From: Massalongia carnosa
Lineage: Eukaryota
Reading direction: 5' to 3'
DNA length: 64,000 bases
Assembly: GCA_965645245.1 (NCBI GenBank)
Contig: OZ287088.1
Coordinates: 248,001 to 312,000 of the forward strand
Shown: positions 1-64,000 of the stretch, one piece after another
How the letters are laid out: the number at the start of each line of letters is the position of its first letter
Position numbering within the stretch: position 1 is the first letter of the stretch
Position numbers and translations under genes: made by a program
The notes under the pieces: model-generated
Told to the model about the DNA's origin: nothing
What the model saw: only the letters and a program-made list of their open reading frames with translations
The model's database searches: none

Positions 1-2006
1 AATAGAAGGAAACCTCTTCACCTAGGCCGCCGCAGTTGACGAGCCACGAGGTATGGAATCTTATTAACCGCGTTCTAACGTGGTATTAACATCTCTCCTA
101 GAATTCTTCGCAACGTGGACCCTCACAATCAAAGCACAGCGCATCAAGTTCATCCTTCGTAAAAATTCGCTTTGTTTGTAGAATATCTGTTAGTCTAACA
201 ATTGCGTTGGAAACAGATTAACGACAAGATATCGTCAACTCCAACTCCACTCGCGCAAGACGCAATCGTGACGACAGATTCGGGTCAAGAAGTTGCGGTA
301 GATTACGATTTACGCATGGGGAAAGACTGGCGGATTCGGATAAGGTATGCTGCAACGTGGAAGGAGTGGCAGACTGCTGTGGGAATGAAAGATTGAGAGT
401 CGTTCTGGTATACTGTACCAAAATTTCCCGAGGCCGTATTGAGCTTTGAGGAGGAATATAGTTCGTTTTTGGATTGGGTGGAACAGGTGCATAGATTAAT
501 GATACGAAGAGGAAACTGGGCGCAATCTCAAGCAGATGAAGACTCATCGAGGGAGGACGACAATATGGGAGAACTCACATAACATTATTTAAACCAAATC
601 TTGATAATATACTCGACTGGTGTGTCTTTATTGTCATATCTGGCAGCATCAAGCGCTCGAAAAGGAAACAAAAGCAGTGCATTCTGACAAACGCAAGATT
701 TGTTACAATCGTTACTAAAACAACAAGTTAATTAATGAAATTATTGGATTCAAATGCTTACAATAACACAAAAGAGTCAATATAACAATTATCATCATTG
801 GACAAAGAAAGGTAAAGGTAATCAATAGTCAAAGAGCAACTTACACGTCAAATGTTCGACTATTCGTCAAGAACGTGTGGCGCAATCGGTACCTAGAACA
901 TTTCGGCTAATTGACTAATGTAGCCTATTAGTCGACCATTTGACCAATTCGCGGGTCCTCCCGATTTCCCGATGTAACCTCGTCTTTCAAGGTAATACGC
1001 AATCCCGATTTTGTAACTCGAAACTGCCGGAAAGAAGCCATTTCAGCGATGTAATTTATCGATAATCAGCTATTATAATAATTATAATATCCTTTGCCTT
1101 ATTAAATCAGTTTCAGGATTTTCTTCAATAAGTTGTAGAAGAGATATTGATTGAAAGTATGTTTCGTGGTTTTGTTAGTTCCGAATAAGCGGGTGTTCCG
1201 AATACAGGTGAATTAGGTTACAGGCTCATGCCCCGAATAGTTGCTGTCATGCGGTACTCGTTACTCTGTACTCGATACTGTGTATACTCGGTTACTGATC
1301 GCTATTTGAGTTGAATGGTGTCAAAACACTAAACAATAACCGAGAGACCCTGCCTCGATTGAGGTTGCCTGTTCTGTATGAGGTAGCGGGTAGCCTTGTT
1401 GATATGACTCAATTAGGCCCCGCTAGAAGCCTAATCGGATTCTGATCGAACTTTTAAGATTAGCGACCTGCCCTACAGGGCGTGACTGCTTTCGTTCCCG
1501 TGTCGCATGACTGTGTCTTTATCGGCGTCGCTAGAATGATTTCCCGCTTACAATACTTCGCTACGTCATCTCGTCTGAAAACGGGCGGATTTAATCGCAG
1601 CATCGGAGATAAAGCTGAAGAAGTGAGTTCAAACCTTTGCTATTTCTTTGATGACTTCTGCCATCTACTCTCATCATCAACTCATTGAGGATTTGGAATC
1701 ATGTCTCTAAATGAAAGCCATGCATGTCCGGTCACGACGAAACGACACTCATGTTTTCAGAGGGTTGCAACGCATCAGCGCAGACCCTTCCAGCAGCGGA
1801 TTCTCAATAGGCAAGGTACAGATCGAGAAAATAACAAAGGATGAAATATTGGACAGAGTTTTTGCTAATTACAATGACATACAGGGCCTCAGAGCAAATC
1901 TATACCTTCATTCCCACTTTCATCCTCACCTTCATCCCCACCCTCTCTTCTGGACCCGGCCGAAGTTGATCAGCTTTGGACACAAGTAAGATCCATCGGT
2001 CAAGAC

Positions 2007-2900
2007 ATGGCGAGAAATTCCAAGACTGCTTCGCAAGATGCTTCGACCTTGAATGAGCAGAAGATAGCGAAAAAAGAGACTTGGAGTGATCGAAACGAGG
2101 AGCTTGCATCCCGAAAGATCTCGATTCGGAATGGCAGTCTAAAGAATGGATGGGCGCATTTATCGGAGCCCAATCTTCTTCCGCAAGAGAAAGTGAACGC
2201 TAAGAGAGAAATACAGCCGTACGTTTCATTGGAGTCTCAAGGATACGTATTATTATCTTCAAAGGAAAACTCGAGACCCAGTTTGGAGAGGAAAAGAAAC
2301 GTCAGTTGATTTTGCCATTGCCTGACTTGACTGGTGGCTTTGGGCAGGATCAGCATAGCACAAAAACAAGAACATCATCTCTTTAAAAGCTCGGCGTGGC
2401 ATGAGGTCAGACATCATGTACGCGATCCAACTGCCGGAGCTGGAAAAATCGGAATGCTATATCAACTTCCCAGCCATTCGGACCTTTGCTAGCATCGACG
2501 CGTTACCGCCTTACTTAATTGCAGAGTTTAAAAATACCAAGTCACAGGAAATTGAGGCTCATCAATCTCTTGCTCTTTTGGGTGCGATAATGCTCTTAGA
2601 ACGGGTGAAGCTTCGACGACAGTCCTCAAGCTTGAACTTGAGAGACATCACTTTATTCGCGCTGACGTGCTGTGGCCCTTGCGTGACTCTTTACTGAATG
2701 AAGATTCTGCTGGCACAAACTAAATATTTCGAAATGTTATCCTATCACATGATCTAGTGTAATGCCTACAGTCTGTTGAAGGAGGAGGACATCGTGGAGC
2801 TAAGTCGAGATTTGAATCGTATTCACAAATACGAACAGACTGTTCATTTGAATAGTCTCAAACGTGATCTTGCAAATGTCTGCGTCGAGTTTTTTGACGA
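2007..2900 (+). pseudogene. Degraded PD-(D/E)xK (restriction-endonuclease-fold) protein gene, fungal type
   Basis: Fragments in different frames: 'LPLPDLTGGF' (~2311-2340) followed by 'PPYLIAEFK...EAHQSLALLGAIMLLERVKL...LFALTCCGPCVTLY' (ORF 2401-2697). This is the PD...E-x-K order typical of fungal REase-like proteins. Interrupted by stops and frameshifts; boundaries approximate. Confidence 0.35.
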
Positions 2901-4247
2901 GATCGATCAACATTCTTACGAGTACATATACCCAGAACTCGGACGAATTTAGGAAAGGTGACAAGCTTGTAATGCAGGATTCACAGTTACAGTTAAACAG
3001 CTGTCAACAGTCGAATGATAAACCATCATTTTTAATCAGTTGTAAAGTTGTTACCACAAGTCTCATTCCTCGAATGTCGCGCGCATCAATTACACTGTTG
3101 CCGTCTCCTTGCCGCAGCTCAAAGAATCTTCGAATCTAACAAGCTCTTCGCGCAGTTCCACTCTGGAGTTTGACCCTGCATCTCAGCCTCAAACATCGGT
3201 TCCGGAACGCAGCTCTGGGAGACAACTACGGAGCGGAACCAAAAACCCTCGTCTACCTTAGTCGATGATGAGAACATTGTCATACCCCTTGACGTCATGT
3301 CCGGTACGCGTGCGAGACCTGTCCAATAGCCCTCCCGTTCTAAGACCTGACAATATGCCAGTTGACGCAGTAGATCAAGCTCCTTGTCGGAGTCATTATC
3401 CTTCAAAGCGGCCTCGAGCTCCGTGTTCAGTTGTCGATTCACTCGCTCTCTCCACTCCTTTCCAGATATGCCATCTACAAAAGGTTCTTCGACAAGCTCT
3501 TCGAACTGTTGTCGGATGGCGACGGCCTGAAACACCGGATTGATTGAACGTTGCGGGAGGGGGGGGAAGAATAAAACAATGGATGATGACTGGTATCGGG
3601 AGTCTCGGAGACCTCGACAAGATCAGAGCATGGAACCTGTACGTTCTCCTGATTGGAAGAGATGGAAGGGCGCGTACCGGATGGGAATTGTTCAATTGAA
3701 CTGGCCATGTCGAAAGGTCTTTGAAGAGGCAGGAAAAAGATGGAAGATTGTCCAGAAATTCAACAATTATACGACTATTTTACATACAAAAGACAACGAA
3801 GATTGGGAGAAATATCCGATGAAAAAAGAGCTTTTATGTTCATTTGGGCCTCTGATAATTTCAACCCCTTTAATTTTGATCTTTTTTGTAGCTAATCGAA
3901 CTACTTTCATTCAAAATCACACTCGTCATCTCACTATAATTGATACCGTCGATCATGAAGCTATTACGAAGAGGTTTTTCGCCTGGGGAGACTCGGAAGG
4001 CATGGGGAAGTCGGATCAAAAAGGGTGGTTGGTTTGAGCTCTGGGCGACCAATTGAAGCAATTCCTTCAGTCCGGGGTTAGATTAATGGCTGAATAAGAG
4101 GCGCCATTAGTTAGATTCATGAAGTTATTCATATCGAAGACGTTGCAGCTGGCGACAGCCAGGTAAATGAAGCAATTTGTTAAAACGGCAACCGATGCCA
4201 AGTACCGAAACCAGCTGACAAAGCAATTTGCATCTACCTCGGCAAGG

Positions 4248-4432
4248 TTGCCTCAGTACCTCAGACGTGCGTGGCTCTATGAGCCGGCTAAGCCCCTCCG
4301 GGTTAGCCTATTTTCGCTAAGCCCCTTCGGGTTAGCGTCGCTAATTCCCTTCGGGTTAGCGGCCCTTTAGCTGACTACGCATGCTACGGGCGGCACGTCT
4401 GAGCGCAAAACTCTGTATTTTTGTCAGATCCG
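4248..4432 (+). repeat. Left terminal inverted repeat of the Academ-like element
   Basis: TTGCCTCAGTACCTCAGACGTGCGTGGCTC... is the reverse complement of the right end; contains three GCTAA...TTAGC hairpin units. Confidence 0.93.
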
Positions 4433-4861
4433 GCTTATTTTGGTGCGCGCTCATACAAATTTTTGGCTTAACCTCAAAAATCATCAAGAATCAAGTTGAC
4501 GGCGGAATCAACAACGCGCAACGACATTTCATAAATTATGTAATAATAGAAATGATGCTTTGATATACATTCTATCGATTAATCAATATTTTAATTACAT
4601 ATCGATGCAAAATTGAGTCGTAATATCGATCTCGCGACGAGGACTCGACTTTGACTCGAAATTTCGACACCACCACAGCAGACTCAACGGGTCACTAGCT
4701 CCAGTTTTTCATTGTCGGCGCTTCTGATCATTAATCTGATCCTCCGAGCGTTGTTTTCGAAAGCCTAAAATCGTTGAATGTGATGAACTTGCTTGATGTT
4801 CGTTTTGCGGGCTAAGAATCCAACTCGCGAATCGTCGAATATCGCTCGCGAACATATCGAA

Positions 4862-5213
4862 ATGGATGATCCTATAGCGTCGATAACTCGCGAGCAGGTG
4901 ACGACCGTGATTTTAAGTAAATTCGGCTTTTATCCAAAGAATGAGCAAGTTGACGCTATCATGACTTTAGCACAAGATCAAAAGGATCTGATATTTATCG
5001 CCAAGACTGGATTTGGAAAGAGTATTATCTTTCAAGCTATGCCATTAATGTTCTCTTGTCTTAAGATCGCTTTAATTATCATGCCTCTCAAGACCTTAGA
5101 AGCTCAACAGTGCAAGAAATTGAGCGTTATCGAGGGATGCAAGCCTTTCGTGTTGGACGGTGATAGTAATAATTCTTCTAATTTAAAGTTAATTCGTGAA
5201 AACAATTATACGC
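4862..5213 (+). pseudogene. RecQ-like SF2 helicase, 5' part (interrupted by LTR retrotransposon)
   Basis: Q-motif region 'FGFYPKNEQVDAI', motif I 'AKTGFGKS', motif Ia 'IIMPLKTL'. Homology stops exactly at the LTR start (5214). Confidence 0.9.
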
Positions 5214-5570
5214 TGTGGAAGGATGAACTGGGTGGTGTGCGTGGTCCACTACTGCTAGGAGTGCAAGAGAACAAACAAACAAGAGAAGAACAGAACAATA
5301 GAATAAGAACAATAGCTAGACTGATCACTGTAAGCCTCGCGCCTCGTGCCTGATGCCTCGTGCCTGTGAACTGTATGTGTTGATGCTATGTGTTGTAGCT
5401 ATTGCTACGAGCATGCTTGCTCTATAAGGAAAAGAACTATCTATAACTAAACTAAAAGAAAGACTGTCACCTGACTTCCCCGCTACCTTTACCGAGTATC
5501 AACCGAAAAGAACCAACTCCCGAACCGCTAGCAATTTGAATTTAGAGTATCACCGCTCCACCCCCCTACA
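5214..5570 (-). repeat. 3' LTR of Gypsy element 1
   Basis: Direct repeat of 13611-13967; adjacent to polypurine tract AAAGAGAGAGGGGAA on the minus strand. Confidence 0.97.
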
Positions 5571-5619
5571 TAGTTCCCCTCTCTCTTTAGGTGTCGACCC
5601 CTGACACCTATCACTGTTC

Positions 5620-6135
5620 CTACTCCAGCGTTCGCTTCATTCCGGCCTCAGCAAACACTAACTCCTCCTCATCCAGCTCGGGTCCCGGAGTCGTATCAAT
5701 GTCATCAGAGATGTGAGGAATAGGCCTGCCATGTGACTCTCGCTTTAACCGAAAAGATGACCTAGTCCCAAAGTCCTCTTCCTCTGCTTTCTTCACATGC
5801 TGAAACATAATAATGGCCTCCTTTAATGTCCGATTCCTCCATTCTCCAACTGCCCGTGACAGTTGGACCATATCCACCTCCTCAATAACATCTTCTCGTT
5901 GAGCTTTGAACTCTTCTTCTTTCATCACCGAGGCCCAGGCATCATTCTGTATGACATAGTCATAATAGTCCACTATGCTATCCCCTAGCATATGCTGAAA
6001 CTCTATTAGCTGCGATTCTATGGTCCTCTGTCCCTCGTATCGGTCTGCTGGGGTCAATGTCTCAAGAAAAGCTAGTGCGTCTGTCATGTGGTGGAAGCGG
6101 TCATTTCCTAGGACAATGACTAATTGGAAAGACAT
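5620..6135 (-). CDS. Additional sense-strand ORF (171 aa, acidic) between integrase and 3' LTR; function unknown
   Basis: ATG-initiated open frame inside the retrotransposon, same strand as gag/pol, ending ~30 nt before the PPT; helical, charged, protein-like composition. Confidence 0.5.
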   Translation of the reverse strand: MSFQLVIVLGNDRFHHMTDALAFLETLTPADRYEGQRTIESQLIEFQHMLGDSIVDYYDYVIQNDAWASVMKEEEFKAQREDVIEEVDMVQLSRAVGEWRNRTLKEAIIMFQHVKKAEEEDFGTRSSFRLKRESHGRPIPHISDDIDTTPGPELDEEELVFAEAGMKRTLE

Positions 6136-6492
6136 GCCAAAAGATGTAAGGCAAGTAAGGTAAGATAAATTGTTCCAAGTTATCGAGTAGCTTGCTGACT
6201 TTCGCTTAGATAAGAAGTTGAGCTTAGCAGAGATGTTTGCTGATAGGAAGATAGTATATGTGCTGATCAGGTAGGTAGTAAAAGCTAGATAATTTGCTGA
6301 GTTCTGGTAGTATGGAAAAGGTAAAACATGGAGGTGAGGATTCGGAAGATGGCAATTTCGACTAAGGTTGGTGAAGTTTTCGGTGAATTTTGGTAAGTGT
6401 GAAATGAAACTATTCCGAAGGTTCGTGTGCTTCCTCCGCTGACAATATGCATTTTACTAAGGAAATTCGTTCGATATAGGTAGTCGGATATG

Positions 6493-9400
6493 TCAATTTT
6501 CCACCGTCTCCATCGCATCAGCACGTCTGCTAGGAATCACTACTGCCATTGGCCAGCCAGGTGGAATCATGGACTGTCGGTCGTCCTCGTCCCCCCCATG
6601 GTTTATAGTCGGCCCCTGACTATTATGTTGCTCAGGTTCTTCTATCGGAGGTAAGTTAATATTTTGCCGAGCATGAAATGGTTTCAGTCGATTTCCTGCA
6701 AAGGTTCCAGCTAATAGGGTGCCGTCTAGTTCACATAGTTTGTAAGTTCCCTTATCAACAATTGTTTGTTGAATTTTATATGGTCCCAACCACCTGAACG
6801 TTAGTTTGCCTGTGTGCTGATTGTCTAATTTAGTGTCGTGCAAAAGAATTAATTGACCCTTGGTGAGTTCAATTGATCTCAGATTGTTCAGAGTGTCAAA
6901 GGTCTCTTTGCCTTCCATTCTTTGTCTTTGCAGGAATAAAGCTGTCTCTTCCATGTCTTCATCCCTTCGCTGTATTTGTCTCGCACGCATAGCTAGCAAT
7001 TCGTCTGTTGTATGAACTTCATTCCATGGTAATATTCTCCATGTTGGAATTTCCAGTTCAATTGGTAGAACAGCCTCATTGCCGCTATTCAGATAGAAAG
7101 GTGTGTTGCCGGTGCTAGCACGAACTGTTGTACGGTCGGCCCATAGTACTGCAGGAAGATTATCAACCCATTTGCCCATGCCTCCATTTGTCATTTTGGA
7201 TAATGCTTGAACAACTGGCCGATGTCCCCGTTCTATCATGCCATTGGCTTGCGGATGATAGGCAGAAACAACTACTCTTTTGATACCATATCGATTTGCT
7301 AATTCGATAACAGCATCTTTGTTTTCTGGTCCACCATCAACAATCAGTTTCCGAAGCACCCATGTCTGCATATAACATCTTCCCACAAGAATCTCGCGAC
7401 ATTCTGAGCGGTAGCTTTTCCTAGTGCTCTACCCTCGACCCATCCGGAAAAGTCATCTCTGGCCATAACAATATAGTGCTTGCCTCGACAAGCTGGCATG
7501 TGGACCACGTCTAAGCCAACCTTCTGCCACATGAAGGTAACCCATGTCGGATGAAGTGCTTCCTCGAGCCTAGTGGGGTCACGTTTCTGACATTCCTCGC
7601 AGGACCGAACATAGCCTTTTACATCATCGTGCAATTGTTCCCACCAGTACCTGTCTGCTATGCGTCTGTATGTGCCCTCTCTGCCTCTATGTCCACTTTC
7701 GTCATGCAGCTGTTTCAATATTTCCAACTTCCGCTCATCGGAGTCTATCACTCTCCTGGAAGGTACGTTCTTGCTGTTTCGTCTATAAAGATGGCCATCT
7801 TGTACTCGATAGCGCAAGGCCTCGCTCTTAAACGCTCTAAACTCTTTGCGGTTTAGTCCAACCGGCTTTTGTAGTGATGTTAGAAATGCAGCGATTCTCT
7901 CGGACTTATCACTATATCCGGCCTTTAGCACTTTTTCGTCTGGCACCTCGTCTGCGGAGTTAACGGAAATTGGACAGGCCCTTAGTGAATTCAGTTCGGC
8001 ATCTATGAAGTCGTCTATGTCTTGCTCCTGCTGTTCGGCCCGAATTTCTTCCTCAGTATGAGGTCGTCTAGACAGTCCATCTGCTGCCGTATGTTTTCGG
8101 CCAGCAACATGTTTGACCTCGAAGTCAAACAGTCGTATCCATGCTATCCATCGGACTATCAGAGCACCAGGCAAATCGGTACAAGCTCCATTCAATTGCG
8201 CCACTAGGACGTTGGCGTCTGTCTCCAACACAAAGTGAACTCCATATAGCCAGTGCCTTGTCTTTTTCAATGCCTTTAGAACGCCTCGACACTCTCGCTT
8301 GGTTGCATCATATCGCTGTTCCACCTCGCTCCATACTCCGCTTTCGTACCGAATGGGGTGACGCTTGCCATCAAAGATTTGCATCAGTACAGCGCCCCAT
8401 CCTTTCAAACTCGCATCCACAGCCAATATGATAAGTCCAGCTAGCTCGCTATAGTCAATGGTCTTTAGTGCTGGCGGAGATGTCAGAGCTATCTTCAGCA
8501 AGTCCATTGCCTCGGTTTGTTCCATGCCCCATACAAAAGCAGCATCTTTCTTCAGCAGACGATATATTGGTTCAGCAACAATGGCAAAGTCCAATATCCA
8601 TATGCGATAGTACACACACACACCTATAAAAGCACGAGCGGAAGAAGCGTCGGTGCATATCGGCCACTCTAGAATTTTGATAACCTTAGCGGTGTCCGGA
8701 TGTCTACCATCGGAGTCGGTCACAAATCCTACTATCTTCAGACCGGCCATGCAAAATTGCGACTTTTCTCCGGAGATAGTGCATCCAGCCCTTTCTATGT
8801 CCGCGAGTACCCCATCTAGCCACATGAGATGTTCAAGCACGTACTTTCTGATGCCCGGTGCCACTTCTTCACCACCATAATCAGTCTTCGGCCCCTTCAC
8901 TCCGATGTCATCAAGGAAAGGTTTAGCACGGTTCGGAATGTGGTCCTGCAGTATCTTTGTCACTACCCGTACGAACTGTGCAACCGAATTGGTAGCTCCC
9001 ATTGGTATAGATGTCATTCGCAATAGTCCTATTGGTGTCATGAAGGCGGTCATGTCTCGACTATGAACATCGAGTTCCATTTGGTCATATCCTGAAAACA
9101 AGTCGATCAAGGAAGCGATGTGGCAGCCAGCAAAGTCCTCTGAGAATTCGTCTACCGAAGGTGGCAGATTTGCGTCTCGGATGGTCACTTTGTTCATGTC
9201 TAGGGCCGCATTAATTAATCGGTACTTATTTTTCTCTTTCTTCTTCACTATGAACCATGGATTTCGATAGGGACCATGACAAGGTTCCAACGTTCCTCGC
9301 TGCAGTCGGTCCTTCAGCATCTCTATCACCATCGGTACCAGGGCCCTTGGCAATGGGAATGATGGGGTCTGCCATGCCTCATGTGGAATAGTGTTGATTT

Positions 9401-10079
9401 TACATGGTGGAGACACCTCAGGTTTGACTCTGCCCATCTCGGAAAACTCCCATGACAGCGCTGCTTCTCGGTTGTATAACATCTGGGTCAACACTTCTTT
9501 CTCAGCAGACGTCATACTGTCGCCCACTGTCATTCGCTGCAGCCGTTCCGGTGTCAATCGTGAGCCTTTGAATATTGTCGAGAACTTTGGAATTAGCCAA
9601 TCAGGGAACTTTTCTGACTTTGGTAGGCCTCTCTCTTTCTCTAGCGCCTTCGCTTTCCAATCTGCTATTCCACCAGGTATGGTGCCATCCGACTGGTCAG
9701 AATTCACTGGTCGAACCTTGACTGCCTTCCGTTTGTATGCCGTATCAACTCTCACACTACTCCGTCGCCCGAACACCCTGTTCTGATTGATCGTGTACAT
9801 GTCGAATTTCCGAGAAAACCTCAGAGCCGAAAGTCCGACCGAGCCAATTGCACGCGACGGTGTGAAGACGCGAACATAGTGGTCCATCGCCGCCTCTTCC
9901 GCACTAGTCGCTGTAGGAGTTAGGGCTATTTGATTTAATAGGCCGGGCCTGTTAAATGGAATGGAAGATTTATTCTCCGATAGTCCAACCCTAAAACTCG
10001 ACACTTTCGCTCTCTCCAGGTTTTTATTACTGCTACCAGCCATGGACCTGTTCTGCACATGGTGGCTAGCTAGTTTAAA
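6493..10079 (-). CDS. pol: Pol (RT, RNase H, integrase) of Gypsy element 1, entered by -1 frameshift; one extra 1-nt frameshift at ~7349
   Basis: RT 'FLDD', RNase H 'VDASLKGWG', integrase HHCC 'HDESGH...CEEC' and core '...IVDGGPEN...HPQANGMIE'. ORFs 7344-10058 and 6493-7386 join if one A is restored in GGAAA(A)CTG. Confidence 0.92.
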
Positions 10080-13000
10080 GTTTCGTCTCGGTTCTCCGGA
10101 AACAGGTCCTCTGCTGTATGGAGTTTGCTACCAGGATCGGAAGTCGCTATGAACTTAGCAGTTCGTTTCCCATCTTCAGCATGTATGGTGCATTCTACCT
10201 CGTTGTTACGGTAGTCCAAGCCCACACGCATCTGGTGAAGATAAGGTTGTCCTAGCACTAGTTGATGGTCCGCAGCATCAATGACAAATATGTGGTTAAG
10301 CGACGCTACTCCGCCAATATCAACCTCCACGTTTTCACACACCCCGAGGAATTCCTTTCTATGTCCGGTATGGGAAATTAGATTGATATTTGGGTAAGGT
10401 CGCATGGCCAGACCCTCGCGCTTAGCGACATCATATGTCATCACGTTCACTTCGGCACCTGAGTCAAGAAGAGACTTATATCGGCCTCCATCACCAACTC
10501 GCACTTTGGCTTTAGGTGTCGACCTTGTATATGCTCTGCGGAGTAGTGGATCCCGAATGCCGATAGAGCCGATTTTTACCGTTGGACCGTCCTGTCTTTC
10601 TGCTTCCGTATTTCGTGTCACTTTGTTAACTACCGATTTAAACATGGGTAACATGGCTATGATATTGCCATTGGTCAGTCCTCCAGTACCAGCTGCTAGC
10701 GATTGCAGATAGCGGCCCTGTATCAAGTCCACGTTGAACTCTCGTCTCGCTATCTTCAGGAATTCTTCTGCACCTATCTTTTCTATGGCGTCTCGAACTT
10801 CTCCACGAATAGGTGCCCTCAGCACTCCGGTACCCGGCTTCTTCTTTCCGCCGCCTTTCCCAGCTAGACCTGCTTCTGTCATTTCCACATCTTCTTCTAT
10901 AGGGTCAGCAAATGTTACCCGAGGTTCTGCCGCGGAAGCTCTGTCGGTTGGTTTTGATTGGTCAAGACTATCATTCCGACGTTCTACCGACGTAGGAAGC
11001 GGACTCCAATTGCCATATCTAGGTGCTTTCGGTACTGCGAAATGGTCCTCGCGCTCAGCCCTGCGTTTCAGAATTCGTTTAGCCGGCTCTTTCCAGTTCT
11101 CCTCAGCAGGTTTATTGTTTTCGGTCCTAGCCGAGTTGATAGAGGTAGTATGTTCGATGATCGTCACCTCCGGGTCCCATTCTTCGTCAGAAGAAAAGTC
11201 ATCTGCACTATCCTCGCCTATTCGAACCGTGTGCACTTCGGCATTTTGTCCAGCTTGACTAAATTGATTGGCCAACATCTTCGCACGTCTAATGGACTCT
11301 TTTTGTGTCACACCCGGTAAATGTCGAATTGGGTTGGAATATGTACCCATCGGTCCCAGACAGAGCAGGCCTTTCTCATTCAGATGGATAACACCATTCC
11401 TTTGGTCAGCGTCGAAGTCTGGACAGTCTCTTCGCCTGTCATGCAGTACCTTCTCTCCACAATAGTTGCAGCTTTCGTCGCTACCATATTGATGGTCATG
11501 CTGTTGTCTCTGTCCGTCATAGGATGACTGTCTATGTGGTGATTGGGAACGGTTCCGACTCTGCTGACTCTGATGACTATTCTGATTGGCCGGTCGCATT
11601 TGAGCTCCGGTGGCAAGGACTAATGCATCGAACTTATTGGTCAGGTCCATGATAGTTTTCTCCGTGGACTTCGATAGGCTAACAGTAGTCGAGTCTGCTA
11701 CTGGTGGACTAAGCGAGTTCATGATATTTTCATGACCGTCTAGCACTATCTTTTTGTCGAACTGGTCGGCTAGAGCACTATATTTATCGGTTACACTCTT
11801 CTCGGTCCGCATCACCTCCTTATATTTCATTCTCGCCTCTACTAGTGTCAGAGTCTTTTTCACCAGTCCATCAAAGTCCTTCATCACATTATCGTCGAAA
11901 TCAACACCTCGGCGAAAGAACAACTCTTCGCGTATGTCAGCAGGAAGACCTTGCATGAACCACTGATTTCGTGTGTAAATGTCTAGCTTCTCTTGACTAA
12001 TTAGGGCTTTGGATATGGCACCGAACTTCCGACAGAAGTTCCGCACATCATCGTCGCTAGTGCGTACTTTGTCCTTGTATGACTCCAGAAACGGTCGAGA
12101 ATTCACCTGCTGAATGCTATCGCCAGCCTTGTACTCTTTCTTCATCACCTTGCTCAGCTGTGTCCATCTTCTCTCCACAAAGTCCGGAAGCGACTCAATG
12201 GTCTGGCCAATTAGCATGTCGCAATAACGGGGCAACCTACGAATCTTCTCATTGTTTCCGACATGATAGTCCTCACACATATCCTCGTACCGACTCAGGA
12301 ACTCCGACACATTTTTACCTTGAAAGAATGGAGTGCCAGGAGTGCCTGGTTGAGGCATGGTCATCACAAATCCAAAGGGTCCAGCGGACATGGCTGGTCT
12401 ATTTCCAAAAGACTCGGGGCTTGTCGACGATGGTGTGGTCATGGTGCTCTCTGCCTCGTGACTAGGTTGACCTTCGGTTGTAGGTATGATAGTCGATGGA
12501 CTATCTCGGCTCGCAGGTGGAGCAGGACTATCAGTTCGCGTACGTGCCTCGTTAGTGTTTCGGACGCTAATGACAAGTTGCTCAAGAAGAGGAATGAGGT
12601 TTGTAACGATTTTTGTCAGCTGTGAGGTAGTTGTTTCTTTGTCGTCAGAGGTTGGGATATGACTACTCGGCTGACAATAGTATGGATGACAATGCGAAAC
12701 AGGATGATGAGTATACGTCTCTCCTGCAGACGAATGACCAATAGGAGCTTGCTTAGTCGGCTCGAAACAATGATATGACAAACAAGGACAAGTATGTGTC
12801 TGGTACGGTGGAGGTAGGTCGAAATGTCTGTGGTGCAGAGGTGCTGGTGCCGCCTCCGTATGCAGACGTTGTCTGTTATAGCAATGCGCTCTGCTTTCTC
12901 TCTCGGTATTGTCAACTGGTGAATAGGAAGTTTGATATGAATTGTACGAATGGGTAGAATGGAATGGCTGCGATATTCTGCCATCGGAGGGAAATGAGGC

Positions 13001-13126
13001 TACTTTTATGTCTACTCCGTGTCGTTTTGTCTCTCGGTTCCCGACGCTGGCTAATCTCCTAGCAGGAATGCGATACCGCTCAGGCCCCATGTCTGTGGGT
13101 ACACTATATTTTTGCCACTGTCGCAC
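10070..13126 (-). CDS. gag: Gag-protease polyprotein (ORF1) of Gypsy element 1
   Basis: 'PGTPFFQGKNVSEFL' gag motif, CCHC-like knuckle 'CNYCGEKVLHDRRRDC', aspartic protease 'LLDSGAEVN'. True start codon uncertain. Confidence 0.9.
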   Translation of the reverse strand: MRQWQKYSVPTDMGPERYRIPARRLASVGNRETKRHGVDIKVASFPSDGRISQPFHSTHSYNSYQTSYSPVDNTERESRAHCYNRQRLHTEAAPAPLHHRHFDLPPPYQTHTCPCLSYHCFEPTKQAPIGHSSAGETYTHHPVSHCHPYYCQPSSHIPTSDDKETTTSQLTKIVTNLIPLLEQLVISVRNTNEARTRTDSPAPPASRDSPSTIIPTTEGQPSHEAESTMTTPSSTSPESFGNRPAMSAGPFGFVMTMPQPGTPGTPFFQGKNVSEFLSRYEDMCEDYHVGNNEKIRRLPRYCDMLIGQTIESLPDFVERRWTQLSKVMKKEYKAGDSIQQVNSRPFLESYKDKVRTSDDDVRNFCRKFGAISKALISQEKLDIYTRNQWFMQGLPADIREELFFRRGVDFDDNVMKDFDGLVKKTLTLVEARMKYKEVMRTEKSVTDKYSALADQFDKKIVLDGHENIMNSLSPPVADSTTVSLSKSTEKTIMDLTNKFDALVLATGAQMRPANQNSHQSQQSRNRSQSPHRQSSYDGQRQQHDHQYGSDESCNYCGEKVLHDRRRDCPDFDADQRNGVIHLNEKGLLCLGPMGTYSNPIRHLPGVTQKESIRRAKMLANQFSQAGQNAEVHTVRIGEDSADDFSSDEEWDPEVTIIEHTTSINSARTENNKPAEENWKEPAKRILKRRAEREDHFAVPKAPRYGNWSPLPTSVERRNDSLDQSKPTDRASAAEPRVTFADPIEEDVEMTEAGLAGKGGGKKKPGTGVLRAPIRGEVRDAIEKIGAEEFLKIARREFNVDLIQGRYLQSLAAGTGGLTNGNIIAMLPMFKSVVNKVTRNTEAERQDGPTVKIGSIGIRDPLLRRAYTRSTPKAKVRVGDGGRYKSLLDSGAEVNVMTYDVAKREGLAMRPYPNINLISHTGHRKEFLGVCENVEVDIGGVASLNHIFVIDAADHQLVLGQPYLHQMRVGLDYRNNEVECTIHAEDGKRTAKFIATSDPGSKLHTAEDLFPENRDETLN

Positions 13127-13610
13127 TCACGCCGTCGCTAAATCATTGAGGCATTCGCTAAATGTGGCGATGTTCTCAAACGGGATTAGTCTGTCGACTT
13201 CAACTGCCGAGTCGCAATTCCGAGGCTCCTGATTGGTCCGGTCCGTAATGCCGTCACTTTTCCGTCTGTCTTCGTCTCGATGTCAATTCTTTTAGTACCT
13301 AGACCGTCTCCACCGTGTCGCAAGCAGTATGGGGTCGTCCCGTCGCTATGTCCGAGTCCGCGCGTTCTTGAGAGGTCTAGGGTCAAATGGATGCCCCCGT
13401 TCTTTCTGTCTTTCTCCGGTCACTGTATGTCGTTTTTCCACTATCTCTAGATATCTGTACGCTGTCGCTGCTTCCTGTCGCTGTTTCCTGTCGCTATTTC
13501 CTGTCGCTGTCGCTGTCGCTGTAAGTCTACTGTCTGTCTCACATGTCTGTCTAGACTCGTCGTTTGATTCCTGCTCCCGGTCAAATAGAGATCGCACCGT
13601 GGTCGCCAAA

Positions 13611-13967
13611 TGTGGAAGGATGAACTGGGTGGTGTGCGTGGTCCACTACTGCTAGGAGTGCAAGAGAACAAACAAACAAGAGAAGAACAGAACAATAGAA
13701 TAAGAACAATAGCTAGACTGATCACTGTAAGCCTCGCGCCTCGTGCCTGATGCCTCGTGCCTGTGAACTGTATGTGTTGATGCTATGTGTTGTAGCTATT
13801 GCTACGAGCATGCTTGCTCTATAAGGAAAAGAACTATCTATAACTAAACTAAAAGAAAGACTGTCACCTGACTTCCCCGCTACCTTTACCGAGTATCAAC
13901 CGAAAAGAACCAACTCCCGAACCGCTAGCAATTTGAATTTAGAGTATCACCGCTCCACCCCCCTACA
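13611..13967 (-). repeat. 5' LTR of Gypsy element 1
   Basis: Direct repeat of 5214-5570; followed on the minus strand by TT then TGGCGACCACGG (tRNA-type primer binding site). Confidence 0.97.
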
Positions 13968-13971
13968 ACGC

Positions 13972-15795
13972 ATGGTGTGTATTCAAATTATGATTGAGAT
14001 AAATATAAAAACTTACTCGTTAATATGAATAGTTTTTACTAGCCCAGAGATAGCGACGTCAAAGCTGTTTAATCAGGAGGTTCTGAGGCATCCAAGTTTC
14101 TTCTTGAATTTATGTCTTTTAGCTCTTGATGAGATGCATCTTGTATCCGAATGGCGAGATTTCCGGCCCGAATACTTCAATCTCGGTGTGCTTCGTACAC
14201 GATTACCAGATGGTATTCCTTTTCTGGGTGCGTCTGCAACGCTGGATCCAAGAACCCTAGAGAGCGTTAAAGATCGCTGTGGCTTTGATAACGAAAGTAC
14301 TGTTATTCAAACAGCGCTTGATCGTCCAGAGATATACATACAGACAAGCAGTCTACAGCGGCCTATGAACAGCATGATCGATCTTCAACATCTTTTACCA
14401 ACACGGGCTGAGAGTCCTTTTGATATTCCGAAAACGATTATCTTCATGGATTCAATTTCATCTATCAAAAAGGCGTGTGCGCTAATGAAAGTATGGATGA
14501 ATCAATTGTCCTATCCAATTGAGGCTGCTAGTTGGGTCGCGCCTTTCTTTTCCGACATGGCCACCCAAGACAAAGAAAGGATTGCGGCTCGCTTCGAAAT
14601 GCCCTCGAATCAATGTAAATTTCCTCGAATCCTGATCGCAACGGATGCATACGGGCTTGGTATTGATAATCCAGACGTTATGAGAGTTACGCAATGGCTG
14701 CTACCCTCGTCAATGGCGAAGCTATACCAACGTTTAGGTCGTGCTTTGCGTTGCGGTCGAGGACAGGCGCATTTTACTCTTTTGCATCCTTCTTGGTGCA
14801 TGGGTCCAAGAAGCGGATCAAAAATGGACGAACAGGACGGATATGACGCGGGAATCGAGATTGAATCCAAGGCCAGTAAACGCCGCATCAATCAAAAGGA
14901 TGCTGATCGGCGACGAGATATGCCACCGGGTCTTTGGGAGATAATCAATGTGCCTTCAGATGGTTGCGTTCGAGGTATTGGCTTGAATTTCTTCAATGAT
15001 AAAGTGTATCCAACGTCGGCCTATGTTAAGCCGCAACCTTGCTGTTCAATTTGCGATCCAAGTTTTCAGACATCAACAGCCGCCAATGAGATGTTAAATA
15101 GAACGGCCGAGCGTGACTCGTCTAGGCGGCCTTGGTTCACCCTTAAACTTCGAGAATGGAGGGAGGCCAAGGCGCAGGAAAAGTTCCCAAATTCACATAT
15201 GCGATACTTCCCATCATTGATAATGCCCGATGAGGTACTGAATTCTTTGACCACTTGGGCGGATCAGATTGTGGACGAGCCCACCATGCGGCGATGGATT
15301 GGTAACACATGGACTGGTATTAGGCCCTACGGCGCCGAGCTTTTAGAAATTTTAAAGCGGGGTCAAGCAATGAGATTAGACGAGGGAGACATGTTCGAGG
15401 AATGGAAACGACACAACGACATAAAGAGAAAACGATTACCCAGCCTAACATGCAACTCCGCCAGTATTGAATTTGAGGAACGGAGGAAAAACTGGATGAT
15501 CAAACAAGGATATATGTCGAGAAAGGTTTTTAAAAAGCGAAATGCGGTCAAGAAGAAAGTCTCGAAGGAAAGCGAGAGCACGGAGCCATCGGGCGAGAAT
15601 CCTGCGCCTAATCACAATATCTCCGATGCGGCGCTCGTTGTTGACAATGTTGATGCTCTTAAATCATCGATGAAGGCATCAAAGACCAAAAAAGCGCCTC
15701 GAGATCCTATGGAAGCGTTGTCGCTGAATGTACCCATGGCCCTTCCTCCGACACGATCTAGACAAGAAAGAAAGTGCCCCGTCCGCTACCTCTGA
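13972..15795 (+). pseudogene. RecQ-like SF2 helicase, 3' part
   Basis: Removing the Gypsy and intron 13975-14032 restores 'NNYTHVFTSPEIA'. Then DEMH (II), SAT (III), 'ATDAYGLGID' (V), 'QRLGRALR' (VI), a Cys cluster 'C.R...CCSIC' and an HRDC-like 'KLREWRE...PSLIMPDEVL'. Confidence 0.9.
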
Positions 15796-15854
15796 CTCTG
15801 TAAAGCCGCGCGGCGCGGATTTACATGACTAGGCTATCTCGTGGTATCGATGAT

Positions 15855-18533
15855 TTAATCAAAAAACATACCGCCGGATATCTCGAGACGGGCCATTGAA
15901 ATGACAGGGCTGTCGGGGACCTGCTTTGTTTCATTGACAAAATCGGGCTCGGCTTCATACTTACCCTCAAGGTCGTCTGTTGAAATTTCTTTTGAAATTT
16001 CTTCGGAAAGATACTGCTGATTGTATTTTAATACATTTTCTCCAAGTTTCTTCAATCCCTCAACATAAAGATTAGCTGTTGGATTAGTTGAAAATCGATC
16101 ATAGCTTCTTTTACAGAGTGATTTATGCGCTAGTGCCGTAGCCATGCCCCACACATCCTCTGCGGCCGATTTTGCTGGATGCCTTGAAGAGTTGACTCTT
16201 CCAAAGTAAAACTCAACGATTTCTTTGAGCTTCATAAGATATGGACCGTTGAGTGCCCAGTTCTCGAGCAAGGTGTCACTATACTTTGAAAAATAAGATC
16301 GCTCGTGCTGGAACGTCTTGAGGTTATTGTTTAGTATCTCTAAAAGCCGATCAGTCTCAAAACTCGACTCTTCGTCACCGCGTAAATTGACAAGACTATT
16401 CATTAAAATACTTTCCTGTAGCCTTATGGTCGCTGCGGAAGAATCAATCGCATGAAGGGTGTATAGAAGAGCTTGCGCATATTTCGGGGTGCCAGCTACG
16501 CTTGCCTGAAAGATCACCGTTGCGTGGCGCAATGCGTGACGAAGTAGTCCAATATCCGCATATTTGATTGCGTATCGAAGTGTTAGATACGATTCAACGT
16601 GATCACAGAAGTTCTGATGATTCTGAAATTGTTGATCAAGCGTTGGAGGAAGCATATCTATTGACGTTGAGGGTAATTCCGCGTGAAGTTTGCGAGATAT
16701 CCTGCCCAACATATTCATCCAGGTGCCATCCTGCCCGCAAGTCTGCGCTGTGAGCCACGAAATAGTTGCTTCGATTCGCTGCGGAGCATATCCATCCTTT
16801 CGTAAAAACCTAATCCACGTCCCAACGATTCTAGCTTGATAGCTCTGAATGATCAGATCCTCTAAGGCCTGGAAATCGTTCGGCTGCACGACACGAGCGC
16901 GGCCCCACCGATCGGCGGCATATTGAAGAGTCGAAGGATCAACCGGCTGGGCCTCTCCCCAATGTATTTTATGAATAAGCTGCAGCATGTTAAAGCGAAG
17001 ATGCCATAACCCTAATCCCGGTAAAATCCAGTCGAACCGATCGAAAGATTGCTCCGATATCCCACGACGTAATTCCTTGACAGATTGCATTCTCGACCAT
17101 GTCTTGAGGTCACCATAGATAAGCCGAATGACGCTCGCAAACGTCGAGTCATCCTCCTTGAACTTGAACTGTCGCACAAATATATCCTCCAATATTTGAA
17201 TATTATTAGATGTTGTGCTCTCATCCTTCATGACTGGTTTGATAGGAATGTAATTGGTCTTGTATTTTTTCATCTTATTCAGCACGGGCATTGCAGTCGA
17301 CCAAGGAAGTTGAACGTCGCCGATCTCTGGGCCATAAAGCGCTCGAATCGCTGACTCTAGATGATGAAGACGAATCTAGGTACGCGGTGCATTAGCGATT
17401 GAGCGCGGTATATACACCTCGTCCTGTATTGAACTCACCTGCATCTCGAGATCACCAGTCTCCAGCTTTCGCGCAATTCTTTCAGCTGATAAAAGATGCG
17501 TGGCTGGGCGCCACATATCCTGCCTCAAAGCGCCGGCATCGAATCCTTGCCCCTGGAAAATTAGAGCGGTAGTGATTGATCTGACGTCTCTATTATCCCC
17601 CGTGCGCTCTCCTCGTTTACCTTCTGCGAAGTCAAAGTTATCGTATGTCAAGATCATGTTTGAGCCTTGTCCTAGCATCTGAACCTTTCGTTCGGCCTCC
17701 TTAATCAAGGACAACATGCGCCGCTGCAGGGTAGTATATGACATCGTCAGGTCAAAATGACAGAGTGTATCTAGAACTCGCCGCCTCGCCCCACCTTGAT
17801 AAATATAAAGGCCTAAGACGGACTGAATATTGGTCGCCTTATTTGGTCGCAATTTGTGACAAAGCATTGCCAATATAACGGTGTGCCGGCCGCTGGGAGA
17901 ATCCAACGTCACATCGAGAGGTTCCTGCGGGCGAGCCTCGCGACAAACACTATCAATTAGCTCAAGCCATCGTGGCGCCAACTGCTTGGCGGCAGATGCA
18001 GCAAGTTTAATAGCCTCCAAGGTCCCAAACTCGACTGTCGCAGAGGGCGGCTGGAAAGGGCCAAAGGCTGCGTGATCTGCCAAAGCTTTGATTTCTTCAC
18101 GAAGCACATCCGCGGCCCAAACCCATCCTCTCTCGCGAAGGATAGTGGATATTCTACCAGGCCCAATGAGGCTTGAAAAGTCTTCTTGCCGCACAATATC
18201 GACATAGACAAAATCGAAGAGCTGGCCTTGCGCCTTTCGCATACTATGACGGGCTCGATTCTTACAAAGTGTTGATAAAAAATCTTTTACCGACCAATTT
18301 AGAGAGCTCAGAAATTTAAGCACCTCAACCAGCTTGTCGTAATCTGATATGCGCCGGCGGTGGCGTTTCGCGCCTCCATTTTTTTCAGGTAAGGCAGGAG
18401 GGGAGGAGGAAGAGGGTGAGCTATCATTACTGCCTGACGGCGATGGGTGGGGCCGCTTGAGCGCACCGGCGGGAGTCAAGGGACTTGTCCGTAGGTCGGT
18501 AAGTGGCGAGGAGGGGCCCCCGACAAGAGCCAT
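15855..18533 (-). CDS. Putative DDE transposase of the Academ-like element (DUF6589-like), 2 exons, 871 aa
   Basis: Exons 18533-17439 and 17375-15855 join in frame across a GT-AG intron at 17438-17376 with a GCTAAT branch site. Motifs 'LTYDNFDF', 'YGDLKT', 'GLWHLRFN', 'ETDRLLEILN' give candidate D-D-(H)-E residues. Lies inside the TIRs; no stops. Confidence 0.8.
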
Positions 18534-18874
18534 GGCTTTCGTCAGATAGCTTCAATCTAGATAAATCATACAATACCATTGATTGGCCGTCGTTATTCAT
18601 ATCATCATGATCTTTGTAACTCAATGTAATCGCGCCACATGAAAATAATCAGTTCATCAACCTCAAAATTGAGCGAAAGCGAACAATTTATCACTTAATC
18701 GACTTTCACATCGCTTTTCTTAGCCTGACAGTAGTTATAACACATGATTATCGAGTCGTCCATCTTGAGAGGTGCGTTTTTGGTATAAAATACAGTCTCT
18801 GATAAACTAATACGACCCTAATCATTGTATTAAATCCATAAAAGGAATGGTTGCACTGCTAATATTTTTATTAT

Positions 18875-19032
18875 GCGGATCTGGCCGTAATTTTGAGTTT
18901 TGCGCTCAGACGTGCTATCGCACTGATGTTAGTCAGCAGCGACGCTAACCCGAAGGGGCTTAGCGAAAATAGGCTAACCCGGAGGGGCTTAGCCGGCTCA
19001 TTGAGCCACGCACGTCTGAGGTACTGAGGCAA
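18875..19032 (-). repeat. Right terminal inverted repeat of the Academ-like element
   Basis: ...GAGCCACGCACGTCTGAGGTACTGAGGCAA followed immediately by the TSD CGGCAAGG; contains two GCTAA...TTAGC hairpin units. Confidence 0.93.
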
Positions 19033-19934
19033 CGGCAAGGAAAAGCTTGTGGCGGTGGCAAATTTGTATGAAGTCAGAAATCGCATCGGAAGCGGGAACC
19101 GATAAGATGGAAATGGAAGCTTCTGGAATCGCTGGTGGACGGGCATAAATAGGAGCAGTTTTACGCTACGTAGTGATAGAAAGTCAATCGTTTCTCCCAG
19201 TTTGTTTTGCATGTGCAAGAACTCGTTTGTCGAACTAGTCATATCAATTACCCAGTGCTACCATTCCGCCTGTTGCAGTCACAGTTCCAACACAATTCTA
19301 GTGTTTTAAGTAGTTGTGGTTGACGAACTAGTGGTGGGTTACGTTATCTTTGTTTAATTTTAGATTCTCTTATCATATAATTCTTATTTCTCAAATCTTC
19401 GGATTTTTTTGACTTCCTCTATGTCAGGGTCCTAGCCTGACATAAGGCTGAGATGGAAGGAGGGATCACGGGAGCACGCGAGGCTAGCGCGACACTCGGT
19501 GCAGATATTTCTAGCGAGTCGCGCACAATGATTCTTTTCTTCTTTGTAGATAAATTTTGGTTTAATAGCGGTTGATCAGAATCGACGACAGCTTCCTTAC
19601 ACTATTTATCTACCTACCTATTAGTATTCTTTCTTCTAACGCGCACAATGATTCTTTTCTTCTTTGTAGATAAATTTTGGTTTAATAGCGGTTGATTAGA
19701 ATCGACGACAGCTTCCTTACAGAATTTATCTACCTATCTATTAGTATTCTTTCTTCCAGAACTTCCAGTAGGGACGAGGTCCCGTTCCAGCAACTTTCTT
19801 CCAGATAGGGTGAAAACCCGTTCCAGTAACTTTCCAAACTGATCGTTTGTGCGAATCCAAACCGATCCAAATTCCAGAACTTCCAGAACTTTTAGAATCA
19901 GGGAATCAAGCTTTCCCATTTTCAGAATCCAGTC

Positions 19935-21581
19935 ATGAGCTCAAAAACGCCCATGACGGCGAGAAAGGCCGTAGCCCCTCCCGCAGAGGCCCAGACCGGC
20001 CTAGCATTTCACACCCGCGCTCGTTCCGTCTCCCGTCATTCATCTCGTTCGGATAGCAGCATGCCGGGAACATTTCAAGACTCCGAATTACCTCAGAACG
20101 AACAGATTAAAGAAACCACGGAGGGGACGTGGGAAAAACCCCCAGGAGCAGGACGTGAAAAAGAAAAGGAGTTTTTTCAGAAGATCGATGTCTCCGATCA
20201 TCCATATTACGAGAAGAATGCCGCAGAACATCCGTCCCACGTTGCAGCACACAATTTGAAGGATTTGCAGAGCATCTTGCGTGACGAGAAAGAAGGACCC
20301 CGATGGTATGAGTTCCTCGCGAGAGCGCTCGAATACGACAAGACCCTATTCAACAAATACATCTCCTTGCAGGGCGACCTGGAGAAGCTTGGCGAGGCCA
20401 AAAAGATCAACAGACGTTACAAACAAGTACATGAACGTCTCATCGCGGAAAAAGACGATGCCGAACGAGAGGCCATTCTCGCGCAAGAAGAACTATCGCA
20501 TAGAGATATCGAATTGGAGACAATGACTATAGTAAAAGAGAGATTACAGAAAGACAGAGACTCCCTGATCCGCCAGTTAGCGGAAACACGGGAAACACCA
20601 CGTCATCAACGAGAAGATACCGTTACTACCCAAAGCACCAACGCTAACCCCTAGAATTGGCGACCCCGTGGTATAAACCCTAGCAAGCCACTTAAAGGTG
20701 AGGACTCGGAGGAGTATAGCCCTTGGGCGTACTCCGTCCGCAATAAACTGAAGACAGACGCACCCCTCTACGCCGATGAGAACGAAAAGGTCGGTTACGC
20801 GCTGTCTCAAATGGAAGCGCCGATCTTCGGGGCTATGCACTCTTGGATAGCGGATATGGGAGACTCACTATCGGCCGACGCTTTATTCGAAGAGATAGAG
20901 CACTATATGGGCATTCACCTCCAGAGCCGCGACGCCAAGAAAGAACTCCTCACCGTCACCATGAAAGGGGGCGAAAGCGTCAGCGAGTATTATCACCGAA
21001 TCTTCAAGCTATGGCAGAAAGCCCAAACTCCCGTTGATGAGCGAATGGAGAAGTTCCTCGTGACGTTAAAGCCTAGCATCTCCAACTCTCTTATGGGTTC
21101 AGTCTTTACTGATTTCCGCCCTTTACTTGACGAAGCACGAAGAATCGAAGACCGCCGCAAAGATGTGGCGCACCACTTTCCTCGTCCCGATAAACCAGCC
21201 GCAACGAAGAATTCCAGCCAACGAAGCAACTTCTCCGGCGGAAAATCCTCAACCAAGTCCTCCTGCGGAAAGTCCGCCTCATCCTCCATCAATCAAACCA
21301 GCTCCAAGAAATCTGATGATCGGCCGAATGCGAAGCTGATGCCAACGATAGTCAAACCGGCCGGTTGGGTAGGCACCTGGTACGATCCAGACCCAAACCC
21401 AAAGAAGCTGAAGGATGACGAAAGTGAGTCCCTCTCCCGTCAACGCCGATTCTGGGCATGCAGGGGATCAGGACATCGAGGAAACGATACCATTTGTCCT
21501 CAATACAGGAACAAGAACCTGAGCCCCACGAGGACAGTAGAAACAGATTCGGGAGCGGAATCTGAGGCGGGAAAAGCCTAG
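19935..21581 (+). pseudogene. gag: gag of Gypsy element 2 (disrupted near 20650)
   Basis: Coiled-coil N-terminus; retrotransposon gag motif 'MKGGESVSEYYHRIFKLW'; degenerate knuckle 'FWACRGSGHRGNDTIC'. Confidence 0.8.
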
Positions 21582-24500
21582 TCCTTGATCGAAATCGCGA
21601 TCAGGGGCGTGTAAACAAGGAGGTTGTTAATGGGAACGGTGACACTGAAATGAAAATGGTTAGGGTCTCTACTTGTGCTGTCCGCGATACTGAAAAGAAA
21701 ACCGAGGACAAACATTTAGTTTTTAAAACTAGCATAGCTGGAATTAAAACCCGTTTACTTATCGATAATGGAAGTGAAGCTGAACTCATTGACGAATCCT
21801 TTGTGCGTAAACAGAAATTGAACACCTTCAAACTGGATAAGAAGGTGAAACTTACTTTGGGAAATGGAGAGGTGGTACAGCTCCTCTCGAAGGCCGTCTT
21901 GATCGACGTGAAAATCGGAGATCACGAAGAGCAAGTCTTATGTTATTTGGCAAAACTAGAAGCGTATGCAGTCATTTTAGGGGATGGATGGCTGCAAACG
22001 CACAACCCAATGATCAATTGGAAAGAGAGAACGATGAAGTTCAACTCATCAGATTGTCTTGAAAAGGGATGTCTTGCACGGGGGATAACTTACACCGAAT
22101 TCGCTGTGGGAAGCAAGGTTAAGAATAGGATCGAGCCTAAAGAAGACATCGAAGTCCTTCCAGTCAACGCAAAACACTTCTTCCGAATGGCCAGAAAGCA
22201 GGATCACAACGGATACCTATGGATTCCCCGAGAAACAAAGAAGGCCTTGCGCGCAACTACCACCGGCGCAGTGACATCAGGAGATTACGACAAGTTCATG
22301 AAGGGAAAACCGGAATACACCCGAGAGGAGTTGTTGAAGAGAGTTCCAGCAGCTTATCACAGCGTAATAGATGTTTTCATGAAGCACAAGGCAGATGAAC
22401 TGCCTGAACATCGGAAGGAAGATCATCAGATAAACCTCGAGGCAGGAAAAGAAGCTCCGTACGTAAGGAACTATAAACCCATGTCAGATCAAGACCTAGA
22501 AGCGGTTAAGAAATACATTGATGAGCATCTGGGAAAGGGCTTCATCCGTCCTAGTTCTTCAAGCGCAGCAGCCCCCGTTCTTCTAGTTAGAAAACCAGGG
22601 GGTGGTATAAGATTCTGCGTGGATTATAGAGCCTTGAACTCCATTACGATCAAGAACAGATATCCAATACCGTTGATAAATGAAACATTGGGAAACCTAT
22701 CACAGGCCAAGAAGTTCACGAAACTCGATGTGATTATCGCGTTCAATCGTATGAGAATGAAAGAAGGTCACGAGTGGCTCACGGCTTTCAATACTAGATA
22801 TGGTCAGTTCGAATATCTGGTGATGCTATTCGGCCTTTGCAACGCTCCAGGAAATTTTCAAACTTTCATCAACGACACAGTCAGAGAATACTTAGACGTT
22901 TCCTGCACGGCGTACTTGGACGACGTCCTAATTTACAGCGAAAATGAAGAAGAGCATTCCGAACAAGTGCTAAAAGTCCTAACTCGATTGAAAGAGAAAG
23001 GACTGCAAGTGGACATAGACAAATGCGAATTCTCTTTGACGGAGGTAAAGTATCTTGGATTGATAGTTACCACCGATGGAATAAAAATGGACTCGGAGAA
23101 AGTTGAGGCGATTCTGAAATGGGAGACCCCAGGCTCCTTAAAAGACGTGCAAGCATTTTTAGGCTTTGCGAATTTTTATCGACGATTTATATCGAGATTT
23201 TCGCAACGGACGAGATCGTTAACAGAGTTAACAAAAGGCGAACAGATAACGACGAAATCAGGAAAGAAACGAACCAAGTATAATTCGTTCGTCTGGTCTG
23301 AAGATTGTCAAAAGGCCTCCGAAGATTTAAAAATTGCGTTCACCACCGCTCCCGTCTTAGCACATTACGATCCGGCCCTGGAAACATGGGTCGAGACTGA
23401 CTCTTCAGATTTCGTCAGCGCCGGAGTACTCTCTCAAATGCACGATGGAGTACTGAAACCGGTAGCCTATTTTTCCAAGAAGATGACCCCTACCGAGTGT
23501 AACTATATGATTTATGATAAGGAACTCCTCGCTATTGTAAAGAGCTTCGAAGTCTAGCGCCCCGAGGTTGCAAGTGCTGCTCCTGATAAACCTGTTGAAG
23601 TATACACCGATCACAAGAACTTAGAGCATTTCATGACCACAAAGCAGCTGAACAGAAGACAAGCCAGATGGGCCGAATTTTTCTCCGAATTTAATTTCAA
23701 GATAATATATCGACCGGGGAAGCAAGGAGAGAAACCGGACACGCTGACCCGACGCTCTCAAGATCTCCCGAAAGGATTCGAAGATATCAGAGAACAAAAT
23801 AAATTTCAAACGTTGTTGCAGGAGCATCAATTAGATGACGATATACGTAAAGCGTTAACAGTTGTGTTCTGCGCGAACACAGCAGGCGACGACGATCATG
23901 ATAACGAGCAAGACGATCGAAGCGAAATCACTGAGGAAGACGCAACGGAATCAGAAGAACCCAACGCAGAACATATATCAGGGACCGATGAGACCGAGAA
24001 CTCGATAACGAAGACTTTAGAGGAACTAATCGAAGAAGCTTACGAAAGAGATGAAACGGTACAAGACATAATAGCGGCAAAGAAAAAGGGATCGAGAAAA
24101 CTCCCATTGAATCTCATCGAAAGATGAATAAAGTTAGAAATGGGGGACCTCAAAATAGAGAACGACAATTTGTATGTCAAAGGAAGACTATACGTACCAA
24201 ATCACGAGTCACTGCAGTTATATTTACTGCAAAAGCACCACGAACCACCATTACAGGGCCATCCAGGATACAAGAGTATGTATCAAAGAATAAGAGAAAA
24301 TTACTTCTGGTTCGAAATGAAAGAGCATCGCAAGAGATACGCAGTTAACTGTTCCATATGTCGAAGATCAAAAGCATACAACGACAAAAAGCAAGGTCTC
24401 TTGAACCATCTTCCGATCCCGAACAGAAAATGGATGGACGTATCGTTGGACTTCGCTGAATTTCTACCAGAATGCCGAAGACGAAACAGAGTCTATCAAC

Positions 24501-24836
24501 ACATATTAGTGATAGTAGATCGTTTAACGAAAAGACGATTATATGAACCACTAACCTCTCTCTCCACTGACGAACTGATGGACGCAATGTCCAGAAGATT
24601 ATTCTCCTCCTACGGATTTCCTATATCAACAGTCAACGATCGCGGTAGTCAACTAACCGCTCACCTTTGGAAAAGAGGTTGCGAAAGATACGGTGTTAAA
24701 ATAAAGTTCTCTTCCGCACATCACCCCGAAACAGACGGTCAAATCGAAAACGCCAACAAGGTAATGAAGAACTACCTTCGAGCATACGTAAGTTATACAC
24801 AAGACAATTGGGTGGATTATCTCTCGGACGCCGACA
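21569..24836 (+). pseudogene. pol: pol of Gypsy element 2 (in-frame stops, truncated in integrase)
   Basis: ORFs 21650-23557, 23633-24127 and 24140-24841 share one frame, separated by single stops; motifs 'RFCVDYRALN', 'YLDD', 'ETDSSD', 'HPETDGQ'. Confidence 0.92.
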
Positions 24837-25287
24837 TGTGAGGAGATATTGTGGGTTTTCGAGAAATATGTCTGGCAGTGAGGTGTCTCTTGAGGTAATA
24901 TTCTTGGGGAGTGCTTGTAGAAGGAGAGGAGGTTGCGGTTGTAAGAAGTTCGGCTTGAGAAGGTGGGTCTGATAAGAGTAAGTCTGGATTCGTAAGGCCT
25001 GAAAGGGCAGGGACTTCTGAGGAGATCGGACCAATAGATGTAACACTATCAAGCACTTCTAGGAACTCCTCCTGAGTTTGTGCAAGGCGAAGAATGGTCA
25101 CTGATTCCGAAATCGAGGGTGTTACCTGAGTAATGGTAGATGAAAAGACAATTTCGTTTTTTGGTTAACTCGCACTGGGCACAAACAAAGTACGTTACTC
25201 TTCATTACGGTGCTTCTACAATCTATTATGAGATGAATTTAGTGATAGAAATTCTATGATTCGGAGTAGAGGAACATACCTTGATCT

Positions 25288-28200
25288 CTAACTCTTCAAG
25301 GAGCATCGCAAGTACATGTCTTCGGCTTCTTTCTTCTTGCCTTGATCCGAGTACAGATTTCCCAGATTGTTGGCTGTATCGAGTGTCGATGTGTGCTCAG
25401 GACCCCAGACCTTTTCGTATCCTGTCAATGCTCGCAAGTACATGACTTCGGCTTCTTTCATCTTGCCTTGATCCGAGTACAGAGCTCCCAGATTGTTGAT
25501 TATGTCGAGTGTCGATGTGTGCTCAGGACCCCAGGCCTTTTCCGTTCCTATCAATGCTCGCAAGTACATGTCTTCGGCTTCTTTCATCTTGCCTTGATCC
25601 GAGTACAGAGCTCCCAGATTGTTGACTGTATCGAGTGTCGATGTGTGCTCAGGACCCCAGGCCTTTTCCTTTCCTGTCAATGCTCGCAAGTACATGTCTT
25701 CGGCTTCTTTCATCTTGCCTTGATCCGAGTACAGAGCTCCCAGATTGTTGATTATGTCGAGTGTCGATGTGTGCTCAGGACCCCAGGCCTTTTCCTTTCC
25801 TGTCAATGCTCGCAAGTACATGTCTTCGGCTTCTTTCATCTTGCCTTGATCCGAGTACAGAGCTCCCAGATTGTTGACTGTATCGAGTGTCGATGTGTGC
25901 TCAGGACCCCAGGCCTTTTCCTTTCCTGTCAATGCTCGCAAGTACATGTCTTCGGCTTCTTTCATCTTGCCTTGATCCTTGTACAGAATTCCCAGATTGT
26001 TGACTGTATCGAGTGTCGATGTGTGCTCAGGACCCCAGGCCCTTTCCTTTCCTGTCAATGCTCGCAAGTACATGTCTTCGGCTTCTTTCATCTTGCCTTG
26101 TTCTCTTGAAAAATCACCAATAGCATGATATGAAAAATATAGTTCCCATCTCTCATTGCTTTCAAGGTTTTGAGTTCTTTTCCCAATGCAGAAGTGAACA
26201 CGGCTACAATGATCAAGCAGTCGTTTTCGATGCAGCCAGTTTGCTGAACTGTCAGTGGAATGACATGCCGAACCGATTACAGAAACTGCTAAAGAAGCTA
26301 TATCGTCCTTAGAGGTCCGACTCAAGTGAAAACACCATTCATGTATAACTGGATGCATCGCATACGATGAGTTCTCATATCGTGTTTCTATGAAAGAGTA
26401 GTCCAGCAGTATTTGAATCTTCTGTGTAAAGTCAAACTCCGTTTTCATGCTACATGAAAACCAGGTAGGTAATGTCTCTTTTGGGACAATGCTTTCGTGA
26501 AGTACAGGCGTGAATAAAGAATACCATAAATCTGAGTGATCGAGATATGCAAACAGATCAAGCAACTTTGCAGCGCTCGCGTCCTTGCGTCGCACATATT
26601 CGTAAGAAATGGTGTACGTAGACAAAATGTTACGGGGATAATATTTTAATTGCGTCATTTTGTTGTCGTGAAGCTTCTCCCAAGTCTCTTCATAGTATCG
26701 AATATAGTCGTTCACACTTGTACCGGTTCCGTGAATATAGGAGCCTGCATGAGCAAGTGCAAGGGGGAGACCACCCACTTTCTCGACGATCCTGTCAAGG
26801 CCTATATAATGCTTGCTTAGTGAATTGGCCTAAGACTGTTGCTTGGTTTTCATTACCTTCGATTGATCGTCCTATCCCGTATCGTAATACTTCTGCTCCT
26901 TGTAGATCGCTCATTCTCCCAAGTTGCCGGTCATGCCCATATTGTCGCAGCTGTCGTAATCGGCTTGTGATTAAAATAGAGCCGTGATTGGCTTCTGGGA
27001 AAAATTCTTTTACATCATATGATTGAGGATCATCTGCCTCAAGCGAATTATCACGATTGACGTAATCGAAAATGAGAAGCCATCGGTTGTTTTCCGGTTG
27101 ATCGAACCAAATTAGAATATTATTGATGATTTCAGTTAGCTCTTCAGGGGATGTTTTGGAGAATCTTCTACAAAAATCCGGAACTTGATCTTTGGGCAAT
27201 TTTCGACCAATCTGAGCAATACTTTGACGTACACTTTCCTTACTATCGCCGTTTAGCCAAAAAATTGAACTGAAAATCTTCTGTGATCTTTGAGCGAACT
27301 CGATTGCTAGCTGAGTCTTGCCGGAGCCGCCAAGTCCGTGCAAAACGAACACCTTCTGGCGAGTCTCACGAGTTGGCTTGGGGAAAAGGTTTTCCTTAAG
27401 GTCATTCATTTCCTGATCACGAGCTACGAATTTGGGTACACGGGGTAGGCCTTTTAAACTGAATGGCACTTTGTATGGACCAGAATCTATTCAAAGATTA
27501 AGTAAATCAAAGATTATCAAGGAAACATTAACGCACATTCTCGTGTGGAAAGATTATTTCCACAGAGCTTCATTTGTTTCATCATGCTTTCTGAAGCCAC
27601 ATAGCGGGTTGTGGCGGCCATAATCTTGTTCTTCTGTGCTCCATCTTCGAGTCCAATACTCTCAAGCCCATAAGAAACATTGAAACGAAGATAGCGATTC
27701 CCATCGTCGAGATCTGAATGTGCTCGATGGAAAGACTCCGCTGTTTTTTCTGTCTCTGTTGCAATGTCTTTCAATGTTTTTGCAATCTCGAAGAGGCTTG
27801 AGCCATAAGAATCCAAGGATGGAACACCGGTACCGATAGATATCAGGCATTTAATGTTTCCCTCAAGCGCTTCATCTGACCACACACTTTTGGCCTCCTT
27901 CCAAAGCTGTGCGACAGGATTGTTAGCCCCCACAGCCCCATCGACAAATTCTTCTTCAACCTGGCCAATTCTGATTGGATCAAAGAAGGATGATGCGGCA
28001 GATGTGGCTCGAGCTGCCTCCCAAATTCGTGTCTTATGGTACATATCTGAGGATCCTCGAGAAGGATACGATGTGAAAAGGACTGTGTCGGCAGTCTCTT
28101 TGCTCAGAGCGCATACAAATCTAGCCTTCGTTAATATCACTAGAATAGTACGTGTAAATGCAACTTCCAAAGCACTGACACTTTGCACTGCTGATTCTCC

Positions 28201-28580
28201 GATCCTTTGAGGAGAGCATTTTCGCCTGCCTTGTCCTTCCGCTTTACGATTTCTCGAATCGACCGTTCCAGCTCTTCTGTGTCGAATCTCTCTTGTACGT
28301 GTCCGTTTATTGTGACACGATGCCGCTTTTTTTGAAACACTTGATCGAACAATGCGACATAAGCATCGATACATTCATCAATGTTCATCTCAAGACGACC
28401 CAGCATGATAGCAATCAATCCACCGGTACTTGTCCCTCCGATCATGTCAAAGTACTCGCATGGCTTCGGCGGCGCATCCGGATTGATGATCTCCATCAGT
28501 CGCTTGAGGATTGCGAGTGACGACAGCCCTCGCACTCCACCTCCATCGAGAGATAATAGGTATAAGTCTTTATCTGGCAT
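25288..28580 (-). CDS. Fungal NLR: patatin-like phospholipase + NB-ARC + TPR (PLP-1-like architecture), 4 exons, ~1042 aa
   Basis: Exons 28580-28180, 28120-27537, 27486-26857 and 26801-25288 splice in frame (GT-AG). Patatin DGGGVRG / GTSTG / DGA; P-loop GLGGSGKT; 'GGLPLAL'; 'MHPVIH'; 42-aa TPRs. Confidence 0.92.
25304..26101 (-). repeat. Six complete plus one partial near-identical 126-bp TPR-coding tandem repeats
   Basis: Unit QGKMKEAEDMYLRALTGKEKAWGPEHTSTLDTVNNLGALYSD repeated with only a few variable codons. Confidence 0.97.
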
Positions 28581-28720
28581 GACAGAAGGTCCTGAACTTC
28601 TTATATTTATACAGCTAGCCTGTTAAGAATGTGCAGAGGTCGTATCACGTAGTGGGCTATGTGAAGAATGGGTGCAAAAAGGTGAGTATTTGTTGTGGTC
28701 TAGGCTAACTATCTATGTGG

Positions 28721-28854
28721 CAGGGCGGGGTGACAAAATAAGTGGCAGTTATGTAAGCTAGGTTCCCGCCAAAAATATGAAGTTTTGATAGGACATTTTG
28801 GCCGCGACCTAGTTTACCTACGAGTAACTGCCACTTATTTTGTCAGGGCGCCTG
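28721..28854. mobile_element. 134-bp MITE-like inverted repeat upstream of the NLR
   Basis: Perfect 21-bp core TGACAAAATAAGTGGCAGTTA / TAACTGCCACTTATTTTGTCA, CAGG...CCTG ends, flanked by direct repeat GTGG. Confidence 0.7.
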
Positions 28855-28869
28855 GTGGAATATCAATGG

Positions 28870-30302
28870 TGTGAGTTCCTACGCACAGACTTACCAACCC
28901 TGAGAAGTCCTTAGAATTTCAGGGAACATCAAACCTAGAAAATGACGACGCAATAGTTCTAGGTGATAATGTTCCCGGAGAAAGTATTGAGGGTGCAGAG
29001 AACCCCTCACTGAACGAAGGCGATATTCCCGGAAATCGCGAAACTCCGGGAAATCAAGAAGAAGGAAACGAGACCTCGGATACTGACATCCGAGCGCCAG
29101 AATTCGAAGGTCTGCCGACTACTGGACGAAATTCGCCAGAGCCAGCACAGAATTCAAAAAGGGGGCAGAAAGCCACGCTCCCACCGAAAAATCAACAGCT
29201 TGTTTCCGCAGCATCTTCCCGGTCAAGACGCACGAAAAAGCCATATGACTCCAAGGCATTTGATAAGTCAAAAGCACCGATGGCTATCGTTTATATAGCT
29301 CGATTGCCTGAACCGGCTACCTATAAGGAAGCCATGACTGGACCAAATCGCCGTGAATGGAGGGGGGCAACGGAAGAAGAGCTGGAAGCGCTGCGGTGGA
29401 AACGCACGTTTATCATCGTGCCGAGGCCGAAAAACCGTGAGCTAATAACTTCGAAATGGGTGTTCAAAATCAAATACACATCCGCCGCAGTTATTGAGCG
29501 GTTCAAGGCCAGACTTTGTGCTAGAGGTTTCAGTCAGAACTATGGCATTGATTACGAAGAGACATTTGCACCCACCTTGAGGTTCGAATCTCTGAGAATG
29601 TTAATGGCAATTAGTGCGTTACTAAACCTGGAAGCACATCAAATGGACGTTTCAAATGCCTATTTAGAAGGTGAGTTGGAAGAAGAAATCTACATGGAAA
29701 TACCAGAGGGAATGGATGTTCCGAACGAAAAGAATAAGGCCCTTCTACTGCAAAAAGGCCTTTATGGTCTCAAGCAATCCGGCCGAGTCTGGAGCAGAAA
29801 GTTCAGAAGGTATCTGAGATCCATTGGATTCGAACCAATCTCAGCCGACAATTGTGTATTTATAAACCTCCAAGCCGGCGTCATTATCTCAGTATACGTC
29901 GATGATCTTCTCATTTTTGCCGCCAAAATATCCCGCATCAATGCAGTCAAGGCACAGCTAAAACGGGAGTATAAGATGAAGGATTTGGGAGAGGTGGACC
30001 ACATCTTGGGAATGCGAGTGCGGAGAAACCGAAAATCTAGAAATCTAACACAAGATCAGTCAGTATACATCAACAACTTCATTTCGAAATATGGGATGGA
30101 AAATGCACACCCAGTTTCAACTCGATTGATGGATATGCAGCACTGACTGCCGCCACCCCCACGGAACCCAGGACCGACCAACTGGAGTATCAGAAAAAGC
30201 TATGATCCCACCAAAGAGATGGCAGCTGATATTCTGACAAAGCCTTTGACCAAGGCGGCTTTTGAACGCGGACGTGCTCTACTATGTATGAAGAAGACCT
30301 AG
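28870..30302 (+). mobile_element. Ty1/Copia fragment (linker, RT, internally deleted RNase H)
   Basis: ORF 29280-30146: 'EPATYKEA', 'KWVFKIK', 'RFKARLCARGFSQ', 'LYGLKQS', 'YVDD'; RNase H tail 'EMAADILTKPL' at ~30216. No LTRs seen. Confidence 0.9.
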
Positions 30303-30641
30303 AGAGTTAGCGATAGTTTATCGCAACCACATCGGCCCACGAGGGCCCATGGCCTACCTGAGCATCGTGTTCAGATGGGCAGAACGCGGAGGATTTCTTT
30401 TAATTCGTTTTCAGGCATGCGAGGGTATGAAGCCATTCAGATACTCGGAGTGGGAGTATTGGAATTTGCCGAGATACCTGAATATTTGCGACCGAGGTTC
30501 TTTTGCCTCCTGCTTACTAATTTCCAGATTAGGCAATCATATGCTATCCCTTCGTTTGGCAGCCATTTAGGTAATAGGTATTCATTTCTACACGCACCGT
30601 CACCGGGTAATGACTAATAACTTTAATCTGACCAATCAGAT

Positions 30642-31813
30642 TTACTGCTTAAAGATCATATCATTGAGGCCATTCGTATAATACCGGGCCAGGGGGGCAA
30701 ACAATGAAACATCTAGGGGTTGCAACCGGTGCGTAGTATGCGATAGTAGAATCATCAATAGAATTCGTAGTTCATCGCATTTATTGATGAATTTCATATT
30801 GACGTGGCTAGAATGACCATCCACCACCAGCAACCGCCTTCTATGCCCCATATGCTTCGTACATCGTTCAAAAACACGCTCAAGCCAGTTCAGACCAAGC
30901 AGGTCACAACTCCATCCATTGGAGGAGACCGCGAAGAAAGCTTGCTGATCTACACTCCAATCTTCTAACCATGTATCCTGAAGTGTCTTTGAATCGCCTC
31001 TATAGATCAGTGCGGGTGGTAAAGCGGTACCGTTTGCGCATATGCAAGCCAGTAGACTGATTGAATTCACGACTTCCATCTTGACTCGCATGGGTTATGC
31101 GCCCCGATTCTAGAGCTTTAAGAGTCATTATTCGCTTTACGGCAGAGGCCATGCCAATTAAAAAGCCCTTTTCGTCCCAATTATAGACGTTATCTGCTGT
31201 GATATTATATTTTTCGATGCCCGCGATCAACTAGAAGAAATGTTGACTATTAGGCATAAATGCGACGCAATTAGGGGCAATTTTATTTCAAAACTACGGA
31301 CCTGATCATAGAATTGCTTGAATGTAGGTGCATACTCAGACTTTATACGTAGACTGTCCATGTTGCGTAAATATAGACTTTTAAGTCTATCTTGATTTCG
31401 CTTAGTGAATTCTCCCGCCCAGTTCCTACCTACTGACGACTGGATCATTTCTTCTGCCAAATTGCGCACAATTGTAGGGGTAGGAGGTATTCCTCTGTCG
31501 GTTAATCGATTGATTTGTGAGATTAGAGCCTCTTCTTGGACCGTTGTGAGGCGTTGCTTATGTGTGGATGAAGCCTCCCGTCGGGAGACCGATTGGCCTT
31601 TCCATCGCCGCCGAAGAGTAATTTCGACTAGGCCAAATTTCTTAGCAGTTGCAAGTATATTTGGTCGCTCTTGCGATTCTAAATTAGCAATTGCTTGGTC
31701 AATTGGGGCGGTGGTGGTAGTGTTATTCATAGTTGAAGAGGGTAAGGTGGTGCGGAGTAATTTTCTAAAATTCGGCGTTGTCACCGGGTTCGGCGTTTCA
31801 CCGGGAAATCCCG
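30642..31813 (-). mobile_element. Truncated pogo/Fot1-type transposon with intron-containing transposase
   Basis: One TIR with internal direct repeats ending at 31813, followed by TA; HTH-psq/Tc5 N-terminus; intron 31301-31231; 'YNWDEKGF', 'VDGHSSH', 'QPLDV'; frameshift ~31061; 3' end missing. Confidence 0.88.
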
Positions 31814-32065
31814 TATTTAGTAGCGTACAAATAGCGAAGACAAAGGTCCGCGGCCCGCATGTGGTCAGGACCCGGATTGGTTAGAAATTCGGCTGATTTG
31901 GAAGCTGATTTTGCAATGTCTGGTCGGGTCATTATGGCCGATAGCAGATGTATGAAATATAAATTCACTTTGTAGGTATAGTAGCATGATTGTCATTGAA
32001 GGTGATTATCTATGTGGGCTATTTGTCTGCTTTATATAGCAGTCACAAAACAGTCACATCTAGGA

Positions 32066-32145
32066 GGTCAGACCTTGTCCCCCTGACGGTCAGACCTTGT
32101 CCCCCTGACGGTCAGACCTTGTCCCCCTGACGGTCAGACCTTGTC
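32066..32145 (+). repeat. 22-bp tandem repeat GGTCAGACCTTGTCCCCCTGAC x3.6
   Basis: Three exact copies plus a 14-nt partial copy, no spacers. Confidence 0.95.
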
Positions 32146-32432
32146 TCCCATCTCTGCTTGTTTGGGCACTTTGCAAGGCACCTCCCGAAGCTCATGATGG
32201 ATGCCCATCGAGAAGACTCGGGACAGTCCCCCCCCCACCGTCCCCCCAGCGAAAATCATTCCAAATTAGGACTAGCTACAAGCCACCTCCCCATACTAAA
32301 TAATTAGGTGCATATACCTCGTTCACCGTCTCTATTAATAATATTATAGGTATAGGCAGCCAACCCTCTGTATAAATTTATCACTATGATAGGTAGACCG
32401 CACTTCTTCTCTCCCTAATCTTTTTCTTTGCT

Positions 32433-34096
32433 ATGGCCCTCACATCAACGTCCCTGGATGCACGTTTGCAAAGGGCTATAGCGAGTTTACCGTCTTCTCA
32501 TCGTCTTCCTCCGAGTGAGAGTGAAATCTTTATCTCCTGGGAGGAGGGAAAAACCCGCCTTCAGAATTATGCCTTTACTCAAGGCTTTGCATTGGTCACA
32601 GAGACTAATGATAAGAAGAATCATCTCGTTATACTAGATTGCACCCGTCATCACAAAAGAGAAAGAAACACTAGAAAGCTAGAGGAGAAGGACCGCGTAC
32701 GAAAAAACACGAAGGTCTCGTTCAACGAGTGCAAATATCGACTAAGACTGAAGCAAAACAAAGACGAATCGTGGAGATTAATCATCACCAATCCTGATCA
32801 CAATCACGAGATGGCTACAGACCCCTTCGGTTTCAAAGAGCATCGTAGCCAAGACCTCGATCGAGCAACTGCCCTAGATCAAGCAAAAAGTCTCCGTGAT
32901 GCATCAACTAGATACGGTCAAGCATCTCGCGTTTTGGGAATGACTGGCCTGCGCCTTTCGAAGAAGGACTATTACAACCTGGCTCGATCCCAGGGCAAAC
33001 ATACACCTGAAGAAGAGTTGACCTATGCACTTGGATTTCTAGAAGAAGAAGGGTTTCATGTACGGACTTTGGAGAAATATCTCGTTGAAAACAATACTCC
33101 CCGAAGACGTATTGTTGAACATTTCTTTTTCTGTAACGCTGAACAGATCCGACTGACTAGACGATTCGTCAGTGGATTTTTGATAGAAACGGATGCTACG
33201 TTCAATACAAATCAGTTGAACTTACCTCTATCGGTGTTGGTTGGCATCACCAACACAAATCAGACTTTCCCCGCGGCCTATTGTTATATAACTTCTGAAT
33301 CGGCTGAGTACTTTACGTTTCTATTTGATTGTATGAAAGATATCTTTTTTCATGATACAAGTCCTGGTCCTAGGGTCATCCTCGGAGACTTCGCCGCTGG
33401 ATTGACTGCAGCGATGCATAAAAAACGGGCTAAGGAAATAAACCCGGATGCAGCAATGACCGTTGCATGGCAAGTCGCCCAATCAATACACGAAACCGAC
33501 CCTGATTGTGTGTTGCAATTATGCTCGTGGCACGCAGCGGAGGCAATCAAGAAACGCCTGATCAGGGCGGGTTCATATCCTTTAGAAGTACGGAAAGAGC
33601 TGCATGAATTGATATGGGAGTGGACCAAAACTCCTACCGTTGAACAGCTGGATGAGAAGAGAAACGCGTTGATATTGAAGCTTCATGCTTCAGAAAAGGT
33701 ATGAAGCCATAAAAAAACGTCAATAAGGGCTAACTCACTCCTATTTCCAGGAGTATTTTACTAGCTATTATCAACTTCAGGAGTGTCAGTTTGTTTCCGC
33801 ATACACCAGAAAGTTCCCTAATTTAGGTGCACATAGCACACAAAGGGTGGAAGGTTTGCATCCGTTGGTAAAGAATGTGACAAATAGGCATACGGTCACG
33901 GGGTGTGGTAGCCAAAAAAGCGAAGGCTCAGTTGGAGTTGGAGTCTTAGCAGAGGGCCGACCAAGCGGCCAAACAAGCAAGGGCTGAGGAGAGGAAAAAC
34001 GCAGCTGCAAGAAAGGTTGCTAAGACTATGAAGCCTAGAAAGGATAATGTTTCGCAATTGAGTGATGCATTTTCAGAATTGAGATCATCGCAATGA
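32433..34096 (+). pseudogene. MULE/Mutator transposase, internally deleted
   Basis: FAR1/WRKY-like N-terminus (C...C...H-x-H), 'ETDATFNTN..NLPL', 'GDFAAG', 'LCSWH'; intron ~33699-33750 then 'TQRVEGLH'; homology breaks at ~33890. Confidence 0.85.
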
Positions 34097-34120
34097 GTGG
34101 TAGAAGTAGTAGTAATAGTA

Positions 34121-36378
34121 CAGTCAAACCTTCCTATAACGATTTTGGTTATAACGATAATCGCTCCACAACGATTGGTTGGAGAAATCCGGCAATTTTA
34201 GGTGCAAAATAACGATAATCTCCCTATTACGATATCGTTAGTAAATCTCAAAATTTTTGTAGGGTATCGTTATACATAGAAGCCAGGTTGCACCTCGACC
34301 GAACTTCCTGCTTAAATAATGCAGTGTAGGTTTTTGATAGGTATATATATAGGAGCCTATTCTGCTATATTTTCATAGAATCACTCTTTACTAGAGGTAG
34401 TAATAGAAGCAGTCACAAATCAAGCTCTGGTTAAGCTGATTAGCCAAGTCGTTCCCATTTGTTGTATTACCATTTGATAACCTAGCCTCCTACTTCCAAG
34501 ATATTCGCCGAGTATTCACAACATCATGTCGTCCATCTTGAATAGACCTATTAGCTCCTCCGCCGGCGTCAAGCGACGACGAGCTATTACTGACGCTGAG
34601 AGAAAGGCCTTGCGAGCTCACTATAACCAGGTGGATCATCCCAAGCCCAATTCCAACTCCTTAATAGCCTGGTTTCTAAATCAGTTTGGTCGTAAGCTGT
34701 CTCAATCCACGGTTTCTGTCTGTTTGTCTCATCAGTATGATCATCTGGATGATTCAAGACTCATTCATCCGCAATCAAAGAAGAGACAGCCAGCAAATTG
34801 GGAAGATCTGGAGATGGCGTTGTACGAATGGCAGCAGAAACAGGAGCTCAAGCATGCCACCATAACAGGTGATATATTGAAGGCCATGGCCAAAAGATTC
34901 TGGGCTCGAATGCCGCAATATCAAGGCGTTGAGGAGCCCAAATTCTCAACAGGCTGGTTGGACGGCTTCAAGAAGCGGTATAAGATTCATAGAGTAGTTC
35001 GTCATGGCGAAGCTGCTGCGGTAGATCAAGCAACAGTGGAGCTTGAACTCGTGAATCTCAGGGAAGAACTAAAGTCGTATCCTAATGAAGACATCTATAA
35101 CATGGACGAATCAGCTCTATACTGGAAAATGACGCCGGATCGTACCTTGGCAGTGTCTGATTCAGCTGGTGTTAAGTTGAATAAGTCTAGAATCACCATC
35201 AATCTTTGTTGTAATGTCGTGGGTCACAAGATGGATCCATGGTTTATTGGAACGGCAGCAAAGCCTCGCTGTTTTGCTCGATCTGGCGTCAAGATAGAAA
35301 ACCTACCGATGACTTGGCGTCATAACAAAAAAGCATGGATGACAGGCAAGATATTCAAAGAGTATCTTCTATGGTTCAACGCTTTGACCGCAGATCGCAA
35401 TGTAGTGCTTCTAGTAGATGGGTTTTCATCCCATCACGCCGGATTGAAGCTTTTAGAAGCAGATGAAACTGCTCTGAACAACGTGAAGGTACGTTAGACT
35501 GATGTGTATTTTCAAGAGCGTCGATTAATCAACTTTTTAGGTACTTACCTGCCAACGCCACAAGCGTCTGTCAACCTCTTGATCAAGGCATCATCAAGGC
35601 CTTTAAAGCTCATTATCGTCGGCATTGGTTGAATTACATCTGTTCGGAATATGATTTGGATCGCGATCCGTTAAAGTCAATTCATATTCTACAAGCTCTT
35701 CGATGGAGTGTAGCTGCTTGGCAAGAAGACGTTTCTTCTACTACAATTGCCAATTGCTGGTTGAAATCCAAAGTTTTGGGTCCAAAGTACGGACCTGTTT
35801 CGGAATGTGTGGCTATACAATTGGGGTGGAAGGAGCAGTCTGATGCAGATGATGTCAAGCAGCGAGAGATGATCAAGCAGATGGACGCTACAATACGGAC
35901 TCTACAAGACAAAAATCACATCACAGAGGCGATGAAGATAGATCATTTCTTGGATCTCGTGGATGAGGTGGTGGAAGACAACGAGGAGGAGATATTTGAA
36001 CAGATTCTGGACAGTTATAGTCACCCTTTGATTGAACGAGACCATGAGACAGATGAGGAGCAAGAGATGATGGCAAAAGTGAGCAGTGCAGAAGCTATTA
36101 CTGCTTTGAATAGACTCTGTCTCTACGAGGAGCAACAAGACAACGGTAACAGCGAGGTTTTGCGATGTTTGACACGTTATCGACGGGATATCAGAGGCAG
36201 AGGCACACAGGAGTTGCAGCAACAGTCTATTCAGACTTATTTTCATGCTATATAGATTCTTAGGTCTATGAATCTCATCATCACACATAACCGTTATGTT
36301 TAACTTATAAATAATATATTCTGGCTATAACGATTGGCCGGCGTGGACAAACCCTATCGTTATAGGAAGGTTTGACTG
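34121..36378 (+). mobile_element. Tigger/CENP-B-like pogo transposon, both ends intact
   Basis: 23-bp TIR CAGTCAAACCTTCCTATAACGAT, TA TSD on both sides. Transposase 34526-36255 ('YNMDESAL', 'VDGFSSH', 'QPLDQG') with intron ~35489-35540, whose simplest splice is out of frame. Confidence 0.93.
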
Positions 36379-36431
36379 TAGTAGTATGAATAGACGAGGA
36401 TTTTTCAGAATGCGGGGCTAAGCTAAATCAG

Positions 36432-38384
36432 CTAATCGTGCCACACCACCAGTAATCGTTTTCGCTTACTAGTGCCCAACGGCTCAAAGTCCAAAACGGT
36501 TCAAAGACCAAATTAACTATTTATTTCATCCTTCACCAAACGCGTGCCTATTCCACACCACCATGACTGATTCGTTCTGGGACTCTGAAAATCGTCTTGA
36601 TGAGGCCATCAGCGCGTATAATAATGGTGATTATTCTAGTGCCAGCGCTGTTGCTCGAGAATTTCACGTCGATTCGAGGACACTTCGTCGAAGGCTTAAT
36701 GGAGGGGCTTCCAAATCAACTCGTTCACCAAGCAACAAAGCACTTACGAATGCACAAGAAAGGGCTATTTGTGCTTACATTGAGCGATTGGATCATATGG
36801 AACAATCAGCTAAGCTCTCGATGGTTCGTGGAGCTGCTAATTATCTGCTCGGTCGAGCATTAGTTGGACAAACAGATCGTGATCATACCGACACTCCACT
36901 TCCTATCGTAAGCGCTATGTGGACCAGACGATTTTTAAAACGTCATCCGGAGTACTTCAAAAGTAAACAAAAACCTCTTGCTGTTGAGCGTAAACAATCG
37001 CACGATTCGGAGAGTATGATGAAGCATTTTCAGCATTACAAGGCCCTTCGACAGTTGAGAGGAATCGTGGACGAGGCCACTTGGAACATGGATGAAACGG
37101 GCTTTCGAATTTGCTGTGGAAGAGCTCATTGGGTGATTTCGACTCATTCCCATAAGCCTCTTTTGATGACGGATCCAGACAACAGAGACTACATCACCTC
37201 GGTGGAGAGTATTAGTGGTGGAGGGAGGGATATTCCCCCCATGATCATACTTCCTGGCGTACAAATCAAGGAGAAATGGGCCCTGGAGAATGATTTGGAT
37301 GATGACATTCTTTTCGCCGTCAGTCCAACGGGTTATTCAAATGATGACCTCGCTATTGACTGGTTGAGACATTTTGATAAACATAGTGCAAAAGGGCAAA
37401 TTGGTGCATGGAGGTTGTTGATTTTGGACGGATATGGATCTCATATGACGTATGAATTTTTCGAGTATGCACAGAGCAAGCACATCGAATTATTCAGATT
37501 ACCTGCTCATTCAACTCATCTGACCCAACCACTGGACGTTGGATGCTTTCAGCCGTTCAAACATTACCATGCTGAGGCCATTGATGAGGCTATTCGTGCC
37601 GGAGCAGGGGAGTTCAGCAAGATTGACTTTTTGTCGATTTTTCAGGATATGCGCTTCAAAACATTCACCAAATCGACGATTTTAGCTGCATTCAGGAACA
37701 CAGGACTAGTGCCTTATAATCCAAATGTGGTCATTTCGAAAACCGAGGCGCAAATTCGTCAAAGGCCAACTACCCCTCCACCCCCACCATCGGCCCCATT
37801 ATTGGCCAGAACACCTCGCACTTCCACTGAGGTCATCATCTTTGGCACTAAACTTCAAAGAAGCATGCAGACAAATGATGCTGTCGGCGGAGATTATAAA
37901 TTGCATGTCAATCGCTTTTTCAAAGGTGCTATGGCCAGCGCTCATGCTCAGCAGTTGGCCGAAAGGGACTTATTGACCTCAGCTAAAGCCTCAATTGCTA
38001 AGGCGGCGCGTAAAAAGCTTGCTGGAACTGTTGCTCAGTCAGGTGGGGTCATCACCGTTCGAGACGTACGTGCTAAAGTCACCAAACGAAATGAAGATGA
38101 GGTGGAAAAGGCACAGAAGGCCTTGGACCGAGCTAAAGCGGCCGCGTTGAAAAAACAACAGGTCATCAACAACGCCGAAAAGAAGCTCTGGAAAGGACTG
38201 TTTCGTGAGGCCAATACCTTCCTCCGAGCACGTAAAAAATGGGAGGTTGAAAGGACCAAATGGTGGAAGGCTTTTCGTAGTCAAATTGAACATGCATAGT
38301 TAATTTGGTCTTTGAACCGTTTTGGTCTTTGAGCCGTTGGGCACTAGTAAGCAAAAACGATTACTGGTGGTGTGGCACGATTAG
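36432..38384 (+). mobile_element. Fot1/pogo transposon with 89-bp inverted repeats
   Basis: 36432-36520 and 38296-38384 are inverted repeats with 2 mismatches, enclosing an intact transposase ORF. Confidence 0.93.
36563..38299 (+). CDS. Intact Fot1/pogo DDD transposase (578 aa)
   Basis: HTH N-terminus, 'WNMDETGF', 'ILDGYGSH', 'HLTQPLDV'; uninterrupted ORF. Confidence 0.95.
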   Translation: MTDSFWDSENRLDEAISAYNNGDYSSASAVAREFHVDSRTLRRRLNGGASKSTRSPSNKALTNAQERAICAYIERLDHMEQSAKLSMVRGAANYLLGRALVGQTDRDHTDTPLPIVSAMWTRRFLKRHPEYFKSKQKPLAVERKQSHDSESMMKHFQHYKALRQLRGIVDEATWNMDETGFRICCGRAHWVISTHSHKPLLMTDPDNRDYITSVESISGGGRDIPPMIILPGVQIKEKWALENDLDDDILFAVSPTGYSNDDLAIDWLRHFDKHSAKGQIGAWRLLILDGYGSHMTYEFFEYAQSKHIELFRLPAHSTHLTQPLDVGCFQPFKHYHAEAIDEAIRAGAGEFSKIDFLSIFQDMRFKTFTKSTILAAFRNTGLVPYNPNVVISKTEAQIRQRPTTPPPPPSAPLLARTPRTSTEVIIFGTKLQRSMQTNDAVGGDYKLHVNRFFKGAMASAHAQQLAERDLLTSAKASIAKAARKKLAGTVAQSGGVITVRDVRAKVTKRNEDEVEKAQKALDRAKAAALKKQQVINNAEKKLWKGLFREANTFLRARKKWEVERTKWWKAFRSQIEHA

Positions 38385-41178
38385 TACGAATACGTAGACA
38401 CCCCTTTGGTTACCTGGACACCCCTTGAGGTTACCTAGACACCCCCTAGTGATACTCGGACACCCCATTCCTAGAATAGGTAGGAATCAAGGGTTCAGCC
38501 CCTTCACTTACCCACTTCGGGGTAAGCTCCCGGGCGCATATCGGGGAAATTTTTTCCTTCACCTTTTGAAAGTGGTCGGGAATTTCTGAAACGAAGTCGA
38601 TTGGCACTGTCTTTGCAAATCAGACTCTGCTTCTAGAAACTAAGCCTCATTGGTCTAAGTAATGATGATAACCTGTCAGGCGATTAGGGGTCACATGACC
38701 CGCCATGGGTCACATGACCCACGAACCCCTATTAGATATATCCCTCAGTTAGCTAGCCTAGACCTCCCATATATCAATACACCCCACTCCTTTTCACCCA
38801 TATTCCATATTAGCCCATACAGCTTGATATAACCTCCTCATTTCCGCATGCTGTCGCTATCACCCCTCCCCTGTCGCCGTCCCCGCCTCCGAGTCATTTG
38901 CAGTCAGCCTATCTGCCAATCCCCTCGTTATAACCCCTCCTCTAGCCCTGCCTCCCCGTCCCCGTCCCCGTCCCGATCCCTGTCCCCGTCCCCGTCTGCC
39001 TCGTCCCCGACCAGGTGCCGGGTCCGCTCGATGAACGGCTGATTGATCTGTATCTGGGTCCACCCGCTCGAAAGGGAAGGATCACGATTAGTAGATGCCT
39101 CGAATGCTTGCTGTCTTCTATTCAAATTCTCCGCACCTGGAGGTCGGCCCCTTGGTCTAGCAACTTCGGGTGCCTGAACCCGAAGATAAGGATTATCAAT
39201 AGCCACACGGGCTGTCCTATCAAACCTCCAATGAGGATGAATATCTTCCAAAAGCAACTTTCCCCCCCCATCCCCATACAATCGTTCCTGAATCTTATGA
39301 TTGCACGGAAGACCCATGGTCAAGCTGAACGTTCCAGTACAGGCCGGAATAGCTGTTGGTTAACCAACCAAACGTTCGTATTGAGGCATGATCTTTCTCA
39401 AAGCGTAGGGAGTGACGTATGGACTGATTTCCTGAAAGATAGGTTTGCGAATATCCATAGGTAGTCGTACCTTCGCTTCATCAAGACGAATCAGATGATT
39501 GTGAAGTTCATTGATCAATAGAAGATTGATTCCGTCCACCACCGTCTTAAGATCTCCAGACGATGACCCTAGCTGTCGCTTAAGTACTGCATGCCCGCCT
39601 TCACCTCGAGAGGTAGTGGTGGTTTCGAAATGAGTAATCATACTGGTATAGCACTTGACAAAACGATGTCGGAAGGGTATGTAGATGTCGTTCAGATATT
39701 CCACACATTGATCCTGGCCCTGATACTGAATCCTGAATCGCTCCCATAACTCCAAAAACTCTGGTTATGACGAGGCATAAACGACCGTTTCCAACTCAGC
39801 GGAGAAGGAGTCCCACGCCTCTTTGGTATCGAGGCTCTTCTTGCAATTGGTCAGGACATTATTATTGATGTACCATAAGCAAAGCAGATGATTGGTTGCG
39901 GGGAAAACATCCTCAATTCCAGCTATCAGACTCTTTTCCATGTCCGTGACTATGACGATCGGGTTAGGAAGCATCATCCTATCATGCACATCTCGCAATT
40001 GCTGCAACATCCAGGTATAATCAGACGTGGCTTCCTTGGCCATGAAGCAAAATGCCACATAGAAGTTGGTATGTAGGGCGGTTTGACCACTGATGATCAA
40101 TAAGGGCATCTTATATCTGTTGGTTTTGTAAGTGGCGTCCATCACCAACACCTCGTGGTTCGACTTCAATAGTCGCTGAGAACAGCTCTTAATAAAGAAT
40201 AAATGAGTTATTCTATCTAGATCATCCTTTTGCATCTGATACGTCCAATCTCCTTGATCCAGCTCTCGGATTAATGCCTGAACCGGAGTCAATGGGCCGA
40301 GTGTCTCGCGACGAAGCTGCGCTTTGACGTTGTAGATATCCCGAGGTTTGAATAAGGGATTGATGATGTAGGGATTTTCTGGATGGTCAAAATTGATTCC
40401 CGTCGTCGGATCAGCAACACGAAGACTAGATAAAATCTTGAAAGGGGCTGTTTGCACGATCAGAGCTCGGGAAATCTCGCTTTTAACTTCTTTCGTCATC
40501 GCCAATTTCCTCAACGCTGGATGAGCACCAGCGAGGGTAGAAGCATGATTATGAGTCGATTTGACCACCTCCAAAAACCAGATACCACTGTCGTTTTCTC
40601 GTGTGGCCACACAAGAGAAAGGGCATTCAATTCGTCGGCTACCCGTATGTCGCCGATCCTGACCTCTTGGTCCGTCGGTTTTTCTTCCTCGATCACATAT
40701 CAGCCATGCCTTTCTCGTTACCTTAAGTTTCGACTTCCCAAAACGACTGCGTATTTTTGACGACCAGCATGCTCATTGACTCATAGAACCAGGTCTTCCA
40801 GACTTTCAAAACTTTGTCCATCCTCGGGGGGTGCAAGTCCGCCAGGGGGTAGAGGGCCAGGTGTCGGGGTGGAGTAGCTGGTTCATCTTCAAGGGGTTCA
40901 AGTCCGTCAGGAGGTGGGGGGTCAGGAGGTGGGGGTCCAGGAGGTGGTGCAGACATGATGAAGTGTCTAAATGTTGGTGATGTTGATGTTTACGAAGTGC
41001 CAAAATGTTGGTGTTTACAGTTGAAAAAAAATTCCCGAGGTGCACCCTCGGGAGCTTACCCCGAAGTAGGTAAGTGAGGGGGCTGAACCCTTGATTCTTA
41101 CCTATTCTAGGAAGGGGGTGTCCGTGTATCACTAGGGGGTGTCCAGGTAAGCAAAGGGGTGTCCACGTATCCGTACTC
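38383..41178 (-). mobile_element. Hop-like MULE with ~130-150-bp TIRs and a degraded transposase (40956 to ~38860)
   Basis: 38383-~38533 and ~41048-41178 are inverted repeats rich in GACACCCC sub-repeats; 'MDATYKTNRYKMPL', 'VTDME', 'LCLW', 'TTSRGEGGH', 'GLPCNH'; stops and frameshifts; no TSD found. Confidence 0.9.
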
Positions 41179-42188
41179 TATAATTAAGCTCGATCGACTC
41201 TATCTTATTGCCCGCGCAGTGTTAGGGTTCCCGTCTAGCTAACGTCAGCTTGCAAGTCAGATGCCTCAGCCAATGCTAATAAGTGAGCCTCAAGGCTTAC
41301 TTACCGTCAGAGTGGCTGGCGCTCAGTTTGTATGTGTTACGTGTTGGAGTAGCTACTAGTACAGTTCTACCAGCACTGCCCTTATGTATCATAACCACGG
41401 GTCATGTCCTAATCTCGTTTTGTAATTTTTCAAAGATTGTCGCCTTGTGTTGGGTGGTAATCACCACGATTCGTAAGATGATTGGTGGCCATGAATCATC
41501 TAGTGGTTGATGATCATGGTCTATCTGCTGGGTAGACGGTGACCATGGTCCTAGATAGACGGTAACCATAACCGACGGTGATCATGATCTTAGTTGGACG
41601 GTGGTCATGACTTATCTAATAACCATAATTATTACCATAATAGCATGCGCCACACCAATTTGCCACTGAGGACATTTCGGAAAACTCACCTCGAATTCGA
41701 CCCACTCCGGGGTGGACTGGACACCTACTGATCCCTAACCCAAACCCGAATACCCTTTCCACGTTGTGCAGCGTGGGCCCTCGAACCCGATCCGAAAACC
41801 CAACCCGTTGCACAGCGTAAATTTATGTGAAGAAATATGATGAAGAAAATTCGTGCTCAGAACATGGCCCGTGACTAGGACAAGGGCAAGTGTTGATAGG
41901 AGACCTCAACCTATGCGGTTGAGTAAGGAGTGGATAGGTGGGAAATGACCTTTTAATGCTGAACTCTAAATCACCGATGATGATGAGAAGAAGAATGTCA
42001 AAAGGCCTCCTATTTATGCCCTTTTTCTCCTCTCCTTGTCTAACCTTTTAGACATCATCCCCTTGTCCTCGGCCTCCATCGGCTGTCCACGGACCGTCTC
42101 CACTAGGTCCCTGGGTTATCTTTCGTCCTAGCCGAATTACTACTATACTAGTACTTCAATAGAAACCTCTTATATCGGCGCCTCTTTT

Positions 42189-45100
42189 CTACCTTCCACT
42201 TTTCGCACCGTACTCGAGTAGCACTTGAGTTATCTTGCTATTTGCGATATCAAGACAAGTCTTTACCAACTCAGGCCCTATCTTCTCGTTTACATCGGCC
42301 CCTGCATCCAACAAGATTCAAACCGTCGACGTAGCCTTGGACATGACAGCTTTGGAAAGTGCTGTATCTCCATTATATTTGTGTTCCAAGTTCGACCCAT
42401 GTCATAACAATAGCTTCACTAACTCGAGATGCTTATCCCGTTTGTCTTTAGAATAAAAATGCTTGATATTCGAAGCTGCTATCAAAAGTACTGAACATCC
42501 TGATATCACGGCGTTAACATCGGCTCCTTTATCTAGTAAGATATGTACTAGCTCTATCGAATCGCTTTCACACGCAATGTGTAAAGGCGTTTGTTTCGAA
42601 TTATTTTGTACGTTAACATCGGCTCCTTTATTCAGTAAGATTTGTACCAGTTCTATCGATTCACATTTACACGCAATGTGTAAAGGCGTTTGTTTCGAAT
42701 TATTTTGTGCGTTAACATCGGCTCCTTTATCTAGTAAGATCTGTACAAGCTCTATCGAATCGTGTTCATACGCAATGTGTAAAGGCATTTGTTTCTAATT
42801 GTTTTGTGTGTTAACATCGGCTCCTTTATCCAGTAAGATCTGTACAAGCTCTATCGAATCGTGTTCACACGCAACGTGTAAAGGCTTTTCATTCCAAGGA
42901 CCCGGTATGTAATATCGGCTCCTTTATTTAGTAAAATCTGTACAAGCTCTACCGAATCGTGTTCACACGCAATGTGTAAAGGCGTCTGTTCCGAATTATC
43001 TCGTACATTGACATCGGCTCCTTTATTTAGTAAGATCTGTACAAGCTTTATCGAATCGTGTTTACACGCAATGTGTAAAGGCGTCTGTTCCGAATTATCT
43101 CGTACGTTAACATCGGCTCCTTTATTTAGTAAGATCTGTACAAGCTCTACCGAATCGTGTTTTTTACACGTAATGTGTAAAGGCGTCTGTTTCGAATTAT
43201 TTTGTACGTTAACATCGGCTCCTTTATTCAGTAAAAATCGTGCTATCTCATTCTGCCCTATTCTGCTCGCGAAGTGTAAAGGAGCTTCGCCATACTCATT
43301 CGAAATATTTATACCAGCTCCTGAATCAAACAGCATCTGAGCTGCTTCTAGATTACCATACTTGCAAGCAAGACCGAAAGCCGTTGTTCCAGAATAAAGA
43401 TTCTTAACGTCTATAACTGTAGGAGCATTTTGGATACGCATCTTCAAGAGATCACAAAACCCCCAAACAGTAACTGCAAAAATGCAGTCATGTTCGCTTA
43501 TCATATCCATACCGGTAGAATATTTCGGGTTATATGAATAGTATTCACGCATTCTGTAATCAGGCATTCTGTTGCGACGTATTCCTTTGCGACGTATTCT
43601 GTAATGACGCATCAAATAAAGACATGCAACCTTGCCCCAACATGTAAAAACACGCGATTGTGTCTGTTGATCCATCAGAAATTCATAGGATATTGCTTTC
43701 AATGGATTCTTTAGTCGATAGTCTCCGCTCTCAAACAAATGCGGCCCCCAGTATAAGCAGGCGTACCTATGGAATAAGTTAACATAATCATATTTCAAGT
43801 TACGATAATCATGTTTGAAATCAAGATATTCTACTTTGTCCTCTTTATCGTCCGTTGCAAGTACTCTCTCGACGATTGCATCCGCAGATAGATAACGTAG
43901 ACAGCACTCGGCCGCGAGCGCATGATTCAAGTCAGATTTATAGTTGTCTCTCGTCTCGAGATACTCGCGGACAGAAAGATGGGCAAACCGAAAGACATCC
44001 AGTTCCTGATCATGAACAACAAAGTTGAAGCATAGAGGTAGTAGAGTTTTCACTGATTCTAGAGGCCTTTCTTCTCCACAGAACGACACCGCCAAAAGAA
44101 AGCTCTCTGTTTTCAAAGGTTCTTGGGAGCATAGCAATAATCTGAATGTGTACTCGGGAATCAATTTCTCCTCGTCCTCGATAAGTTGGAGCTGTTGATT
44201 GTAGGTTTCATCATAGATTATTTGGAGGTCTTTAGGAAGCTTGCCGAGTCGTTTCTTGAGTACCGTCTCGGTCCTGATGTTTCGGAGATATTGCAGCTGT
44301 AAAGTCACCCATCGAAACCTTGAAAGAAATGATTGTTAGCATTTCATGTGTTTGTTTGTGTAGAAACATGAGTTAATAAGAATTGTAAAATAGCAACGAC
44401 AGTTCTAGCCGACGCAATGAAGAGTCTCATGCTCGCTCTGTCTTTTTACTGTTATCACAAAAAGAGTGCTTTTATCTGATAGCGTTATACCTAAAAGCTA
44501 TGATAGAAATTGAGATGTATCGGGTTTGCGACAGTACTAGGTCCTGAAGAAAGGCGTTTCAAAATAAAACGTCGCATTGAGAATTACAACTCGGACTAAT
44601 ATCGACTAAAAATGACTAGAGAGCAATAGGAGTTCATGATCAAGATTATAATGACGATGTCGCAGCCAATCAGAAGCAAGGTTACTCACATTCCTTGAGC
44701 TCCATCATTAAGAGCCTCTTTAATCTGCACTTTTAGGATTTCTGAGATATTTCCATCTAGCAGCCTCTTCTTTGCGATCAACTGATCAACCTCTAGGTCC
44801 ACAAATCGAACAATATCGGGCTGATTTTTAGCAGCTTCGATTCTCAGATTTAGGCAATCGGCCAAATGACAAGCAATCCCTTGGTCATCTCGGCTAGAGA
44901 CAAAGATCTTGACAAGGCCTACGGATTCTTGAAGGAGGCGTGATAACGCATCCAACAAGTTGTCACGCTCGAAAGAATGACATTCGTCAAGAGCATCAAT
45001 TATAATCGTGGTTAGTGGTCGATGCTTTGTTAATTCAACGATAAGGTCGATGCTTTCTTTCATATTAAGTGGACCGCCAGCAAATCCGTTCTTCTTCCTT

Positions 45101-46474
45101 GCTTCATAAGCTTCTCGTGGCGGAGCCAAGACTGCTTCTCCTGGCCTAAGGCATGAAAACTGCCTCACGAGGCTTCGTAATATGGCTTCTGCCTCGGCTC
45201 TCTCCGGCTCGGCAGGATTCCGCGTACAGTAGAAGTAGATTGGAAGCGGATTACTTGCGGAGCGAAACTCACTCAGTAACTGTTCAATAAGGATAGATCT
45301 GATTTCCCATCAGTCATGAGGCATAGGCATTTCCAAAAAAAAAGAGTCACGAACGTCAACTTAGTTTTCCCAGATCCAGGAATGCCATTCAACCAAATTA
45401 TGGCCGACGTGCTTGACTTTCGCCAATCTAACAAGCGGTCGTCGTTCAGAAGCCAGCCACCTGTGCCGGATAATACGCCTGTATGAGCTTGCGTATGATG
45501 CTGCTCGTAGGGAATAGGCGATAGCCAACCGAGTATTTCTATGCGCTCCTTGACTTGAAGACCATCTTGTATTTCTTTTAGCTGCTTTTCCATCCGGTTG
45601 ATTGGCTTTTCTAAGTCAATTAACATAGATTTCAGATTTTGATCCACTTCCTCTCCCCTTTTCTGACACTCTGCGTCACACAAAGATGTGTCCTTTCGAG
45701 CCTCGACCTCTTGCTCGTCGATGTTTTTAAGATAGTTCTTCAATTTGTTGTTTAAATCGGTGAATGATCTCCAAACTTTCGCTAAAGAAACCAAATATCA
45801 GCTTCCATGGGCTATCACTATATATTCGAAGCATCTGAAATATAATATGGTTTCTGCTTACTTGCTGTATTCTTTTTGTAATATCGTTGAGCTTTGGCTA
45901 GGAACCTCAACACGTTGACATAAAGGTTCACCATTGATTTCTCTAGATGAGGGACGGCTTGAAAGCTTCTACGAAGATATATATTTTCGACAATCCTGTA
46001 ATATGTAATGATGTGAGTTACCTTCTCTATACCTTCGGCTACCAAACCGTATTGTTCGATATCGTTTATGGAGATCTGCAAAACTGTCAATTCATTTTGT
46101 TTTGGGTGGTGGCAGAACAAATCAACAGGATATAAATCCAAACGTCGACTTACCTTCAGCAGAAATCTCACAGCCGCCCATGGCAAAGCGGCATGAACTG
46201 GATCAAGCTGTACAGCCACATCACCTACAGCGATGAAATGGTTGATCCAAACCGCGATCTTGGTGAAGACATCACGCATTTTAATCGCATGTCCGGTGGA
46301 GCTTTTGCCCACGGTCCATTGCTTGCTGTCGCATTCGGATTTCTTCGCGGCTACGTCTCGGAGTAGCTCATTCAACCATGGCTCATTCAACCTTATTGAG
46401 GAATGGGGTAAAAGGCAAGCCTTGTCCTTTTCGCTCAGCCGGTCAGCTGCGATGGCCCAGAGATTTTGGCTCAT
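42189..46474 (-). pseudogene. Fungal NLR: N-terminal helical domain + NACHT + ankyrin repeats, C-terminal repeats disrupted
   Basis: 'ALPWAAVRFLL' N-domain, P-loop 'GIPGSGKT', Walker B 'IIIDALDEC', 'GM|FRWVTLQ' across intron 44689-44319, 'FAHLSVREYL', ~99-bp ankyrin repeats. Frameshift at ~42902; stops at 42795, 42402 and 42318. Confidence 0.88.
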
Positions 46475-47224
46475 ATTTGGACACCGACGGCTATTGAAAA
46501 CGGCTGGTGACTTCACTTCGGAGCTTCGATACCTTGACTATGCCCTTTTTCTTTGGAACTACAACACCGAAGAGACGCGCCAGAGAGGTACCCAAGATGC
46601 CAACGGAAAAATACCAAAGCTAGGCTTTTGTGTTGAGAACCCGTAACTTCAGGATGACTACATGTTGAGACAGTGTGAATCTGTGCATCGACCCCGATTT
46701 AAACTCAAGAATGTACGCACATGATGGGTGAGAAGTTGTAAGAAAATTCCGGACGATTATTTGATCGCGCCCCTCCCATCAGTACAATGTAAGCGTTAGG
46801 CAGAGGTACATATAACTGTAGGAGAAAAATGCACAGCCTTGCGTTCTTCATCCAACGAGATCACAGATGTCAACTCCGCCTTTTCTGCACAATCCACCTG
46901 CAGAACCAATCATTTGTTCAGCATCGTACTCTCTGATCTGACATTCTAGACAAAAGCAAATACAATGTGGTGCCGCCTTTAGCCTCGATGATCGACATCC
47001 ATTCAATAGCCTCATTACAAGACGAAGTCCCCCCCCAAACGTGCCAAGTTAACCGACTTTCTGATGGGGAAACTCCATCTGCCTGTGCGATAGATGATCG
47101 GAATGGATGAGTGCGGGAAAGATTTACAACGATGAAGACGATTCGATTTTCTCGTCAGTAGCTAATCGTAACGAAATAGTCTCTTCGAGGCTTCTTGACC
47201 ACGTACAGAGTATCGATTTCATGA

Positions 47225-48142
47225 TTAATGCTCTACAACTGCGGCAGTGGTCATCAAAGCAGCATATCCTTTTTGTGTCAAACCCACTGTCCTCCTCCCG
47301 CGAGGCTGAGTCGTGTACACATAGGATTGTACTATGACGACACCGACGAAGATTGCCGTCGACAAAGCGAACACTACGATAGGCAACACCTCGTACCAGC
47401 TCAAGCGACGCAGTGGCGCAGGAGGTTCGGGACCGCCTGCTTTCTGGCTGGAATCCCCACTCCGGTCCCTCTGTACTGCTTTCACGGCATCCTCATGCGA
47501 GATCTGGCAGGTTGCCGCAAGCCAGTCCGCTACCGTGGAGTTGTCGGAGCGAGTGCACCGTGCGGTACAGCCAAAAAGATGTCGATGTGAGCAGAAGCAG
47601 TTCCTGGATTCACTGATACATCCATACGTGATTGTTTGGGTGCGGAGGCAGTCTCGGGCGCAACGAGGTATGAATTTCCGAACACCGTCGACTCTCGAGT
47701 CATAGCTAATCCCGGGGTCCGTGTCGCAAGTCTTGTTGTACCAGTTTTCCAGCAGAAACACATCTGACCACGGGCAAGGGTGGAATGCGCATTCGTAAGG
47801 CGTGGAAAGCTTGCAGTAGCAATCGAGGCTCACCGTCGAGCAATTCTTCCCACTACCGGGGGGGCATGGAGATGGATAGGTGGTGGGACACGGATATTCT
47901 GTGGTGGTTGGGTAGACGCAGTTGCTTACTCCGCATGCTGGCATCGAGTCAAAATCCACAGTTGGGCTGGGAGTATCGCGTGGCTGTACATTGTAGAGTT
48001 GTTGGCCTGTGGGTGACGATTTCTCCACCAGAGAAGCAGTCGCTGCTGCATTCTCGCTCAAGCGATGATAGCTCTCCTTCCAAGCTCCAGCTACCCCGAT
48101 AGCAATGATCGGAGAATTGATGACGAGCAAGCTACTTCTCAT
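47225..48142 (-). CDS. Single-pass membrane protein with two CFEM-like Cys-rich domains
   Basis: Hydrophobic N-terminus; two 'PxC(G/A)xxC...CxC...C...C...W...C' modules; C-terminal TM 'VLPIVVFALSTAIFVGVVIV'. Confidence 0.75.
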   Translation of the reverse strand: MRSSLLVINSPIIAIGVAGAWKESYHRLSENAAATASLVEKSSPTGQQLYNVQPRDTPSPTVDFDSMPACGVSNCVYPTTTEYPCPTTYPSPCPPGSGKNCSTVSLDCYCKLSTPYECAFHPCPWSDVFLLENWYNKTCDTDPGISYDSRVDGVRKFIPRCARDCLRTQTITYGCISESRNCFCSHRHLFGCTARCTRSDNSTVADWLAATCQISHEDAVKAVQRDRSGDSSQKAGGPEPPAPLRRLSWYEVLPIVVFALSTAIFVGVVIVQSYVYTTQPRGRRTVGLTQKGYAALMTTAAVVEH

Positions 48143-48628
48143 GGTCGATATTTATGTTTTACAGCCGGACGAACTTTAAAGCTACCGGCACGCTCTTTAT
48201 ATATAAGGTCACTGGTTGTACAAACTTCGAACGAGCGATCAGCTGGAGCTGATGTGTAGACTCATCATGGCATTTCATCATAGCATTCAGCCAGCTCTCA
48301 AACGCCAATACCCACGTGAGCCAATTCCTTCAGGCTGACAATTACAAGGTACTCGATATAGACAAGCCTAAAAACTCAATCCAATCATGCGGCCTGCAAG
48401 TGGTGGTGGTGCCATGCCCAGCCTTGGCTGCAACTGTCGGGTCCTTCCCACAGAATCTCTTCACGTCGAGAGAGCCTTTCTCATCTCTTCCGAGATGATT
48501 TCGCTTCTCCCTTTCTACACATCAATGAAACGAGCACCTAACTTTGGGTTGGATTCTCAATCAGCTTCGAAGATCCCCATATCACGCCCTGGCACATCCC
48601 GCCGGGTCTTGGCTTCAACTCCACGAAT

Positions 48629-50332
48629 ATGGAGGGCCGAATTCACACAATATTTACCAGGGCATCTCCGACGGCTAACGAGGCATGTACCACATCGCGT
48701 TGCGGCACGAAATCTCCTAGAAAAATCTTGAGTGCGACTATCTTCGCATTCATGACCACTCCTGCCGCTGCAGCCAATTTTGGGATTTGCTGCATGAAAG
48801 CTGCTCGAGAGCAGTTCAATGTAACAATTGAGGATACACCATGGGCTGTATGTGGAGTCATACCGAGTTTCGACTTCGCACGAGACTCGCCTCTCGACTC
48901 CGTGAACGTAACGTTGGGATGGTGCAAGGAGCATTGCAGTGGTTATCAAGCAAGCACGGCATCACAGTGGCTTCAGCCTCTTGCCACATGGATTATACCG
49001 CCTTTTACACTTTTACTTCTCTGCTCAGTAGGAGAGGATAATCGGCCATTCGCGTCGCGTTGGTACAAGGCGAAGGAATACGTTTATCTGCTTGGGGATC
49101 CAGCAAGTGCCATCTGCGGCGGGTTTGCGGAACTCTGGATGGATTCTTGGTTAACAACGAAATTGTCGAAACTCAAGGGGAGCGGCAAGTCATTTGAGGA
49201 GGTAGCGATTGGTCTGGCTATGCTCGCCAGTCAAACGGAGTTCAAAAACCTTACGATTCATCAGACCAAGGCACACGATCCCGTATTCAGCAACACTCAG
49301 AACGAACACGAGGCAGGCGAATCAGTCGTTCAAGTCTTACCTAAAGAAAGTATCTCACAAGTTGAAGGTAGCCGAAAAACGAAGTCTGCCGCATTTATGT
49401 ATGATGCTTCAGATGCTTCAGGCAACCCTGGGTCTGAAGTTTTTGAACAGCTGAAAAGGAGCATCAGAACTGTTCTACGAGCCAGGATAGATTTTGTTAC
49501 CGGTATCGCAGTTCCAGTCGTACTGGCAATCGCCACTACAGCAACCGTATTCCACGACGCTTACCTAAGACTCGGGGACAATGATACGGCTCATGGTCTT
49601 GCGTTTGGGATATGGTTTGCATGGGTGATTGTGCTTTGCGTCGTCAGTAATTCATACGTGGCAAGCGTGAACCCGGGAGTGGCGAAGGCTGCTCTCGGGG
49701 ATTATCTAACGCTCTCTTCACGAACACTCCCCCTTCGGCATCGGATGAGGAATATTGAAAACTGGAGAGTCTGGGTAAGGCATGTTTTAAACGAGAGGTC
49801 CTCATCTGGCGCCTATTACCTGCTGTACCTGATTGGACAGATCGCTGCAGCGAGTATCATTGCCTTCTTTTGCGCGTGCGCGGCAGCGATATCGTACAAT
49901 ACTCCAACCATCGGCATTGGATGCAGATCGTTTAGTTTCTTGCTGTATGGCTTGTTGGTGGCGGTCGTGGCGCTGGTGATGGTACTTCAAGATTGGCTAG
50001 CATTGAAGAATGGTACCGTCCCAGAGACCCGGATGATGAGATTTCTGCGAAGCCTATACAGGCTTCTTGTCAGCTTCAACGCGTTTGTTCTCTGCTTCAG
50101 CACATTTGCGCAAGTCCTGGGCCTGTATCGAAGTTGTATCTGTAACCATTTTGGGCCGCCGTCGACTACAATTGAGCTGGCCATAGGCACCACAATGGCC
50201 GTTGACAACGCACGCAATACCTGGATACCGGCAGGGTTCGTGGCTTATACTTTCGTTTGGTGTGTCTGTGGCGTTGCGGTGGGCTTGCGGGCTTACATCA
50301 ACTTTCATATTCAAGGATTCTTAAGTGAATGA
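48629..50332 (+). CDS. Multi-pass membrane protein of unknown function (about 7-8 hydrophobic segments, Cys-rich N-terminal loop)
   Basis: 567-aa intronless ORF with many hydrophobic stretches; start codon uncertain. Confidence 0.75.
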   Translation: MEGRIHTIFTRASPTANEACTTSRCGTKSPRKILSATIFAFMTTPAAAANFGICCMKAAREQFNVTIEDTPWAVCGVIPSFDFARDSPLDSVNVTLGWCKEHCSGYQASTASQWLQPLATWIIPPFTLLLLCSVGEDNRPFASRWYKAKEYVYLLGDPASAICGGFAELWMDSWLTTKLSKLKGSGKSFEEVAIGLAMLASQTEFKNLTIHQTKAHDPVFSNTQNEHEAGESVVQVLPKESISQVEGSRKTKSAAFMYDASDASGNPGSEVFEQLKRSIRTVLRARIDFVTGIAVPVVLAIATTATVFHDAYLRLGDNDTAHGLAFGIWFAWVIVLCVVSNSYVASVNPGVAKAALGDYLTLSSRTLPLRHRMRNIENWRVWVRHVLNERSSSGAYYLLYLIGQIAAASIIAFFCACAAAISYNTPTIGIGCRSFSFLLYGLLVAVVALVMVLQDWLALKNGTVPETRMMRFLRSLYRLLVSFNAFVLCFSTFAQVLGLYRSCICNHFGPPSTTIELAIGTTMAVDNARNTWIPAGFVAYTFVWCVCGVAVGLRAYINFHIQGFLSE

Positions 50333-50461
50333 ACGAATCCAGAATCGGTTTATCATAAATGTCAGTCCGCTGCCCAGCACCAAAGGAACAGCGCTGATTT
50401 GTTATGATTGTTTCAAGTTGTAACGGTTCCACGATTGTTTCTATTCGGAAGATTTACAGTA

Positions 50462-50880
50462 TTGCCTCAGTGCCTTACTCTGTAGGTGCCCGGTTGAGCC
50501 CTTTCGGGGTTAACAGGCTGACTAAGCCACGTTAGTCAGCTGGGACGCAGAAAAGCCATGGATCCGAAGAAGGTAGAAAGTAGATGATATTTTCCCAGGC
50601 CAAAAGGCCTGGTTTTACCAGCACTAGTCTAAGCTAACTAACTAAAATAAGAAGGTGCCAGCCTTGGAAGGTGCAGACCATCTGATCTCACTGACGCAAC
50701 AGACAGCGTACGAGTACGGATACGGAGTAATCGTGCTAGACCACTTTCGGAATGCAGAGAGAGGGGTGCTCTCTGCATTCCGAAAGTGGTCTAGCACGAT
50801 TACTCCGTAACTACTGGAAAGATCGCCAGTGTAAGGAACTTAGCGAAGGAGGCTAACCCGAGTCTGAGGTACCGAGGCAC
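50462..50880. mobile_element. Degenerate non-autonomous derivative of the Academ-like family
   Basis: Ends TTGCCTCAGTGCCT... and ...CTTAGCGAAGGAGGCTAACCCGAGTCTGAGGTACCGAGGCA resemble the TIRs at 4248 and 19032; no TSD recognisable. Confidence 0.65.
50721..50809. repeat. Perfect 41-bp-arm palindrome with 7-nt loop (foldback mini-element)
   Basis: TACGGAGTAATCGTGCTAGACCACTTTCGGAATGCAGAGAG-aggggtg-exact reverse complement; begins and ends with TA. Confidence 0.95.
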
Positions 50881-51323
50881 GCGGGTTGGGGGGAAAAGTC
50901 ATATAACGGGGCAAATCGCTTCAGTAATTTCAAAATTCGATGATTTATATCTCAGTTGAAAACAACGAGATTCTTTTGTCAAGACCAGTAACACTCTAAT
51001 AGTCATCATAATAATCAAGATATAAATCTTTATTAAAAGTTAACTGAAGCCTACGTTTACAGTATTTAAAGTAGGATTTTGCGCGTTGCATTTTTTTTCT
51101 TTTTTCACCCGCTGCTCAACGCGTTGACCGCTTTCAACCTTCAATTCTCATTCGTCAATCTGCTTTGGCAACGGGTGAGATCGTGTTGTCGGGCTGCGGA
51201 AAAAAACATGAGAACCGATGAGTCTCGAGATGTTCTTTTGGCGGCAGGATTTTCGCTTCAGTCAGTTTTAATTGCGACCATTCGTCTTCTCTCTCTACTC
51301 GATTTCTAGAACTCTTTTCAAAC

Positions 51324-51867
51324 ATGAATTTTCTGATACCACCTCTGCTGCTGGTGGCAGCATTTCCGGAGACATTGGCGCTTCATTCGCCAACGGATGT
51401 GACGGAGAGGAGAGGTTTCTCGGCAGTTACAGTTGCGCCCTTCCTGCTACCTGAACCAGTCGGCCAGCAACCGGAGCCCTTTAACCTCGAAAGCCCTTCC
51501 ATCGACGATACGAGTCCTACTTCGTCTAATCTCCTCGCGGCTCCTCCGCTCGCACCGGCTCTTCCGGACTCCAGCGCGGCGGCAGACGACAGCGAGACGA
51601 ACGTATCCGCGCAGTCCGAGGATCCCAACGATCCGCTCGTGGCCGCTGCGCCCCCCTCACCATGCCCCCAAAAGAGCCATCCAGCGCCTCCTAGCCGTTC
51701 GAAAGGAACCGTCAAATTCCGCCTCCCATGGTCAAAGAGATCTCCCGATGCCTGCAATCTTCCCGAGGACGACGGGGAAGGCTGCAACCGTAGCGAACTC
51801 CAGCTTTGTTGCGCGGGCAATCCGCAATTCGGAAACAAGGCGCTCTATGTCCCGAACTGCGGGCGTT
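51324..51867 (+). CDS. Putative secreted Pro/Ser-rich protein with Cys-rich C-terminus (first exon; 3' end unresolved)
   Basis: Signal-peptide-like 'MNFLIPPLLLVAAFPETLA', KR site, 'C...LCCAG...C'; probable donor GTACGT at 51868. Confidence 0.55.
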
Positions 51868-52371
51868 GTACGTGTTTATCCTCGCTTTCGAGTTTTCGGG
51901 ATCACCATGCTGATGATGATGATGATGATCACGTGCAGGGAAGGGACAGGCGGATTGCGCGTTCAAAATCGTGTTTGATGACTGGAACCCTTATTATGGA
52001 ACCGAGTGGTGTTGCAGGAGGCTGGTCGACGGGAAGGGGAGGGATTGTCGACCGGCGGGGGTTCCTCGGCCGTTTTAACGACGAGAATGATGGTCGCGTT
52101 GATTACTACTCCGTGCTACAACGGCATCCTGATTATGACGATTTGATTGTTTTCACAGGATCACATCGTTACATGGGGAATCATCGTTCGACACAAATCC
52201 GCACTGGAGTAATATCAACAAATACATGTGTAGCAGATTCGATTCCCCATTGATTTGTCTCGTCTGACTTCACCATCTCCGACGTGCCCGGTGAAGTCTC
52301 CTCGGATCAACCTTATCACACGCCTTCGCTTCCCTTGGGTGAACAGGCTGACAATCGTAAAGAAAATGGTA

Positions 52372-54188
52372 ACGTCTTAGCCACCCATTCGGGCCAGCCA
52401 CCCAATCGGGCCACCCCTCGAAATCTAGTAGCTGAATATTAATCTTTTCCTTCCAATCCACCACCATCACTCCTTTATCGATAAACTATATATAAATTGC
52501 CTAAAAACATACCCGTACATGACTCTGTTACTAGATTACAGTTGGCTATTGACGAAATACGCAAAAACCCAGGCATTTCGCAGCGGGAGATAGCGCGCAT
52601 TTACGGAGTTCCCCGATCGACCTTACAAGCCCGTCTTCGAGGCAGACGGGACGCAAAAACCTCCCATGAGGCCACTCAAAGACTATCAGTAGAAGAAGAA
52701 CAGGGCTTGATCACGTGGATAGATCGGATGACTGCATGAGGTTGGCCACCTAGTATTCAACACCTTGAGGGCATGACCAAAAGTCTGCTGGAAGCAAAAG
52801 GAGACTCAAAACCCCTAGGACATCATTGGTATAAAAATTTCATGAATAGACATCCCCAATACAGAACTAAATTTAAAAGAAACCTGGATCAATCCAGAAA
52901 AGACGCAAGTCATCCCAAAATCCTGAAGGAATGGTTTGAACTGTACATGACCACCCGAGCAAAGTATGGAGTCGCAGATGAAGATATTTACAATATGGAT
53001 GAAAAGGGTTTTGCCATGGGCATTGCGGATAGTTCTAAAGTGATAGTCAAGAGGGAAACAACCCCATTCATTGTGCATCCAGGGAATAGGGACTGGGTTT
53101 CTTTAATCGAATGCATATCCTCTCGCGGAACAGTTCTCCCTGCCTATATCATTTTCCAGGGTAGTCAGGTTCAAAAAGATTGGTTGGAGGCCATTGCTGA
53201 TCCTTTGACCACTCTGCAAGTCAGCCCTAAATGGTTGGACGGATGCAGAGATAGGTTTTCATTGGCTAGAACATGTCTTCCATCCGCAGACAAAACGCAC
53301 ACAGGGGATTTATAGAATGTTGATTGTGGATGGTCATGAAAGTCATATATCCATGAACTTTATTAAGTTCTGCGACCAGGAGAAAATCATAGCCCTTTGT
53401 TTGCCACCTTATTTTACTCATCTATTGCAGCTATTAGATGTGGGTGTTTTTGGCCCGCTATCTAAGGCTTATAAGACGCTTGTTTCTGCGCGGTCTCGTT
53501 ACGGGGCCGTAAATATCTCGAAATTGGAGTTCCTACACCTTATTCAGGAGGCTAGAAAGCAAGCTATAACGTTCATCAATATCATGAATGCATGGCGCGG
53601 GGCAGGTCTTATTCCATACAAACCCGAGCATGTTTTAGGCAAATTGCCTAGATCTATCATTCCTTCACCTCGTGACATCGTCACCACTACCCCCACAACG
53701 AACAAACGCATTCAGGTAGCTAGCGATGCTTTGTTAACCCGTGTAACTCCATCTCTCCGCGCGCATGTTGAATTGCTTCAAACAACCGCATTGAATGCCG
53801 TGGCTGATAGAGGTATCCTACGGCATACCAATCAGGAACTAGTTGAAAAACAGGCTCAGCGACGCCAAAAGGTGTCTAGAAAGGGGTGTGATAAAGCGAG
53901 GGTGCTAACTGTGGGTGAGGGGCTGGCTAAGATCGAAGAGAAACAGCAAAAAGAGGAGGCATTAGCCAGAGAAAAGGAGCGATATCATGCTTTAAATGGT
54001 AAAGTGAAGTTCGCAAAGGCCGTCTGGAAAGAAATGCGTATGGATAGTGATATTTTTAGTTAATTTTGGGGATGGTAGAAGCATCGTGGTGATGTTGTTT
54101 TCCTTTTGGTGGAGTGGGATAGTTGGCCAGGATATTTTTGATGGGGTGGCCCGATTGGGTGGCTGGCCCGAATGGGTGGCTAATACGT
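52372..54188 (+). mobile_element. Fot1/pogo transposon, full length, transposase disrupted
   Basis: ~46-bp TIRs ACGT(C/A)TTAGCCACCCATTCGGGCCAGCCACCCAATCGGGCCACCCC, TA TSD; 'YNMDEKGF', 'VDGHESH'; stop at 52737 and frameshift at ~53230. Confidence 0.95.
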
Positions 54189-54543
54189 TAACGAATTCAC
54201 CTAGAAGTAGGCCACCGAGCTAATAAGCCACCGTCCTATGATAACTGGTTCTCCTATGTATGGAGGACCCGCTTATCTCAGTACATCACTGAGAGTTACA
54301 TACACAGTACAGATGTTCTGCGCCCCGATAGTTACGTCACCGTACTAGTACCTGCTTAGGCGCACAAAAAGCTCAAAGCAGGCAGGCGGAAGACATAACA
54401 TTCTTCAGATATAGTTAGTTAGAAGAAGCTTTTGTGAATATCTCACTTTTAGCATTTGTCGTAGGTATAGCAAAGTTTTCGTTGCGGAAAAATCGCAATA
54501 ATACATAGTTACTTGGTTTCTTACGAATGTTTGATCGTAATAT

Positions 54544-54612
54544 TGAATTTTGCGCTTAGACGGGTTATCGCAGTTACGTTAGTCAAGGAACACGTCCGAG
54601 ATACTGAGGCGA
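54544..54612 (-). repeat. Solo degenerate terminus of the Academ-like family
   Basis: TGAATTTTGCGCTTAGACGGGTTATCGCAGTTACGTTAGTCA...CACGTCCGAGATACTGAGGCGA aligns to 18894-19032 with the hairpin block missing. Confidence 0.65.
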
Positions 54613-55668
54613 TATTGAATTTCGGATTATATATCGATAAATTATCAGGTTGAGTGATTGTTAGCCGTATAGGACGGCGCGGAAATTATTAGAATACCAA
54701 TTTACACAAGACAGGTTTTAAAGAGAACAAGTTTTTGGTAATGTTATTATTGAAGTTAAATTATCAATCAGCTTCTCAATAGTCTTTACGATATGAAAAA
54801 ACGTGCGATGAATGACTCGAATTTACACAAATGTCATGGGGTTTGCACTTACGAATCCTTATTTGCGTAGAATGCGTGCTTATTGCCGCTTTGACAAAAC
54901 GCCAATGACAAGATAGCCGTGCGTTGTCATGGCGTGGTCAAAGCATTGGGCGGATAGCGGGAAGAACGGCAAATGGACTCGCACTCCGCCTGCGGCGTCT
55001 CCCGGGCACGCCTTGAGTCGAGTTCCTTGTTGCAGGTAAGGCCTGGATGCACGTCGGATCTGATACGCATACGTCAACCCAATCTGACACTGCTTCATGC
55101 GGTGCCTGGACACGTACGGGAAGAAGGATTCCGGAACCCGGCATCGACAAAGCATGCACGGTGCCGGAGTTCGCGGGGGGGGCACTCTTTACATGATCTA
55201 TTTCAAAGCGAACGAAAAACGAACGTCGTGTTGATATCGCGATAGAAGCATCTATGTCCATCACGCTACGTAACGCTCTTCGCATTTCAAGTCGTCAAGT
55301 TCGAGGTCGTCCACTCGTCGAGTCAGGTAACCGATACTTTTTATCAAGCTGCCGCCGTGCATCATAGAGATCCTTCGTCCTCATCATCAGCTTCAGCCGT
55401 TCTTCTCCTCGCTTTCGGGTTCGCACTCCTATCTTTCAAGTCGATCTCGCCTCCACGTCGTCATCGACGTTCTGCAGCTCTTCGACGCGCCCCGAATGCA
55501 AGATCAGCGTCAGCATTTCGCTTATTTCATCTCAATCGTTGCTCGTGAATTCGATCTCAACTACTCGATAATGAATCGAGTAGAGGATGTATTCAATGAT
55601 CATGACGGCGTGCGTGAGAAGGATCGTCTTCTAACTTCGCTTCAACGCCATTAAGCAACTTCCACCTG

Positions 55669-56929
55669 ATGATGTCGAATGATCTCACGCGGACCACACC
55701 TCCCGAGAGCTTTGTCAACCTGCCCTTGACCCCGCCTTCGTCCGACGGCAAATCATCTAAGCATTCCCGCCAAGTCTCCCTCATAGCCAAACACCTTCAC
55801 CTTCGCCAAACTGGTTCTCAATACTTCACTCAGCCCTGGATCATTATTCCGCTGCTCTTTAAGGACTTTGAGCAGCTTCTTGAAGCTATTGAAGTCGACC
55901 AGGCACTGTGGGGCTACGTGAGGGATAAAATTCGGTAGGAAAGCCTCTTATCTTCATGCTCGTCGGTCTGGGCTAATCAAGCGGGTGTCGTGTAGGTACG
56001 ACTATTTCTGGAGAAACAGCCAGTTCGTCCTGCGTATGCCAACCAACACTCATGAAGTCTTCGGAGCTAGTGTGGTTGACGAGATTCAAACGCAGCTGAA
56101 GCGAATTGGTGCAGGGACGACAGAGGAACCAGAGTTCACCAAGGTCATCAAGCATCTTGGATCGCCAAGGTTGCATTTTCCAGCGGATGAAGCGAGCGAC
56201 GAGGAAGTTATCGATGACGGAAAGGAAGAAGAGCGGGAGCACCTATCCAAATACAATGTACACGAACCGGATGCGGCCTTTGGACTGTATGATGCGCAGT
56301 GGCCGGGTGTCGTCATCGAGGTGTCCTATTCCCAGAAGAGTAAAATGCTCAAGGACTTGGCCGAGGACTACATTCTGGGCTCGAACGGGAACATTCGCGT
56401 GGTGGTTGGCTTAGAAATTGAGTACCGACAGTCGAAGAAGGCGACTCTCTCCATCTGGCGGCCGCAATACGTAGAGCACGAAGATGGGCAGCAGGACCTG
56501 GTATCTACGGAAACCGTGTGGAGCCAGGTGACATATTCGCCATGCCCTCGTCTTCGCTTTGCTGATGAGCTGATACAGGAATTCCGCAACGAGCTGGGAA
56601 CTATGCCCGAGGACACGGCCAACACGGGTCTTGAACTGCAGCTTCAGGACTTCGCCAGCGAAGCCCTAACCGAATATTCTCAATTCACGGCTCAACGCGT
56701 TTTCATTTCATCGAACACCCTGTACAGTTTTCTCACCCGCGCACAGAACTACGAGAAGCAAATTAAGGAAATGAAAGGCACCATGAGCCCATTACGCCCT
56801 GGGGCAAGGAAGCGACCACGACAGAAGACGCCCCCGGACGAACTGAAGTCGGATGATGAGCGACGCTTCTTGAAGCACGAGGAACAGGCGGCGAAGAAGA
56901 TGGTGAAGAGAGATGGGGATTATTCATGA
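55669..56929 (+). CDS. PD-(D/E)xK-fold (Uma2-like) putative nuclease, fungal family
   Basis: Exons join over intron 55935-55995 ('KIR|YDYF'); motifs 'LRMPTNTHE', 'EPDAAF', 'PGVVIEVSYSQ', 'LAEDYILGS', 'SIWRP'; probable second in-frame intron ~56527-56577; basic C-terminal NLS-like tract. Confidence 0.7.
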
Positions 56930-58637
56930 ACCCCTCGAATATTACTATTACATCACTACCTACCGCCATAGAAAGTACCTACTACCTACATAGGATTCGT
57001 CACGATTCCCTCCTCCCTATCTCGTCGCTCGTTGCTTTCCGATTGCTTGATGATGCATGGGTGCATTCTCCATAACCAATTTGTTTTTTTAAAAAAAAGA
57101 CCCGACATCATTCGTTCGTTTATTCGTTGTGTGCTTCCATACATGCATGCGACGCATCACCAAGCGCCACTGTGCCCTGCAGCCTGACCATCCTCATGTT
57201 CTATGGAGTGCGTTGCTGCGGGGATTTCTAATAGTACTAAGCTATGAGCATCTCGACTGTTTTCTATTCCCGCATCCTCGAGCAAACCCCTGACGGATCC
57301 ACCTTTGAGGATGTGGCGCAGCTGAACCGTTGATTCTGGGGAACCCTAATGCATCATCAATTGCCATTAGGGCTAGCGGACAATATTCCCCGAACACTAA
57401 TGCAGTGTCCTGACCCTAAGCTGGATCCAGTGCCAGCGCGCTTAAGCAGTCGGCAACGGAATGGTCAATTCGAATACAGAGCACAGAGTCAAAGAGTACA
57501 GAGCATTAAAGAATACAAGACATTCGTTCGATATCAAAAGTGCTTCGGTCTGCATCAACGACCTCGCGAAGTGAGAGGCCTACATTTCCTCATCTCCTGC
57601 AAATATACTCGACCATGGTAGGAAGCCAGATTTTCCGTCGATCAAGCGGTGCAAAAGGCGTTGAAGGCGCGCGACCACCAAGCTGAGAGCCGCGAAGTTA
57701 TGTCAACGGGCGCTCAAAGCCTGTGAAGCCCCTAGTCTCGTTTCTTGGCGCTGCTCACCGCCTAGGTGTCGTCGTTGGAACTGTAACGTCCAGAGCGAGG
57801 CTTTCATGCAGCATGTGACAGTGTCCGTCCACCGAGGATCTTAGCAATGGACCTTCATGGGATGTGGATCATCATCACTGGTGTTATCCGGAACGGAATA
57901 CGATATCAACGATGAGTAAGTTGGAAACCTGCATCCTCGGACGCCAACCTCGCGAATGAAGATAGGAAGACACCAAGGACGGCCGCACGGGCACAGGTGG
58001 TGCAATCACATACTCACCTGGGGGACCTCGTCGACTTAGATCCAAAAATCAGGCTTCGAAACCCGACTCGACTGCATATTTTTGTATCCCTTGGATCCAC
58101 CGATGGTGCCGGATCAGCATGATAACGCGTGAGGGGCATCCTCGATGCAGCAGGAGCGTAGCCCAAACCAACCGGAGTAGACAAGATACAGGAGAGGCTT
58201 GCGCATCTGGACAAGCCAATCTGGCATGGCCCACCATGGCTAAGGAATGGCTAGCTGAACGTGAGCTCTTAAATCTTCTACATGTCGTATTCTACCGATC
58301 CCGGCTCTTCAACGGATTGGGTAACATGGCTTATGACGTGGTTGATCGCAAATCAGGGAAGATGTGACGTTTCGGCGGGGTCCAGGCCGGTATCGATGAA
58401 GAGTTTGACACCATGGGCAAATCGTAGAGCCAGCTGGACACTCTGCGACGCTATCGACGTCGGAGATCGACTTGGTGTACTGTGACGAGCCACTGATCGC
58501 TGATAAGCGTGTCGTGAAAGAAATATGTGTGTATAAACAGTCGATGTTCTTGGGTTCCTTGTCTCGAAAAGTCCTCGTAAGCTATCTTCCATCCGAATTA
58601 CCCCCAAAGCCTACATCTGCCACAACGTACGTTGGAA

Positions 58638-61203
58638 ATGTCGACAGTCACCATCCTACCCACTGGGCTGGTGCTAGTCCTGTTGATGGTCGTCGTCCTC
58701 TGCATCAGTGGTCAAGCTCATGCTTTTGGCGCGGGCAATATTCCCGAGACGTCTCTACTCGACGGGCATTTGTGGCGTCATGGAGACATTGCCGATCTTC
58801 TGATCAACCTTCCGATGAGCTTCATCACCAACCGGCCGTTTAAAGTCATGGACGTTAAGGTGATATATTTTGGCAACTGGCTTCGTGATTACAGCCAGTT
58901 GCTCGACGTGGGTGGTATGACCAAGATCCCAGAAGATATTTTGCGTTCGATTGTGAGTGGGATCGTAGCAAGCCTCCGAGTCGTCCGTACTCACGTAACG
59001 GTCAAGGTTTCCGTCCTGGGGCTTCATGGAGCATGGTTATGCAACCGGAGAGTTTGATGTCACGAAGGAGAGGCTGGGAGTTTATCGACCGGAAGAGCAT
59101 ATCGGTTCGTCCCTGACACAAGCACAGTGACATCGCTAACGCAACTACCCGTCGCAGATAACCCAAAGGTGACCCAGTCTGATTGATGTTGTGAGCATTT
59201 GCTAATGTTGTTGTGCCATCTAGGGCTATAAGCAAACGATTAGCAGCGAGCTGAGAGGGCCGGTCAAAGATGTTGGTATGTCGAGCGCTGATGAGGACCA
59301 GACGCACCCCGATGCTGATTCGTAGGCTAGAGTTGGAGATCGACCCGGAGATGTGTATGAAGAATTACACTGCCAATGAGGGGGTCGGTATCGATACCTC
59401 CTCGAAGTACATTCGATCACAATTGCGGAAATGTATCCAGCTTGGGCGAGCCGCTCGAACCACGGGGAGCACCGAATTGCGTAACGAGTCGTTTATTCAC
59501 CTGGGCGCCGCCTTGCATACCCTCGAAGGTTCGCTCGTTCTCCAATCGTTACGAGAGCGCTAGATGGCGAGATATTTCTAACACGCCCCCGCAGACTTTG
59601 CCGCACACTCCAACTACGTCGAGTTAGCGCTTCAGAAATGTGGCGAGCAAGATGTGTTTGCATATGTCGCTGACAACGTGAGATATGCAACCAAGACGGC
59701 CTCATCGGTCGCTCCCATTGTGACCGGCACCTTTGGCCAACTGGACCTGTGAGTTCGTACGGCTTCCACGGGAAACGGCCTGGGCTAACGGCGGGATAGA
59801 CTGCAAAGTATTCTCGGCGAAATCGACGACAAATCAGCGGCGACGAATCTCAATGACCTAGACGCGGTATGTGGTGTTATCTCTGTCCATGTGTACCTTC
59901 TAATTCGACGACGCTAAGAAAGTGTCAGCGACTCGGCTTCAATCCTGAAATCGCCAAAGATGCGCTCTGGGCGCTCCAGGTGGCTTTGAGTGCAGGGTCT
60001 GCATTGCAGATATTTAGCAGCGACATCGCCGGTGTAGCGACAAGCCTGATGAATAGCGCAAACAACGCGCCGAAACACGCGGCCGATTGGGATGCTTTGA
60101 ACAAGGCTCCCCATATGCTGTGGGATTCGATCGAGCCAATCTTTGCATTCCGCGACAGAATCGCCAAGTCCGTTAATCAACACCTCAGGATACCTTTCAT
60201 CCAACCGACTATAGCCCAGATTTCCGCTGCCATCGACGAATTCACATACTCACTCCTGGCCGCCTATATCAAGCCAATTATCCAAAATGTCCGCGAGGAG
60301 TTGGAGTCGGTGACGAGTGAGGTTGCCAAGAATGACGCAAAACGAGGGAACATCTTTGCTTCGGCGAACAACGAATCCAACCCAAGCCATTCTCAGCTGG
60401 CCAAGGATCATTTCAACAATGTCTTGAACAGCCCAGCGGGTACGCAGCCCGTTCATCTTGCCCGTGCACCATGCTAACATGTACATCCAGGCCTGGTGGC
60501 TACAGCCATCACCAACCTGACCACGCAATTGGTTGTTCGCGCGTGGGACGATGAGAAGGTGGACGCCGAGGGAATCATCAACGAGATTCTGAAATCGCTT
60601 CATCATCCATTCAACGCGGACCCATTCTGCCGCATCCAAATGCAAATGCTTGCCACTGTTGAAGTTTGGTGGAATGCGAAATCCGATGGGGAGAAGAACA
60701 AACTACGTCGCCAGCTCAGCAAAGACGGTGTTCAGAACAGGGAGAACCTGGTTATCATCGACCCGACTTTCTGGGCCACTCAATCCAAAGGGCCCGCCCA
60801 TTTTGAGGGTTCCGCACCGAAGACAGAAGCTGAGCCGGAGCTTACACCGACCGAGGCCACTGTTAGAGTCGTGACGGACATGATCTCCAGCGGCTTGGAT
60901 ACGGCGAGAAGGCTTGTTCCCGGCGGCGTCCTCGACTCCTTCGTTCTCCCCATGTCCCCCACCAACACCAATCCGCTAGACACTGCAATCGGGCAAATGG
61001 GCGATAATTTCGCCAAACAAATCATCGAAGCTAGTGTAACCATTCAGCAGATCAACTCGGCGCCGTTGCTTGGGAATTTGCTGAAGGAAACTCTCGCCCA
61101 GCAAGTCGCTGAACAAGTCAAATCTACGGTTGAAACGGTCAACGACGTTGTCCAGGCTGCTAATAAGGCCATTTCCAAGGTTACCGGTTGGTTTCGATTG
61201 TGA
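58638..61203 (+). CDS. het-c: HET-C family heterokaryon-incompatibility protein, multi-exon, with an apparent +1 frameshift at 59018-59021
   Basis: Signal peptide then 'FGAGNIP', 'WRHGDI', 'YFGNWLRDYSQ', 'YRPEEHI(D)NPK', 'LHTLE(D)FAAHSNYVEL', 'VTGTFG', 'PSHSQLAKDHF'. Family-level assignment; orthology not established. Confidence 0.88.
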
Positions 61204-61510
61204 TGAATGTCGTTTGAGGGCTTACGTATACATTGAATCGTCAATCGTCCGTATACACCGATGATCATGTTTATTCTGCAAATCGGGTTTTGTTTTGTCA
61301 TGACACACGTTCTTTACTAATCTCACAAGTCGACGATGAGAAATCGCTATTGCTCGACTCTCGTAGATTATTATTATAAATAGACAAAAATAGATAATTC
61401 TTATCAGATAAGTATTTTTATCTATCAGGTAAAAATAATCAACTCTGATTTCGTGAAAAATCAATTCTTGTATTCGTAAGCTTGTGTCATGAAACAGTTA
61501 ATATTGATAT

Positions 61511-62137
61511 GATGATGATGATGATGATGATTCTTATTCCGATGTGGTACCGGCCGAAGGCCGGCCCATGCGGGCGAGTCTATCTAGTTTTATAGTACAT
61601 GGAAAACCTTTTGAGGAAGAAAAACCATGCAATCCTGTGTCCGGCCGAGGACCCTCCGGGTCCCAGCCGTATGCTCCATGAAAAAACCTTTGACCTAAGA
61701 CAAGTATGAAAAATGAAACAAAGCATGCCTACTGTTAGCAGTAGAGATGCTGTGCTGTCAGCGAAAATTGTGACAACAAACCTGTCGTCATTAGCCCCTT
61801 TGTGACTAATTTCATTGCTTTAGATGATTCAGTGATTAATCGATAGTTGTTTGTGCCTATCGTATTTAGCAGAGTTTTTCTGTTGTCGTTGAGTTTGCAA
61901 AACATGAGCACATGTTTTGCAGTCTGTTTGTGCCAGCCACATGAGCAGTTCGGGGACGAGACGTCTGGGACTCGGTGTCTATGTAGGAAGGCGGCTAGGC
62001 CTATCTTTTCTGAGCGTATCTGAATGGCTAGCGCACTCTCCGCTTTGGCTAGAGTTTCGTGCAATTTGATGCGTTTTTTGGAGAGTGAACCTGATTGTGC
62101 CGGGGTGGGAACGGGTGTGCGTTCCTGATATGATCTC
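61511..62137 (-). mobile_element. 5'-truncated LINE (Tad1-like) insertion
   Basis: ORF2 C-terminal CCHC 'CSCG...TAKHVLMFC'; 3' GC stem-loop; (ATC)n tail; exact 16-bp TSD CAGTTAATATTGATAT at 61495-61510 and 62138-62153. Confidence 0.92.
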
Positions 62138-62355
62138 CAGTTAATATTGATATATTTAATCCAAGAAATATAATTATAGTTATAAGCATTAATTAAATTT
62201 CGATTACATATTTGATAAAGAGATTGCTCTCTTAAGTAATCGAAATAACTAATATAAATATTTCGAATTTAAAAAAAAACAAACAACTTCGTCGATCAAA
62301 TTCCGATTAATTCCTGTCGAAACTCTCGCATGTCACGAATCGAATCGCACGAACC

Positions 62356-64000
62356 CTAGGCCAAGGAAATCTCTCGAATTTTCAAGTCTTCCCTCAACAT
62401 GGCTTCTCCGTACATAATACCGTGACAGTAGCATTCACCGACCAGCACAAAACTCTCCCCTGCTCGGCGTAGGACGAAGGGGACGTTAGCGCCTTTGAGG
62501 ATACAGACAAGGTCCCCGGCCACCGTCCTGCTGGGCGCAAGCCCAATATATCCTTCTTGCGTGGCGAAGAACCGCCGACCTGCTATGGCCAGCCCAAAGT
62601 TCTCGTCGTATACCCTGGCACGCGCAAAATGTTCCCCCATCGTAGAGTGAAATGTGTCTTCTGGATTCTGCATCATTCTAACCACCGTGCGCCACGATGA
62701 GTAGTTGTCGTGATAGCTTCTAGGAACACGTTCGCCTGTGGTGGTGGTATTGCAGATCAGTGTTCTCCAGAAGGCGTCGGTCATTCTTCCACCTGCTATG
62801 TAATCAGGGTACGCACGCTGCTGCTTGGCCAGTGCCTCCGCTTCGGCATGCAGATGTTCGCCAAACGTGAACTCGGACCATCGCGTTTGAAGCTGCTCTG
62901 CAGTCCAGCCAGAGGTTACCCAGTCCGGAATCGCCGATTGTCGATTCAGTTGTGGCACGACTTCTGCTGTCGTGTGGGCCGTTCCCAAATTTTCAATCAC
63001 ATCAACGATTTTCCCTAGAACGGTTAGAATGGAGCCTCCGTAAGTGAGACAGGCATATCCTGGAGTTGGGACATTTACGGGGCAGGACGGATGCATCACG
63101 AGAGCTTTCAACATTGCAAAAAGAGTCTGGTAGAGAGCTTTCAACATTGCAAAAAGAGTCTGGTAGTGGAGAGTTTGCGCAATAGCACCTTCTTGGTGCG
63201 TAATCAACGCATTGGTCATACCTGAAGCTTGAAAAGCTGTGGGAAATGTTATACCGTAAGCAATAACTTGAGGTGACACTGTCCAATCCGGCGTCCAGGA
63301 CGGCAGGTTAGAAATACCACCTTGAAGGCCAGCAGCGGACAAAATCTGCAGAGACGAATACTGATTGATTGATGTCCATGCAAAGGAGGTGTAAATTTCT
63401 TTTACTTCTCTTGTGTAATCTGGTCGGTATGCCGGGTGATTCCCATCGCTCGAGATGCCCACAAGCGCAAAGATGTGATCCTTCTCTTCTGTAGTTAAGC
63501 TGTCTCGAAAGCGGCAAAGTAGTTCAAAAAGTGTCAACGGAGTCTTCTGCCATAAGTTAAGGCGTTGAACGCTCATGAAATAGGCCTGTTGAAGCCCGTT
63601 GAGCTTCCATTCGCTTTCTACATTCCTTAGTCGAGCATTCTCAAGCTGAGCGGACTTGACTAGGCTGATTAGGTTAGTCTTGATCAGCAGTTCGGGAAGC
63701 TGCCACAGTGGATCCCATGGAATGATCAGAGGCCCTTTCATAAGACCAATCTCTTTGGCGGAGGCTACCTCCTGAATCACCCATTTACGAGTGAACCAAG
63801 ACTCTTGGTAGAAATCACCCAGCCTTACCCAGTCCTCGGAAGCGGCTGGAGGGATCTGACCAGCATCCCTCAAAGCAACAATGTCAAGACTATGTGGATC
63901 TCGACCTTTTGTCGCCTCACTCAAATTCTTGTGCAGACCATCGATCAGCTTAATCAAACCCTGATCAGTGTTCTCGCGCGGCCCAAGCCATACGAGGACG
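62356..64000 (-). CDS. HET-domain protein of the HET-6-like type (5' end outside window)
   Basis: 'WFTRKWVIQEV' (end of HET domain), 'KDHIFALVGI', 'LPSWTPDW', 'GRRFFATQEGYIGL', 'GDLVCILKGANVPFVLR', 'LVGECYCHGIMYGEA'. Confidence 0.92.
   Translation of the reverse strand, partial: VLVWLGPRENTDQGLIKLIDGLHKNLSEATKGRDPHSLDIVALRDAGQIPPAASEDWVRLGDFYQESWFTRKWVIQEVASAKEIGLMKGPLIIPWDPLWQLPELLIKTNLISLVKSAQLENARLRNVESEWKLNGLQQAYFMSVQRLNLWQKTPLTLFELLCRFRDSLTTEEKDHIFALVGISSDGNHPAYRPDYTREVKEIYTSFAWTSINQYSSLQILSAAGLQGGISNLPSWTPDWTVSPQVIAYGITFPTAFQASGMTNALITHQEGAIAQTLHYQTLFAMLKALYQTLFAMLKALVMHPSCPVNVPTPGYACLTYGGSILTVLGKIVDVIENLGTAHTTAEVVPQLNRQSAIPDWVTSGWTAEQLQTRWSEFTFGEHLHAEAEALAKQQRAYPDYIAGGRMTDAFWRTLICNTTTTGERVPRSYHDNYSSWRTVVRMMQNPEDTFHSTMGEHFARARVYDENFGLAIAGRRFFATQEGYIGLAPSRTVAGDLVCILKGANVPFVLRRAGESFVLVGECYCHGIMYGEAMLREDLKIREISLA

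Follow-up and report, generated by a model that had tools for sequence, protein, structure and literature searches.

The transposon at 4248-19032 of the window, by which we mean the whole 64,000-nucleotide stretch analysed here, has hairpin ends that are real and conserved in a known kind of element, and scars in the genome suggest a mechanism that would be new if confirmed. Each end comprises a 12-13-nt tip and a conserved fold-back closed by CTCAGRC/GYCTGAG. Judging from sequence comparisons, we lean towards these ends serving a P-element-like staggered cut-and-paste reaction, in which the two strands would be cut 107-154 nt apart, the DNA between the cuts melted by a helicase and the resulting tails folded.

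The element is a young AcademH-like cut-and-paste transposon of about 6 kb when uninterrupted. It encodes a RecQ-like helicase and a DDE transposase with DUF6589, which we take to be the Academ transposase domain. In the window it is flanked by the 8-bp target-site duplication (TSD) CGGCAAGG and contains the following features.

4240-4247, + strand: left target-site duplication, 8 bp, from pair comparison
4862-5213, + strand: 5' part of the RecQ-like helicase gene, with the start of the DEAD domain and Walker A, cut off by the retrotransposon
5214-13967, - strand: Ty3/gypsy-type LTR retrotransposon with identical 357-bp LTRs, within the helicase gene and foreign to the element
14029-15795, + strand: main exon of the RecQ-like helicase, with DEMH and Helicase_C (RecQ/WRN E ~1e-16)
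15855-18533, - strand: DUF6589 transposase in two reading frames, with an inferred short intron near 17373-17430
19033-19040, + strand: right target-site duplication, 8 bp, from pair comparison

Uninterrupted copies measured ~6.0 kb, and at least 30 copies in the element's own genome were 97-100% identical over the full query. Matches to the 18-nt terminus numbered 302 in this genome, versus 0 for the reversed control, and 252 distinct ends were examined. Its families are F1 (the window element), F2 and F3 (transposase ~61-65% identical or derived) and M (680-bp, non-coding). Of 24 left/right pairs from this genome, 17 had an 8-bp TSD; among 66 same-locus pairs the TSD was 8 bp in 41, 7 bp in one, 9 bp in one and absent in 23. 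Because the passages of PMC10045372 give AcademH TSDs as 9-10 bp, longer than the usual 8 bp here, we file the element as an AcademH-like variant rather than a strict AcademH member. In family F2 there is a third gene, whose product has a PhyH domain of the 2-oxoglutarate/Fe dioxygenase-like kind (E 2e-8; L091:7612-8706 on the - strand and L107:2747-4138), and a hAT-type transposase lies within an F2 copy, beside a nested MITE (L091:1234-3243). Elsewhere in the window, another gag-pol region of the Ty3/gypsy-like kind, interrupted by in-frame stops, lies just right of the element (19896-24841), tandem arrays of 126-bp and 99-bp units occupy 25180-26235 and 42416-43260, and further TIR-bounded elements, several of them abutting, occur at 28724-28852, 34113-36386, 36432-38384, 38383-41177 and 52370-54190. 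At 50721-50809, two 41-bp arms form a perfect inverted repeat around a 7-nt loop; a near-identical arm follows a shortened end in L020.

The transposase matched DUF6589 with E 3e-62 (Pfam), and this was the only Pfam family matched in the 892-aa protein at E<=0.1, with neither THAP nor any HUH family among the matches. It keeps D298, D475, H511 and E732, numbered along the 892-aa read-through from L075; D298, D475 and E732 were present in 24/26, 56/59 and 56/56 alignment rows, respectively. The structural model (pLDDT 91) has an RNase H/transposase fold and predicts a helical insertion; transposases of the P element superfamily have a GTP-binding insertion domain. Its nearest structure was the P transposase (Z 10.5, rmsd 6.0, 284 aligned, ~10% identity), a moderate structural score just 1.5 Z above Hermes (9.0), with ISCth4 (8.5) and Tn5 (8.1) following; a Ty3-TFIIIB structure was also among the comparison results. 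An earlier model without the first strands gave the same ranking with lower scores, and Foldseek returned no match for the transposase model at E<=0.001. Because it has the DDE triad and the RNase H/transposase fold and matched no HUH family, the transposase is a DDE enzyme and not an HUH enzyme. Its named protein relatives belong to lichen-forming fungi. A metagenome scan yielded 80 related loci with transposases 24-55% identical to that of the window, and helicase matches were present in 25 of these loci.

The ends of the window copy are built as follows, position 0 being the start of the inner heptamer.

4248-4259, + strand: left tip, 12 unpaired nt, containing the first CCTCAG copy
4260-4270, + strand: outer arm of the closing stem, the conserved heptamer CTCAGAC plus the end-specific extension GTGC
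4273-4285, + strand: small 5-bp hairpin, GGCTC-TAT-GAGCC, with the sole TIR mismatch (4278) in its loop
4287-4360, + strand: three YTAA-N11-TTAR units, each with a 5-bp stem, 2-nt bulge, 3-bp stem and 3-nt loop
4372-4378, + strand: TGACTAC, a one-mismatch Yap1/AP-1-like motif that ends 18 nt before the inner heptamer
4393-4403, + strand: inner arm of the closing stem; the bond between 4396 and 4397 (GCAC/GTCTGAG) is position 0
18905-18915, - strand: inner arm of the right closing stem; position 0 is the bond between 18911 and 18912
18929-18935, - strand: TGACTAA (Yap1/AP-1 motif), which ends 17 nt before the right inner heptamer
18938-19032, - strand: right 95-bp TIR with two units, the small hairpin, the outer arm (19010-19020) and the 12-nt tip

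The first-pass annotation had drawn much of this architecture, and its details held. Segments 4260-4270 and 4393-4403 form a perfect 11-bp inverted pair, as do 18905-18915 and 19010-19020; the small hairpin and the left stem-loop units (4287-4307, 4316-4336 and 4340-4360) lie exactly where it placed them, and the right end does have two units. It was also correct that the single mismatch of the 95-bp TIR falls in a loop, which is weak evidence for folding since ~1/3 of the bases are unpaired (54/156). The comparison with shuffled sequences that it called for, under DNA and RNA parameters, agreed with folding: with DNA parameters the left end reached -43.4 kcal/mol (z -5.9) and the right end -37.2 (z -5.2), and with RNA parameters the values were -78.2 (z -4.9) and -63.8 (z -4.7), z-scores that are inflated because each end is a tandem array of short palindromes. 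None of 200 shuffled controls was as stable in any of these four folds. The 95-bp TIR is specific to the subfamily of the window. Copies carry 1-4 hairpin units, and the units of the F2 and F3 left ends (F2L and F3L) have lost the inner 3-bp stem (0/3 pairs) with a spacer that is still 11 nt. We infer that the bond between 4396 and 4397 is where the non-transferred strand is nicked.

The closing stem, formed by CTCAGRC and an end-specific extension, is lineage-wide. At least 64 ends from the 80 metagenome loci had the terminus TTRCCTCAG-N2-5-CTCAGRC, and in 53 of these 64, a non-independent set drawn from few families and samples, 9 or more of the first 10 stem positions paired with an inner arm (shuffles, 116/3200). 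Across 22 end types, a mean of 3.64 of the four bases after the heptamer paired with the end's own inner arm, compared to 1.53 with swapped arms. The 14 distinct extension 4-mers paired at 49/56 positions, a value reached by 0/100,000 permutations, with the best inner heptamer chosen where several existed. One extension position covaries, being G-C in F1, C-G in F2L and F3L, and T-A in the old M left end. Identity stops directly after the heptamer in 4/8 left/right pairs, and each end keeps its own 9-18-bp stem; closing stems extend up to 20 bp among the distant ends listed. The spacing of the heptamers varies from ~47 to 142 nt, and distant families with unrelated inner sequences still fold (bottom-strand z -0.6 to -12.5). 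Where distant relatives share the same termini, a 9-bp TSD was exact in 4 and had one mismatch in 5 of the 14 informative pairs listed; a generic TIR and TSD scan of 55 of the 80 loci gave mainly noise.

Stem covariation, proposed at first pass as a check across family copies, depends on the level of comparison. Compensation is plain between end types, subfamilies and distant relatives. Among near-identical copies, stems are hit as often as loops, which is one half of the pattern that the first-pass annotation named as refuting, the other half being a lack of compensation: substitutions affected 71/786 paired positions (0.090/nt) versus 46/490 unpaired ones (0.094/nt; p = 0.45), and shared substitutions were split between 9 paired and 9 unpaired (p = 0.22). 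We read the single-copy changes, which make up 99 of the 117 substitutions, as post-insertion damage. Apparent C-G to T-A 'compensations' in RIP-like copies (e.g., L190/L186/L219) were discounted. The commonest left end of the M (MITE) family has a G-A mismatch in its stem, yet is widespread, which, like the unspared stems, counts against a long stagger. No bias in strand folding was found, the strand predicted to be carried along folding better in only 14/23 end types, another point against it. CTNCG exceeds CGNAG by 28 to 7, mainly in the near lineage.

Scars in the genome peak at the start of the inner heptamer. The distance between the tip and position 0 varies with end type, from 107 to 154 nt, and 137 of the 252 ends stop matching their reference within 540 nt. 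Among these shortened ends, 29 have their breakpoint no more than 2 nt from position 0, and in 14 of the 29 it falls exactly at 0. Such breakpoints occur in 7/8 end types, the exception being the right-end type of the window (F1R), with none within 2 nt of 0; this counts against a long stagger. Breakpoint density per nt was 5.8 at -2..+2, 0.23 at +3..+15 and 2.15 at -15..-3, a tail toward the tip, and the distribution on either side of position 0 was strongly asymmetric (40 versus 3, p = 3e-9), with few breakpoints past it. Most of these scars are left ends joined to right ends; there are 34 such left-right fusions, in which 67/68 ends stop at or before +2, in a search that could detect partner breakpoints up to +60 only. 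One end lies in -2..+2 in 24/34 fusions, and the 28 distinct junctions mainly have 0-5 nt of overlap. Only 1/34 fusions comes from the subfamily of the window, a further point against a long stagger. Six junction coordinates recur twice, so that some of these mini-elements may have moved; same-junction pairs differ at 2-13 sites, which favours, and does not prove, independent origins. The TSD was exact in 12 of 23 short two-ended elements, a set in which three are mis-mapped (L116, L122 and L130), and we therefore prefer the count of 34 fusions. This fusion pattern is as expected for end-joining of two long 3' donor tails, with one tip kept and the other trimmed.

The scar data come, like the motif data below, from one genome. 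The 80 metagenome loci yielded no left-right fusion and only one truncation at -2. Short P-like footprints (at least 9 nt of each tip within 48 nt) gave 0 matches. Contigs from 4/21 runs, compared with a full copy, contained no inner-heptamer joint, a neutral result as contigs drop rare variants. Interiors starting at the heptamer without a hairpin gave 5 pattern matches, comprising 2 nested insertions, 2 point variants and 1 genuine case (L295). In L295 / L300, an old non-coding copy starts exactly at the inner heptamer, with an unrelated flank and no TSD. Other rearrangements include a complete left end joined head-to-tail to 110 nt of a right end, the TSD lying beyond the outer right end (L015:1685-1795, - strand end), and a copy with the same host sequence, inverted, over at least 160 nt of both flanks (L292; G000:C7:1894529-1901075), as from a fold-back or TIR template switch. 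An element starting CACGCG..GACAAAA is repeatedly inserted into ends near -13..0 (L120, L133, L144, L253 and L276).

Insertion 17-18 nt from a Yap1/AP-1-like motif is a strong result in the element's own genome and is independent of the cut model. In 206 collapsed flanks, TKASTMA occurs 53 times within 130 nt, and 34 of these occurrences end 17-18 nt short of the TSD. It was found at this gap in 21/168 unclustered flanks, where eight control gaps gave 0-1. Of 51 TSD-validated insertions, 22 had it on one side and none on both. TKASTMA was spotted by eye before testing, so that its p-value is not blind. The variant TKACAAA, chosen after the TKASTMA test, peaked at the same gap (6/18, p = 2e-7). 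It is a variant of the Yap1 site, and TGACAAA is a Yap1 response element in the motif list of PMC6545440, a review of Yap factors. The window insertion has this form of the motif.

4216-4222, + strand: target-side motif TGACAAA, which ends 17 nt before the TSD (motif list of PMC6545440)

The motif also lies inside the ends: with one mismatch allowed, it precedes position 0 in 9/9 end references from this genome, by 17 nt in right ends and 18 nt in left ends. The left-end form TKACTAC was not enriched at targets (0/10). In distant relatives, the Yap1-like motif was absent at that gap in 13/14 end types, which counts against a long stagger, and one end type has TTTGTCA at gap 16; inspection by eye of 42 flanks revealed no target motif. 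From its sequence, the Yap1-like motif may be read by a host bZIP factor or by the transposase itself.

Targets are also reused. Outer flanks cluster (60/232 in 19 groups), and 13/252 ends lie within another end. Three complete nested insertions (L093, L256 and L259) have the TSD GTCTGAGN and are joined at 0 and +8, an arrangement that can be explained by targeting alone. Distant relatives likewise show end-in-end insertions (L170:2475-2586, with joints at 0 and +8; L208, L216 and L228). The same target position in repeated host sequence holds different members or orientations in L010/L140, L114/L145, L038/L132/L281 and L006/L053/L267, which reflects either hot spots or element replacement, and insertions lie 1 bp apart in L007/L012 and L016/L022. 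We rejected the idea of structured targets: 73 rebuilt empty sites, a set that contained cross-matched pairs, folded no better than 236 flank windows (p = 0.52).

The long staggered cut that we favour would proceed by enzymatic steps that we deduce from the conserved pairing, breakpoint edge, motif geometry, DDE fold and helicase observed here. The transposase would nick each end twice, the transferred strand at its tip and the opposite strand 107-154 nt further in, at position 0. A protein at the Yap1-like motif, be it a host bZIP factor or the transposase itself, would place the inner nick. The RecQ-like helicase would melt the duplex between both nicks; helicases of the RecQ family have 3'-5' polarity. 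Both freed strands would fold, which would hinder re-annealing and protect the tails. Folding would also make the >100-nt tail a compact end with a 12-19-nt 3' tail, near the 17-nt tail of P. The 3' ends would then attack the target 8 bp apart, often adjoining a Yap1-like motif, and host polymerase would fill the long gaps at the new site, where slippage of hairpin units could give rise to the 1-4 units. At the donor, the two leftover 3' tails would be end-joined into left-right footprints of 160-300 bp between the old TSDs or, alternatively, prime gap repair from another copy. Long single-stranded tails would explain why the element has its own helicase. That all parts coexist, i.e., a DDE enzyme cutting strands more than 100 nt apart, melting by a self-encoded helicase, folded tails as the integration substrate, and one Yap1-motif factor setting both cut and target, seems a realistic prospect that falls slightly short of probable. 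The factor would possibly be a host oxidative-stress bZIP protein.

Two other readings were weighed. In one, the main rival, which we regard as rather unlikely, an ordinary short-stagger cut-and-paste reaction would be followed by aborted gap repair: synthesis from both flanks would stall or release at the inner heptamer, where transposase is bound or the nascent strand folds back, and joining of the ends would follow. The pairing, though genuine, would arise and persist through template switching on repair intermediates, and the helicase would serve repair. P, Ac/Ds and Mutator elements often give rise to internally deleted copies through aborted repair, which speaks for this reading, and the occupation of the same target by different family members (L010/L140, L114/L145 and L038/L132/L281) fits templated repair or hot spots; gains and losses of hairpin units and the absence of a strand bias suit it as well. 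However, the polymerase would need to get past both outer CCTCAG sites as well as the Yap1-like motif, yet halt at one bond in 7 end types. Release by fold-back should peak at +3..+7, where there are almost no events; short tracts were not found, and the coincidence of the targeting geometry with the breakpoint is left unexplained. The other reading, the fallback of the first-pass annotation, takes the ends as purely double-stranded protein-binding arrays (CTCAGRC heptamers, YTAA-N10/11-TTAR dyads and a bZIP motif) with folding as a by-product. It is partly true, in that the dyads hold a 10-11-nt spacer, kept at 11 in F2L and F3L when the inner stem is lost, a Yap1-like motif is present inside the hairpin, and substitutions do not spare stems. 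As a full account it is improbable, since the extension differs between ends and families and pairs within each (3.64 versus 1.53 of 4), one position undergoes transversion swaps among G-C, C-G and T-A, stems reach 20 bp, the heptamers are spaced anywhere from ~47 to 142 nt, and distant ends without common inner sequence still fold.

The first-pass annotation had itself suggested a single-stranded, cruciform or replicative step, or a small structured RNA made from the termini. Part of this is supported: pairing within each end is conserved and covaries, and the scars point to a single-stranded phase at the ends. In a replicative or peel-and-paste route, peeling of one strand by the helicase or extrusion of a cruciform would leave the donor intact, in the manner of HUH hairpin readers. 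Such a route could draw on the structured ends, the helicase and the at least 30 near-identical copies. It is nevertheless very improbable given the DDE triad and RNase H fold, the lack of an HUH family match, the clean 8-bp TSDs, and the many left-right remnants between TSDs, apparent donor-site footprints which imply that the interior leaves the donor; a rolling step is unsupported on the same grounds. We give least credence, next to none, to the ends templating a small structured RNA, regulatory or guide-like. Although the ends fold well as RNA and the top strand of the units carries C-UNCG-G loops, Rfam gave 0 matches at E<=1, folding is alike for the two ends and for the two strands, the TCC/GGA variant suits the 3-nt-loop register better than the UUCG register, and the scars are DNA-level events, leaving this idea with no positive support.

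The favoured long-stagger reading names a specific bond (GCAC/GTCTGAG), a job for the helicase and a role for the hairpins, and offers a mechanism-level reading of DUF6589. If true, it would extend the P-element stagger ~tenfold and have a DDE enzyme work on structure-defined single-stranded ends; if one motif-bound factor sets both cut and target, insertions would be steered beside stress-response elements. Apart from any cut model, motif-linked insertion bears on how fungal transposons may rewire stress-response promoters.

Several known systems share parts of this picture. HUH hairpin readers (IS200/IS605 and Helitron) conserve the structure and not the sequence of their ends, and Helitrons encode a helicase; the element described here differs in having a DDE enzyme, TIRs, a variable 8-bp TSD and a RecQ-like SF2 helicase. 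In factor-tethered integration, Ty3 inserts at TFIIIB and Tf1 at promoters. The element described here resembles these retrotransposons in inserting a set distance away from a DNA-binding site, but it is a DNA transposon and its candidate site is a Yap1/AP-1-like motif. AcademH elements, a lineage of the Academ superfamily, likewise occur in fungi and have TIRs, a transposase of the DDE fold and a helicase encoded in a gene of its own (PMC10045372, PMC10799480); the families of this genome differ in their 8-bp TSD, while distant relatives show 9 bp as AcademH does (PMC10045372). The AcademH passages of both papers make no mention of fold-back ends, left-right footprints or Yap1-like targeting. 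Nor did the titles and abstract openings surveyed in the open literature refer to hairpin ends, footprints or bZIP targeting in Academ; Kojima 2020 may mention end structure. KolobokH is likewise a fungal DDE transposon encoding a RecQ helicase, but Kolobok duplicates TTAA rather than 8 variable bp (PMC9587614). The passages on AcademH and KolobokH offer no explanation of the role of the RecQ helicase in these DDE transposons.

The P element, described in the passages of PMC7776569, offers the best structural match (Z 10.5), an 8-bp TSD and internal inverted repeats, and differs in its N-terminal THAP domain, which was not matched here (Pfam). The P transposase cleaves the 3' end right at the tip but the opposite strand 17 bp further in, so that 3' extensions of 17 nt remain; the transferred strand folds back and pairs again, and a bZIP factor and the Bloom helicase act in repair of the donor (PMC7776569). 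On the favoured reading, a staggered cut with 3' tails, a refolded transferred strand and a host bZIP protein at the ends would be common to both, the cut in the present element being deduced from scars. The P stagger is 17 nt and P encodes no helicase (PMC7776569), whereas the element described here would have a stagger of 107-154 nt and carries a helicase of its own.
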